DNA from: Yuukianura sp. NJ FZ-2021
Lineage: Eukaryota
Assembly: GCA_046563655.1 (NCBI GenBank)
Contig: JAJCTO010000011.1
Span: forward strand, 434,001 to 498,000
Reading direction: 5' to 3'
Length of the DNA stretch: 64,000 nt
In this document: piece by piece, positions 1 through 64,000 of the stretch
Layout of the letters: the number at the start of each line of letters is the position of its first letter
How positions within the stretch are numbered: the first letter of the stretch is position 1
The notes under the pieces: generated by a model
Told to the model about the DNA's origin: nothing
The model's input: the letters and a program-made list of their open reading frames with translations, nothing else
The model's database searches: none
Made by a program: the position numbers and the translations under genes

Positions 1-2076
<2,076 letters not shown>

Positions 2077-2634
2077 AATGCAACGAAAATAATCTCGATA
2101 GCATAATACTCGTTCCGCAGGCTGGTTTCAAGTCAATACAATTCATTATCACACATATTAGCGGCATTAGGTCATTCGCTGAGTAGTATCCGGGAATGAG
2201 CCACCGCAGTTTTGCACATTAAAATAAAAAATATAAAACAGTTACCAATAGCCAACTAAAAATGTCCAATTTTTGGGTACATTCGATTTTAGTACAAAAG
2301 GTTTACAATATCTGAAACTCTTCACCGAAACAGTCATTGGTCGCAGTTTATTTCATCAATTTAATTGCAACTTAGCTTGGATTCAACGTTCTGGGAATGT
2401 CGAATTTTAAACAGAAGAAAAAACTTAATAATACGGAATTAGATCTTATTTTGCAGAAAGTCAATAGGTCATGACACCTATGCTAAATAATTAGTGAATA
2501 ATTACATCTTGACGCGATATCGGAAAGAACCTTCCTCACTCAAAACAAGTTGATTTTTGATTGATGCAGTCAGATTGTCCAGCCCAGTGACGTCTCTTCC
2601 TGGGAATACTGGAACCGGTGTGCCGTGGAATGAC

Positions 2635-3439
2635 CTATTGGGTGCTCCTCATTTTTCCAGGAACGTAGTTCTTGTCGATGATTGGTTCTTGTAAGAAGAT
2701 GTGCAGACACTTTTCATTCTGTGCCAACGGATGACCCGCAATTCTGAAACAAATTAAGAAACGGACAAGGAAATCAGCAGTGTCAACGTTCCACGCTGGG
2801 ACGAAATGAAATAACACAAGAGAAGATTCCTACTTGTTGATAAATATTTCAAGCCCCTTTCTACGTTCCTCGATAAAATCGTCGTCATAAATGCCTTCGT
2901 CAGACCTGAAAACAAACACAAAATAAGCTTCCCAAAAACCAAGAATTTAGAAAAGTCACCTGAAGGGTAGTTGTCGCTTCCATGCCTTCGAAGGAAGTGG
3001 AGGCACAACAATCTTCGAGTCTCGTTCCAGTTCACCCCTGAGCCACTCAAAATCGGAATAGCTGCATTAGGTAGAAAAACCGGTAAATGATAAATCATAT
3101 GCTGATCAACGACACGAGAACTGATTCGAACAGAACTCTAAAACTATGCTCACCGGCGTCTCACGGATGACTCTTTGACACGAAAAACAGGCAAGTTCGT
3201 CTGTACAAATAGAAATACGTTACAAAATATTTCTCAACTTGATTTCTTTTGTTCGGCATTTGTTCATACGACTGCTTGACGATTCATACCCTGAGACGCA
3301 CTTCGTAGTCAGTATAGCGCTTATTGCCAAGCCCATGAGTCATTGGGTTGACGATGTCAATTTCCAGGAAATTTGCCGGAGCTGCGTACGCGTCATCAAG
3401 CGTTTGCTTTTTTACATTCAAGCGCTTCGTGGCTTCCAT
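2635..3439 (-). CDS. SNX3: Sorting nexin 3/12 (PX-domain only), five coding exons
   Basis: Exons translate to MEATKRLNVKKQTLDDAYAAPANFLEIDIVNP..RYTDYEVRLR / TNLPVFRVKESSVRRR / YSDFEWLRGELERDSKIVVPPLPSKAWKRQLPFR / SDEGIYDDDFIEERRKGLEIFINK / IAGHPLAQNEKCLHIFLQEPIIDKNYVPGKMRSTQ*, with GT-AG junctions. Confidence 0.95.
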
Positions 3440-4087
3440 GATTTGAACAAGTTGCACACCTGTAGAAATGGAAACCAGAGTTATGACAAATTTTTTTGAA
3501 GAACTTTTTTTTTCGAATGGTATCTTTATCTAATAACTAAAAGTACTCTACTACCTCTGTAAAAGTACAACATATAAGTTACTAGTTGTAAAACCACCCT
3601 TGGCGATGAAGACAACGTTTTCGGTCGCTATTCGCTAAGTTTAGGAAATCAGTTGACCTTACCTCAAGCGTCAATCAGGGTTTTAAGCAGCACCAGATAA
3701 GAACAGATGATCGTCTTTCTTCTGCTTTCGCGATACCCGTTTAATCAATACCGTTTTTGTTTTGAACAACGGTAGGCTAGGTTAGGTAAAACACAATTGG
3801 CTAGCTTAGCCTTGCACTTCTTCAAAGTCCCAATTAAAATTCAGTTAACTTAAACGCAATGTTATTTCGTAGAAAGACAACCACAACCGTGGCCAGTAGT
3901 GTTCAAAATGAATGTTCATTTAATGAGTTGTGTGTGATACAAGAAGGTACGGAAAACACCTCTTTTCCTTTCTCATCTCGACCCAGTAACAAAAAATATA
4001 ACATTAGGTCTAAGAGTCTGACTAAAAGTCTGAACGAAGTGCAAAAACTGAAGTGCTATCGGAAGTGACTGTAACTTTGGGGAGTAA

Positions 4088-4548
4088 TGCTGGATTCACA
4101 TTACAAAGCAACTCGCAGACTTTCTGCTAGTTGCAAGTTGTCACAGTTTTCTGCTTTCTGCGAGTTGTGTGTTCACACTGGACCTTTTCTCGAGGCCCGA
4201 ATGATAAGGAAAGTCGCGGGCAGACGCGTCAAAGGAGGCACATCAAAAGGCGCGTTCTTATGTGAACACTTTCACTTTGGGAATAGGGGAAGACATGCAG
4301 TTTCTGCCTTTCAGCTTCGTTTGACGAAGCTCACAAAATCTTGTCTGCGCAACCCTTTTGGAGCAGATTTTCTGCCGCAGTTTTGTGAGTGTGAACAGCA
4401 GCCACAACTCCTTTCGGCAGAAAAAGCTGCCCGCAACTTTTGATAAAATTTTCTGCACATTCCAATCTCTAGTGTGAACGCGCATCAGCAGAGACCACCC
4501 AGAATTAGAGCAGAAATCTGCGAGTTGCGGTGTAATGTGAATCCAGCA
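4088..4548. mobile_element. PIF/Harbinger-type (Tourist-like) MITE
   Basis: ~40-bp imperfect TIRs TGCTGGATTCACATTACA..GCAACTCGCAGA / TCTGCGAGTTGC..TGTAATGTGAATCCAGCA, flanked by TAA at 4085-4087 and 4549-4551. Confidence 0.8.
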
Positions 4549-5052
4549 TAAGCCGGAGCGCGGATTAGGCGGATTCAGCGGATTACCGCGCACTTTACGA
4601 GGAAATGGGAATTATTGCGCACTATACTAGGAAAACGCGGATTCCGCGCACTATACAAGGAAAAAACGTAGTAGTACATTAGTGCTTGGGAAAAAACTAT
4701 CTCTTTATTTTGCCGTCCGAAGGTGAACCTACTATTCCGCTGATTCTTCTGACCTCTGATGTGGCAGTACTTTTTGGTTTACGGAAGTGGGAAATGATGG
4801 GATGTCACAAAAATAGCTTACCAATTCTTAGTCTTTCGTTTTTCACCATCGGGAAATGGTAAGAAGTCACCAGCGTAGAAAATACCCCTTTACTACTGTA
4901 TGAAATCTGAGTTAGGCATTAAGTTTTGCCTAGGATGTAGGAAAGTGGGAAACTGTGGGAAATCTCAGAAACGAGTTCCCAGTCTCCAGTTCATCAGCTC
5001 CCACCTTTGGAAAATCCTGAAAAGTCGATTGGGTTAACAGTGCCTTCCTCTT

Positions 5053-5241
5053 TACGTAAATGCTCTAATGCAAGCGCGCGCTTAGAGCAAATTTTCCGAT
5101 TTTGAGACGCGCTTCAATTAGAGTGACAATTTAATACCGTATTACGGTAAATACGGTATTAAATTGTCACTCTAATTGAAGCGCGTGTCAAAATCGGAAA
5201 ATTTCCTATAAGCGCGCGCCTGCATTAGAGCATTTACGGTA
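5053..5241. repeat. Near-perfect ~190-bp palindrome, probable Tc1/mariner(pogo)-type foldback MITE
   Basis: CGTAAATGCTCTAATGCA..GAGTGACAATTTAATACCGTATT is mirrored by AATACGGTATTAAATTGTCACTC..TGCATTAGAGCATTTACGG; TA at both ends. Confidence 0.7.
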
Positions 5242-6926
5242 AGCTTAAAATAAAAAATAACTTTAAACTTTTGAAAAATTTCGAAATTAAAAACATTTCC
5301 AGGATTTCCAATAAAAAAAAAGATCCAGAATTTATACCACCAAAACTTTTTTTTGTCTAAAAACAAAAGCATTTTCTAGAAAAAAAAACGCATAAAAGCA
5401 ACTTACTGAAACTTTTTTTTTCTAAAAATTTATCCAAATGTACGAAAAAGTTTTGATTATTTTAAGAAAACTGGCTGCGTGTGGTAGAAAATATGTTGAA
5501 CTCTTGGAAAAAATGAAAGAGTAAAAAAAACTCCTTCTGTTTTTCAAGTCCCTTCAATTTTTTTTCCTGAACTTTTCATTTTTGAAATTGAAGCCTTAAT
5601 TTGGCACGCAAGGGAGAAGGGCCCTTTGAAAATATTTTCGACTTCTGTCTGTGATGATTTTGAAGAGTGGCCACTCGACTGAAAGAATCTGTTGAACATT
5701 TCCAAGAACTTTTAGAGCGAAGAGGGCCATTGAAGGGGTCATTTGAGCAATTGACCCAGAAATTAAAAATTCAAACCGTTTGCTTCTGCTACCAAAACAC
5801 TTTTCTTACGCACGCAAATGCTTCAAAAATTCTCAAAACCCGAATTTTGAAAATTCTGGAGAAAAAGAAATTAAACAGTGCTGTTATGCCTTCCAATTCC
5901 ATGTTTTGTACCTAGAACCTGGTAGCTCAATGGTTAGAGCTCTTTCAGAATTATGGGTTCGCGTCCTACTATGTTGGTAATTTTTTCTCCACTGTGATTC
6001 CTTGTTTCTCAAGACATTTGAGCCATGAACTTCACATATAGTACATAATTGTAATCTCTTTGAAATTATTCTAACCACGAGGTTAGGGTTTTTTTTTTTT
6101 TAAATTTTTTTACGTTGTGTGAACTATTTGCATGTTGCACATTTTCCCAAATTCCTTCAATTATGTCTTTGGCAATCCAGTTATCCAGTTTTTTGATTGA
6201 TTCCGGACTGAGTTCTTCTTTCCATGAGTCTACTTTTCCTTTTCGAATGAAACCTGTTAATGGGTTGCCATGGACTTTTGCCAGCGGTTCATACGTGTGT
6301 TCTTTGTTCACTGTACAATTTTTTTTTCATTGAGTCGAAGCTCAGGTGCTCAACAAGTTTGTCAATTTGAGCATCCGTTTAACATTTTCCAAAAAATGAA
6401 GCTGTTTTCCTTACGACTGTCGGCAAATCCTTAAAATATGAACAGTTCAACTTTTTTACATAAATTTAGTTTGAAAAAACCTTGCCATATAGTTCATTTT
6501 AATTGTTTACTTTTTTCATTTCTTCGTAAGTTAGAAACAGAATGTTGGATTCGTTACGGCGGGGCCAGAAATCGCGGAGGTAAGGCCAATACGGCAAATG
6601 CAACCCTGAAAAAAAATTCATATTTGAAAAATTTCATATTCAGCATTTGAAAAAGTGAGCGAAACTGGGACCACTGCATGGCAACAATGTAGAATTTTTT
6701 TGCTTTTACCGTAATCAGCTAAATATTCTTCAATAAACTCATCTATGGTCCCCTCCCGGTGTTTTATTTTAGGCCGAATTCATGTCTAGTGAACTCTCTC
6801 TCCTCAAACTAGACATAGCGTGTGTAGATTGGTTCCTGTCGGTTGACCTGTGCCTAAACATTTGGACACGATGTGGGTCTCCTACTATTTTTCAGACTCC
6901 AGTAGACATGAATTCGACACAGAAAA

Positions 6927-7486
6927 TATGAGGCTTGAGCAGTGCCTCTCTGCACTGCTCCAGCCTCACAATGAAATAAACAAAAACAAACCCAAAACCG
7001 ATGATCTTTGTGGCTACGATTTATTTTAAATCGTAGCGAACGAAACAAACAAACCCTAACTAAATACAAAGGAGCCCTTGTGGCTAAACTAACGGGCCTT
7101 AAGGGCCATAACCAACCGAAATGCGGATCCGGGGGAAGGGAGGCCAATCACTGGCCACAACAAGCCAATCACTGGCTACGGCCAATCACTGGCCACCACA
7201 AGCCAATCACTGGCTAGGCCAATCACTGGCCACACGCTGATCTGACCTGGTTGACCTCCAGTTGACCGGGGAAGCAGACTTGTGGCTGGACGGAGCAAGG
7301 CAGAGCTGTTGACGGCGTGGCTGCTGCATGAGAAGTGCTGCTGGGTTCTTCTGTCGGCTCTGCCGACTCCAAAAGGAGAGGGAGACAGGGGACAAACACT
7401 TATGGGCATTCGCCCTAACTAACTAATTTAGTTTTAATTAATCTAAACACTTAAACTAACTCTCCTATGAGGCCCTTGACCTCATA
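6927..7486 (-). repeat. 3' LTR of Gypsy element
   Basis: TATGAGG...CCTCATA; no differences seen by eye from 13882-14441. Confidence 0.95.
7142..7232. promoter_or_regulatory. Five tandem GCCAATCACTGGC (CCAAT-box) repeats in the LTR; second copy at 14097-14187
   Basis: Direct reading; matches the RRCCAATCA NF-Y-type consensus. Confidence 0.6.
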
Positions 7487-7500
7487 TCACCCCCTCCGCG
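7487..7500 (-). other. Polypurine tract of Gypsy element
   Basis: CGCGGAGGGGGTGA on the minus strand, immediately before the 3' LTR. Confidence 0.75.
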
Positions 7501-7822
7501 CCATGAAGCGTTGCTCCAAGGTTTGGACGAGGGCTAAACTTAGCTCTAGTATGAACAAAACAAAAAAAATATTTGCAAACTGAAAAACAGAGAAAGAAAC
7601 TAAGCCAATGGAACCGACTATAAACAAAATTGGCAAACTAAACTAAACAATTGGAATTGACTATAGGCAAAATTGACAAAAACTAGTAACTATCAAGAAA
7701 CAATGGAAAAATGAACAAAAATTTGCAGAAAACAAGAAATAATTTTGGAAATGGTGCTGAAGGCACTTAACTAAGGGGCTCTAGCCCCAGCTTAACTAGC
7801 AGTAAACACAAGATCGTCGTTT

Positions 7823-8413
7823 TTAAGGCTGTCGAGCATAACGGGGATTGAATTTCTTGTTGGTCTTGAATCTGTTCTGTCTTCGGACAGTACAGGTTCC
7901 CGCAAAATGGCCGTATTGGCGGCAACGAAAACAACGAGGTGCCGGCTGCGCTGGAGGCGGAGGAGGAGGCGGCGGAGGAGCCCTTGGAGGTAATGGAGGA
8001 GGAGGAGGCGGAGGTGGCGGTGGCGGTGGAGCCCTTGGCGGTTCTGGAGGAGGAACTGGACGACTCTGGACTGTCACTACAAGGTCTGGAAGTGCTTCCG
8101 GTGACGGAGGAGAAGGAGATCGTGGGCGACTCCAAAAATAAATGCTCGGGGCATACTTCTCGCGCAGAACCGAGTCCAAATGCATGAGTTTGCTCGTCGT
8201 GAGTCCAGTTTTATGCCAATTCGTAGGAATAGCAAGGAGGATAGCGGGATTTAAGTTCCGTTTCGCGTAATGAACGATTTCTTTGTCCGAAGGCTGACGA
8301 TTCAGTAGGCTTTTCAACTTCGCAATCAGTCGGAGCAGGAAATCCTTAACTTTTTCGCCTTCCCATTGAGGAAAATTTAATTTTTCTTTGACTGAACGTT
8401 GTTGAGAAGCCAT
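7823..8413 (-). CDS. Gypsy ORF3: Gag-like protein (capsid-CTD-like segment, polyproline tract, CCHC zinc knuckle)
   Basis: 196 aa; QWEGEKVKDFLLRL (MHR-like), long Pro runs, CFRCRQYGHFAGTC and a basic tail. Pyrimidine tract plus CAG ends 1 nt before the ATG. Confidence 0.8.
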   Translation of the reverse strand: MASQQRSVKEKLNFPQWEGEKVKDFLLRLIAKLKSLLNRQPSDKEIVHYAKRNLNPAILLAIPTNWHKTGLTTSKLMHLDSVLREKYAPSIYFWSRPRSPSPPSPEALPDLVVTVQSRPVPPPEPPRAPPPPPPPPPPPPLPPRAPPPPPPPPPAQPAPRCFRCRQYGHFAGTCTVRRQNRFKTNKKFNPRYARQP

Positions 8414-8441
8414 ACTGAAAACAACAGAAAAGAAACGAAAA

Positions 8442-11400
8442 TCAGTGAACTGTATTACGACTACGCAAATTGTAATTGCTAACGATAGGCTCAGGCTTAG
8501 TTTTTGGGACTTTAGAAGGCGGTACAGGCGCTGAAATGATCGCTGAAGGTCTCGAAAAGTATCGTTTCAGGTTTACGATGTTATGACGACCTGCCGATTC
8601 GTCGGAATCGCAGAAACTCAGGCCGTAAACTAAGTCAGTGACCTTTTCAGAAATCATATAAGGGCCTTCCCACTTAAACGCAAATTTCTTCATGTAACCC
8701 CTGGCCTTGTCCGACTTCTCGTGAGTACGCAAAAGTACCAAATCGCCAAGTTGAAACGCATCTGAACGACGATGCTTATTATAATGTTTTGCTTGCGACG
8801 CTTGAGCTTTTTCTAAATTCTCTCGCGCTAAACGGTAAACTTTGGAAAGACGCTCGATCAAGGTGAGTTGATACTGCGTCCACTCAGCAAAATCGTCGTT
8901 TTCAGAGGCGTCAAGTGCAAGATCAAAGGGAGTTGACAATTCGCGACCAAAATTAAGCATGGAAGGGCTAAAACCCGTAGAATCAGAAATTGCGGTGCGT
9001 AGAGCCATGGCAACCTCCGGAAGATTTTCGTCCCACTTCGAGTGCTTACGCGCGACATAGGCGCGAAGAATAGCGATGACATTACGATTTACGCGCTCCG
9101 TGATATTTGCTTGCGGATGATAAGTCGAAGTGTACTTTAATTTGACGTTCCATGTTTTGCAAAGCTTTTTGAAAAGATCGGAAGTGAATTGGGAACCGTT
9201 ATCGCTTAATAAGGCTCTGGGACGTCCGAAACGGCAAAAAATTTCCTGCTCGACTTTTTTAATGATCAGAGAAGTGGTAGCTTCTCTGATTGGGAATAAC
9301 TCAACCCATTTAGTAAAATGATCAGTGACCACAAGCAAGAAAGTATTTTGACGCTGTGTTTTTGTAAGGGGCCCAACTAAATCCAATGCGAGCATGTCCC
9401 AAGGACCTCGAGTCTGAACACTTTGCAATTCACCAACCGGTTTGGAAGTAGGATTCTTAGTACGCTGACAAATGTCGCAAGACTGAACAAACTTATAAAT
9501 GTCTTCGTGCATACCGAACCAAAAGACGCGCCTTAAGAGACGATAGAGCGTTTTGCGAAAACCCATGTGACCTGACTCTGGTCTATCATGAAAATAGCTC
9601 AAAACCTGAGAACGTAAAGAACTTGGAATGAAAGGGAGCTTTCCAGCGTACTTTCCTAAGCGATAAAGGACCCCGTCGTGCACTACGAAGTCTTTACCAA
9701 TGTCCGTTAGCAGCGCTTGGACTTCTAAGTCTTTACTTTGCTCTTCTTTGAGCTGATCCAATGAAATTTCGCTTGTAAGTGAAAGAAAAATGGCGGGTGA
9801 AGAACAATTTAATGGAAAATTAAGTTTTTCTCTGTGATCTTCACAATCCTCGCTTTCTCCCACGGGAGCTCTTGACAGTGCGTCTGCGACAACGTTAAGT
9901 TTACCGGGACAATGCGTTATAATGGGCTGAAAGTCCTGAATCCTAAGTGCCCACCGTGTAAACTTACTGTTGACGTCTTTCATTTTGTCTAACCAAACCA
10001 AAGCTTTATTGTCAGTCTCAAGGCGAAAACGTTGACCGTCAATGTAATGTTCAAATTTCTTTAACGCAAACAAAATGCCAACACACTCAATTTCGCTTGA
10101 ACCGTAATTTTTCTCAGCGTTATTCAAAGAGCGACTCGCAAAAGCAATGGGACGTTCAAAACCGTTAACCTCCTGTGCTAAAACCGCGGATACTCCGATT
10201 CGTGACGCGTCCGTCCGAATAATAAATTCGTTAGAGAAATCCGGGAAAGCCAAAACCAAATTATCCGAACAAATAGCTGCTCTGAGCTTTAAAAAGGCAG
10301 ACTCCTGCTCATCTGACCAAACAAAAGAAACATCCTTGTGCAATAAACGGTTCAAGGGCTCACTCAGCTCCGAAAACCTGTCGACAAACTGCCGATACCA
10401 TGAACAAAGACCAAGAAATTGACGTACTTGTTTAGGCGTCGTCGGCCTGGGAAACTCCGAAACAGCAGAAATCTTTTCCGGATCTCTCTCAATTCCATTT
10501 GGAGAGACAATGTAACCTAAGTACTTAAGAGTAGTTTTGCCAAACTCGCATTTTTGCATATTTACAGTGAGCCCGGCAGAACTCAATCTCTCAAAAACGT
10601 ATTTGAGATGCTCTAGATGTTCTTTCCAAGAACTTGAATAGACGATGATGTCGTCTATGTAACCGTCAGCAAAGCGACCTCGCGCTGTACCCAAAATTTT
10701 ATTTACAAGACGTTGAAAAAGAGAAGGGGCTGACTTTAAACCAAAAGGCATCCGAGTAAACTGAAACTTTCCTTCATGACAAATGAAGGCAGTGTACTTG
10801 GCACTGTTTGGGTCCATGGCGACTTGCCAGTAGCCCTTTTTCAAATCAATAACCGAAAGAAACTTAGCTTGACCTAAGTTGTGAAAAAGGTAATCTAATC
10901 TAGGAATAGGAAACGGATCATGAGGAAGGCGAGCATTTACTTTTCGCAAATCTAAAGTAAACCTCCATGACTGACCTTTGTCTTTGGTATGCATATATAC
11001 AGGGGAAGCCCACTCAGAATCAGAAGGTTCAATGACTCCCAGTTTCAACATTTCCGAAATGTTGTCTGAAATGAGTTGGCGTTTGAAAGGACTCACAGGA
11101 TAGGGTTTTGAGGAAATGGGAGGTCCGGGAGACGGTGTCAACTCACACTTGACCCAATCAGTTTGGCCTAACTGAGAGGAGAAAAGTGATGGGAAACTAT
11201 CGGTCAAGCTCTTAAGTTCCTGAGTTTGCGTGTCACTGAGGCCAAGCAGTGCACACAAATACTCACGGTTTTGAAAATCGTACTCAAGTCGACCTCTTGT
11301 TTTAGTTCCGAGAATAGAAAAAGTACCGTCATGAAAATCTGGGACCAAATGGTAATTCCGAATAAAGTCAAGTCCGAGAATAATAGGAAACGGCGGAGAC

Positions 11401-11792
11401 TGGAGCACATGGACTGTTTGAATGTATTCGTCCGTATAAATTTTGAAATGTAGCTCACAAGTTCCGGAAGTACTGATTGTACTGGAGTCACCGATCGTTA
11501 ATTGAATTTGCCCTTGCTTAATCACCAAACCGAGTTGTTTAGCCAAAGAAGCAGAAATAATCGAATAAGTAGACAATGAATCTAAATGGGCAGAATGAAT
11601 GGAATGTCTGATTTTTAATTTAATGGTGGGAGCTGCTTTTGAAAAATCCGATTTTGGAAGGCTAGGGAACTCCCGTCCTACCTTCCTTGTAGGTTTGGCG
11701 GATTTGGAACTCTCTGTGGAAGAGAATAGACAGTAACTTCTACTCCCTTCATGCATAGCTCCACAAAAATAATGTGAGCGATGATGTTCCAC
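8442..11792 (-). CDS. pol: Gypsy Pol polyprotein (protease, RT, RNase H, integrase)
   Basis: LDSLSTYSII (protease site), ILGLDF, DLKKGYWQV, MPFGLKSAP, YIDDII, TDASRIGVSAVLAQ, H..GHMG..CDIC, LDLVGP / SDNGSQF / TERVNR (DDE) and WEGPY. Uninterrupted frame. Confidence 0.97.
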   Translation of the reverse strand: MEHHRSHYFCGAMHEGSRSYCLFSSTESSKSAKPTRKVGREFPSLPKSDFSKAAPTIKLKIRHSIHSAHLDSLSTYSIISASLAKQLGLVIKQGQIQLTIGDSSTISTSGTCELHFKIYTDEYIQTVHVLQSPPFPIILGLDFIRNYHLVPDFHDGTFSILGTKTRGRLEYDFQNREYLCALLGLSDTQTQELKSLTDSFPSLFSSQLGQTDWVKCELTPSPGPPISSKPYPVSPFKRQLISDNISEMLKLGVIEPSDSEWASPVYMHTKDKGQSWRFTLDLRKVNARLPHDPFPIPRLDYLFHNLGQAKFLSVIDLKKGYWQVAMDPNSAKYTAFICHEGKFQFTRMPFGLKSAPSLFQRLVNKILGTARGRFADGYIDDIIVYSSSWKEHLEHLKYVFERLSSAGLTVNMQKCEFGKTTLKYLGYIVSPNGIERDPEKISAVSEFPRPTTPKQVRQFLGLCSWYRQFVDRFSELSEPLNRLLHKDVSFVWSDEQESAFLKLRAAICSDNLVLAFPDFSNEFIIRTDASRIGVSAVLAQEVNGFERPIAFASRSLNNAEKNYGSSEIECVGILFALKKFEHYIDGQRFRLETDNKALVWLDKMKDVNSKFTRWALRIQDFQPIITHCPGKLNVVADALSRAPVGESEDCEDHREKLNFPLNCSSPAIFLSLTSEISLDQLKEEQSKDLEVQALLTDIGKDFVVHDGVLYRLGKYAGKLPFIPSSLRSQVLSYFHDRPESGHMGFRKTLYRLLRRVFWFGMHEDIYKFVQSCDICQRTKNPTSKPVGELQSVQTRGPWDMLALDLVGPLTKTQRQNTFLLVVTDHFTKWVELFPIREATTSLIIKKVEQEIFCRFGRPRALLSDNGSQFTSDLFKKLCKTWNVKLKYTSTYHPQANITERVNRNVIAILRAYVARKHSKWDENLPEVAMALRTAISDSTGFSPSMLNFGRELSTPFDLALDASENDDFAEWTQYQLTLIERLSKVYRLARENLEKAQASQAKHYNKHRRSDAFQLGDLVLLRTHEKSDKARGYMKKFAFKWEGPYMISEKVTDLVYGLSFCDSDESAGRHNIVNLKRYFSRPSAIISAPVPPSKVPKTKPEPIVSNYNLRSRNTVH

Positions 11793-12181
11793 CTTCCACG
11801 AGACAAACCCACACCAATTTCCGGCATGTGAACAGCGGCTCCAGTCTCAAGAGCGCGTTTACAAACTGTCCGAAGCGCTACATGCAGAGCGTCATAATCA
11901 ATGGGGACTGGTTCCTTGGGATGTCCCTGGGCCACCATATTTGCAACTTCAAGATTTTGAGAAACCGGAATGAATTGAACAAAACCTTTTTGAATTGGAG
12001 CTTGGAGTTTCTTGTACTCTAACTCTGGAGCTTTAAATGCTTTGGAAAGAGAAAGAACAAAACCTTTTCCCCAAAAACCTTGATCATTGCAAATATGAGC
12101 CAAAATACCGCGCTTGGAATTTAAATTTGGTTGAGTAGCGTCACCGATAACGTACTGAATTTTAGTTTGTTTTGGAATCAT
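11678..12181 (-). CDS. Macrodomain protein (ALC1/TARG1/SCO6735-like class; putative ADP-ribosylhydrolase); reading frame stays open upstream to 12412
   Basis: IQYVIGDATQP..ILAHICNDQGFWGKGFVLSLS..VANMVAQ..IDYDAL..AVHMPEIGVGLSRGRW..GVEVTVY: complete macrodomain motif set. ATG at 12181 in GCCATG context. Confidence 0.88.
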   Translation of the reverse strand: MIPKQTKIQYVIGDATQPNLNSKRGILAHICNDQGFWGKGFVLSLSKAFKAPELEYKKLQAPIQKGFVQFIPVSQNLEVANMVAQGHPKEPVPIDYDALHVALRTVCKRALETGAAVHMPEIGVGLSRGRWNIIAHIIFVELCMKGVEVTVYSLPQRVPNPPNLQGR

Positions 12182-12266
12182 GGCAGAAAAAACTGGATCC
12201 GAATTGGGAGAATTAAATGAAGACGGAAGAGCGACCTTCTCCTCTGAGTCACTCCTCCTTAACCTT

Positions 12267-13490
12267 TTAGGGCACCCCCAGAATTTTCTGGGCGGGAAAT
12301 TTACAGGTAGTTGCATAGTGCCCATAACGTTCACATCGAAAGCACTGGACTTGATCAATCGACCACTCTTTTGCCGGAGGCGGTTGACCAGAACTGCTAG
12401 GTCTAGGCCCATTCGTATAAGGAGGCCGACTTGTCCCAGGATTTGCAGGTGGGACTGAACTAGGCCCAGCAGGACGAGGCTGTGAATAGGAATTTGGAAC
12501 GTAAGGAGCTTTAGCCGGTTGCCGTGCGCCTGCTCTGTCCCTAAGTCTTTGATTGAATTCCGAAAAATCGTCAGAAGCTTGAGAACGAATCAAAGGTTTG
12601 TTTTCAAAACGTCGAGTTCGATTCAAATCGCATACAATTCTCTTCCCATGAGCAATGAGTTCAGCAATGTTAGTAGCTGGAGAAGATCTGAGCAAAATAG
12701 AAATTTCAGGAAGACAAGCGTTTACAATTCGTTCTCTAATCGTTTCACTCGAAGCGTCTGGGACTATTCGTTTATAAGAATTGGCAACGTCCCATGCAAA
12801 AGTTTCGAAAGCCTCCGAAAAGAATTGCTTTTTAGCGAAAAGATCCGACAAAAGTTTATCTTTGGATTGACCAATCCCCTCATAATTTAGAAAAGCGACT
12901 TTAAATTCATCCCATGTCGCGATGTTGTTTTGAATGTCTAGCCACCAACGCAAAATATCCGAATCTCTCGGAAACATTCGGCTAATTAGAACAAGTTTTG
13001 ACTCTTCGTTTAAGTTTTTAAGAACAAAATAATCTTCTGCTTCTTTGAAAAAGGAAGTAATAGGAATTCTTGGCGTATATTTGGGAATAGGAATCACAGG
13101 TGCCTGTTCTACGTATAGCACTTGTGGAACGGTAGGCGGCTGTACGTTAGGAGCGGGTGCGGTAACCGGAGCGGGCGCGGCCGGAGCGGGCGCGGCGACA
13201 ATTTGCAACTGTGCACGCATATCATCCATGGCTGTCTGCATTGTGAGTAATTGTGCACGTAAACTGGCAATCTCCGCGTCTTTCGCATCGTTAGTCGCCA
13301 TGTTTGCAAATGAATCTAAAAACTCTTCCTCCGATTCTGTTTCCGATTTAGGAGTAGCGGGAGAAACCGTTAAAACAAATGGGGGTGCGCTGCTTGCACG
13401 CACGGGTGTGAGCGGTCTGAGCGCGGGCGGAGCGGGCGCCTCCGTTTGAGAATTCGTTAATTCCTTACTTTTACTACGAGTGAGGACCAT
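12267..13490 (-). CDS. gag: Gypsy Gag
   Basis: MVLTRSKS.., coiled coil, retrotrans_gag-like WWLDIQNNIATWDEFKVAFL..KQFFSEAFETF, C-terminal CFRCERYGHYATTC. Confidence 0.92.
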   Translation of the reverse strand: MVLTRSKSKELTNSQTEAPAPPALRPLTPVRASSAPPFVLTVSPATPKSETESEEEFLDSFANMATNDAKDAEIASLRAQLLTMQTAMDDMRAQLQIVAAPAPAAPAPVTAPAPNVQPPTVPQVLYVEQAPVIPIPKYTPRIPITSFFKEAEDYFVLKNLNEESKLVLISRMFPRDSDILRWWLDIQNNIATWDEFKVAFLNYEGIGQSKDKLLSDLFAKKQFFSEAFETFAWDVANSYKRIVPDASSETIRERIVNACLPEISILLRSSPATNIAELIAHGKRIVCDLNRTRRFENKPLIRSQASDDFSEFNQRLRDRAGARQPAKAPYVPNSYSQPRPAGPSSVPPANPGTSRPPYTNGPRPSSSGQPPPAKEWSIDQVQCFRCERYGHYATTCKFPAQKILGVP

Positions 13491-13869
13491 GAAACAACCA
13501 AAAAGAAACGAAAAACACAAACGTAGGAATTAAGATTTAATTAGGAATCATGAATTACGCATTTAAACTTTTGTACATTCAGTTAATAACTTACTTTCTG
13601 AAAAATGAAAAGTGAAATCGGAAAATTTAAGTTGGGGTGCGGAACGCGCTCAAAAGAAAAATTGAAACCAAAAATGTGACTTTAACACATACGCGCAAAA
13701 CCGTACCGTTTCATACGGTTCATGTACAAAAGGATGGGGACCATGCCTTTACCACCCCCAGAGCGGCACCTCAACCGATTTTTCTCCGAATTTAACGATG
13801 AATCGATGATTAATCACTGATTAATCATCGATACCCATGAAAACAATGACTGAAGGGGCAGTTAATGCT

Positions 13870-13879
13870 CGGGGCACCA
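13870..13879 (-). other. Primer-binding site TGGTGCCCCG (probably elongator tRNA-Met)
   Basis: 2 nt inside the 5' LTR end; complementary to ..CGGGGCACCA, the 3' end of animal elongator tRNA-Met as I recall it. Confidence 0.65.
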
Positions 13880-13881
13880 GA

Positions 13882-14441
13882 TATGAGGCTTGAGCAGTGC
13901 CTCTCTGCACTGCTCCAGCCTCACAATGAAATAAACAAAAACAAACCCAAAACCGATGATCTTTGTGGCTACGATTTATTTTAAATCGTAGCGAACGAAA
14001 CAAACAAACCCTAACTAAATACAAAGGAGCCCTTGTGGCTAAACTAACGGGCCTTAAGGGCCATAACCAACCGAAATGCGGATCCGGGGGAAGGGAGGCC
14101 AATCACTGGCCACAACAAGCCAATCACTGGCTACGGCCAATCACTGGCCACCACAAGCCAATCACTGGCTAGGCCAATCACTGGCCACACGCTGATCTGA
14201 CCTGGTTGACCTCCAGTTGACCGGGGAAGCAGACTTGTGGCTGGACGGAGCAAGGCAGAGCTGTTGACGGCGTGGCTGCTGCATGAGAAGTGCTGCTGGG
14301 TTCTTCTGTCGGCTCTGCCGACTCCAAAAGGAGAGGGAGACAGGGGACAAACACTTATGGGCATTCGCCCTAACTAACTAATTTAGTTTTAATTAATCTA
14401 AACACTTAAACTAACTCTCCTATGAGGCCCTTGACCTCATA
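13882..14441 (-). repeat. 5' LTR of Gypsy element
   Basis: Copy of 6927-7486, adjacent to the PBS. Confidence 0.95.
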
Positions 14442-15069
14442 AAAAGAATGCATTCCATCCTGTAAACAATTACGTATACAGAATATGCAATGCATTGTGT
14501 CTAGTCCGGTACTCCAAATCTTTAACTTAACTTTAACCCATCATCCGCGTATCATTTGGAAGGCTTAAAATGTTTCAACTGTTACACTGGGTCTATGTTT
14601 AACAATAAATTTAAAAAAATTGTTAGTCCAAGGTGAAAAAAAAAGGCCCATTTTGAAGGCTAACTTGGCTGAAAATTGACAGGCGACATAGAATAACCTC
14701 AAACGAGTTCGGAAAATGCCGGAAACGTTAACGTTAACGCCAGAGCTACCGGAATTCCTTTGTCGCTAATTTTTTTTTTGTTTTTGCAATTTTTCTTCTC
14801 TAAATTCAGATTAGAGCAAATTCGCACGTTTTTTAAGCAAAGGACGTTTTCACTTGTGACTTTTACTCTGATGCTGAGGTCATTTAATTGCGGAAAATTC
14901 CAACTGCAATTAATTGTCAAGACGCAATTAATTGTGAAACTGTAATTAATTTTTCTTTCTTTTTTGCAAATGTAGTATTTCCAAATAATGTCTCCAAGGA
15001 TAAACAAACTGCCAAAATTTCCGAAAGGAAAGAACAAAAGTAAAACACCTGGATGGAAATACCAGTTTT

Positions 15070-15476
15070 CTGGTTGGATTATACCCATGTGGGTGCATGT
15101 TAAAAACTGAGAAAAATTTCGAGAAAAGAATGACCTATGACCTATGGCAACCCAAAAAATGACCTCTACAAAAGTTGTTGGGCTTGACGAGGGGATCATT
15201 GTTTGTCCTCTGACATATGACCTTGTGACCTTCCGTTGAGGTCATAGGTAAATTTGAAAGTTAGTTAGGTTGGGTTATGTTTAACCTTCAAATTGACCTA
15301 TGACCTCAACGGAAGGTCACAGGGTCATGTGTCAGAGGATAAAAAATGATCCCCCCCATCAAGCCCAACAATTTTCGTAGAGGTCATTTTTTGGGGTGTC
15401 TGGAGATGTCATTGACCGTTTTCTCGGAATTTTTCCTAGTTTTTAACATGCGCATACATGGGTATAATCCAACCAG
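15070..15476. mobile_element. Foldback MITE (whole element is an imperfect palindrome, rich in TGACCT/AGGTCA)
   Basis: CTGGTTGGATTATACCCATGT..ACATGGGTATAATCCAACCAG; arms ~190 bp; TTTT on both flanks. Confidence 0.75.
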
Positions 15477-17429
15477 TTTTCTATATTTTGCATGAACAAA
15501 GTTTATTATTTAGCCATTTGTATATTTCTAGAATTAAGAAAAAAAATAACAGTGAATGGAATTGCAGTGGAAGAAAAATTGCAAGGATTTGAGGGATTAC
15601 CGAAGTAAAATAACCTAAAGCGTGGATCAAAATTTACAAGGAACTGAATTTTAAAACACCGAAACGAGAAACAGAGTCAAATAAACATTCGTGTGCGAAT
15701 TTGATTTTTAGTAAAAAAAAAATGGCATGTGGTTAACTAAATTCTATTATTTAAATACTACTCGCTTGAAATTTAGTTCAGGCTGTTTTATAAATTATGG
15801 GAAAATCCAATGCCAATTAATGATTAAGTGTTAAATTCCATAGGATTTGAAAATTTTGAACTTTTTGGACCATCTCCAAAATTTCGAACCATTGCATCAA
15901 AAGAAAATGTGAGGGGTCATTGTGAGGTCACGTATTGATTTGCAGCCAAATCTAAAATAACCTGTAATGATAAGTTAACCGAATCCACGAATCGCCAATT
16001 AATAATGTAAAAGATTGATCAAATTAAAGTGTGAAAATTAATGATTGAAAACTTCAAGATTAACGGATACATGACATAAACATTAAACAGATTTAAGCAG
16101 TAGTTCATCAAAAACTAGGATATGGTAAGGTGGATAGTGGGTGTAACAAAAAATTAGTGCAGCGATGATGGACAGTAGATCGAATCCCAGTAAGAAGGTC
16201 TTCTTTTTTCTTTTTCTTTTTGGAGTGTCTAAAATACTCGACACAACCATTTCTAAAGCGACTGTTCTGTATACTGGACCAGACAAACACTCCCAAGTCT
16301 TCCTCCTGTGAGCTGACGGAAAGCTCAAGATGACAAAAGAAAAAGACGACGGAAGACCGGTGATGATGATGTTGAGCGAAGCGGAGATGAAACTCCGTTT
16401 ATTTAAAGTTTAATTTTAATTGAAAGACAAAAAGACGGGAGCTAAGACTTGGAGATGTTGATGTGTGGAAAGGGGGGAGACGACTGACTGACGGAGACTG
16501 ACGAGAGAGACGGAGACGAACTTCTGGTTGACTTGAGGGTGGGTTGCACAGGCTGTAACCCCTCATGACCCCGCCGCCGAGCCCAGAGCCGTCCCGGCTC
16601 GAAAAAACCAAGGGGTACAAGTGGGTGAGATGGACCGAGCGTCAATTTTGAAAAATTTTGAAAATGGTGCCGAATGGTGTCCAATCACTGAAAATAGAAC
16701 AAAAATGGTGGGGAAAAAGCGGGGAGGGAAACTGAAAACACGAGAAAACATTAAACCGAATTCAGGGCTGAAAATTTAGCAAATTTGTTATGCCTAATCG
16801 GGGGGTAAAACGGGTATGGGAAGAATTTAGGAAAAATGCTCGTCTAAGGCTCAAAATGGAGGGTAAGGGAACCAATTTAGGAAATCAACATCTCTAAAGA
16901 GGAAGAAAGATAAGGTTAGGAAAAATTGTATTAAGTTTATGTACATAAATCAATAAGAGTGTTTAAGAACCAGTAAAAGTGTCCAAAGTAGTCATCAAAG
17001 TATCAATCCATGGGGTGCGCGCGACGTCGATCTCCTGCAGGCCTATGTCTCCTAAAAACCTGGGAAATCAAATGATTAGGGGGGAAAACGGGGAACCATA
17101 TAGGCAAAATCACAAAATTCAATCAAAAATCAGTGCACAAAATACCAAAATACACAAAAAATCAAGGCCAAAAATACACAAAACCACAAAAATCAAATCC
17201 AGAGGCATGTTTCACCCCAATAGACACCAAAGTAAATCCAGCAGCATATTTCACCGCAATGCAAAGACAAAAGACAAAATAAGAAGCATGTTTCACCTCA
17301 ATACGAATCAAAAGACAAAAACAGAAGCATGTTTCACTTCAATTAAACCAACCACAAAACCAGAGGCATATTTCACCCCAATTTCAAAGACACAATACCC
17401 TTACCAAATTCGGGGAGGACTGAAGAAAC

Positions 17430-18548
17430 TTACATACCAAATCCAGGGCGAGGAGGAGGGCAAGGCAATTCTTCAGTGACCATCATGGATTTCCAATCTA
17501 AAAAATTGGGAAGGGAACGGCGGAAACTGTTCAGGAGAAGAAGACGGCGACGAACAGTTTCTTCGGTTTCACATCCAAGGGTAAAGTAGATCTGGAGTTG
17601 GGGGTCCAAAAGGTCAACAATATCCTGGCCTCGATCTGGGTAAACTTTGGCGGGAAAATGGAAGTCCAGGTACTGTTTTGCCAAACGAACAAACTTCGAT
17701 GGGTTTGATCCAAGTGAAAAGGAGGGCTTCTTCGGTGTCACGTCTTTCTTGAAGCGAAAGTTCTGGAAAAGGCGAAAACGGGGAAGTTGAACTTGTTCCT
17801 TGACCAAACCGGGCTTGTCACAGGAGAGTGCAGAAAGTACAATGGCATCATGACGTGGGGCTGGAGGCTCCGGGTCACTAAATCGGGCGGGGCAAGGCAA
17901 TCCACGCTGAACCATTAGCGCTTCCCAATCAAGGAAACTAGGCAAGGAGTCACGGAAGTCATCTAGGAGCTTCAACTTCTCAAGAACTTGGAGTCCGTGA
18001 TCAACATGGGAAAGGAAATACTTTTGGAGAGGAGGGTCTATGTCATTGATCAAAAGACTGCCGAAGATTGGAGTGTAGAAGTCAAGTTCGTGGTAGACCA
18101 TGGCAATCTCCCATTCCTTCTCCCTCATCCAGCTCTCAGGAATATCTCCGAGGCGGAAAATCTTACGTCGATCACCTAAAGTGTGAGAAAGAGGAAAGAT
18201 GCCTGTAACTGGGAGAACGGGCATGGCGACTGGAGTAGGGGGGACAAAAACGGATTCGGGGTCTCTCAAACTGACATAAATAGGGTTAGGATTAGGTACC
18301 GAATTTAGGACAGGAGGGATGATCACAGGCTCTGGAAGTTCTGGAGTAATCGGAGGTGACGGAGTTTCAACTTGAGGTGGCGATGGAGCGTGGTCGGTTT
18401 GGGTGGAACAAGTCGACTTCGATGGGGTTCCTGTGGATTGGGGGAATCGGGAGCTGCTGCTGGCAAACGACGAATGATTTCCTGCAGCATCTGCAAAATT
18501 CCGGAAAGAATCGGGGCTAGGGAATCTTCTAATCCACAGGAAGAACAT
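17430..18548 (-). CDS. Hypothetical protein with Pro-rich linker and two copies of an unrecognised ~55-70-aa domain
   Basis: IDPPLQKYF..EKLKLLDDFRDSLPSFLDWEALMVQRGLPCP and LDPQLQIYF..RRLLLLNSFRRSLPNFLDWKSMMVTEELPCP. Confidence 0.7.
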   Translation of the reverse strand: MFFLWIRRFPSPDSFRNFADAAGNHSSFASSSSRFPQSTGTPSKSTCSTQTDHAPSPPQVETPSPPITPELPEPVIIPPVLNSVPNPNPIYVSLRDPESVFVPPTPVAMPVLPVTGIFPLSHTLGDRRKIFRLGDIPESWMREKEWEIAMVYHELDFYTPIFGSLLINDIDPPLQKYFLSHVDHGLQVLEKLKLLDDFRDSLPSFLDWEALMVQRGLPCPARFSDPEPPAPRHDAIVLSALSCDKPGLVKEQVQLPRFRLFQNFRFKKDVTPKKPSFSLGSNPSKFVRLAKQYLDFHFPAKVYPDRGQDIVDLLDPQLQIYFTLGCETEETVRRRLLLLNSFRRSLPNFLDWKSMMVTEELPCPPPRPGFGM

Positions 18549-18790
18549 GACGGGCTTCTGGATAGTGGAATTTGGCGTTGATTTGGACTAGGCGTAGCGT
18601 CGAATTGAAGAGACATCAATGGGACAGGCATGATTCCTTGCGTAGATCGGTGTCGATTTCTGTAGCGGGGGCAGGTTCTCTTGATATGGCCAGGAAATCT
18701 GCAAAAATTGCAAATGGGTCTTCCATCCGGGGTACGTAGATTATTTGAGCTCATCTTGGGTGAATTTGCGTAGATAGGCTGCTGACTCAT
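18323..18790 (-). CDS. Nucleocapsid-like CCHC zinc-knuckle ORF
   Basis: RTPDGRPICNFCRFPGHIKRTC; overlaps the next ORF in the -1 frame. Confidence 0.7.
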   Translation of the reverse strand: MSQQPIYANSPKMSSNNLRTPDGRPICNFCRFPGHIKRTCPRYRNRHRSTQGIMPVPLMSLQFDATPSPNQRQIPLSRSPSCSSCGLEDSLAPILSGILQMLQEIIRRLPAAAPDSPNPQEPHRSRLVPPKPTTLHRHLKLKLRHLRLLQNFQSL

Positions 18791-21648
18791 CTCAGGAAAT
18801 CAAATCGAATTAACTGAAACTCAAAAGAAAAGATTTTAGCAAAAGAACCAATAATTGTGAAATCAGATTTCCCAAACTTTGTAATTAATTAGGGTTTTGT
18901 AGTTTCGTCCTGCAAAAAAAGAAATTGTTAAAAGGAACTGAAGGATAGGAGTGTGGGGTACAAGGGAACAGGCGTTGCTGTAGTGCAACTGCGTTTTGCA
19001 ATTTTGCAATTGCAATTGCAAAAGTAGTGGTGTTTCGTGATGGTTAGAGGAGACGCTGCTGAAAAGAGGGGAAAAGAGGGAAAGAAGAGGGGAGATCCGC
19101 AGCTAGCGTGTATTCCGAAGGAGGGGGTGGACTCCTTCAACCTCCTCACCACCTCTGAGCGTCCATGACGGCTTCCTTCCTTCCACGCGTCCCAGCCACC
19201 ATCTTGAATTTTCCCTCTTTTGTGGCTAAAAATCGATGATTCGGGGTCAAACTGACCTCAAAACTGCCTAAAAATGGGGGAAACGGGATGGTGGGGCAAG
19301 GACAAATGAAAGGATGTTCGTAGGGACTCAATAAACCACCGTAATCCACCAAAACTAACTTGCTTTACCAGAAAAAAACGCTAAACTGCTCTACCAACTG
19401 AGCTCCACGCCACTGGCGTGACCTCTGACCTGCAATGGGGATAAAACGGATAGAGGGGGAGGGGGCAGCAATCGTACGAGGCGAATTTCTGGCTACAATG
19501 CCTACATTTCAAAAATCAGAGGTTTACTTTACCGATATTCGCTGAACGGCGACGGTTACTGCTTGAATCCGGCAATGTAGGTCAGTGGTGAGGTCGTTGG
19601 CAGTTGCTTCCGGTCCCTGAGTTGAACTCGAAGCAATCGTCCACCACTTGTGAGCTGACGGAAAGCTCAAGAAGACAAAAGAAAAGACGACGGAAGACCG
19701 ATGATGATGATGTTGAGCGAAGCGGAGATGAAACTCCGTTTATTTAACTTTAATTGTAATTGAAAGACAAAAGACGGGAGCTAAGACTTGGAGATGTTGA
19801 TGTGTGGAAAGGGGGGAGACGACTGACTGACGGAGACTGACGAGAGAGACGGAGATGAACTTCTGGTTGACTTGAGGGTGGGTTGCACAGGCTGTAACCC
19901 CTCACTCCTCCGGAAAATTCTCACAGTGTCTAGTCCAGTAGACACAAAAAGGGATCAAGTTTGTGGGTAGAAGATTCAACATACTACTGTACACAGCCTG
20001 TACCCAATTTCATTCACCGGGCTTATAGCCGTTGATGACTCTTGTGAGATGAAAAAGTGTTACGCACTTGTCTTTTGGATTCGTGCTATGTAAACAATTT
20101 TCGGTTTCTTCGTTAAGATTTGTTTTGGTAACAATGGCAACGGAAGGTGACTTTTGATGTAGCGTGGCGACGGCGTCTCTTGAATAACGTCTATCGACGG
20201 CCACGTCCTCTCCGGATCCATAGCATTTAGTGTATTCTCTCCTATTATTTGAACTCTTGATCGAAAATTTGTTTAGGAATCAGGGTTAAATGAAAACAAA
20301 AAATATCAAAATTTCATAAATCTTAAATTGTTTTTTTTACTGTAGAAATGGAAATCGAATTGACAGCGGCATCTGAGCTCTCTCGTAATCCAAGTTATTA
20401 GTCAAAAGCCAAACCATTTCTTGCGTCCATGTTGTGCCTCAAGTTAAAAAATAGATTAAGTAGACTTCAAAGATTAAAAATGTGTGTTCTCAATTTCATA
20501 AATTGTGTTTACGCATTGTATCTAACCTGATCTTGGCATTGACATTACCCAAACATCATCTTGGCGCACTTCCATGTTGCGAATGGAGTCGTAGTTCTCT
20601 GCGTAACTAACAGGCAGACAAGTTCCACTTGGTTTGTACTTCACAAGGTGTCCAGGGTTAAACATGGGATGTTCATGGGTCAAGAATTTGGCAACCAATT
20701 CTTTGTTTTCAAATTCATCGTACAACATTTCAAACTGTTGTGTATGGAGTAAGCTTTTGTTTTTGTGGATGTGGTAGTGGTAAGTACACAAGACCAAGGT
20801 GGATAAACAAAGAAATACTTTTCGTTTAACAGGTTAGGCAATAACTCGAGCTTTAAGTTTTTTGCGAAAAATTTTCAAAATTGAATTCACCTAGTTTTAA
20901 TCTCGGTTGGCATGGAGATGGAACAAAAAACTTAGATGGCTTTCGACATGGCAAATTCAAAGTAAAAAAAGGAGTAAAAGACAAAACAAAAAACGTAGAA
21001 AAAACTTTGGACTCAAGATTTTTCGAAAACAGGACTTATCGCCAAACCTGTTAAAGGAAAACGATTTCGGATTTCTGTCCAACTTTGGATTTTAACTACT
21101 TACGCATGAAATTTATTTGGGTTAAACTAATATCCCACATAAACCATAATCACTCGAGCTATTAATAGAATTTAAAAGATTAGATACCACAGAATGAAAA
21201 ATTTTAGTTTCAAACGGTGTGTATTTAGTGTCATGAAACAAGATCACCTTGGTTGAATAACATTCGTTTTTCGTCCTACTTGTATTCTGTGAAGCAGGAA
21301 AATTCCAAACCACGGTCAATTCGCAAGCACCTTTTTTGAGTTTTTGAGCGAGGCTTGTTTATCAAAATTTTCAAAACAAGGTTCCCACCATTCTAAAAAG
21401 CTGGTTTTTTAGCTACAGAAGTCACGGCGCCCACAGTTCTCAATTCAATTTAATAGCTTATGCTATGTTAGGTTAATTTAAATTAAGTTTATTACGTTTT
21501 TTCATATAGTGTCTTGTTTTCAAAATTTTGAAATTGAAATAGGTTACAAAGCTTACGAATTGACTGCTAACGAAATTGACCTAGAACATTTTGCGAAGCT
21601 AACTAAAGCATTGGAAATTATTCTAAACACGAAGTTTTGTTCATGTTA

Positions 21649-21819
21649 AGCCCAATTTATACTTTTCGTTTTTCTGACATTGTCCAGGAAAAAGTTTGTC
21701 GTAGGTCACGATTTTAACGAAAATTTCATTCATTTGTATTTCAAATTCCGTTGTTATGGACGCCTACGACAAACGTTTTCCTGGGCAACGTCAGGGAAAC
21801 GAAAAGTATAAATTGGGTT
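21649..21819. mobile_element. PIF/Harbinger-type MITE
   Basis: ~55-bp TIRs AGCCCAATTTATACTTTTCGTTT / AAACGAAAAGTATAAATTGGGTT with TTA on both flanks; sits at the 3' end of sulfotransferase copy 2. Confidence 0.8.
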
Positions 21820-21822
21820 TTA

Positions 21823-22970
21823 TGTGTTTCTCCAAATTCCTTCAATTTTGTTTTTGACAATCCAGTGATCCAGTTTTTTGATTAATTCCGGACTGAGAGT
21901 TCTCGTTGCCATGAGTCTAACTTTCCTTTTCGAATAAAACTTGTTACAGGGTTGTCAATGACCTTGGCCAGAACATCATAAGTGTCTTACCTGTTCATTG
22001 AACAATTCTTTTTCATTGAGTCGAAGCTGAGATGCTCGGCAAGTTTGGCAAGTTGACCATCCGCGTAACATTTGTCAAGAAATGCTGCTGTTTTCCTTAC
22101 GACGCAAGGCAAATCCTTAACATAAGAATTAGTTCATTTTTTTTAATAAATTTTGTTTAAGAAAACAACGCTGGTCATTTAAAGTGTTTACTTTTGTCAT
22201 TTCTTCGTAAGTTAGAAAGAGAATGTTGGATTCATCCTTGCGGCGGGTCCAGAATTCACGGAGGTGAGGCCAATATGGCAAATGAAACCCTACAAAAACA
22301 TTTTGGAGGAATAAATAGTTTAGGCGAATAATAAGTCAAGTTTCGCAATGCGTAAAAATGGTTTGCCAAGCCACAATGGAGAATCCTTACCGTAGTCAGC
22401 TAAATATGCTTCAACAGAGTCATCCATCGTCCCGTTATAGCCACTGACGATTCTTCTGTGATGAAACGGTGATATGCATTGATCTTTTGGATTTCGCGCT
22501 ATGTACACAATTTTTGGCTTCTTCATGAGGATTTGTTTTGATAACAATGGCAACGGAAGGTGACTTTTCAAGTAGCGAGGCGACGTCAGCTCTCGATTAT
22601 CGTCTATAGACGGCATCTTCCTCTCCGGATCAGAGACATTGCACGTATTTTTTGGTATTGCTTGTAATCCTGATCAAAAGTTTGTGTATGAGTTAGTGTC
22701 TTTCAATCAATTTCATGAAAATAATGAAGAAACAAAGTTTAATCAAAACTTAAAAAAAAAACATAATTTTGCATTTACTCTTAAACTGGAAACCGAATTC
22801 TCAGGGGAATCTTAGCTCTTTCATAAAAATCCAAGTTATTACTGAAATGCGAATGTTGTCGTAGTTGTCTGCGTAATAATCTGGCAAACATGTTCCACTT
22901 GGCTTGTAATTTACAAGTTGTACATTTTGAAATAGTGGATATCGATGAGTCAAAAGTTTGACAACATTCC
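21823..22970 (-). pseudogene. Cytosolic sulfotransferase pseudogene 2 (tandem paralog)
   Basis: SPRYLKSHLPLPLLSKQILMKKPKIVYIARNPKD, NILFLTYEEM and FIRKGKLDSW. The PRSGTTW segment is deleted (~22845), the 5' end is truncated by a repeat at ~22970, and frameshifts are present. Confidence 0.85.
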
Positions 22971-23491
22971 CGTAGCAGGTGAAATGATCAGAAATATTTG
23001 GTCAGGAGTGAAATGATCAGAAGTGAAAAGGTCAGAATTCAAAAGATCTCAGGTTAGGTTTGGTTACGTTCCTTCCTTTTCTGACCTTTTTTTTCTGATC
23101 ATTTCACTTTTGATTTTTTCACTTTCTGACCAAATTACATGGAACCATGGGAAAATTTGAATTTAAATGTTGCCTTTTTCGTAAAGCTAAAAAGACGAAT
23201 CGCTGAGGCGCTTCTGGGGTACCACTAATTAAGCTAAAGATTTAGTTTTAGTTTAGTTACACCAGGCAATTACACCTCAATGAATTAAATCAGGCGAGTT
23301 TAAAATTAAAATTAAAGTTAAAATTTTAAATTAATGACAATAATGTTATGTTAAAACAAAGAAAAAAAACAGGAAACAAAATGTGAAATTATCAGCAGTA
23401 GTCAAGAAAAGGAATCATCAGATTCATTTGCAATTTGTGAATTGGTTAATACAGTTTGTCTATGTAAAAAGAAATTAAAAAGATTTTATTT

Positions 23492-23941
23492 TTGGAGAGT
23501 TAATTGACATTAGCATGTAGCTTTATCAACCGGGGTAGGGAATTTCTGAGTTGGGTTGAGGTCCTATGGGGTGGGGCGGTGGTACAGTCAGATAGTTGGC
23601 GAGAAGTTCTGAGCGAAGGACGAAAGGCTTTCTGCTAGAGCTGAACGGGCTAGGGCCCTACCACATATCACAGCTCCAGGCAAGTGACAGGAACAGCATC
23701 GTACGCATACCGGCCCACGACCCCCCTCCACAACAGCACACTACTGACCTCTTCACACGCACCCATAACCCCCCCAAACTGACCTATTATCCGAACACCC
23801 CATCTGGGCTAGGAAAGTGGAAAAACCATTTCTGGAAAACGACTTTCGTGTCGGCGACGCCGGGACTCGAACCCGCGCCCGTCCATGGTGTTAGTAGGAT
23901 AGAGCCGGAGCTCTAGTCCCCCCGGCCTACGGGCCTTGGAC
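23492..23941 (-). mobile_element. tRNA-derived SINE
   Basis: Minus-strand head with box B GGTTCGAGTCC; 14-bp TSD AAAAGATTTTATTT at 23478-23491 and 23942-23955. Confidence 0.8.
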
Positions 23942-23989
23942 AAAAGATTTTATTTAGTTTTACAAGAAAGAGGATTCTTAAAGTCGATG

Positions 23990-26900
23990 ATACTGACTTC
24001 ACGTGCTAGGGACAAAATAATATTTGGCACTTTTGGAGCGAAGAAGTGCGGGTGAAAGAATTTACTTGCAGCAATGCAAGTTCCATTCCTCGTGGACATG
24101 GTGTTGCTTAGGCACGCAAGTACTTCTGAGATGAGGGGTTGAAAGTACGGAATGTTGTGTCCGGAAATTTTAGAGGAAGTAAGAAGATGTTCTAATTTTT
24201 TGAGTTGAGACGGAATTAGTCAGTTGAGATCCTCATTAATCTTCACACTCACGGGTTCCCTTTTATTCATTTGAAAAATAAAGCGTGCGCATCTTCTGTG
24301 AAGGGCGTCGATGCAGTTAAATGGTGAGGTTTTACAGTTTGACCAAATGATGAGCATGTAGCGAGGAATTGGAGTTACGTAAGAACTGATCATCAGTTTT
24401 CTATGTTTTTGATTCAAAACATGCTGAATTGGATATAACGACCACAGTACACTATTGCACTATTTTATCACAGTGACGCTATGTTCACACCAGGATATGT
24501 TTATTGTTTGGCCAAAGGACTTGAAGGGGGTTACACTTTCGATGATCGAGTCTCGGATTCTGAGATGAATGGAACCAATTTTCTTAATTATTTTTTCTTT
24601 ACCAGCCAGCATTGTTTTAGTTTTTTTGATGTTGAGGGCCATGTGGTTACAATGCATCCAATCGTCGATTTCACAAATCAGACTTTCAGCTCGTTGTATT
24701 AAGAAGTAAATTTTGTCAGGATGATCACCGATCACAATGTTGTTATCGTCGGCGAATAGGATTGCTGAGCCGTCAACTAGAAAGTCCAGTAAGTCGTTGA
24801 CCATAATTTTGAAAAGGAGTGGTCCAAGCACTGAACCTTGTGGAACAGACAGAATGGTTGGGGATGAAGATGAGTATTGATCATTAATTTTGACACTTTG
24901 CGTTCGGTTGCATAGGTAGGACTCAAACCATTTTGTGTTAATCTTGTATCATTTCAATTTGTCAATTAAAATTCCCTTGTCAACTGTATCGAACGCTTTT
25001 TTTAGGCCGAGAGAGATCACCAAACACACTTCACCCCGATGCACATGTGAGTAGATTAATTGTGTGAGTGGAAGCTGAGCCATTGTGGTTGAGTAATGTT
25101 CCCGGAATCCGAATTGAGCACGGTGAAGTATAGAGTACTTGCTTAAGAATTCAGTTAGTTGGACGAGAGCAAATCTTTCCATGAATTTTGCTAATGCTGG
25201 TTGAAGGAAAATTGGACGAGTCTCTGATGGGTGTGCTGGATTCGAGAATTTTGGCAGTGGTACTATAACAATAGAGTGTTTTAGGTCACACGGGAAAACA
25301 CCAGAGGAGAAGCTGTCGTTAATTATCTTCATTAAAAGGTATGAAACCCGCTTGTGAAAGAGGGGCTAGCTTTTGTGGTAATGTATACGAACACACATAA
25401 AAAAACGTATCACTTTTGGGAACCCGTTTGAGATACATTAGTATCATTTATTTTCATGAAGCTATCTTGCATTACCATTTGCCCAGGCGGAAATCCCTTA
25501 AAACAACCCGTCCACCTGATTAATGTTTAACGTGTAGGAAGGACATGACCATTCGAATGACGACATGTCACTTGCCTGTGTTTGGTTTAATTTTATGTGA
25601 GGTCATCGCTCTGGGTCAAGGGTCAAATGTCACAGGTTAACATGTTATACATCAATCGACTGCATTTAGCCTCTGCTTTCGAATGACATGTCACTTGCCT
25701 ATGTTCAGCTTAATTCTATATGAGGTCACCGCTCTGGGTCAAGGGTCAGAGGTCATAGATCATCGTATCATACGTCAATCAACTCCTTTCAACCTCCCCG
25801 TTCAAATGATATATCACATGCCTATTTTCGGCTTAAATCTGTGTCAAGTCACCGCTCTTGGTCAAAGGGCACAGGTCAATGTGTCGTACATCAATCGACT
25901 GCGTTTGACCTCTGCTTTCGAATGACATGTCACTTGCCTTTGGTTGGTACGATTTTGTGAGGTCATCGCGCTACGTCAAGGGTCAAAGGTCATAGGTCAA
26001 AATGTCAAATAGCCTATGCTCTTTGGGGTGACCTCACAAAGAAAGGGACACCTCATTTGTCCCAATCGGTCCAGTAGTTTCGGAGGAGTAGCAGGACTTT
26101 GATTTCGGACTTTGATTTCGCATGAGGTTACTGCGCTGGGTCAAATGTCAAAGGTCAGAAGTCATAATGTGATACGTCAATCGACTTCATTTGACCTACC
26201 CTTTCGATTAATATATTACATGCCTATGTTTCCTCTGATTTCGCATGAGTTCACTGCTCTGGGTCAAAGGTCAAAGGTCAGAGGTCATCATGTGAAACGT
26301 CAATCGACTTCATTTGATCTACCCTTTCGATTAATATATTACATGCCTATGTTTCCTCTGATTTCGCATGAGGTCAGTGCGCTGGGTCAAAGGTCAAAGG
26401 TCAGATCAACATGTGACATAGCCTACGCTCTTCGGGGTGACCTCACGAAGAAAAAGACACCTCATTTGTCCAAATCGGTCCAGTAGTTTTGGAGGAGTAA
26501 AGGAACAGACACACACACGCACACACAGATAAACAGGGTCTCGATTTTATATAAGTAGATTTGATTTCTAATAGAAGGAGCACCGACACTGTGGGCTAGG
26601 ACTCAATTAGGAAGTCCAAATTGGTCTTTACTTTTGAAATATTTGTTTTTGACTTTTTTGAAAATGTGAATGTATCGATTGGGTTTAAGTTGAACTGCTC
26701 GGTCGGCGTAATGGTTGATGTTGGCTGTCGTGGACATCGAGTAGAAACAATTTGTGTTGTTGTAATCGACGTGTAGTAGTCGTTGATTTGATCCACATTA
26801 AGAGGGAGTTGTCCAATCATGGCTTTTTTTCGGTTTAATTTTCTGAATCGCTTTAAATGGACCCAGTTTCTCGATATCAAGATTTAATGCGTCCTTTCTG

Positions 26901-27260
26901 CCTTGGGTTACTGCAGTTTTGATTCTCTTTTTAAGAAAATGGAGTTGGTTCTTCTGTACATCGGATTTGGGATTGATTTTTAGAACTTGATTACGGGTTC
27001 GAACTAATTTCTTCGTTTCATCAGAAATAGTAAACACGGCACTGCAAGGGAAAAAGGATAGTGTTTTCACTTTGACTGTTTCATCAAAGTTTCTTCTCAG
27101 TTTTCTCATAAGTGTTAGTACTTGTGCGTTTAGTTCGTCCTGTTCATCACTGAATGAGGTACAAATATTTTTTTAAGACTAAATTCCTCGTAATCAAAAT
27201 TTTTGTAATCGATGTACTTTACTTTCACTTTAACGAGTTTCGGCTTTACTAGGTTCACTG
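23990..27260 (-). mobile_element. Degenerate CR1/L2-group non-LTR retrotransposon (RT fragments), split by an insertion
   Basis: AQFGFREHYST, LKKAFDTVD, VPQGSVLGPLLF..VNDL, FADD, LNIKKTK; multiple frameshifts; boundaries approximate. Confidence 0.85.
25334..26559 (-). mobile_element. Non-autonomous Helitron-like element with internal ~120-bp GGTCA-rich subrepeats
   Basis: Minus strand begins A|TCTACTTATATAAA followed by a TG microsatellite; small hairpin near 25346-25365; interrupts the LINE. Canonical 3' CTRR end not clearly placed. Confidence 0.5.
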
Positions 27261-27699
27261 ATAGAATATAGCCCAAAATCCTAAAGTCCATAAAAAAGTG
27301 GGCTTGGTGGTAGTCGAATGAAATTTTTACCAGTTGTTAGGGTCAATACTAGGGTCATAGTTGCAAATTTTCAGATACCTAGAAACGATAGGTCACGGGG
27401 GGTCAAAAGTCACCTTGTCATCCTATTACGACCCCATGCAAGTAGCATATCTTTGGAACGGGTTTGATCTCCTGATTCAGGAAATGTATATATGTCACTA
27501 TCTGCGATGTAAGACAACAAAGTTATTGCATATAATATGTCGCAGTAGGAAATTGGAAATCGATTGCGACAAGGGTTTTAAAATTAAAGTCGCCGTAACT
27601 GTGTTTTTGCCAAATACTGTCGCTGCTTTCCAATAATGACATTCTGAATTGTCGCCTGGTTTGCCGCAGTTGGAGGGACGCATCAATGTTCCTTGTGCT

Positions 27700-30600
27700 A
27701 CGCAAATGTCACAAGCCAATTCACTTCCGAAGCAACAATGACATCAAATACTTCTCGTGGCTCATTCGCACAACTCCAGGATTACACGTTCCATTTTCCA
27801 AGTTTGTTTTTACAGTTGATAAAGACATTGAACTAAATACAATTGAAGATTTTTTGAAAATTATTCTGATGAAACTAAATCGAAATTATTTTTTGACTTC
27901 TTTTCAGCAAAATTTAAAACTGATAATGTTCAAACCAACATACAAGGAAATTTTTTCCAACTTTTACCAAAATTGAATCATGACCAAATTGATTATATGT
28001 CTAAAGTCATTTCCTCTGAGGAAATCAAAATTGCTATTTCTCAACTGAAGAATGATACCTGTCCCGGTCTTGATGGGATTTCAAGTGAATTTATTAAAAC
28101 ATTCATACCAGGATTTACTAAAATATACGAATGGTTATGGAGCGAATGCTTAAGTCGCGATGAAATGCCAGACTCTCTTAAATGTGGACATGTTACACTA
28201 ATTTACAAAAAAGATAGCCCCACTGATCTCTCCAATTGGAGACCAATCATTACGTCAAATTCTGATTACAAAGTTTTCTCCGCGATTTTTAAAAATAGAA
28301 TTTCAAAATACCTTGATTATTTGACTTCTCCTGCTCAAACCTGCAACGTTCCGGGTAGGAATATTTTCCAAAACTTAAAAATTCTTGATCGAAAATATTA
28401 ACGATAATAACGATGGGGCAATTCTTGCAATTGACCAAGAATCTGCATTCGATAATATAAACCATGACTATTTATTTTCAATTTTAAAGTACTATGGATT
28501 TCCCCACAGCTTTGCCAACTCAATGAAGATACTTTACAAAAACAGTTTTGTCCATGTAAACTATGGCAACGGCTTAACGAAGAAGATTAAAATTGGCAAA
28601 GGCGTAAAACAAGGTGATCCTATTGCGTCTTCTTTGTATATTCTTTGCTTCGAACCTTTGGTTCGAAACCTCTCTGAAAAGTTAACTAAAATCCGACCTA
28701 GCCCTTTCCTAAATTATCCAAATTCTAACATCAGTGCTTATGCCGACGACACGACAATTTTTATTTCTGAACTGAGTCAATTTGACGTTGTTGTTAAAGA
28801 GTTTGAAATTTACGAAAAGTATTCAGGCGGAAAAATTAAGGACTCTAAAACTGAAGTTCTACTTATTGGGAAATGGAAACAGCTGAACATACAAACAAGT
28901 TTTAAAAGTGTAAAACAAATTAAAGTCCTAGGAGTCGTTTTTGGCGAAAAATTTGAAAATAATTGGAACTCCTTGATGGGTAAAATAAAGTTAAAAATTG
29001 ATTCTTTTAAAATCAAGTATCCAAACTCTAGCCTTTTTCTGAAATCGGAAATTTTAAATTTGTTTATCCTACCACTTACCAGTTTCCTTTTAAAAATCCT
29101 GAAACCCTCAGAAAATTTTGTCAAAAATCTTGAAGATGTTATTTGTGATTATACAGTGGAAGTTGTCAATAAGGGACAGAAGCCCCTCCTCTTTCTGACT
29201 TTCACTCGCAGGCGGGTTACCGTGAGTTTTAAATTTTGGAGGGAACATACTCTCGGACAAATGAGCCTGTGGAGTCGCAAATTCAAAAGTTTTTTGGAAA
29301 TTGTAAAACTTTTTCACACTTCACGCGTATGCACCTCTTTCCTCCCGGTCTCCCTCTCTCAGGCGCTATGCTTCACTCCTATATATCTGTGTGGGGGAAG
29401 GCGTGTTGTGAGTGGTGGCCTTCACTCAAACCAAAAAATGTTCCACTGCTCCTAACTCCACTAACCCGTCTACAAGAATCGTTACGGTACTCGGGGAGGA
29501 GTTTTTCTTGATTCCTCCAATCGTGAATTTTTCCCTTATTGACAACTTCCACTGTATATGGGAAAGAAAAAGAAATTGGTTAAAAAATCTTTCATTTATC
29601 TGCCGAAGGCATTAGGTGGTCTTGGAATTAAACACCCAAAAATTCAGAGCTTCATATTTCAAATTCGAGATTTAAAAGAATTAACACAAGTCAATGATAA
29701 TCATTATTACCTCAAAAAATCTAAAACAGATACTTTTAAAATCTTATTTGAACATTCTTATGAAGATGATTATTTCTCTGAACTCTGTGTTGCGATTAAT
29801 AAAATCAAACTAAACTTCCAAGAGCTACCTGAAGCTCTTTTAAATAAAATTTGTATACAAAATAGATCAATTTTTCCGACACAATTCAAGCTACTTGAAT
29901 CCATTGGAATGAAGTATATTTCTGAAATTTCTGCAGTCAAAGAATTAACAGTTCCAGTTTTTCGCAAACGAACTTTTGAATCCGATATTAAAACTTTTGA
30001 AGAAAATTTAACTTTTTCTAAACAAAATTTATCAAGGAAGGGTCAAAAAGTAAAGTTGAAAGCGGTTAATCCAATTGATGGTGCATATATTCCTTACAGC
30101 AATATACACATGAATATTTGACAACTTTCTTTGCAATTTTTCACTATGAGAAACTCTCATTAACCGACAAACAGAAACTGAAGTCGAAAATGTGGGAAAG
30201 ATTAAAAAATGAGTTACTGCCAATCCATATTAAATCTCTTATTTGGAGACTTTGGCATAATGCCATTATGTCTTTTGACATTGCCAAAAATATGGGTTTA
30301 ATTTCGGATGGTAGTTGCCCATACTACCGCCAAACAAAGACTAATTGTTCGCACTTAGTTTTGTGTACATCTACCAAAAAATTGTGGGAATATGTCCAAT
30401 TATTATTGCAAAAATCAAATTCAAGGGATCTGATATATGATAAGACTTTTGGTTGTAATAACGATTTTGCTAATTACCTTATTTTTTGTGCAATATACAT
30501 TTTATACAATTGATTTATCTATAACATTAATTCTGGTAAGACAGATTTTGATATTTTAGGTAAATATAAGCAATTTCTATTTCAAGCTATATATTTAAGT

Positions 30601-30845
30601 TTTCATAGCTTTAGAAGTAAGAATGACAGCAGAATTTAGAAGACTTTGGTCTGAAGCCGAATTTATTGAAATTAACCAAAGTTCTGTTGAAATTAAGTTG
30701 TAATTTTATTTATATTAGAACTTATTTACTTTGTTAATAGTAATTTAGTTTATTGCTAATTATCCTTTTTGCTAGATACTACCATGCCTTTGTAAACTAA
30801 ATCTCTTAACTCAAGAAAAATAAATCTTTTGACATTTAAAAAAAA
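27700..30845 (+). mobile_element. 5'-truncated L1/Tx1-clade non-LTR retrotransposon (ORF2 pseudogene)
   Basis: CPGLDGISSEF, NWRPII..DYKV, DQESAFD, GVKQGDP, YADD, YLPKALGGLG, C-terminal CPY..H..C remnant, AATAAA and A tail at ~30818-30845; several frameshifts. Confidence 0.9.
29154..29554. mobile_element. Tc1/mariner (pogo/Tigger-like) MITE inside the L1/Tx1 ORF
   Basis: Perfect 23-bp TIRs CAGTGGAAGTTGTCAATAAGGGA / TCCCTTATTGACAACTTCCACTG; TA TSD. Confidence 0.9.
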
Positions 30846-31680
30846 TTCTTGAAAACCACGCAAGTCACTGAAATCAGTTTACTGTCGAAGGTTCGCAAGA
30901 AATGGAGTTTGAAACTTCCAAATTGGAAATCAAAAAGTCGCTCCTGGGGAAGTGACTATGGGCGCTCAGTTCAAAGAATACTTCTTACTACTTCAAATTT
31001 AGCATCTTTGTATCTAGTAGTTTCCTACGGAACCGACTTCCCTGCCGCAAATGAGACAAGTTGTGCTGAAGCGTTTCGAAATTTAAAAAAGTTCAAGGTT
31101 AAATTCATACATCCCTATCGAGATGTTTCTGAGGATCCAAAGTTGTTTGAGAAAATCATCAAGCACTCTCCGCATTTAAAAGTACTTTCGCTACTTTTGT
31201 AGAGTTGAGTACAATTACCCCGATATTCCTTTGGCGTTGCGTTACCATACTAACTCGTATAACCCTCACAAAAAAATTATGCGTACACTCGAACTCCAAA
31301 AGTTACCAAACTTAGGTTAGGCTTCGTATGCTTAATGCCAAAGTCAAAGTAAGGTTTGACCTTGGTTCACCTAACCACGACCTAACCTTAACCCCTGGGT
31401 CAAAGTTATTTTCATATTTTTAATGAAAAAGTGAACCGAGGCTGGCTAACCTGACGGTCAAAGTCAGGTTAACCGAAGGTTAGTTTCCACTTGTCACATT
31501 TTCCTTCACGTATGCAGTTGAGCATTAGTGGCGAAAAAATGTGACAACTAGAATTTACTAACTAATCGCAGCTGTGTGTAAAATTGTAATATGGAAATAT
31601 TGCAAAACCGAAGTCATTACTAATTTTTTCTAATTTTTCCTTCAATTTGCTAATTCGTAATTATCAAACAACTAGTTCTA

Positions 31681-32007
31681 ATGGCACAACAGTTAGGTAG
31701 TGACTCTGAAAACGAACATTCCCAGCTGGAAGATGAAGTTGGAAGCTGTCCATGGGTAGCGAAGGCTAAACCATTTTCGGAATACGAAAAGACTCTGCTA
31801 CTCGAGCTGGTAACTGAGCACAAGGCAATCATTGAGGACAAAAGAACAGATTACGGAACAGACAATAAGAAAAAAGAAATCTGGACAAAAATTAGCTCAA
31901 AATTTTCGAGTGACAATGGTGTCCAGAAGCGGTCAGCACCTCAATTGAAGAACTGGTGGTTGAACTCCAAGAAACGAGCAAAAAAGACGTACAGCATGAT
32001 ATCTTAA
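31681..32007 (+). pseudogene. Harbinger Myb/SANT-like DNA-binding protein, C-terminally truncated
   Basis: FSEYEKTLLLELV..IIEDK..KKEIWTKISSKF..RSAPQLKNWWLNSKKRAKK. Confidence 0.8.
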
Positions 32008-32776
32008 ATACTGTTTTGGAATTGGTTTAATTCTTGATTTTCCAATTTTAGCGATAAGATGCAATTGTCAAAGATTCTACTATCGTGTGCTGATCCATAC
32101 CATCGGGCGACAAGATTTGTGAAATTCAGATCCCCGTCACAAACTGCTTGAACGTTAATTGAGAAATGTCCCTTCCGGTTTCTAAATAGTTCAGCATCGT
32201 CACCTCCCGGACTGTTTATTTTGACATGGGTGCAGTCAACTGCTCCTACTACTCCTGTTAAAAAAATTAATTTGCATGTAAAATAGCAAACATCAGTACA
32301 AATAACTATGTTAAACTTATAACTCACCAGGAAAACTAGCAATTTCGTAAAAACGTTCACGGACAGACGAGGAAACGAGGGGAACTTGACATATTCTGGC
32401 AACATTTTGGCAATAACTTTTCAGACTCGCTTGATCAATCGAGATACTGTCGATTGATTCAGAGTAGAGTAATCTCCGATGAGGTTTTGAAAGCTTCCGG
32501 TAGAGTAGAATCGTAGGACGGCCAAAAATTGAATTGTTGGAGGTAGTTGACAGCCTTTTTTTGTTCACTGACTAATTCTGGAGCAATTAAACGTATCACA
32601 TAGCTAGCAGTATCTTTGAACATATGGTACCTTTTTTTAAACTCAATTCCATTGTAAAATTCTAGGGGATTTTCACGATCCTTCAATCTGATCAACGGTA
32701 CTTTTCTGATTAGTTGACGACGGTGGAGTCGTCTACAAAGTCGTCTTAAGCGAGAAAATGAAGTTTCATTAGCCAT
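32004..32776 (-). pseudogene. Harbinger (HARBI1-like) DDE transposase remnant
   Basis: GVVGAVDCTHVKI, NRKGHFSINVQAVCD, ARWYGSAHDSRIF; intron ~32258-32327; internal lesion at ~32460 and loss of the C-terminus. Confidence 0.88.
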
Positions 32777-33539
32777 TATTTTTTTTAAAAGTAAAATTTC
32801 TAAAATTTCGGAAAAAACTGATCGCTAACCCTACCCCCTGATCAGGGTTAGATTTTTGACCTCGGGTTACGGTTCACTCAGCTTACCAAGTGTCACATTT
32901 TCGATTAAACATATGAAATCCTAACTTTTACTCGAGGGTAAAAGTTGAGTTGACCACGGGTTGAACCATTGGTCAAAGTAATTTGAAAACTGCATTAAAC
33001 ATATGAAAACCTTACTTTGACCTGTGAGTCAAGGTAAGGTTACGCTTACTTTGGCATTAAGCATACGACCCTTAGTAGTATGCAGACTACACCACTCGTC
33101 AATCCCCCACTAGACCACTTGTAAATCCCCTCCAATGTAAACAGGCTTGACCAATACCTCAAAAGCACGCTAGACCACTTGTCAATACCTTTTCTAAATA
33201 ACCAGACCGTTTGGCAACAAAAATTACGTAATTAAATCACGCTAATGATCTAAGACCATAAATATGTCATTTAGCCACTTTAGTAGAAAGTCTTCTTCTG
33301 AGTTATGCCTAAATCAGTGCAAAACAGATTTCCAAATTGGTTGTTCCGCTTTCATATCCCCCTAAGGCGTGTTCATACTATCCAAAATGTTTACATAAAC
33401 ATTTTGGATAGTATGAACACACCTTCTCCAGAGTATACATCTCTTATTCAAAAACAACAGCCAAAGTTCCAGCACACAAATCCATTTGGCAAACTCCTGG
33501 GAAGCCATAATCAAATTTTTGGAGTCTTTCATAAATTAT

Positions 33540-33948
33540 GAAAATCCACTTTTTCTCCAAAAACAAATAGCTAGAGACTTAGAAGGTGATGCTGCTTGGA
33601 AACAATATTTTGGAATTTTTAAACCCTTCATACATTATGAAAATCAACTTTTTCTCTAAAAACAAAAAGCTAGAGTGTTAGGAGTTGTGATGGTGGTTTG
33701 AAAAAACAATATTTTGGAATTTTTGAAATCCTTCGTGCATTATGAAACTCCACTTTTTCTCCAAAAGTAAAAATCAAAAGAGTTAGAAGGTGAGATGCTA
33801 CTTTGAACAAACAATACTTTGGAATTTTTGAAATCCTTCTGACCATGAAGATCCACTTTTTCTCTAAAAATAAAACGTTAGAAAGTTAGGTTTGATGTTG
33901 CTTTGAAAAAAAAAACAACATTTTGGAATTTTTAAAAACCTTCATAAA
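33540..33948 (+). repeat. Degenerate ~100-108-bp tandem repeat (about 4 copies)
   Basis: Repeated CACTTTTTCTCCAAAA..AGCTAGA..TTAGAAGGTG..GATGCTG..TTTGAAAAA..ATTTTGGAATTTTT. Confidence 0.8.
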
Positions 33949-34620
33949 AGTAGTAACCACCGTGTGGCTACTACTACAAAACAAACATAACCTTGGGAGA
34001 AAAATGTAAACAAACGAATGACCTTGATCCGAATTGCGAGTTATATTTTTGAGAGTGTGAAATGTGATAGCATTGAGAGAATTAGAAGAGTCCAAGAGAA
34101 GTCATCGTCTCGTTCATCTTCATATGAATTCGTTCCAGTGGAGATGAGAACTGTAGCAGAGGATTCGACTCATCGGATCTTCATATCTCCATTTTCAGAA
34201 TTAAGAGTGCCACATGCCAAGACAAAATTTTTGCATAGTTTATGCACTCACCCTTTTCAATGGATTCTTCCACTACATTTCCAATATTCTAAGATTTTTG
34301 TTTGACGCTGTTAAATTTTTTTGTTCTAATATGTTTGATTATCGCTTTTGTCCTAAGAGTTCTGATTGTCGCTGATAGTCAAATGATTCGAGATCACCAG
34401 TTGTTATTATACATACCTACCAGCACCACCACCACCACCACAACCCCAGAAAACACCACCACCACCACCACCCCAACAAACACCACCACCACAACCATAA
34501 ACATAACCTCTCACAAGAGTTTTGTCCAGTTGTAAGTTTGTAGTCATTGATTGCTAACGCGCTGTAGTTCTTTATATCAAACCACCCATCTTACGTCAAA
34601 AATCTTTGGTGAATTACGGT

Positions 34621-35182
34621 ATGACCTTCTTTTGTGAAATTTGTGGCATCCCATTTTCTCGTACCGACGCTTTAAATCGACATCGTCGCACTGTTCATTC
34701 CGCTGGTATGTCTTCAAATCTATATCAAAACGCAGCAGAACCCGAATATCAGGAATCTGAAAATGATGACAACTCGGAGGCTGATTCAATTGAGAGCAAA
34801 TCCGAAACAAAAATGAGCAAATCGAGCATTTCACTAATCCTACATGCTCTACACAATGCTGACGTCGGGGTTCATCGATTGACTTTAGATGCCTTGCGAA
34901 CCATTGTTGAAGGTGTGGATGACGATGGCGACGATGATTCTGACATGGAGGATAAGGTCAGTGGGGACAAGGACGATGACAGTGGACTCGGAAACCTATT
35001 CCGAATCTGAAGAGGAAGACGACAAAGAGATGCATTCGGACTCCTCTGACGACGAAGATAAGGAATCAAAATTGGATTCAAATCAGCTTGAGTACTTGAT
35101 AGCAATTGTTAAAGCAGGAAAACGAAATGTAATTTGTTTGACCAAATCAGGGTTTTTGAATATTCTTGATGATATGTCATAA
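34621..35182 (+). pseudogene. C2H2 zinc-finger/acidic protein with one frameshift
   Basis: FCEICGIPFSRTDALNRHRRTVH, then D/E-rich tracts; the frame changes near 34960-35000; AATAAA at ~35242. Confidence 0.6.
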
Positions 35183-35424
35183 GCTTCCGACCGCGGCTTC
35201 TGAGTTTTGCCATACTTTGAATTTGGTTGAGAATTGAACCCAATAAATAAATTTGTTACTTGAATTTATGGCTTGGTCTTTTCAAATATTTGAATAATAA
35301 CCAGTCGTTGTGTGAACATTTGAATTTTTTACTTAGGTGAATTGTGTATAATTTATTAAAGAATAATTTGAAAATGTAGATTTTGTAGTACATACTCTAA
35401 ATGAATATATTCCAAAGCATTTGC

Positions 35425-36020
35425 TTATGTGTACACTTTAAGTCTGACAAAAAATAGGGTCTCGACATACTGCACATATCTTTAGCCTGGATGAACACTT
35501 TGAACAAGAGATTAGGTGTTTACATGGTAGGAATACTTCACAGACCTTCTCTTCAAGGCAAATTTTGCATGTTAGATATGCTACTGCTTCCTGTACATTG
35601 TGTTATGGTAATTTTACGGCGGAGGCCTCAGAAGGTTTTTCGTTCCCCACGATTTGTTGATGCTCATTGTGAATCCCAGTGACATCTTCACACGTTTCGG
35701 TAATATATGGCATCGTGCGAATATAAGGACACGAGGGGAAATGCCGACGGTGTTCTTCCATAGGATCATCGTTCATTTCCCACTCCGACAATTCCAGAAC
35801 AAAAGACGCAGGCAACCTGAAACAATTTTGTACGAAAACGAAATTACTGATCAATCTATTTGAAAAAGCACAAGTGCTTATAACTCACCCGATCATCGAT
35901 TTTAATATAATAAAATCCAGCTGTCGCACAGCGTTCCGCGCTTAAAAATGGCACTGTCCACTTCACTTGACCATCGTAAAAAGTCTTCAGCCTTCCCGCG
36001 TATGATTTTAACTCGGCCAT
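35425..36020 (-). pseudogene. Inhibitor-of-apoptosis (single BIR + RING) pseudogene
   Basis: Exon 1 RLKTF..W..ATAGFYYIKIDDR, GT-AG intron, exon 2 VACVFC..(frameshift)EWEMNDDPMEEHRRHFPSCPY, in-frame TAA at 35603, then CKICLEEKVCEVFLPCKHLISCSKCSSRLKICAVCRDPI. Confidence 0.88.
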
Positions 36021-36259
36021 AATTCCTTGAACAATATTAGAAACGCATGAAGAAATAGGCTTGGAAAGAGCGACTAACCCAAGCAAACCCACTTATATCA
36101 GTACTTTCCTTTCGTTTTCTTCTTCCACATCTACCTCCCAAAACTTCTGCTAGCTCGTTGAGATTACAGGCTTATATCACCCGCTTCATCTTATCATTTA
36201 CCTCCTCCTCCTACCCTCCCCTTTCCTAGACCCTCAGGGGGAGGGGGGCTGGAGTTTTT

Positions 36260-36570
36260 TGAAATACTTCTTAAATTTTGAAAATACACTTTACCAGAAC
36301 TAAAAAGCTAGAATGTTAGAAGTTGTGATGCTGTTTTGAAAAAAAAAAACAATATTTTTGGAATTGGTGAAATTCTTTATAAATTTTCAAAATACACTTT
36401 TTCTCCAAAAGTAAAAAGCTAGAATGTTAGAAGGTGTGATGCTGTTTTGAAAAGAGTATTTTGGAAATCTTTGAATCTTTCATAAATTTTGAAGAGTCAG
36501 TTTTTCTTCAAAAGTAAAAAGCTTGAATGTTAGAAGGTGTGATGCTGTTTTGAAAAAAAAAAAAACAATA
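36260..36570 (+). repeat. Second block of the ~105-bp tandem repeat (about 3 copies)
   Basis: Same unit and orientation as 33540-33948. Confidence 0.8.
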
Positions 36571-36577
36571 TACACGC

Positions 36578-39500
36578 TACGCTATAGATACTTGGTAGTA
36601 ATACATTGACGTTTTAAGATTTTCACACGGTTTTTTGATACCGGTGCAAAGCAATTTTTCACCTAACATCTGACGCAGAGTCATCGTGGAAGGGATATAA
36701 GGCTTTTGAAGAATTTTCAACTTTTACGCTATAGAGACTTGGTAGTAATACATTGACGTTTTATGATTTTCACGCGGTTTTTTGAAACCAGTGCAAAGCA
36801 ATTTTTCACCTAACATCTGACGCAGAATCATCGTTGAAGGGATATAAGGCCTTTGAAGAATTTTCAACTTCTACGCTATACGGACTTGCTAGTTATACAT
36901 TGACATTTTATAATTACACACGGTTTTTTGAAACCAGTGTATGTAAAATAAATTTAAAGAAATTTTTCACCTAACATCTGACCCCAGAATCATCGTTGAA
37001 GGGATATAAGGCCTTTGAAGAATTTTCAACTTTTACGCTATAGAGACTTGGTAGTAATACATTGACGTTTTATGATTTTCACACGGTTTTTTGATACCAG
37101 TGCAAAGCAATTTTTCACCTAACATCTGACGCAGAATCATCGTGGAAGGGATATAAGGCTTTTGAAGAATTTTCAACTTTTACGCTATACGGACTTGCTA
37201 GTTATACATTGACATTTTATGATTCTCATACGGTTTTTGAAACCAGTGTAAAGCAATTTGTCAACTAACATCTGACGCAGAATCATCGTGGAAGGGATAT
37301 AAGGCCTTTGAAGAATTTTCAACTTTCACGCTATACGGACTTGCTAGTTATACATTGACATTTTATGATTTTCACACGGTTTTTTGAAACCAGTGTAAAG
37401 CAATTTTTCACCTAACATCTGACGCAGAATCATCGTGGAATGGATGTAAGGCCTTTGAAGAATTTTCAACTTTTACGCTTTAGGGACTTGGTAGTAATAC
37501 ATTGACATTTTATGATTCTTACACGGTTTTTTGAAACCAGTGTAAAGCAATTTTTCACCTAACATCTGACGCAGAACCATCGTGGAAGGGATATAAGGCT
37601 TTTGAAGAATTTTCAACTTTTACGCTATACGGACTTGCTAGTTATACATTGACATTTTATAATTACACACGGTTTTTTGTATCCAGTGTATGTAAAATAA
37701 ATTTAAAGAAATTTTTCACCTAACATCTGACCCCAGAATCATCGTTGAAGGGATATAAGGCCTTTGAAGAATTTTCAACTTTTACGCTATAGAGACTTGG
37801 TAGTAATACATTGACGTTTTATGATTTTCACACGGTTTTTTGATACCAGTGCAAAGCAATTTTTCACCTAACATCTGACGCAGAATCATCGTGGAAGGCA
37901 TATAAGGCTTTTGAAGAATTTTCAACTTTTACGCTATAGAGACTTGGTAGTAATACATTGACATTTTATGATTTTCACACGGTTTTTTGAAACCAGTGTA
38001 AAGCAATTTTTCACCTAACATCTGACGCAGAATCATCGTGGAATGGATGTAAGGCCTTTGAAGAATTTTCAACTTTTACGCTATACGGACTTGGTAGTAA
38101 TACATTGACATTTTATGATTTTCACACGGTTTTTTGAAACCAGTGTAAAGCAATTTTTCACCTAACATCTGACGCAGAATCATCGTGGAATGGATGTAAG
38201 GCCTTTGAAGAATTTTCAACTTTTACGCTTTAGGGACTTGGTAGTAATACATTGACATTTTATGACTTTTACACGGTTTTTTGAAACCAGTGTAAAGCAA
38301 TTTTTCACCTAACATCTGACGCAGAACCATCGGGGAAGGGATATAAGGCTTTTGAAGAATTTTCAACTTTTACGCTATACGGACTTGCTAGTTATACATT
38401 GACATTTTATAATTACACACGGTTTTTTGAATCCAGTGTATGTAAAATAAATTTAAAGAAATTTTTCACCTAACATCTGACCCCAGAATCATCGTTGAAG
38501 GGATATAAGGCCTTTGAAGAATTTTCAACTTTTACGCTATAGGGACTTGGTAGTAATACATTGACATTTTATGATTTTCATACGGTTTTTTGAAAACAAC
38601 GTAAAGCAATTTGTCATGTAGCATCTGACGCAGAATCATCGTGGAAGGGATATATGGCTTTCGAAGAATTTTCAACTTTTACGCTATACGGACTTGCTAG
38701 TTATACATTGACATTTTATGATTTTCACACGGTTTTTTGAAACCAGTGTAAAGCCATTTTTCACCTAACATCTGACGCAGAATCATCGTGGAAGGGATAT
38801 AAGGCCTTTGAAGAATTTTCAACTTCTACGCTATACGGACTTGCTAGTTATACATTGACATTTTATAATTACACACGGTTTTTTGAAACCTGTGTATGTA
38901 AAATAAATTTAAAGAAATTTTTCACCTAACATCTGACCCCAGAATCATCGTTGAAGGGATATAAGGCCTTTGAAGAATTTTCAACTTTTACGCTATAGAG
39001 ACTTGGTAGTAATACATTGACGTTTTATGATTTTCACACGGTTTTTTGAAACCAGTGTAAAGCAATTTTTCACCTAACATCTGACGCAGATTCATCGTTG
39101 AAGGGATATAAGGCTTTTGAAGAATTTTCAACTTTTACGCTATAGGGACTTGGTAGTAATACATTGACATTTTATGATTTTTACACGGTTTTTTGAAACC
39201 AGTGCAAAGCAATTTTTCACCTAACATCTGACGCAGAATCATCGTGGAAGGGATATAAGGCTTTTGAAGAATTTTCAACTTTTACGCTATACGGACTTGC
39301 TAGTTATACATTGACATTTTATTATTTTCACACGGTTTTTTGAAACCAGTGTAAAGCAATTTGTCAACTAACATCTGACGCAGAATCATCGTGGAAGGGA
39401 TATAAGGCCTTTGAAGAATTTTCAACTTTTACGCTATAGAGACTTGGTAGTAATACATTGACATTTTATGATTTTTACACGGTTTTTTGAAACCAGTGTA

Positions 39501-42500
39501 AAGAATTTTTTCACCTAACATCTGACGCAGAACCATCGTGGAAGGGATATAAGGCTTTTGAAGAATTTTCAACTTTTACGCTATACGGACTTGCTAGTTA
39601 TACATTGACATTTTATAATTACACACGGTTTTTTGAAACCAGTGTATGTAAAATAAATTTAAAGAAATTTTTCACCTAACATCTGACCCCAGAATCATCG
39701 TTGAAGGGATATAAGGCCTTTGAAGAATTTTCAACTTTTACGCTATAGAGACTTGGTAGTAATACATCGACGTTTTATGATTTTCACGCGGTTTTTTGAA
39801 ACCAGTGCAAAGCAATTTTTCACCTAACATCTGACGCAGAATCATCGTGGAAGGGATATAAGGCTTTTGAAGAATTATCAACTTTCACGCTATACGGACT
39901 TGCTAGTTATACATTGACATTTTATAATTACACACGGTTTTTTGAAACCAGTGTATGTAAAATAAATTTAAAGAAATTTTTCACCTAACATCTGACGCAG
40001 AACCATCGTGGAAGGGATATAAGGCTTTTGAAGAATTTTCAACTTTTACGCTATACGGACTTGCTAGTTATACATTGACATTTTATAATTACACACGGTT
40101 TTTTGAATCCAGTGTATGTAAAATAAATTTAAAGAAATTTTTCACCTAACATCTGACCCCAGAATCATCGTTGAAGGGATATAAGGCCTTTGAAGAATTT
40201 TCAACTTTTACGCTATAGGGACTTGGTAGTAATACATTGACATTTTATGATTTTCATACGGTTTTTTGAAACCAACGTAAAGCAATTTGTCATGTAGCAT
40301 CTGACGCAGAATCATCGTGGAAGGATGTATGGCTTTCGAAGAATTTTCAACTTTTACGCTATACGGACTTGCTAGTTATACATTGACATTTTATGATTTT
40401 CACACGGTTTTTTGAAACCAGTGTAAAGCCATTTTTCACCTAACATCTGACGCAGAATCATCGTGGAAGGGATATAAGGCCTTTGAAGAATTTTCAACTT
40501 CTACGCTATACGGACTTGCTAGTTATACATTGACATTTTATAATTACACACGGTTTTTTGAAACCAGTGTATGTAAAATAAATGTAAAGAAATTTTTCAC
40601 CTAGCATCTCACCCCATAATCATCGTTGAAGGGATATAAGGCCTTTGAAGAATTTTCAACTTTTACGCTATAGAGACTTGGTAGTAATACATTGACGTTT
40701 TATGATTTTCACACGGTTTTTTGAAACCAGTGTAAAGCAATTTTTCACCTAACATCTGACGCAGATTCATCGTTGAAGGGATATAGGGCTTTTGAAGAAT
40801 TTTCAACTTTTACGCTATAGGGACTTGGTAGTAATACATTGACATTTTATGATTTTTACACGGTTTTTTGAAACCAGTGCAAAGCAATTTTTCACATAAC
40901 ATCTGACGCAGAATCATCGTGGAAGGGATATAAGGCTTTTGAAGAATTTTCAACTTTTACGCTATACGGACTTGCTAGTTATACATTGACATTTTATTAT
41001 TTTCACACGGTTTTTTGAAACCAGTGTAAAGCAATTTGTCAACTAACATCTGACGCAGAATCATCGTGGAAGGGATATAAGGCCTTTGAAGAATTTTCAA
41101 CTTTCACGCTATACGGACTTGCTAGTTATACATTGACATTTTATAATTACACACGGTTTTTTGAAACCAGTGTATGTAAAATAAATTTAAAGAAATTTTT
41201 CACCTAACATCTGACCCCATAATCATCGTTAAAGGGATATAAGGCCTTTGAAGAATTTTCAACTTTTACGCTATAGGGACTTGGTAGTAATACATTGACA
41301 GTTTATGATTTTTGCACGGTTTTTTGAAACCAGTGTAAAGCAATTTTTCACATAACATCTGACGCAGAATCATCATGGAAGGGATATACGGCTTTTGAAG
41401 AATTTTCAACTTTTACGCTATAGGGACTTGGTAGTAATACATTGACATTTTATGATTTTCATACGGTTTTTTGAAACCAACGTAAAGCAATTTGTCATGT
41501 AGCATCTGACGCAGAATCATCGTGGAAGGGATATAAGGCCTTTGAAGAATTTTCAACTTTTACGCTATAGAGACTTGGTAGTAATACATTGACATTTTAT
41601 GATTTTTACACGGTTTTTTGAAACCAGTGTAAAGAATTTTTTCACCTAACATCTGACGCAGAACCATCGTGGAAGGGATATAAGGCTTTTGAAGAATTTT
41701 CAACTTTTACGCTATACGGACTTGCTAGTTATACATTGACATTTTATAATTACACACGGTTTTTTGAAACCAGTGTATGTAAAATAAATTTAAAGAAATT
41801 TTTCACCTAACATCTGACCCCAGAATCATCGTTGAAGGGATATAAGGCCTTTGAAGAATTTTCAACTTTTACGCTATAGAGACTTGGTAGTAATACATTG
41901 ACGTTTTATGATTTTCACGCGGTTTTTTGAAACCAGTGCAAAGCAATTTTTCACCTAACATCTGACGCAGAATCATCGTTGAAGGGATATAAGGCTTTTG
42001 AAGAATTTTCAACTTTTACGCTATAAGGACTTGGTAGTAATACATTGACATTTTATGATTTTTACACGGTTTTTTGAAACCAGTGCAAAGCAATTTTTCA
42101 CCTAACATCTGACGCAGAATCATCGTGGAAGGGATATAAGGCTTTTGAAGAATTTTCAACTTTTACGCTATACGGACTTGCTAGTTATACATTGACATTT
42201 TATTATTTTCACACGGTTTTTTGAAACCAGTGTAAAGCAATTTGTCAACTAACATCTGACGCAGAATCATCGTGGAAGGGATATAAGGCCTTTGAAGAAT
42301 TTTCAACTTTCACGCTATACGGACTTGCTAGTTATACATTGACATTTTATAATTGCACACGGTTTTTTGAAACCAGTGTATGTAAAATAAATTTAAAGAA
42401 ATTTTTCACCTAACATCTGACCCCATAATCATCGTTAAAGGGATATAAGGCCTTTGAAGAATTTTCAACTTTTACGCTATAGGGACTTGGTAGTAATACA

Positions 42501-45500
42501 TTGACATTTTATGATTTTCATACGGTTTTTTGAAACCAACGTAAAGCAATTTGTCATGTAGCATCTGACGCAGAATCATCGTGGAAGGGATATATGGCTT
42601 TCGAAGAATTTTCAACTTTTACGCTATACGGACTTGGTAGTAATACATTGACGTTTTATGATTTTCACACGGTTTTTTGAAACCAGTGTATGTAAAATAA
42701 ATTTAAAGAAATTTTTCACCTAACATCTGACCCCAGAATCATCGTTGAAGGGATATAAGGCCTTTGAAGAATTTTCAACTTTTACGCTATAGAGACTTGG
42801 TAGTAATACATTGACGTTTTATGATTTTCACACGGTTTTTTGAAACCAGTGTAAAGCAATTTTTCACCTAACATCTGACGCAGATTCATCGTTGAAGGGA
42901 TATATGGCTTTCGAAGAATTTTCAACTTTTACGCTATACGGACTTGCTAGTTATACATTGACACTTTATGATTTTCACACGGTTTTTTGAAACCAGTGTA
43001 AAGCCATTTTTCACCTAACATCTGACGCAGAATCATCGTGGAAGGGATATAAGGCCTTTGAAGAATTTTCAACTTCTACGCTATACGGACTTGCTAGTTA
43101 TACATTGACATTTTATAATTACACACGGTTTTTTGAAACCAGTGTATGTAAAATAAATTTAAAGAAATTTTTCACCTAACATCTGACCCCAGAATCATCG
43201 TTGAAGGGATATAAGGCCTTTGAAGAATTTTCAACTTTTACGCTATAGAGACTTCGTAGTAATACATTGACGTTTTATGATTTTCAAACGGTTTTTTGAT
43301 ACCAGTGCAAAGCAATTTTTCACCTAACATCTGACGCAGAATCATCGTGGAAGGGATATACGGCCTTTGAAGAATTTTCAACTTTCACGCTATACGGACT
43401 TGCTAGTTATACATTGACATTTTATAATTACACACGGTTTTTTGAAACCAGTGTATGTAAAATAAATTTAAAGAAATTTTTCACCTAACATCTGACCCCA
43501 GAATCATCGCTGAAGGGATATAAGGCCTTTGAAGAATTTTCAACTTTTACGCTATAGAGACTTGGTAGTAATACATTGACGTTTTATGATTTTCACACGG
43601 TTTTTTGAAACCAGTGTAAAGCAATTTTTCACCTAACATCTGACGCAGATTCATCGTTGAAGGGATATAAGGCTTTTGAAGAATTTTCAACTTTTACGCT
43701 ATAGGGACTTGGTAGTAATACATTGACATTTTATGATTTTTACACGGTTTTTTGAAACCAGTGCAAAGCAATTTTTCACCTAACATCTGACGCAGAATCA
43801 TCGTGGAAGGGATATAAGGCTTTTGAAGAATTTTCAACTTTTACGCTATACGGACTTGCTAGTTATACATTGACATTTTATTATTTTCACACGGTTTTTT
43901 GAAACCAGTGTAAAGCAATTTGTCAACTAACATCTGACGCAGAATCATCGTGGAAGGGATATAAGGCCTTTGAAGAATTCTCAACTTTCACGCTATACGG
44001 ACTTGCTAGTTATACATTGACATTTTATAATTACACACGGTTTTTTGAAACCAGTGTATGTAAAATAAATTTAAAGAAATTTTTCACCTAACATCTGACC
44101 CCATAATCATCGTTAAAGGGATATAAGGCCTTTGAAGAATTTTCAACTTTTACGCTATAGGGACTTGGTAGTAATACATTGACATTTTATGATTTTCATA
44201 CGGTTTTTTGAAACCAACGTAAAGCAATTTGTCATGTAGCATCTGACGCAGAATCATCGTGGAAGGGATATACGGCCTTTGAAGAATTTTCAACTTTCAC
44301 GCTATACGGACTTGCTAGTTATACATTGACATTTTATAATTACACACGGTTTTTTGAAACCAGTGTATGTAAAATAAATTTAAAGAAATTTTTCACCTAA
44401 CATCTGACCCCAGAATCATCGCTGAAGGGATATAAGGCCTTTGAAGAATTTTCAACTTTTACGCTATAGAGACTTGGTAGTAATACATTGACGTTTTATG
44501 ATTTTCACACGGTTTTTTGAAACCAGTGTAAAGCAATTTTTCACCTAACATCTGACGCAGATTCATCGTTGAAGGGATATAAGGCTTTTGAAGAATTTTC
44601 AACTTTTACGCTATAGGGACTTGGTAGTAATACATTGACATTTTATGATTTTTACACGGTTTTTTGAAACCAGTGCAAAGCAATTTTTCACCTAACATCT
44701 GACGCAGAATCATCGTGGAAGGGATATAAGGCTTTTGAAGAATTTTCAACTTTTACGCTATACGGACTTGCTAGTTATACATTGACATTTTATTATTTTC
44801 ACACGGTTTTTTGAAACCAGTGTAAAGCAATTTGTCAACTAACATCTGACGCAGAATCATCGTGGAAGGGATATAAGGCCTTTGAAGAATTTTCAACTTT
44901 CACGCTATACGGACTTGCTAGTTATACATTGACATTTTATAATTACACACGGTTTTTTGAAACCAGTGTATGTAAAATAAATTTAAAGAAATTTTTCACC
45001 TAACATCTGACCCCATAATCATCGTTAAAGGGATATAAGGCCTTTGAAGAATTTTCAACTTTTACGCTATAGGGACTTGGTAGTAATACATTGACAGTTT
45101 ATGATTTTTGCACGGTTTTTGAAACCAGTGTAAAGCAATTTTTCACATAACATCTGACGCAGAATCATCATGGAAGGGATATACGGCTTTTGAAGAATTT
45201 TCAACTTTTACGCTATAGGGACTTGGTAGTAATACATTGACATTTTATGATTTTCATACGGTTTTTTGAAACCAACGTAAAGCAATTTGTCATGTAGCAT
45301 CTGACGCAGAATCATCGTGGAAGGGATATATGGCTTTCGAAGAATTTTCAACTTTTACGCTATACGGACTTGCTAGTTATACATTGACATTTTATGATTT
45401 TCACACGGTTTTTTGAAACCAGTGCAAAGCAATTTTTCACCTAACATCTGACGCAGAATCATCGTGGAAGGGATATAAGGCCTTTGAAGAATTTTCAACT

Positions 45501-48500
45501 TCTACGCTATACGGACTTGCTAGTTATACATTGACATTTTATAATTACACACGGTTTTTTGAAACCAGTGTATGTAAAATAAATTTAAAGAAATTTTTCA
45601 CCTAACATCTGACCCCAGAATCATCGTTGAAGGGATATAAGGCCTTTGAAGAATTTTCAACTTTTACGCTATAGAGACTTCGTAGTAATACATTGACCTT
45701 TTATGATTTTCAAACGGTTTTTTGATACCAGTGCAAAGCAATTTTTCACCTAACATCTGACGCAGAATCATCGTGGAAGGGATATACGGCCTTTGAAGAA
45801 TTTTCAACTTTCACGCTATACGGACTTGCTAGTTATACATTGACATTTTATAATTACACACGGTTTTTTGAAACCAGTGTATGTAAAATAAATGTAAAGA
45901 AATTTTTCACCTAACATCTGACCCCAGAATCATCGTTGAAGGGATATAAGGCCTTTGAAGAATTTTCAACTTTTACGCTATAGAGACTTGGTAGTAATAC
46001 ATTGACGTTTTATGATTTTCACACGGTTTTTTGAAACCAGTGTAAAGCAATTTTTCACCTAACATCTGACGCAGATTCATCGTTGAAGGGATATAAGGCT
46101 TTTGAAGAATTTTCAACTTTTACGCTATAGGGACTTGGTAGTAATACATTGACATTTTATGATTTTTACACGGTTTTTGAAACCAGTGCAAAGCAATTTT
46201 TCACCTAACATCTGACGCAGAATCATCGTGGAAGGGATATAAGGCTTTTGAAGAATTTTCAACTTTTACGCTATACGGACTTGCTAGTTATACATTGACA
46301 TTTTATTATTTTCACACGGTTTTTTGAAACCAGTGTATGTAAAATAAATTTAAAGAAATTTTTCACCTAACATCTGACCCCATAATCATCGTTAAAGGGA
46401 TATAAGGCCTTTGAAGAATTTTCAACTTTTACGCTATAGGGACTTGGTAGTAATACATTGACAGTTTATGATTTTTGCACGGTTTTTGAAACCAGTGTAA
46501 AGCAATTTTTCACATAACATCTGACGCAGAATCATCATGGAAGGGATATACGGCTTTTGAAGAATTTTCAACTTTTACGCTATAGGGACTTGGTAGTAAT
46601 ACATTGACATTTTATGATTTTCATACGGTTTTTTGAAACCAACGTAAAGCAATTTGTCATGTAGCATCTGACGCAGAATCATCGTGGAAGGGATATATGG
46701 CTTTCGAAGAATTTTCAACTTTTACGCTATACGGACTTGCTAGTTATACATTGACATTTTATGATTTTCAAACGGTTTTTTGATACCAGTGTAAAGCCAT
46801 TTTTCACCTAACATCTGACGCAGAATCATCGTGGAAGGGATATAAGGCTTTTGAAGAATTTTCAACTTTTACGCTATAGAGACTTGGTAGTAATACATTG
46901 ACGTTTTATGATTTTCACACGGTTTTTTGATACCAGTGCAAAGCAATTTTTCACCTAACATCTGACGCAGAATCATCGTGGAAGGGATATAAGGCTTTTG
47001 AAGAATTTTCAACTTTTACGCTATAGAGACTTGGTAGTAATACATTGACATTTTATGATTTTTACACGGTTTTTTGAAACCAGTGCAAAGCAATTTTTCA
47101 CCTAACATCTGACGCAGAATCATCGTGGAAGGGATATAAGGCTTTTGAAGAATTTTCAACTTTTACGCTATACGGACTTGCTAGTTATACATTGACATTT
47201 TATTATTTTCACACGGTTTTTTGAAACCAGTGTAAAGCTATTTGTCAACTAACATCTGACGCAGAATCATCGTGGAAGGGATATAAGGCCTTTGAAGAAT
47301 TTTCAACTTTCACGCTATACGGACTTGCTAGTTATACATTGACATTTTATGATTTTCACACGGTTTTTTGAAACCAGTGTAAAGCAATTTGTCAACTAAC
47401 ATCTGACGCAGAATCATCGTGGAAGGGATATAAGGCCTTTGAAGAATTTTCAACTTTTACGCTATAGAGACTTGGTAGTAATACATTGACATTTTATGAT
47501 TTTTACACGGTTTTTTGAAACCAGTGTAAAGCAATTTTTCACCTAACATCTGACGCAGATTCATCGTTGAAGGGATATAAGGCTTTTGAAGAATTTTCAA
47601 CTTTTACGCTATAGGGACTTGGTAGTAATACATTGACATTTTATGATTTTTACACGGTTTTTTGAAACCAGTGCAAAGCAATTTTTCACCTAACATCTGA
47701 CGCAGAATCATCGTGGAAGGGATATAAGGCTTTTGAAGAATTTTCAACTTTTACGCTATACGGACTTGCTAGTTATACATTGACATTTTATTATTTTCAC
47801 ACGGTTTTTTGAAACCAGTGTAAAGCAATTTGTCAACTAACATCTGACGCAGAATCATCGTGGAAGGGATATAAGGCCTTTGAAGAATTTTCAACTTTTA
47901 CGCTATAGAGACTTGGTAGTAATACATTGACATTTTATGATTTTTACACGGTTTTTTGAAACCAGTGTAAAGCAATTTTTCACCTAACATCTGACGCAGA
48001 TTCATCGTTGAAGGGATATAAGGCTTTTGAAGAATTTTCAACTTTTACGCTATAGGGACTTGGTAGTAATACATTGACATTTTATGATTTTTACACGGTT
48101 TTTTGAAACCAGTGCAAAGCAATTTTTCACCTAACATCTGACGCAGAATCATCGTGGAAGGGATATAAGGCTTTTGAAGAATTTTCAACTTTTACGCTAT
48201 ACGGACTTGCTAGTTATACATTGACATTTTATTATTTTCACACGGTTTTTTGAAACCAGTGTAAAGCAATTTGTCAACTAACATCTGACGCAGAATCATC
48301 GTGGAAGGGATATAAGGCCTTTGAAGAATTTTCAACTTTTACGCTATAGAGACTTGGTAGTAATACATTGACATTTTATGATTTTTACACGGTTTTTTGA
48401 AACCAGTGTAAAGAATTTTTTCACCTAACATCTGACGCAGAACCATCGTGGAAGGGATATAAGGCTTTTGAAGAATTTTCAACTTTTACGCTATACGGAC

Positions 48501-51500
48501 TTGCTAGTTATACATTGACGTTTTATGATTTTCACACGGTTTTTTGAAACCAGTGTATGTAAAATAAATTTAAAGAAATTTTTCACCTAACATCTGACCC
48601 CAGAATCATCGTTGAAGGGATATAAGGCCTTTGAAGAATTTTCAACTTTTACGCTATAGAGACTTGGTAGTAATACATTGACGTTTTATGATTTTCACAC
48701 GGTTTTTTGAAACCAGTGTAAAGCAATTTTTCACCTAACATCTGACGCAGATTCATCGTTGAAGGAATATAAGGCNNNNNNNNNNNNNNNNNNNNNNNNN
48801 NNNNNNNNNNNNNNNNNNNNNNNNNNNNNNNNNNNNNNNNNNNNNNNNNNNNNNNNNNNNNNNNNNNNNNNNNNNTATGATTTTCACGCGGTTTTTTGAA
48901 ACCAGTGCAAAGCAATTTTTCACCTAATATCTGACGCAGGCAGAATCATCGTTGAAGGGATATAAGGCCTTTGAAGAATTTTCAACTTCTACGCTATACG
49001 GACTTGCTAGTTAATACATTGACATTTTATAATTACACACGGTTTTTTGAAACCAGTGAATGTAAAATAAATTTAAAGAAATTTTTCACCTAACATCTGA
49101 CCCCATAATCATCGTTAAAGGGATATAAGCGCCGTTGAAGAATTTTTCAACTTTTTACGCTATAGGTACTTGGTAGTAATACATTGACAGTTTATGATTT
49201 TTGCACGGTTTTTTGAAACCAGTGTAAAGCAATTTTTCACATAACATCTGACGCAGAATCATCATGGAAGGGATATAAGGCTTTTGAAGAATTTTCAACT
49301 TTTACGCTATAGGGACTTGGTAGTAATACATTGACATTTTATGATTTTCATACGGTTTTTTGAAACCAACGTAAAGCAATTTGTCATGTAGCATCTGACG
49401 CAGAATCATCGTGGAAGGGATATAAGGCCTTTGAAGAATTTTCAACTTTTACGCTATACGGACTTGCTAGTTATACATTGACATTTTATGATTTTCACAC
49501 GGTTTTTTGAAACCAGTGTAAAGCCATTTTTCACCTAACATCTGACGCAGAATCATCGTGGAAGGGATATAAGGCCTTTGAAGAATTTTCAACTTCTACG
49601 CTATACGGACTTGCTAGTTAATACATTGACATTTTATAATTACACACGGTTTTTTGAAACCAGTGTATGTAAAATAAATTTAAAGAAATTTTTCACCTAA
49701 CATCTGACCCCAGAATCATCGTTGAAGGGATATAAGGCTTTCGAAGAATTTTCAACTTTTACGCTATACGGACTTGCTAGTTATACATTGACATTTTATG
49801 ATTTTCATACGGTTTTTTGAAACCAACGTAAAGCAATTTGTCATGTAGCATCTGACGCAGAATCATCGTGGAAGGGATATATGGCTTTCGAAGAATTTTC
49901 AACTTTTACGCTATAGAGACTTGGTAGTTATACATTGACATTTTATGATTTTCACACGGTTTTTTGAAACCAAGTGTAAAGAAATTTGTCAATGTAACAT
50001 CTGACGCAGAATCATCGTGGAAGGGATATAAGGCCTTTGAAGAATTTTCAACTTTCACGCTATAGAGACTTGGTAGTAATACATTGACGTTTTATGATTT
50101 TCACGCGGTTTTTTGAAACCAGTGCATGTAAAATAAAGCAATTTTTCACCTAACATCTGACGCAGAATCATCGTTGAAGGGATATAAGGCCTTTGAAGAA
50201 TTTTTCAACTTTTACGCTATACGGGACTTGGTAGTAATACATTGACATTTTATGATTTTTGCATACGGTTTTTTGAAACCAACGTGTAAAGCAATTTGTC
50301 ATGTAGCATCTGACGCAGAATCATCGTTGGAAGGGATATAATGGCCTTTCGAAGAATTTTCAACTTTTACGCTATACGGACTTGCTAGTTATACATTGAC
50401 ATTTTATGATTTTCACACGGTTTTTTGAAACCAGTGTAAAGCCATTTTTCACCTAACATCTGACGCAGAACCATCGTGGAAGGGATATAAGGCCTTTGAA
50501 GAATTTTCAACTTTTACGCTATACGGACTTGCTAGTTATACATTGACATTTTATAATTACACACGGTTTTTTGAAACCAGTGTACGTAAAATAAATTTAA
50601 AGAAATTTTTCACCTAACATCTGACCCCAGAATCATCGTTGAAGGGATATAAGGCCTTTGAAGAATTTTCAACTTTTACGCTATAGAGACTTGGTAGTAA
50701 TGCATTGACATTTTATGATTTTTACACGGTTTTTTGAAACCAGTGCAAAGCATTTTTTCACCTAACATCTGACGCAGAATCATCGTGGAAGGGATATAAG
50801 GCTTTTGAAGAATTTTCAACTTTTACGCTATACGGACTTGCTAGTTATACATTGACATTTTATGATTTTCACACGGTTTTTTGAAACCAGTGTAAAGCAA
50901 TTTGTCAACTAACATCTGACGCAGAATCATCGTGGAAGGGATATAAGGCCTTTGAAGAATTTTCAACTTTCACGCTATACGGACTTGCTAGTTATACATT
51001 GACATTTTATGATTTTCACACGGTTTTTTGAAACCAGTGTAAAGCAATTTGTCAACTAACATATGACGCAGAATCATCGTGGAAGGGATATAAGGCCTTT
51101 GAAGAATTTTCAACTTTCACGCTATAGAGACTTGGTAGTAATACATTGACGTTTTATGATTTTCACGCGGTTTTTTGAAACCAGTGCAAAGCAATTTTTC
51201 ACCTAATATCTGACGCAGAATCATCGTTGAAGGGATATAAGGCCTTTGAAGAATTTTCAACTTCTACGCTATACGGACTTGCTAGTTATACATTGACATT
51301 TTATAATTACACACGGTTTTTTGAAACCAGTGTATGTAAAATAAATTTAAAGAAATTTTTCACCTAACATCTGACCCCATAATCATCGTTAAAGGGATAT
51401 AAGGCCTTTGAAGAATTTTCAACTTTTACGCTATAGGGACTTGGTAGTAATACATTGACAGTTTATGATTTTTGCACGGTTTTTTGAAACCAGTGTAAAG

Positions 51501-54500
51501 CAATTTTTCACATAACATCTGACGCAGAATCATCATGGAAGGGATATAAGGCTTTTGAAGAATTTTCAACTTTTACGCTATAGGGACTTGGTAGTAATAC
51601 ATTGACATTTTATGATTTTCATACGGTTTTTTGAAACCAACGTAAAGCAATTTGTCATGTAGCATCTGACGCAGAATCATCGTGGAAGGGATATATGGCT
51701 TTCGAAGAATTTTCAACTTTTACGCTATACGGACTTGCTAGTTATACATTGACATTTTATGATTTTCACACGGTTTTTTGAAACCAGTGTAAAGCCAATT
51801 TTTCACCTAACATCTGACGCAGAATCATCGTGGAAGGGATATAAGGCCTTTGAAGAATTTTCAACTTCTACGCTATACGGACTTGCTAGTTATACATTGA
51901 CATTTTATAATTACACACGGTTTTTTGAAACCAGTGTATGTAAAATAAATTTAAAAAAATTTTTCACCTAACATCTGACCCCAGAATCATCGTTGAAGGG
52001 ATATATGGCTTTCGAAGAATTTTCAACTTTTACGCTATACGGACTTGCTAGTTATACATTGACAGTTTATGATTTTTGCACGGTTTTTTGAAACCAGTGT
52101 AAAGCAATTTTTCACATAACATCTGACGCAGAATCATCATGGAAGGGATATAAGGCTTTTGAAGAATTTTCAACTTTTACGCTATAGGGACTTGGTAGTA
52201 ATACATTGACATTTTATGATTTTCATACGGTTTTTTGAAACCAACGTAAAGCAATTTGTCATGTAGCATCTGACACAGAATCATCGTGGAAGGGATATAT
52301 GGCTTTCGAAGAATTTTCAACTTTTACGCTATAGAGACTTGGTAGTAATACATTGACATTTTATGATTTTCACACGGTTTTTTGAAACCAGTGTAAAGAA
52401 ATTTGTCAACTAACATCTGACGCAGAATCATCGTGGAAGGGATATAAGGCCTTTGAAGAATTTTCAACTTTCACGCTATAGAGACTTGGTAGTAATACAT
52501 TGACGTTTTATGATTTTCACGCGGTTTTTTGAAACCAGTGCAAAGCAATTTTTCACCTAATATCTGACGCAGAATCATCGTTGAAGGGATATAAGGCCTT
52601 TGAAGAATTTTCAACTTCTACGCTATACGGACTTGCTAGTTATACATTGACATTTTATAATTACACACGGTTTTTTGAAACCAGTGTATGTAAAATAAAT
52701 TTAAAGAAATTTTTCACCTAACATCTGACCCCATAATCATCGTTAAAGGGATATAAGGCCTTTGAAGAATTTTCAACTTTTACGCTATAGGGACTTGGTA
52801 GTAATACATTGACAGTTTATGATTTTTGCACGGTTTTTTGAAACCAGTGTAAAGCAATTTTTCACATAACATCTGACGCAGAATCATCATGGAAGGGATA
52901 TAAGGCTTTTGAAGAATTTTCAACTTTTACGCTATAGGGACTTGGTAGTAATACATTGACATTTTATGATTTTCATACGGTTTTTTGAAACCAACGTAAA
53001 GCAATTTGTCATGTAGCATCTGACGCAGAATCATCGTGGAAGGGATATATGGCTTTCGAAGAATTTTCAACTTTTACGCTATACGGACTTGCTAGTTATA
53101 CATTGACATTTTATGATTTTCACACGGTTTTTTGAAACCAGTGTAAAGCAATTTTTCACCTAACATCTGACGCAGAATCATCGTGGAAGGGATATAAGGC
53201 CTTTGAAGAATTTTCAACTTCTACGCTATACGGACTTGCTAGTTATACATTGACATTTTATAATTACACACGGTTTTTTGAAACCAGTGTATGTAAAATA
53301 AATTTAAAGAAATTTTTCACCTAACATCTGACCCCAGAATCATCGTTGAAGGGATATATGGCTTTCGAAGAATTTTCAACTTTTACGCTATACGGACTTG
53401 CTAGTTATACATTGACAGTTTATGATTTTTGCACGGTTTTTTGAAACCAGTGTAAAGCAATTTTTCACATAACAGCTGACGCAGAATCATCATGGAAGGG
53501 ATATAAGGCTTTTGAAGAATTTTCAACTTTTACGCTATAGGGACTTGGTAGTAATACATTGACATTTTATGATTTTCATACGGTTTTTTGAAACCAACGT
53601 AAAGCAATTTGTCATGTAGCATCTGACGCAGAATCATCGTGGAAGGGATATATGGCTTTCGAAGAATTTTCAACTTTTACGCTATAGAGACTTGGTAGTA
53701 ATACATTGACATTTTATGATTTTCACACGGTTTTTTGAAACCAGTGTAAAGAAATTTGTCAACTAACATCTGACGCAGAATCATCGTGGAAGGGATATAA
53801 GGCCTTTGAAGAATTTTCAACTTTTACGCTATAGGGACTTGGTAGTAATACATTGACAGTTTATGATTTTTGCACGGTTTTTTGAAACCAGTGTAAAGCA
53901 ATTTTTCACATAACATCTGACGCAGAATCATCATGGAAGGGATATAAGGCTTTTGAAGAATTTTCAACTTTTACGCTATAGGGACTTGGTAGTAATACAT
54001 TGACATTTTATGATTTTCATACGGTTTTTTGAAACCAACGTAAAGCAATTTGTCATGTAGCATCTGACGCAGAATCATCGTGGAAGGGATATATGGCTTT
54101 CGAAGAATTTTCAACTTTTACGCTATACGGACTTGCTAGTTATACATTGACATTTTATGATTTTCACACGGTTTTTTGAAACCAGTGTAAAGCCATTTTT
54201 CACCTAACATCTGACGCAGAATCATCGTGGAAGGGATATAAGGCCTTTGAAGAATTTTCAACTTTCACGCTATAGAGACTTGGTAGTAATACATTGACGT
54301 TTTATGATTTTCACGCGGTTTTTTGAAACCAGTGCAAAGCAATTTTTCACCTAACATCTGACGCAGAATCATCGTTGAAGGGATATAAGGCCTTTGAAGA
54401 ATTTTCAACTTTTACGCTATAGGGACTTGGTAGTAATACATTGACATTTTATGATTTTCATACGGTTTTTTGAAACCAACGTAAAGCAATTTGTCATGTA

Positions 54501-57500
54501 GCATCTGACGCAGAATCATCGTGGAAGGGATATATGGCTTTCGAAGAATTTTCAACTTTTACGCTATAGGGACTTGGTAGTAATACATTGACATTTTATG
54601 ATTTTCACACGGTTTTTTGAAACCAGTGTAAAGAAATTTGTCAACTAACATCTGACGCAGAATCATCGTGGAAGGGATATAAGGCCTTTGAAGAATTTTC
54701 AACTTTCACGCTATAGAGACTTGGTAGTAATACATTGACGTTTTATGATTTTCACGCGGTTTTTTGAAACCAGTGCAAAGCAATTTTTCACCTAACATCT
54801 GACGCAGAATCATCGTTGAAGGGATATAAGGCATTTGAAGAATTTTCAACTTCTACGCTATACGGACTTGCTAGTTATACATTGACATTTTATAATTACA
54901 CACGGTTTTTTGAAACCAGTGTATGTAAAATAAATTTAAAGAAATTTTTCACCTAACATCTGACCCCATAATCATCGTTAAAGGGATATAAGGCCGTTGA
55001 AGAATTTTCAACTTTTACGCTATAGGGACTTGGTAGTAATACATTGACAGTCTATGATTTTTGCACGGTTTTTTGAAACCAGTGTAAAGCAATTTTTCAC
55101 ATAACATCTGACGCAGAATCATCATGGAAGGGATATAAGGCTTTTGAAGAATTTTCAACTTTTACGCTATAGAGACTTGGTAGTAATACATTGACATTTT
55201 ATGATTTTCATACGGTTTTTTGAAACCAACGTAAAGCAATTTGTCATGTAGCATCTGACGCAGAATCATCGTGGAAGGGATATATGGCTTTCGAAGAATT
55301 TTCAACTTTTACGCTATACGGACTTGCTAGTTATACATTGACATTTTATGATTTTCACACGGTTTTTTGAAACCAGTGTAAAGCAATTTTTCACCTAACA
55401 TCTGACGCAGAATCATCATGGAAGGGATATAAGGCTTTTGAAGAATTTTCAACTTTTACGCTATAGAGACTTGGTAGTAATACATTGACGTTTTATGATT
55501 TTCACACGGTTTTTTGATACCAGTGCAAAGCAATTTTTCATCTAACATCTGACGCAGAATCATCGTGGAAGGGATATAAGGCTTTTGAGGAATTTTCAAC
55601 TTTTACGCTATAGAGACTTGGTAGTAATACATTGACATTTTATGATTTTTACACGGTTTTTTGAAACCAGTGTAAAGCAATTTTTCACCTAACATATGAC
55701 GCAGAATCATCGTGGAAGGGATATAAGGCTTTTGAAGAATTTTCAACTTTTACGCTACACGGACTTGGTAGTAATACATTGACATTTTATGATTTTCACA
55801 CGGTTTTTTGAAACCAGTGTAAAGCAATTTTTCACCTAACATCTGACGCAGAATCATCGTGGAATGGATGTAAGGCCTTTGAAGAATTTTCAACTTTTAC
55901 GCTATAGAGACTTGGTAGTAATACATTGACATTTTATGATTTTTACACGGTTTTTTGAAACCAGTGTAAAGCAATTTTTCACCTAACATATGACGCAGAA
56001 TCATCGTGGAAGGGATATAAGGCTTTTGAAGAATTTTCAACTTTTACGCTATACGGACTTGCTGGTTATACATTGACATTTTATGATTTTCACACGGTTT
56101 TTTGAAACCATTGTATGTAAAATAAATTTAAAGAAATTTTTCACCTAACATCTGACCCCATAATCATCGTTAAAGGGATATAAGGCCTTTGAAGAATTTT
56201 CAACTTTTACGCTATAGAGACTTGGTAGTAATACATTGACGTTTTATGATTTTCACGCGGTTTTTTGAAACCAGTGCAAAGCATTTTTCACCTAATATCT
56301 GACGCAGGCAGAATCATCGTTGAAGGGATATAAGGCCTTTGAAGAATTTTCAACTTCTACGCTATACGGACTTGCTAGTTATACATTGACATTTTATAAT
56401 TACACACGGTTTTTTGAAACCAGTGAATGTAAAATAAATTTAAAGAAATTTTTCACCTAACATCTGACCCCATAATCATCGTTAAAGGGATATAAGGCCG
56501 TTGAAGAATTTTCAACTTTTACGCTATAGGGACTTGGTAGTAATACATTGACAGTTTATGATTTTTGCACGGTTTTTTGAAACCAGTGTAAAGCAATTTT
56601 TCACATAACATCTGACGCAGAATCATCATGGAAGGGATATAAGGCTTTTGAAGAATTTTCAACTTTTACGCTATAGGGACTTGGTAGTAATACATTGACA
56701 TTTTATGATTTTCACGCGGTTTTTTGAAACCAACGTAAAGCAATTTGTCATGTAGCATCTGACGCAGAATCATCGTGGAAGGGATATATGGCTTTCGAAG
56801 AATTTTCAACTTTTACGCTATACGGACTTGCTAGTTATACATTGACATTTTATGATTTTCACACGGTTTTTTGAAACCAGTGTAAAGCCATTTTTCACCT
56901 AACATCTGACGCAGAATCATCGTGGAAGGGATATAAGGCCTTTGAAGAATTTTCAACTTCTACGCTATACGGACTTGCTAGTTATACATTGACATTTTAT
57001 AATTACACACGGTTTTTTGAAACCAGTGTATGTAAAATAAATTTAAAGAAATTTTTCACCTAGCATCTGACCCCAGAATCATCGTGAAAGGGATATAAGG
57101 CTTTTGAAGAATTTTCAACTTTTACGCTATAGAGACTTGGTAGTAATACATTGACGTTTTATGATTTTCACGCGGTTTTTTGAAACCAGTGCAAAGCAAT
57201 TTTTCACCTAATATCTGACGCAGAATCATCGTTGAAGGGATATAAGGCCTTTGAAGAATTTTCAACTTCTACGCTATACGGACTTGCTAGTTATACATTG
57301 ACATTTTATAATTACACACGGTTTTTTGAAACCAGTGTATGTAAAATAAATTTAAAGAAATTTTTCACCTAACATCTGACCCCATAATCATCGTTAAAGG
57401 GATATAAGGCCTTTGAAGAATTTTCAACTTTTACGCTATAGGGACTTGGTAGTAATACATTGACAGTTTATGATTTTTGCACGGTTTTTTGAAACCAGTG

Positions 57501-60500
57501 TAAAGCAATTTTTCACATAACATCTGACGCAGAATCATCATGGAAGAGATATAAGGCTTTTGAAGAATTTTCAACTTTTACGCTATAGGGAGTTGGTAGT
57601 AATACATTGACATTTTATAATTACACACGGTTTTTTGAAACCAGTGTATGTAAAATAAATTTAAAGAAATTTTTCACCTAACATCTGACCCCATAATCAT
57701 CGTTAAAGGGATATAAGGCCTTTGAAGAATTTTCAACTTTTACGCTATAGGGACTTGGTAGTAATACATTGACAGTTTATGATTTTTGCACGGTTTTTTG
57801 AAACCAGTGTAAAGCAATTTTTCACATAACATCTGACGCAGAATCATCATGGAAGGGATATAAGGCTTTTGAAGAATTTTCAACTTTTACGCTATACGGA
57901 CTTGCTGGTTATACATTGACATTTTATGATTTTCACACGGTTTTTTGAAACCATTGTATGTAAAATAAATTTAAAGAAATTTTTCACCTAACATCTGACC
58001 CCAGAATCATCGTTGAAGGGATATAAGGCCTTTGAAGAATTTTCAACTTTTACGCTATAGAGACTTGGTAGTAATACATTGACGTTTTATGATTTTCACA
58101 CGGTTTTTTGATACCAGTGCAAAGCAATTTTTCACCTAACATCTGACGCAGAATCATCGTGGAAGGGATATAAGGCTTTTGAAGAATTTTCAACTTTTAC
58201 GCTATACGGACTTGCTGGTTATACATTGACATTTTATGATTTTCACACGGTTTTTTGAAACCATTGTATGTGAAATAAATTTAAAGAAATTTTTCACCTA
58301 ACATCTGACCCCAGAATCATCGTTGAAGGGATATAAGGCCTTTGAAGAATTTTCAACTTTTACTTTTGAAGAATTTTTAACTTTTACGCTATAGAGACTT
58401 GGTAGTAATACATTGACGTTTTATGATTTTCACACGGTTTTTTGAAACCAGTGCAAAGCAATTTTTCATCTAACATCTGACGCAGAATCATCGTGGAATG
58501 GATGTAAGGCCTTTGAAGAATTTTCAACTTTTACGCTATAGAGACTTGGTAGTAATACATTGACATTTTATGATTTTTACACGGTTTTTTGAAACCAGTG
58601 TAAAGCAATTTTTCACCTAACATCTGACGCAGAATCATCGTGGAAGGGATATAAGGCTTTTGAAGAATTTTCGACTTTTACGCTATGCGGACTTGCTAGT
58701 TATACATTGACATTTTATGATTTTCACACGGTTTTTTGAAATCATTGTAAAGCAATTTGTCACCTAACATCTGACGCAGAATCATCGTCGAAGGGATATA
58801 AGGCCTTTGAAGAATTTTCAACTTTTACGCTATACGGACTTGCTAGTTATACATTGACATTTTATAATTACACACGGTTTTTTGAAACCAGTGTATGTAA
58901 AATAAATTTAAAGAAATTTTTCACCTAACATCTGACCCCAGAATCATCGTTGAAAGGATATAAGGCTTTTGAAGAATTTTCAACTTTTACGCTATACGGA
59001 CTTGCTAGTTATACATTGACATTTTATAATTACACACGGTTTTTTGAAACCAGTGTATGTAAAATAAATTTAAAGAAATTTTTCACCTAACATCTGACCC
59101 CATAATCATCGTTAAAGGGATATAAGGCCTTTGAAGAATTTTCAACTTTTACGCTATAGGGACTTGGTAGTAATACATTGACAGTTTATGATTTTTGCAC
59201 GGTTTTTTGAAACCAGTGTAAAGCAATTTTTCACATAACATCTGACGCAGAATCATCATGGAAGGGATATAAGGCTTTTGAAGAATTTTCAACTTTTACG
59301 CTATACGGACTTGCTGGTTATACATTGACATTTTATGATTTTCACACGGTTTTTTGAAACCATTGTATGTAAAATAAATTTAAAGAAATTTTTCACCTAA
59401 CATCTGACCCCAGAATCATCGTTGAAGGGATATAAGGCCTTTGAAGAATTTTCAACTTTTACGCTATAGAGACTTGGTAGTAATACATTGACGTTTTATG
59501 ATTTTCACACGGTTTTTTGATACCAGTGCAAAGCAATTTTTCACCTAACATCTGACGCAGAATCATCGTGGAAGGGATATAAGGCTTTTGAAGAATTTTC
59601 AACTTTTACGCTATACGGACTTGCTGGTTATACATTGACATTTTATGATTTTCACACGGTTTTTGAAACCATTGTATGTGAAATAAATTTAAAGAAATTT
59701 TTCACCTAACATCTGACCCCAGAATCATCGTTGAAGGGATATAAGGCCTTTGAAGAATTTTCAACTTTTACTTTTGAAGAATTTTTAACTTTTACGCTAT
59801 AGAGACTTGGTAGTAATACATTGACGTTTTATGATTTTCACACGGTTTTTTGAAACCAGTGCAAAGCAATTTTTCATCTAACATCTGACGCAGAATCATC
59901 GTGGAATGGATGTAAGGCCTTTGAAGAATTTTCAACTTTTACGCTATAGAGACTTGGTAGTAATACATTGACATTTTATGATTTTTACACGGTTTTTTGA
60001 AACCAGTGTAAAGCAATTTTTCACCTAACATCTGACGCAGAATCATCGTGGAAGGGATATAAGGCTTTTGAAGAATTTTCAACTTTTACGCTATGCGGAC
60101 TTGCTAGTTATACATTGACATTTTATGATTTTCACACGGTTTTTTGAAATCATTGTAAAGCAATTTGTCACCTAACATCTGACGCAGAAGCATCGTCGAA
60201 GGGATATAAGGCCTTTGAAGAATTTTCAACTTTTACGCTATACGGACTTGCTAGTTATACATTGACATTTTATAATTACACACAGTTTTTTGAAACAAGT
60301 GTATGTAAAATAAATTTAAAGAAATTTTTCACCTAACATCTGACCCCAGAATCATCGTTGAAGGGATATAAGGCCTTTGAAGAATTTTCAACTTTTACGC
60401 TATAGAGACTTGGTAGTAATACATTGACGTTTTATGATTTTCACACGGTTTTTTGAAACCAGTGTAAAGCAATTTTTCACCTAACATCTGACGCAGAATC

Positions 60501-61323
60501 ATCGTCGAAGGGATATAAGGCCTTTGAAGAATTTTCAACTTTTACGCTATAGAGACTTGGTAGTAATACATTGACATTTTATGATTTTCACACGGTTTTT
60601 TGAAACCAGTGTAAAGCAATTTTTCACCTAACATCTGACGCAGAATCATCGTGGAATGGATGTAAGGCCTTTGAAGAATTTTCAACTTTTACGCTATAAA
60701 GACTTGGTAGTAATACATTGACATTTTATGATTTTCACACGGTTTTTTGAAACCAGTGTAAAGCAATTTTTCACCTAACATCTGACGCAGAATCATCGTG
60801 GAATGGATGTAAGGCCTTTGAAGAATTTTCAACTTTTACGCTATAAAGACTTGGTAGTAATACATTGACATTTTATGATTTTCACACGGTTTTTTGAAAC
60901 CAGTGTAAAGCAATTTTTCACCTAACATCTGACGCAGAACCATCGTGGAAGGGATATAAGGCTTTTGAAGAATTTTCAACTTTTGCGCTATACGGACTTG
61001 GTAGTAATACATTGACATTTTATAATTTTCATACGGTTTTTTGAAACCAGTGTAAAGCAATTTGTCACCTAACATCTGACGCAGAATCATCGTGGAAGGG
61101 ATATAAGGCCTTTGAAGAATTTTCAACTTTTACGCTATACGGACTTGGTAGTAATACATTGACATTTTAGGATTTTCACACGGTTTTTTGAAACTAGTGT
61201 AAAGCAATTTGTCACCTAACATCTGACGCAGAACCATCGTGGAAGGGATATAAGGCTTTTGAAGAATTTTCAACTTTTACGCTATACGGACTTGCGAGTT
61301 ATACATTGACATTTTATAATTAC
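36578..61323. repeat. Satellite DNA array, 147-bp monomer with a 162-bp variant and higher-order structure
   Basis: TACGCT starts at 36725, 36872, 37034 and 37181 give periods of 147/162/147. The long variant carries an extra ATGTAAAATAAATTT. Confidence 0.97.
48776..48875. other. Assembly gap (100 N); true satellite length unknown
   Basis: Run of N; indel-rich monomers just downstream suggest poor consensus quality. Confidence 0.99.
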
Positions 61324-64000
61324 AGTAGTAGCCTAGGGGGGACTTTCACGCCAAATCGACCTTTGGACCCATAAGGTTTAAAACCCACTGGCGTGAGATC
61401 CTTATGACTTATCAAAGTCAGACTAATTAAGACTTCCTTTATTGCACATATGGTAATTAAAACTTAAGACCTCAATTTCTATTCACATGTCGCGCTTGAG
61501 CTTCTCGTAGCAATGTAAAAACCGCAGACCCATGACTAATTGAACCTTGGAACTTGAAAGAAAGATTGAATGTTCACATCGATATTAAATGTGTGTAAAA
61601 ATAAATATGTTCCAACCTTTACGGAGACTTTCAGTCTCTGAAAAACTCCTCAACTATTCAGTTGTCCTAAGATTCTTATTGTCCTAAACATTTGCTATTG
61701 TTATAATGTCGAAGCGCCAAGGAACACCAATTGTTGGACCATCCACTAAACTCTTTAACTGCATACTGTGCGCTCATGGATTTACCTCTCGACCATTATT
61801 AAAACTACATTTTGACACAGTCCATAAAAACTGTCTTGAACTAGCTCCACCAGGTTACGATGTCACAAACGAGAGTATTCTACAAGAATATCGCCATTTG
61901 TTTTGCTATACTTGTGGACTTTCATTTAATTGTCGGAATAAACTTCAAGAACATTTCTACACAACTCACCCAGACTTCAACATTCAAGATGGCGGAGGAG
62001 TGTCAACAGATCCAATAACTGTGAAACTAGTGTTGGAATCTCTGAGAATGAGTCGGAAGTATTTGGCAGAACATGATGCATTTGAATGCGGTGAAGGTGT
62101 CGACGAGAGATTTTTTCGCAAATGTGAAGCAATCATCACATGAAGTCATCCAAGAAGACATCTCCAGATGGAAGAACCTAAGGATATTTTTTACCTTGGG
62201 GTGTCACTTCACAAAGACACACGCAGATGGAACAGTTGAATCAAAAGATGCTGGATTCACATCATTTCGACACCTTGTCTTCAATGCAAACATGCTACCT
62301 AAAGTTTGGTCAATCATGTGCAACCAAATGTCAGATCAAATTGAAGACTTCACAAATGAAGGAAGCCGCTGGACTCTGGATTCTATTTTGAAATTTGGAT
62401 TTGTCACTTCAAAGTATCAATTCACCAAGATTGGTACATACATGGATACCCCATACCCACTATCGACTCAAAAAGTTCTTCTTAACATCAACTACAGCAA
62501 AGTGTCAATTGACGATTCCCACAATAAATGCTTCGTCTGGTCAGTGCTCGCTCATGACAAAATCGGTGGCATACCGGTTGGGAAAAACAATCATAGGTGC
62601 CGCATTGACAAGCTAGAGAAAACATACCAGCCACATGAATACAAGTTGAACACTAAAGGACTCCATTTTCCGATGACTTTGGAGCAGATCCCTCACTTTG
62701 AAGAACTCAACCCGAACATTTCTATAACCGTTCTCGGCTATGACATGGATGGTGATGATATGATTTTACAGAAGCTGAGCAAAATTGAATCATTTAATTT
62801 TATACAAAGCAAGATTTCATTACTGTACAATTCCCAACAGTCGAAAGACATACATGTGGACTTGATGTGTCTAATGCAAGGAAACAACGCACACTTCGTC
62901 CTGATTCGAAACCTTGAAGCCTTAATGAGAGCACCAAATGATCACAAAGTCAAGCATATTTGTCGCAACTGTCTGTCAAATTTTCGAACAATTCAAACCC
63001 TGGAAGAGCACATCAAGTATTGCGCCTCGCTGGATCTTCAGAAAGTTGTATATCCAACTGACAATAAATTGACTTTCAACAAGTGGGCCAGAACTCAGCC
63101 TGTACCATTTCGATTCTACGCTGACTTTGAAGCTTTCCTGCCAAAGTTCAATCCCTCAACTATAGAAGAGGAGGAGCGCCGACAACTCAAAGAAGAAATA
63201 CGCGGAAGACCAGTTCAACCTGTGAATAAGTGTTGCACTCACCTACACAAGCCATGCGGATATGCATGGGTTTGCGTAGACTTCAATGGAAAGCGCAGGC
63301 ATGGTGAATATTATCATATCACTAACGATGACGAAGACGTTGCTGCCAAATTTATTCAGAGCATTACTGAGTACTCTAAAACACTGGAAGAGGAAGTGCG
63401 TTACTATGAAAAAATTGCACCAGATATGCTTAATCTGACTCCAGCACAAAGAAGTGCTGCTGCGCTTGAAAAAAAATGTTGTTTCTGCAAGAAGACATTG
63501 GATGGGACTAAAGTGCGACACCATTCACATCTTCCACCGTTCAACTATATCGGAATGGCTCATCAAGACTGCAACCTGCAAGCGCAAATCAAAAAGGAGT
63601 TTCCCGTCTTCATGCACAACTTCTCCTCGTACGATGTGCACTTCATTGTGCAATCTGCTGGAAAGCTAAAGCAGGACGGTATCATCAAGGATATCACTGT
63701 AATCCCTAAGAGCAGTGAAAAATATATGTCCATGAGTATCGTTCCCGCATACCACGATGATGTCGATGAGGACGAAGAACCACCTCGCTGGCAGAAGAAG
63801 CCCTTCAAGCTGAGGTTTACAGACAGTCTTGGATTTACACTGAAATCCTTGGACAAATTAGTGAAAGTGATGCGAGCTGATCCCAATGCCAAATTTCCAA
63901 TCACAAGACAGGAGTTTGCACAAAACGATGACATTGAGCTTCTCTTCAATAAGGGTGTTTACCCTTATTCTCTCATGAAGTCTTGTAAAGATTTCAAAAT
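61324..64000 (+). mobile_element. Left end of a Polinton/Maverick element
   Basis: The satellite monomer breaks off into AGTAGTAGCC (Polinton-type terminus); a pPolB gene starts ~380 bp later. Confidence 0.8.
61706..64000 (+). CDS. Protein-primed family B DNA polymerase (Polinton type), N-terminal part; one frameshift near 62110-62143; runs off the window
   Basis: Two N-terminal C2H2 fingers, then an open frame from ~62140 to the end: EGSRWTLDSI, NKCFVWSVLA, FPMTLEQIPHFEELN, HFVLIRNL, CRNC..H..C, FYADFEA (ExoI), CCFC..VRHHSH..AHQDCNL, HNFSSYDVHFI (ExoII), FTDSLGF, KGVYPY. Confidence 0.88.

What the first reader, a model, noticed from the sequence alone, without database searches (positions are those of the whole stretch)
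7823..8440. Second Gag-like ORF in the env position, apparently expressed from a spliced RNA
Seen: downstream of integrase is a 196-aa ORF with an MHR/capsid-CTD-like segment, a long polyproline spacer and a CCHC knuckle (CFRCRQYGHFAGTC) very like that of gag (CFRCERYGHYATTC). It has no signal peptide or TM segment, so it is not env. A pyrimidine tract plus CAG ends at 8415, and a consensus donor AAA|GTAAGT lies in the leader at 13594-13589, the geometry of env subgenomic splicing. Inference: a truncated Gag that could co-assemble with capsids (copy-number control or interference, analogous to Ty1 p22 or Fv1) or chaperone RNA.
Basis: partly seen in the sequence, partly recalled or inferred. 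Interest (0 to 1): 0.8.

Follow-up and report, generated by a model that had tools for sequence, protein, structure and literature searches.

The report
Capsid-fragment third gene in retrotransposon
A gypsy-type jumping gene in an animal genome carries, where retroviruses keep their envelope gene, a small conserved gene for half a capsid domain tied to an RNA-gripping zinc knuckle; it looks like a real accessory gene, but its RNA and its job are untested.

Summary
The ORF is real (196 aa, 8413-7823) and sits after integrase in a young Ty3/gypsy element with identical LTRs. Its first 90 residues model as a capsid C-terminal domain (top 32 VIA-align rows are capsid proteins; Arc C-lobe by profile, E 7.5e-4), followed by polyproline, one CCHC knuckle and a basic tail. 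It is intact in 5 of 11 family copies, under purifying selection (dN/dS about 0.1-0.2), and has a homologue in a metagenome element with macrodomain and pol, where it is laid out as two in-frame exons. The other 6 copies lost it, in two lineages, each time together with the Gag knuckle and macrodomain. No RNA evidence was obtainable. The domain shows no sequence likeness to the element's own Gag, which weakens a p22-like reading; a dimeric RNA-binding accessory protein fits better. The scan noted knuckle-bearing third ORFs in other families of this genome; none of the notes shown mentions a capsid domain.

The parts
13882..14441 (-). 5' LTR (560 nt), identical to the 3' LTR; followed by a primer-binding site
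   Evidence: exact 561-nt block 13881-14441 = 6926-7486; flanks and 4-bp target duplication
13701..13709 (-). Candidate leader splice donor ACG|GTACGG (first intron base 13706); best conserved leader candidate
   Evidence: exact in 5 of 5 ORF3-bearing 5' halves, GTACGG in 4 of 6 ORF3-less ones; moderate score 2.23 bits; may be part of a conserved leader RNA element instead
13589..13597 (-).
   Evidence: 1 of 11 5' halves
12267..13490 (-). gag: complete two-lobed Arc/Ty3-like CA, one CCHC knuckle (12344-12303)
   Evidence: model pLDDT 83, Foldseek Arc capsid E 9.4e-4
11678..12265 (-). Macrodomain ORF (SCO6735/BT1257/TARG1-like) between gag and protease, in its own frame
   Evidence: phmmer to PDB 2afc, 2fg1, 5e3b E 1e-29 to 1e-31
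11655..11700 (-). N CCA AAC, 6-nt spacer and hairpin at the macro stop (-1 frameshift geometry); the hairpin's 5' arm is also a candidate donor AAG|GTAGGA (first intron base 11681) whose phase matches ORF3
   Evidence: 14-nt motif exact in 11 of 11 copies; local hairpin -13.9 to -15.2 kcal/mol in 10 of 10 tested, not dominant in a 91-nt fold (z -0.65)
8442..11846 (-). pol: protease, RT, RNase H, integrase (Ty3/gypsy order)
   Evidence: Pfam
8415..8445 (-). Splice-acceptor-like site: branch-point-like YTRAY word built on the pol stop codon, pyrimidine tract, AG
   Evidence: present in 11 of 11 copies, tract 19-27 nt
8144..8386 (-). ORF3 residues 10-90: CA-CTD-like helical domain starting at an MHR-like motif
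7940..8128 (-). ORF3 linker: conserved FW..P.P...PD..VTVQ motif, then polyproline (36 Pro in 63 residues) of variable length
7823..7939 (-). ORF3 CCHC knuckle (7933-7892) and basic tail (11 K/R, no D/E in 38 residues), stop 7823
6927..7486 (-). 3' LTR, preceded by a purine-rich tract

Best explanation
ORF3 is an old, selected accessory gene of one clade of macrodomain-carrying Ty3/gypsy elements. It is made from its own ATG on a subgenomic RNA spliced into the acceptor after pol (donor unresolved; the leader site at 13706 is the best candidate). The protein is a cut-down Gag: a capsid C-terminal domain without the N-terminal lobe, a proline spacer, one knuckle and a basic tail. Most likely the CTD pairs with itself, as retroelement CTDs do, giving a two-armed RNA-binding protein that acts in trans on the element's unspliced RNA (export, protection or chaperoning), as CERV does for Cer1. 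Shown: ORF, fold (predicted), selection, distribution, acceptor conservation. Inferred: transcript, donor, self-dimer, RNA target, function.
For: Fold: model residues 10-90 pLDDT about 75-83; 32 top VIA-align rows of 48,161 chains are retroelement capsid proteins, aligned where ranges show it on the C-terminal domain (best Z 7.9, rmsd 3.5, 87 aligned; first unrelated row Z 4.6); Foldseek ranks Arc C-lobe and Ty1 CTDs first though none reaches E 0.001; profile with the distant homologue hits Arc C-lobe at E 7.5e-4. Selection: dN/dS 0.13-0.22 for window comparisons at dS 0.19-1.8, like gag 0.17 and macro 0.15. Homologue in L061 (pol 60% identical): hhalign 95.6%, E 1.2e-8, 100 columns, 25.3 bits against at most 9.7 for 500 shuffles; there the gene has its own ATG after pol, a 107-nt GT-AG intron with matching phase, and no in-frame Met before the MHR without the splice, so it is a stand-alone protein. 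ATG one base behind the AG in both lineages. Acceptors also precede third ORFs of 8 more distant elements printed, three of which (L053-L055) end in a knuckle, so RNA binding is the recurring theme. CTD unalignable to own Gag, which fits self-pairing. Dispensable in cis: 6 of 11 copies lack it yet keep pol under selection (dN/dS 0.04 among L024/L028/L029), as expected of a factor that works in trans.
Against: No transcript or protein evidence. No donor is both strong and free of another explanation. Z under 8 for a small helical domain can be a common arrangement (tool note); the two best profile hits are designed helical repeats. dS between lineages is near saturation, so those ratios are rough. 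Self-dimer and RNA target were not tested. The joint loss of ORF3 with the Gag knuckle and macrodomain is not explained by an export role alone. CERV has no capsid domain, so the analogy is functional only. Only one homologue outside this genome was found, among 36 metagenome loci with at least 700 nt after the integrase match.
Confidence: 0.42

Rival explanations
1. p22/Drt2-like capsid modulator: the lone CTD joins the element's own Gag lattice through CTD-CTD contacts and blocks or tunes assembly, with the knuckle bringing it to the same RNA as Gag.
For: Same architecture as Ty1 p22 (CTD plus nucleic-acid-binding tail, no NTD); Ty1 CTD structures rank 4-5 in Foldseek; ORF3 is lost exactly where Gag loses its knuckle, as if both compete for one RNA signal; low copy number (11).
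Against: p18m and Drt2m are specific to a Gag over 90% identical and do not cross-restrict (PMC13709905 passages); ORF3 CTD and own Gag CA give hhalign probability 0.1%. ORF3-less copies (6) are no more numerous than ORF3-bearing ones (5) by any margin. A separate gene that only harms its carrier should be lost quickly, yet it is kept across elements 60% identical in pol.
Confidence: 0.2
2. Alternative last exon: splicing from the donor on the macro stop codon (11681) removes all of pol and joins the macro frame to ORF3, giving a minor Gag-macro-CTD-knuckle protein that is built into particles; in ORF3-less copies the same splice yields a Gag-only RNA.
For: Donor motif exact in 11 of 11 copies, second-best score in the element; its phase matches the single base between AG and ATG in both lineages; the acceptor survives in all 6 ORF3-less copies, and in the three pairwise alignments made the deletion starts directly behind the AG, which a leader donor would not explain; Cer1 joins gag exons to a post-pol exon (PMC10309623 passages).
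Against: The motif is also the stem of a hairpin in -1 frameshift geometry and codes in the pol frame, so its conservation has another cause; phase agreement is a 1 in 3 chance; the ORF3 ATG is conserved, which a fusion does not need; L061 has no such donor at its macro stop and starts ORF3 from its own ATG; no strong donor at the gag stop in 11 of 14 distant loci, weaker ones past the stop in L053 and L054.
Confidence: 0.17
3. Detachable nucleocapsid adaptor supplied in trans: ORF3 links RNA to capsids, and lets the knuckle-less, ORF3-less sister lineages package their RNA with help from ORF3-bearing copies.
For: Both pol lineages hold both forms; the 6 ORF3-less copies have no CCHC motif in gag yet have 94.9-99.8% identical LTR pairs and selected pol.
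Against: Knuckle-less Gag is known in autonomous elements (Vesta1b, PMC5408684 passage; Ty1, recalled). Needs heterotypic binding for which there is no sequence support.
Confidence: 0.1
4. Interference factor against other elements: the captured foreign CTD poisons the capsids of a competing retrotransposon or virus.
For: The CTD is foreign to its own Gag; the genome holds over 100 other RT-bearing loci (119 matches); HERV-K Gag and Fv1 act on other viruses (passages).
Against: No Gag among 1,712 ORFs from the window and fetched loci resembles it; the best Gag hits of the wider profile are weak (E 0.002-0.01); strong purifying, not diversifying, signal.
Confidence: 0.08
5. Non-functional remnant of a nested or recombined gag.
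For: Absent from 6 of 11 copies; no expression data.
Against: Open frame in 5 of 5 copies that carry it, with in-frame indels only; dN/dS far below 1; conserved homologue in L061.
Confidence: 0.03

Closest known systems
Ty1 p22/p18 (Saccharomyces; PMC8458377 passages, PMC13709905 passages)
   Same: Element-encoded protein made of CA-CTD plus a nucleic-acid-binding C-terminal part, no NTD, from a subgenomic RNA; related fold.
   Different: [quoted passage not shown]
Drt2 (host-domesticated Ty1' CA-CTD; PMC13709905 passages, PMC10951436 listing only)
   Same: Separate gene for a lone CA-CTD under purifying selection.
   Different: Drt2 is a host locus 91.5% identical to its target; ORF3 travels inside the element and is highly diverged from its Gag.
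CERV of Cer1 (C. elegans gypsy element; PMC10309623 passages)
   Same: [quoted passage not shown]
   Different: CERV's post-pol half has no homology outside Caenorhabditis and is fused to gag exons; no capsid CTD or knuckle is described for it in the passages read; ORF3's role is untested.
Non-env ORF3s of bdelloid Juno/Vesta elements (PMC5408684 passages)
   Same: Family-specific captured third ORFs, gained and lost along the tree.
   Different: Those are DEDDy exonuclease, GDSL lipase, coiled-coil or TM proteins; no Gag-derived ORF3 appears in the passages read.
Arc / dArc C-lobe and Ty3-type CA-CTD
   Same: Closest sequence and fold match of residues 6-75.
   Different: Arc proteins are host genes with both capsid lobes and form capsids; ORF3 has one lobe and should not form a shell alone (inference).
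Errantivirus env (gypsy, ZAM; recalled)
   Same: Position after pol behind a splice acceptor.
   Different: No signal peptide, TM segment or F-protein similarity.

Membership tests
Ty3/gypsy LTR retrotransposon (Metaviridae) | Two LTRs, PBS, PPT, target duplication | tested here: met
   termini read TA...TA, not TG...CA
Ty3/gypsy LTR retrotransposon (Metaviridae) | pol order PR-RT-RNase H-IN | tested here: met
   Pfam
Envelope gene | Signal peptide and transmembrane anchor, fusion-protein similarity | tested here: not met
   highest 19-residue hydropathy 0.56; no env family in Pfam
Retroelement CA-CTD | MHR-like start and four-to-five-helix CTD fold | tested here: met
   predicted model; moderate Z (7.9) but 32 consecutive capsid rows
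Complete Gag | CA-NTD plus CA-CTD | tested here: not met
   helical domain starts at residue 10 with the MHR-like motif; no room for an NTD in any of 5 copies
NC-type zinc knuckle | CX2CX4HX4C with basic flank | tested here: met
   5 of 5 copies; Pfam zf-CCHC below cut-off, E 0.017; retroviral NC hits E 0.002; spacing is varied in L061
p22/Drt2-type restriction factor | CTD identical or nearly identical to the target Gag CTD | tested here: not met
   no similarity to own Gag CA
p22/Drt2-type restriction factor | Binds Gag and lowers assembly or mobility | not testable with these tools
   needs bench work
Env-type spliced subgenomic RNA | Conserved acceptor after pol | tested here: met
   11 of 11 copies
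Env-type spliced subgenomic RNA | Conserved donor in the leader | tested here: inconclusive
   13594 consensus in 1 of 11; 13706 in 5 of 5 ORF3-bearing halves but of moderate score
Env-type spliced subgenomic RNA | Junction seen in RNA | not testable with these tools
   no run was available to lay on the element
CERV/Rev-like export protein | Needed for export of unspliced genomic RNA; nuclear shuttling | not testable with these tools
   basic tail is compatible with a nuclear signal but untested

The most novel reading that the evidence does not exclude
A clade of gypsy elements carries a second, anciently diverged capsid-domain gene as a dedicated trans-acting module (CTD plus knuckle) that controls or supplies RNA-capsid coupling for the whole family, and whose presence lets knuckle-less, macro-less, ORF3-less sister lineages arise repeatedly as partial cheaters: a two-Gag system with helper and dependent forms inside one retrotransposon family.
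Probability: 0.2. Interest if true: 0.85.

Novelty: new variant of a known kind. Interest (0 to 1): 0.64.

Why it matters
Third ORFs of LTR elements are usually assumed to be env. This one is a capsid fragment with a knuckle, kept by selection across elements only 60% identical in pol. Lone CA-CTD proteins are known as yeast restriction factors (p22, Drt2), cut from or nearly identical to their target Gag; a separate, diverged CTD gene inside an animal element was not found in the ten literature searches run here. It would show a capsid domain reused by the element itself as a regulatory or RNA-handling module. The family also offers a natural experiment: two lineages each split into a full form and a form that lost ORF3, Gag knuckle and macrodomain together while staying mobile.

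Tried and rejected
RNA: no RNA holder was listed for the element, so no reads could be laid; this says nothing about expression. Complex prediction of Gag CTD with ORF3 CTD gave no answer (score 0.00, alignments not used); neither support nor evidence against. Homologue searches with ORF3 itself: none at E 0.01 among 13 and 55 candidates; two hits in the 1.84-billion library were unrelated bacterial repeat proteins; no confirmed locus in metagenome or viral contigs with the CTD alignment, nor with the Gag alignment in viral or prokaryote contigs. These collections are mostly prokaryotic; the homologue was found only through integrase. ESM Atlas gave leads only (0.91-0.93, retrotransposon gag and caulimovirus coat clusters, few shared features). 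No spliced, pol-less retrocopy among 16 matches to the window LTR; the other lineage's LTR was not searched. Donor at 13468 rejected: lost in the sister copy. Donor at 9967 inside RNase H is kept in 5 of 5 ORF3-bearing copies but lies in conserved coding sequence; left open. Recent duplication of own gag or knuckle conversion rejected. Gag-like ORFs 'after' integrase in L083, L084, L091 are followed by or repeat a pol start and were set aside as tandem or permuted assemblies. L059 (integrase 66%) has a donor after pol but no recognisable ORF3; L060 ends at the pol stop. Literature: ten searches showed no paper on a second Gag or CTD gene after pol in titles and abstracts listed; subscription papers, Repbase entries and supplements were not seen and could hold such a description.

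Full report
Observation. The window holds a 7.5-kb LTR element on the minus strand with identical LTRs (13882-14441 and 6927-7486) and a 4-bp target duplication. In order: gag (13490-12267, one CCHC knuckle), a macrodomain ORF in another frame (PDB 2afc, 2fg1, 5e3b at E 1e-29 to 1e-31), pol with PR-RT-RNase H-IN, and a 196-aa ORF3 from ATG 8413 to 7823, starting 28 nt after the pol stop. ORF3 has no hydrophobic segment. The host is an unnamed 98.7-Mb animal assembly; the only named relatives of its Gag are from the springtail Orchesella dallaii (2 of 13 hits).

What ORF3 is. Pfam gives only sub-threshold hits: Arc C-lobe on 7-57 (E 0.045) and zf-CCHC (E 0.017). An AlphaFold2 model from five copies is moderately confident over the helical part (blocks 21-80 at pLDDT 73-83). 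VIA-align against 48,161 chains puts retroelement capsid proteins in the first 32 rows (copia, MLV, dArc, PEG10, RSV, Arc; best Z 7.9, rmsd 3.5 A, 87 residues; first unrelated row Z 4.6; the Arc and Ty3 N-lobes score only 4.3 and 3.8). Foldseek ranks Arc C-lobe first and Ty1 CTDs fourth and fifth, none at E 0.001. A profile that includes the distant homologue finds the Arc C-lobe by sequence at E 7.5e-4, behind two designed repeat proteins. So ORF3 is CA-CTD, then a conserved short motif and a polyproline spacer of variable length, then a knuckle and a basic tail; there is no N-terminal lobe. The element's own Gag has both lobes, and its CA cannot be aligned to ORF3 (BLASTP; hhalign 0.1%). The knuckles agree at 10 of 14 residues but at only 4 of 14 third codon positions. 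ORF3 is therefore not a recent copy of this gag; it is an old duplicate or a capture.

Conservation. An RT search finds 11 copies at 92% identity or more among 119 matches. Five carry an intact ORF3 (window, L023, L025, L026, L027; 93% and 69-70% identity to the window). Nei-Gojobori dN/dS is 0.22 for window against L023 (dS 0.19), 0.13-0.16 against the other lineage (dS about 1.8, near saturation) and 0.10-0.19 within that lineage; controls are 0.17 for gag, 0.15 for macro, 0.03-0.07 for pol. The other six copies lack ORF3 and also lack the Gag knuckle and macrodomain. A pol tree of 8 of the 11 copies (L027, L038, L039 left out) needs two changes, with starred support: each of two lineages has a full and a reduced form; remnants of the CTD helices in L024 and L029 show loss, not absence from the start. 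Two events are few, and the shuffle test is not significant (141 of 500), so the coupling is a lead. Outside this genome, an integrase scan gave 61 metagenome loci; of 36 with at least 700 nt downstream, one, L061 (pol 60% identical, with macrodomain), has a homologous ORF3 (hhalign 95.6%, E 1.2e-8; 25.3 bits against at most 9.7 in 500 shuffles; survey). The closer L059 has none that I could recognise.

How it is expressed. The acceptor is conserved in 11 of 11 copies, with the pol stop codon inside a YTRAY branch-point-like word, and similar acceptors precede third ORFs in eight more distant elements. In L061 the gene has an ATG 58 nt after the pol stop, a 107-nt GT-AG intron with matching phase, and no in-frame Met ahead of the MHR otherwise: good indirect evidence that this gene is spliced and stands alone. 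The donor in the window family is open. ACG|GTACGG at 13706 is exact in 5 of 5 ORF3-bearing halves and kept in 4 of 6 others. Prompted by an earlier scan note (e1-7499290), I found AAG|GTAGGA on the macro stop codon, exact in 11 of 11 copies and in phase with ORF3 in both lineages; it would also explain why ORF3-less copies keep the acceptor, with deletions starting right behind the AG in the three pairs aligned. But the same bases form a hairpin 6 nt behind N CCA AAC, the layout of a -1 frameshift signal (not dominant in a longer fold), and L061 lacks the site. No RNA could be examined.

How it most likely works. Shown: a selected gene for CTD plus knuckle. Inferred: CTDs of retroelement capsids dimerise (PMC8458377, passages), so a diverged lone CTD most simply pairs with itself and presents two knuckles and basic tails on proline arms, a multivalent binder for the element's RNA. 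A trans-acting role on unspliced RNA, like CERV of Cer1 (PMC10309623, abstract and passages), fits its loss in cis from mobile sister lineages and the recurrence of knuckle-tipped third ORFs in this genome. I put this at 0.42. The p22-like reading (0.2) has the right architecture, but p22 and Drt2 need a near-identical CTD surface and do not cross-restrict (PMC13709905, passages). The fused Gag-macro-ORF3 product (0.17), a detachable NC adaptor serving knuckle-less copies (0.1), interference with other elements (0.08) and a dead remnant (0.03) follow.

Comparison and novelty. The element is an ordinary member of Ty3/gypsy by LTRs and pol order. ORF3 is not env, not a full Gag, and fails the identity test for p22/Drt2-type factors, though it may work like one. 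Non-env third ORFs are known (Cer1; bdelloid Juno and Vesta, PMC5408684 passages; sORF2, bioRxiv 2025.03.14.642691 passages), and spliced Gag-only RNAs are known in plant copia elements (PMC5580714, abstract). Ten searches listed no report of a capsid-domain gene after pol; the library lacks most subscription papers and I read no supplements. Verdict: new variant of a known kind, interest 0.64; real and conserved, with transcript and function unproven.

Noticed in passing
window 11678-12265 (-): Macrodomain of the SCO6735/BT1257/TARG1 type between gag and protease, dN/dS 0.15; also in L061 and fused in one frame to Gag in P0004. Noted before by the scan (e1-7470572).
   Followed up: partly
window 12250-12310 (-): The macro frame lies +1 to gag here, at a CCC UAA stop, whereas it lies -1 behind a C CCA AAA heptamer and hairpin in L057, L025 and L040; L027 differs too. 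Either this copy is defective or it shifts differently. The full forms seem to need two frameshifts to reach pol.
   Followed up: partly
L024, L028, L029, L032, L038, L039: Six copies whose Gag has no zinc knuckle and no macrodomain, yet with near-identical LTR pairs and pol under purifying selection; decayed ORF3 remnants are still visible in L024 and L029.
   Followed up: yes
window about 11590-11570 (-); L061 about 545-570: The protease active-site motif reads D-S-L, not D-S/T-G, in the window, in the family copies printed and in L061.
   Followed up: no
window 14441 and 6927; G000 C1 copy: LTR termini read TA...TA (TATG...CATA) with 4-bp target duplications in both copies examined.
   Followed up: no
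L041-L047, L049-L055: More distant gypsy families of this genome (pol about 33% identical) mostly carry other third ORFs behind textbook acceptors: 200-420-aa Pro/Ser-rich disordered proteins, or acidic-then-basic proteins with one CCHC knuckle and a short intron after pol; none matches the CTD profile.
   Followed up: partly
L024, L026, L027, L032; window 36500 onward: Four family copies sit inside tandem satellite arrays; the window holds a 147/162-nt satellite array of about 150 units from 36.5 kb.
   Followed up: no
L026, L058, L040 (G000 C5 268-281 kb): One element appears as two complementary halves in swapped order (pol 474-1132 with ORF3, then LTR-gag-macro-pol to 472), perhaps a rearranged or circle-derived insertion.
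   Followed up: no
window 14100-14190 and 7140-7235 (-): Five tandem copies of a word containing ATTGG (reverse CCAAT box) in the LTR, a likely promoter module.
   Followed up: no
window 5050-5243 and 15070-15476: Long inverted repeats on both sides of the element, probably small DNA transposons.
   Followed up: no

Follow-up and report, generated by a model that had tools for sequence, protein, structure and literature searches.

What is a bacterial-type macrodomain doing between the gag and pol genes of a Gypsy retrotransposon? The question arises from a 64,000-nucleotide stretch of Yuukianura sp. NJ FZ-2021 (here called the window; all coordinates are its own). A sequence-only reading of this DNA had proposed that a young Gypsy element with intact gag and pol carries, at their junction, a stand-alone ORF for an ADP-ribose macrodomain that was possibly captured from bacteria and protects the element against host ADP-ribosylation.

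The element is a Ty3/gypsy (Metaviridae) LTR retrotransposon of 7.5 kb on the minus strand (14441–6926). It has the LTRs, target-site duplication, primer-binding-site-like and purine tracts, order of pol domains, and CCHC gag of this group. Its terminal features are:

13881–14441, minus strand: 5′ LTR, a 561-nt block identical to the 3′ LTR, with a 7-nt terminal inverted repeat; ends read directly.
6926–7486, minus strand: 3′ LTR, with 100% identity to 13881–14441 over 561 nt.
13867–13879, minus strand: putative primer-binding-site-like TGG... stretch, two bases past the 5′ LTR, read directly.
7487–7502, minus strand: purine-rich tract adjoining the 3′ LTR, read directly.
6922–6925 (partner 14442–14445), no strand: target-site duplication of 4 nt, also seen at the empty-site joint in contigs.

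Its youth, as claimed, follows from the identical 561-nt LTRs together with an empty-site allele in public reads. Other copies were viewed through Logan contigs of such reads, and in some of these contigs position 6922 is followed directly by 14442, leaving out 7519 nt, and four letters are common to both sides. Empty-site contigs were found in runs X1 (n = 1), X2 (n = 2), and X3 (n = 1); record 10 of X2 spans the joint with 107 and 134 nt on its two sides. Such an empty-site contig occurs in the same sample as the element.

The genes around the domain are intact, with both frames open:

12267–13490, minus strand: gag, 407 codons plus a TAA stop at 12269–12267; open frame; a CX2CX4HX4C knuckle lies close to the end.
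8442–11846, minus strand: pol frame, 1134 codons, open; protease-like region, reverse transcriptase, RNase H, and integrase.
7823–8413, minus strand: third ORF after pol, 196 codons, with a proline-rich stretch and a second CCHC knuckle; assigned to no family.

No Pfam family matched gag, and its CCHC knuckle was read directly. A gag search gave two matches among 8000 scored candidates, and the Atlas search returned only generic Gag clusters (scores ≤0.83). The window gag is 38% identical (E = 2e-76) to the Gag part of a protein, P0130, that is described below. The Pfam matches of pol were RVT_1 (2e-35), RT_RNaseH (3e-32), Integrase_H2C2 (3e-20), rve (6e-14), and a weak RVP_2 (0.0025). Contigs of the family cover the third ORF in three runs.

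The macrodomain between gag and pol was confirmed:

11678–12181, minus strand: macrodomain ORF, 167 codons from ATG to stop; the domain proper lies at about 12160–11723.

The open frame begins at 12589 and closes with the stop at 11680–11678; the ATG is at 12181–12179. The interval first assigned to it (11678–12412) comprises the domain and part of the overlap between the macro frame and the end of gag. All five motifs on which it was recognized (YVIGDAT, AHICNDQGFWGKGFV, VANMVAQ, VHMPEIGVGLSRGRW, and VTVY) are present in the minus-strand translation.

The domain had been placed in the ALC1-like class, near SCO6735, and phmmer searches of PDB sequences bore this out. The best matches were 2afc (7.2e-31), 2fg1 (BT1257; 1.8e-30), and 5e3b (SCO6735; 5.6e-28), with 110.6, 109.3, and 101.2 bits for this subclass, against 33.7 bits for ALC1 (3e-7) and 16.8 bits for TARG1 (0.05). 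An AlphaFold model of the domain (pLDDT 93.7, pTM 0.86) has the predicted three-layer α/β/α fold of macrodomains. Foldseek matched this model best to 2fg1 (E = 7.5e-18, TM 0.87, rmsd 1.5), followed by 5e3b, 2afc, ALC1, DarG, and TARG1. At E ≤ 0.001 it matched 221 PDB chains; 36 of 36 among the matches listed were macrodomain-containing entries, chikungunya nsP3 being one of the Foldseek matches. Given the phmmer E values and the superposition of the model on 2fg1, the similarity is far beyond chance.

Sequence and structure searches thus both point to BT1257 and SCO6735, although the family libraries gave no match: Pfam-A missed both the 303-aa frame and the 159-aa domain with the E limit raised to 10, the Macro model PF01661 included, and NCBIfam missed the domain at E up to 1. 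The DarG model of PADLOC matched only weakly (E = 0.0018, 15.8 bits). Some homologues bear a precomputed PF01661 assignment, and P0132 scores 0.003, under the cut-off. As the standard libraries do not see this domain, repeat libraries probably annotate too few cassettes of this kind.

Two other identities were ruled out. A TARG1 or DarG protein is excluded by a Gln at the position of the catalytic Lys and by the neighbours, which are gag and pol, with no pairing to a DarT toxin. ALC1/CHD1L is excluded by the lack of a Snf2 ATPase, the same flanks, and a similarity of just 3e-7.

The closest known proteins are SCO6735 of Streptomyces coelicolor (5e3b) and BT1257 of Bacteroides thetaiotaomicron (2fg1/2afc), the best matches in sequence (E 1e-28 to 1e-31) and fold (TM 0.80–0.87). 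They have the same size, about 45% identity, and the same Gln, His, Val/Ile, Asn, Lys, and Gly. Hydrolases of this subclass act on Glu/Asp-linked and on thymidine-linked ADP-ribose. They are free bacterial genes, whereas the window domain lies inside the polyprotein of a eukaryotic retrotransposon.

The macro cassette is not unique to the window element and recurs in related ones. When other Gypsy elements were searched for, three metagenome contigs (L001, L002, and L003) were found to run from the tail of the gag knuckle through macro into the start of pol, and an exhaustive search gave P0130, in which Gag and macro are fused in a single frame of 568 aa. A word-based search for longer, fused proteins gave only two bacterial-looking fusions among 271 candidates.

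We compared a clade of 11 rows with 224 other rows in unrooted trees; linkage to gag or pol is proven for five of the 11, a set that does not include P0004, P0131, P0132, and P0133. In FastTree (235 rows), 11/11 clade rows clustered alone with an SH-like support of 90. IQ-TREE, with 78 of the 235 rows, gave a support of 87 for ten clade rows and of 70 for all 11. The five linked rows stayed together in all three unrooted trees, P0004 and P0131 dropped out of the clade once 80 viral rows were added, and the sister group varied from tree to tree. The clade sits among hundreds of homologues from bacteria and viral contigs (IMG/VR). Of the suggested bacterial derivation, the grouping stands, since the domain falls with bacterial and viral-contig sequences and not with host ALC1 or TARG1. 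The bacteria-to-element direction is a tentative reading of this distribution in unrooted trees. A DarG-model search in five genomes, made for rooting, gave only SCO6735-type genes and one very distant macrodomain.

The base composition of the domain (GC 0.43, GC3 0.33) resembles that of gag (0.46, 0.36) and pol (0.43, 0.41), which suggests a long residence in the element. The macro alignment covers 146–147 codons with no stop and one length difference. For the window and L001, dN was 0.29–0.31 and dS 2.3–2.8, and the resulting omega of 0.10–0.14 indicates purifying selection on the cassette. In the other pairs dS was saturated or not computable, and only the bound "well below 1" was used for them.

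That the domain is a captured fragment carried along neutrally, of no use to the element, is hardly credible on these data. The domain has remained open and alignable, with 50–67% amino-acid identity across relatives whose synonymous sites are saturated; its catalytic residues are invariant; and at least five separately sampled elements have kept it, across three different frame layouts.

The residues required for the activity of SCO6735 include His24, Val/Ile25, Asn27, Lys34, Gln85, and Gly128 (PMC9411070). In an alignment with 5e3b, the window copy keeps the equivalents of all six. Across the clade the counts are 11/11 for Asn and Gln, 10/10 for His, 10/11 for Gly, and 8/11 for Ile/Val. The catalytic residues are Lys84, and also Asp125, in TARG1 and Lys80 in DarG, according to the same source (PMC9411070). 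The Gln of VANMxxQ, which the sequence-only reading had singled out as retained, does stand in the place of TARG1 Lys84 and DarG Lys80.

Loops of the clade differ from those of SCO6735 and BT1257. The segment after the catalytic Gln (Q-to-Y) has 10 residues in 11/11 clade members and 13–14 in 181 of the 224 others, and has lost most of its basic residues (mean K+R 0.55 vs 2.76). This mobile loop is thus 3–4 residues shorter in the clade than in SCO6735 and BT1257 and no longer basic; none of the 11 members has the long, Lys-bearing form of SCO6735. In the phosphate-binding loop, the clade has an Arg where 210/224 others have Gly, the residue of SCO6735 and BT1257. All 11 clade members have nine residues in the segment between Y48 and G58 (numbering of the window protein), where the commonest length among the others is 14 (76/224), and the window copy alone has a Glu where 214/224 others have Arg or Lys. 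With the clade loops remodelled in this way, and with the Glu of the window copy, the enzyme activity could be altered or lost.

A rival reading is that the domain is a reader and not an eraser. It would bind ADP-ribose or poly(ADP-ribose) without hydrolysis and guide particles or the integration complex toward chromatin that bears ADP-ribose, for example at sites of DNA damage. There are analogues: the ALC1 macrodomain recruits its remodeler, and chromodomains steer chromoviruses. The remodelled phosphate-binding and mobile loops are compatible with such a role, as are the rank of ALC1 as fourth-best fold match and the Gln, which is common to ALC1 homologues and SCO6735 (PMC9411070). We consider it improbable, since sequence and fold match active hydrolases (BT1257-type, SCO6735) much more closely than they match ALC1 (110 vs 34 bits), every residue whose mutation kills SCO6735 is kept, and the domain lies between gag and pol, not beside the integrase. 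Known targeting domains of Gypsy elements adjoin the integrase.

The domain might also remove ADP-ribose from the cDNA or RNA of the element (thymidine-linked, as placed by DarT-type enzymes, or on phosphorylated ends) and not from proteins. Single-stranded DNA is exposed in reverse transcription, and SCO6735 readily reverses thymidine-linked ADP-ribosylation of DNA, described as a unifying activity of the ALC1-like class (PMC9411070). The same source ties high DNA activity to the mobile loop of SCO6735, which is five residues longer than that of TARG1 and DarG and bears Lys89 and Lys93; a Lys89 mutant lost DNA activity and gained protein activity (PMC9411070). As this loop is shortened in 11/11 clade members and nearly without basic residues, activity on thymidine-linked DNA is the less likely half of the proposed role. 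Here, moreover, no host DNA ADP-ribosyltransferase is known. We give action on nucleic acids instead of proteins the same low standing as the reader role.

How the domain is produced was examined at its two junctions:

12255–12286, minus strand: junction 1, with the gag stop on the position that holds a −1 slippery heptamer in relatives (three-frame read against L001–L003).
11670–11700, minus strand: junction 2, with the macro stop; the position homologous to the second heptamer of relatives is not slippery in the window copy.
11804–11810, minus strand: heptamer G_GGT_TTG, the sole in-register X_XXY_YYZ in the 169-nt macro/pol overlap.

In the relatives L001–L003, the frame changes by −1 from gag to macro and again by −1 from macro to pol (3/3), and in-register heptamers were found in four of the six junction overlaps (78 codons in total; about 0.35 expected from a background of 7 in 1541); the other two lack a canonical heptamer. 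The two junctions of an element resemble each other, a repeat matched by 0/2000 shuffles in L001 and in L002, and GGAG-N10-YTCC is common to 8/8 junctions. The alignment of all eight, inspected for a frameshift-stimulating RNA structure, gave only a 4-bp predicted helix, downstream of the junctions, and no covariation. None of the three relatives has a start codon ahead of the domain. The description as a stand-alone ORF is therefore not borne out for the family: in the three relatives the domain has its own frame with no start codon, predicted to be entered and left by −1 frameshifting, and in P0130 it is fused in frame to Gag.

The window copy departs from this layout. Its macro frame is +1 to gag and pol is −1 to macro. 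Junction 1 has no in-register X_XXY_YYZ heptamer, and the single one in the 56-codon macro/pol overlap does not exceed the chance level, the background being 7 in 1541 codons. Removal of the cassette by splicing was considered, because a pyrimidine tract and a CAG lie near the end of the domain; it was rejected, as no in-phase donor was seen by eye before the gag stop.

The cassette of this one copy may then be unexpressed: with its junctions altered, the element would be copied with proteins from sister copies, and its frames would be open because it is young. The gag frame is indeed displaced relative to the heptamer-bearing frame of relatives, and both heptamer positions are altered. Contigs diverging at 12268 (two in X2, one in X5) show, by eye, a canonical in-register heptamer and a gag-like tail up to the stop of the relatives, and the diverged contigs X1 record 8 and X3 record 23 hold one extra letter relative to the window somewhere in 12225–12617. 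Against this, none of the three frames, gag (407 codons), macro (167), and pol (1134), is interrupted, and an ATG with a purine at −3 precedes the domain, in the window copy only. The gag stop and the Pro codon before it also have what we take to be the form of known +1 shift sites (antizyme, prfB). We regard silence of this copy as rather unlikely; it would concern one copy and leave the reading of the family untouched. The window copy may use a +1 slip at the gag stop or initiate translation of the domain independently, or it may be silent and be mobilized by sister copies.

The explanation that we favour, by a modest degree of belief, is that a gypsy lineage captured a SCO6735/BT1257-type macrodomain, makes it as part of its polyprotein, and uses it as a mono-ADP-ribosylhydrolase against host ADP-ribosylation. 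The uptake probably happened once, from a subclass whose other members come from bacteria and viral (IMG/VR) contigs, and would have set the domain at the gag-pol junction. The family would make it within the polyprotein, either as an in-frame Gag fusion or in its own frame, in which case a fraction of ribosomes would slip −1 at the end of gag and −1 again into pol. The likeness of the two junctions suggests that the gag-pol frameshift cassette was originally single and may have become duplicated on either side of the insert. The domain would enter the virus-like particle with Gag or Gag-Pol, could be cut free by the element protease, and would most likely act in the particle by stripping ADP-ribose placed by host ADP-ribosyltransferases on element proteins, less likely on nucleic acids, to the benefit of replication. 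The full version, in which a whole Gypsy lineage escapes restriction through an active ADP-ribosylhydrolase of bacterial type, installed when duplication of the gag-pol frameshift cassette turned the element into a three-frame gag-macro-pol genome, we put forward tentatively, as somewhat less than an even chance.

Betaretroviruses express gag-pro-pol with two −1 frameshifts and have a dUTPase in the middle frame. L001–L003 are similar in having three successive frames, slippery heptamers at four of the six junctions, and an accessory enzyme in the middle. They differ in that the middle frame is a macrodomain without a protease, the protease-like region being in pol, and in that the junctions look like duplicates of one cassette; the window copy, in addition, is +1 at the first junction.

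Positive-strand RNA viruses (coronavirus nsp3 Mac1, alphavirus nsP3, hepatitis E virus) have polyprotein macrodomains that remove ADP-ribose and are taken to counter host PARP defence; macrodomains are their standard answer to PARP-based immunity. The likeness is that of a mobile genetic parasite encoding a macrodomain in its polyprotein. Theirs are MacroD-like, however, with 14–18% identity and TM 0.65–0.69 to the window domain and a different catalytic arrangement, and these viruses are not retroelements.

To our knowledge, the ALKB elements of orchids do not have their extra domain in its own reading frame flanked by frameshift sites. In these Ty3/gypsy elements, an m6A demethylase (ALKB) domain is another case of an extra enzymatic domain, rarely fixed in a Gypsy lineage, for which a part in replication of the element itself is proposed (PMC9289625); the enzyme, the substrate, and the plant host are different.

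The literature searched, with subscription journals and repeat databases lying outside the search and with PMC9411070, PMC4977317, PMC12957317, and bioRxiv 10.1101/2021.11.30.470311 inside it, gave no description of an LTR retrotransposon, Gypsy or otherwise, that has a macrodomain. The only related statement found is a passage on fish retroviruses: epsilon-like endogenous retroviruses of ray-finned fish bear macro-domain ORFs (Basta et al., 2009, as given in the review PMC4977317). There too, a macro domain has been added to the coding regions of a retroelement. Those are vertebrate retroviruses with additional ORFs, whereas here the element is a Gypsy with the domain at the gag-pol junction, a comparison of layout and not of macro classes. 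Macro domains were already known in some retroelements.

The layout shows how a retroelement can add a foreign domain and set its dose with gag and pol undisturbed, in parallel with retroviral gag-pro-pol. The loop changes of the clade offer a natural experiment on what decides between DNA and protein substrates within the SCO6735 subclass. If the proposed role is true, retrotransposons reached the counter-measure of RNA viruses independently, with a different macrodomain class, and ADP-ribosylation of retroelement proteins or replication intermediates would be a front-line defence against retrotransposons in non-vertebrate hosts. That a bacterial-type macrodomain is conserved and fixed in a lineage of retrotransposons suggests that ADP-ribosylation restricts retrotransposition outside vertebrates, and the domain offers a small, expressible enzyme with which this idea can be tested.

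The macrodomain, an ADP-ribose-related macro domain frame lying between gag and pol, is carried by an LTR retrotransposon whose parts are listed here by window position.

Features of the window copy of the element
14441-6926, minus strand: complete LTR retrotransposon (LTRs, ends and open frames)
13881-14441 and 6926-7486, minus strand: LTR pair, 100% identical over 561 nt
LTR ends: 7-nt terminal inverted repeat (read directly)
After the 5' LTR, minus strand: primer-binding-like stretch starting TGG (read directly)
Directly before the 3' LTR, minus strand: purine tract (read directly)
13490-12267, minus strand: gag, 407 codons, with a CX2CX4HX4C knuckle close to its end
Open from 12589, ATG at 12181, stop at 11680-11678, minus strand: macrodomain frame (frame reading)
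11846-8442, minus strand: pol, 1134 codons
8413-7823, minus strand: third ORF after pol, overlapping the pol end region, 196 codons from ATG

The order of Pfam domains along pol (weak retroviral protease, E 0.0025; RT; RNase H; integrase zinc domain; integrase core) places the element in Ty3/gypsy. No stop interrupts any of the four frames, and the gag and pol described as intact by the sequence-only reading are indeed both open around the macrodomain. Retroviral-type proteases usually carry D-S/T-G at their motif; the protease-like region, matched weakly by RVP_2 (E 0.0025), has D-S-L / D-T-L in the window (11560-11600, minus strand) and in L002 (about 1380-1424), a JGI metagenome contig with a relative. 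The third ORF (7823-8413, minus strand) combines a long run of prolines with a second CCHC knuckle and matched no Pfam family; family contigs in three sequencing runs cover it, and it is therefore part of the element. Each LTR contains a tandem duplication (7142-7233 and 14097-14188; 55-nt matches, 38-nt offset), a region with several small indels among family contigs.

Pfam-A and NCBIfam did not recognize the macrodomain frame, and all five motifs quoted in the sequence-only reading were found in its translation. A phmmer search of PDB sequences retrieved BT1257 of Bacteroides thetaiotaomicron (2afc, 7.2e-31; 2fg1, 1.8e-30), SCO6735 of Streptomyces coelicolor (5e3b, 5.6e-28), ALC1/CHD1L (3.4e-7), and TARG1 (0.054). 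The AlphaFold model, built from an alignment of 102 sequences, had a pLDDT of 93.7, and Foldseek ranked this predicted fold closest to 2fg1 (TM 0.87, rmsd 1.5), 5e3b, and 2afc, followed by ALC1, DarG, and TARG1, and then by viral MacroD-type domains. The likeness to SCO6735 proposed in the sequence-only reading was thus correct in both sequence and fold. In the alignment with 5e3b, His24, Val25 (as Ile), Asn27, Lys34, Gln85, and Gly128 (numbering of PMC9411070) all have counterparts in the window protein; Ile in place of Val25 is reported to occur (PMC9411070). The Gln noted earlier in VANMxxQ is this Gln85 equivalent, which in SCO6735 occupies the position of the TARG1/DarG catalytic lysine and whose mutation is reported to abolish both DNA and protein activity (PMC9411070). 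The macrodomain thus differs from TARG1 and DarG, whose catalytic lysine it lacks, and it is remote from ALC1.

Other Gypsy copies with the cassette, whose search had been proposed, were found. A word-based search gave three close protein relatives (65, 55, and 54% identity) on short contigs, followed by a plateau at about 45-50%. When 1.84 billion representatives were searched exhaustively, 3318 matched (E<=0.001) and P0130-P0133 were newly added, and a scan of JGI metagenome contigs recovered DNA for three relatives (L001-L003). All three contigs showed the same order: a gag end with a CCHC knuckle, the macrodomain, and a pol beginning alignable to the window pol start. P0130 is a single frame of 568 residues in which a Gag part (first 390 residues; 38% identity to window Gag, E 2e-76) is fused to the macrodomain (last 150 residues); it represents a second layout of the family, with the domain on every Gag. 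P0129 consists of two macrodomains in tandem, and P0131 contains a weak G-patch-like stretch (residues 170-198; Pfam E 0.0096, below the cut-off) in addition to a clade-like macrodomain. A Nematostella vectensis protein with an SCO6735-like macrodomain fused to a beta-lactamase-superfamily domain is described in PMC9411070.

The four DNA copies contained no stops over 146 aligned codons and differed in length by one codon. For the closest pair, window and L001 (67% amino acid identity), dN was 0.29-0.31, dS 2.3-2.8, and omega 0.10-0.14, so neutral decay, an outcome named beforehand as refuting the reading, is not what is seen; in the other five pairs dS was saturated (dN 0.27-0.53). GC and GC3 of the window copy were 0.43 and 0.33 in the macrodomain, 0.46 and 0.36 in gag, and 0.43 and 0.41 in pol. 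These comparisons indicate that the capture is old and that the macrodomain is kept by selection. A captured domain with no function for the element, carried as a neutral passenger, is therefore highly improbable: the frame is stop-free, omega is low, and the domain has been retained long enough to have element-like GC and GC3.

Outside the clade formed by the window macrodomain and its candidate relatives (11 rows), the family is bacterial and viral (IMG/VR contigs). At least 581 of 601 pattern-matched stretches in prokaryote contigs (one genome per species) encoded relatives, from at least 11 phylum-level groups including Actinomycetota, Bacteroidota, Planctomycetota, Verrucomicrobiota, and Pseudomonadota, with identities to the window of at most 49% among the matches listed. 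Among IMG/VR viral contigs, 234 of 482 such stretches did so (identity <=47%). A FastTree phylogeny of 235 rows (11 candidates, 140 representatives, and 84 from loci L004-L087) recovered the 11 candidates as an exclusive clade (SH-like 90). In a quick IQ-TREE run (LG+C20) restricted to 78 rows of this set (every candidate, 42 of the 84, and 25 of the 140), 10 candidates grouped at SH-aLRT 87 and all 11 at 70, and the window grouped with L001/P0002/P0124 at 98. When 80 viral rows were added (FastTree, 315 rows), a core of nine remained at 84, with P0004 and P0131 outside. The five rows with demonstrated gag/pol linkage (window, L001/P0124/P0002, L002/P0003, L003, and P0130) fell in the core in every tree. 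A single capture event is the simplest interpretation. The sister group of the clade differed between trees, and the distribution of the family suggests, with unrooted trees that allow no donor to be named, a transfer from bacteria to the element.

The macrodomain had been described as a stand-alone ORF, which does not hold for the relatives: L001-L003 have no ATG before the domain, and their macrodomain lies at -1 relative to gag and their pol at -1 relative to the macrodomain, a layout that we take to be of the retroviral gag-pro-pol type. Their frames overlap by 16-85 nt, and in four of the six overlaps an X_XXY_YYZ heptamer lies in register a few nt ahead of the stop (C_CCA_AAA, two cases of G_GGA_AAA, and G_GGA_AAT); the remaining junctions have G_GAA_AAA and G_GAA_AAC. 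From the background in window gag and pol (7 heptamers in 1541 codons), the 78 codons of the overlaps should hold about 0.35. In L001 and L002, the gag/macrodomain and macrodomain/pol junctions are near-identical direct repeats equally far from the stop, matched by 0 of 2000 shuffles in either contig; the two junctions of L003 and those of the window were not significantly alike (308 and 137 of 2000). About 25 nt downstream, all eight junctions have GGAG-N10-YTCC in common, and the peptides that follow the shift are similar. The helix predicted from the junction alignment has just 4 bp and shows no covariation, and hence we claim no frameshift-stimulating structure. We read the junctions as an original gag-pol frameshift cassette that was duplicated, possibly together with a protease site, so as to flank the inserted domain, which would yield a three-frame gag-macro-pol genome.

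Unlike these relatives, the window copy has, ahead of the domain, an ATG whose -3 position is a purine. Its gag and pol share one frame, with 16 stops in that frame across the cassette, and the macrodomain is +1 to gag. At the heptamer position of the first junction a substitution also creates the gag stop, and the third frame holds a gag-like tail homologous to that of the relatives, which means a one-base displacement of gag past the knuckle. At the second junction the heptamer position is not slippery; G_GGT_TTG (11810-11804), the only in-register heptamer in the 169-nt macrodomain/pol overlap, is no more than chance would give, and shifting at this site would remove the last 40 residues of the macrodomain. 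The domain could be expressed through a +1 slip at the gag stop, where a Pro codon before the stop resembles known +1 sites, or by independent initiation at its ATG. Alternatively, the cassette may be silent in this copy, with sister copies supplying mobilization, which we regard as possible but doubtful. Two X2 contigs and one X5 contig depart from the window at 12268 and, judged by eye, have a canonical in-register heptamer and a gag-like tail running to the relatives' stop; two diverged contigs have one letter more than the window within 12225-12617. Copies of the usual layout thus seem to coexist with the window copy.

These contigs come from a comparison of window 6500-14900 with Logan contigs of four public runs (X1, X2, X3, and X5). 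Pieces matching the element numbered 583 in X1, 515 in X2, and 141 in X3, with identities from >=99% to <90%; with hundreds of pieces across all identity levels, the element is therefore one of many copies of a family present in "organism A" and "organism B". Variation within the family seems greatest in the gag tail and linker: at 12197-12496, 298 nt are skipped or replaced in one X2 contig, and at 12465-12518 a 52-nt skip with one letter between occurs in X1, X2, and X3. Contigs joining 6922 directly to 14442 (one in X1, two in X2, one in X3) skip 7519 nt, with four letters common to both sides, and one from X2 spans 107 + 134 nt around the joint. The joint represents the unoccupied target site, of which 4 nt were duplicated on insertion; the element is therefore polymorphic at this locus. 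Together with the identical LTRs, this bears out the claim that the element is young.

About 600 nt beyond the 3' LTR lies a sulfotransferase-like exon (6066-6326, minus strand; Pfam Sulfotransfer_1, 2.4e-5), and the element may have inserted in or beside a host gene. The window is rich in transposable elements. Two overlapping long frames at 17430-18799 (minus strand), one of which has a CCHC knuckle and no Pfam family, are probably the gag region of another retroelement. Non-LTR-type reverse transcriptase fragments (RVT_1, 1.7e-11 and 2.8e-22) and a DDE_Tnp_4 transposase fragment (7e-15) occur at 24460-25365 (minus), 27847-30513 (plus), and 32004-32420 (minus). A 649-codon frame without a Pfam family (62052-63998, plus strand) runs past the window end, and 100 N at 48776-48875 mark an assembly gap.

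The clade differs from its homologues in the stretch separating the catalytic Gln from the next conserved Tyr, the "mobile loop" of the SCO6735 paper. It is 10 residues long in all 11 clade rows, whereas 181 of 224 others have 13-14 and five have 10 or fewer; mean K+R is 0.55 against 2.76, and mean D+E 1.55 against 0.86. The second position of the GL-A-G-G phosphate-binding loop is Arg in 10 of 11 clade rows and Gly in 210 of 224 others (Arg in seven). In the HMP-R-IG motif, the window copy alone has Glu at a position occupied by Arg or Lys in 214 of 224 others. The macrodomain is thus related to SCO6735 and BT1257 but lacks their subclass-defining long basic loop. In SCO6735 this longer, lysine-bearing loop is reported to be responsible for high activity on single-stranded DNA, and a Lys89 mutant to lose DNA activity while its protein activity improved (PMC9411070). 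Because the clade loop is short and poorly basic, we infer that the retrotransposon clade shifted from DNA towards protein substrates. Action on ADP-ribosylated cDNA or RNA, for which the DNA activity of SCO6735 provides the precedent, would be rather unlikely with such a loop. A binding-only targeting role, as in ALC1, which has the same fold, also seems improbable for a domain that keeps the catalytic set.

Most likely, the domain is a particle-borne mono-ADP-ribosylhydrolase acting on the element's proteins. It would be produced within Gag or Gag-Pol, the position observed in the relatives, would enter the particle in this form, and may be cleaved from the polyprotein. There it would strip the marks of host ADP-ribosyltransferases from element proteins, to the putative benefit of the element.

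Macro domains are on record in fish epsilon-like endogenous retroviruses (PMC4977317), and other enzymes have been captured by Gypsy elements, such as the ALKB domain in orchids (PMC9289625). Macrodomain-bearing retroelements and enzyme capture by Gypsy are therefore already known; full-text literature searches, outside subscription journals and repeat databases, turned up no macrodomain in Gypsy or another LTR retrotransposon. The SCO6735-type subclass is common in IMG/VR viral contigs, some of them longer than 300 kb (among L095-L174), and this abundance may be relevant to DarT-type defence and to the path by which the domain was transferred.
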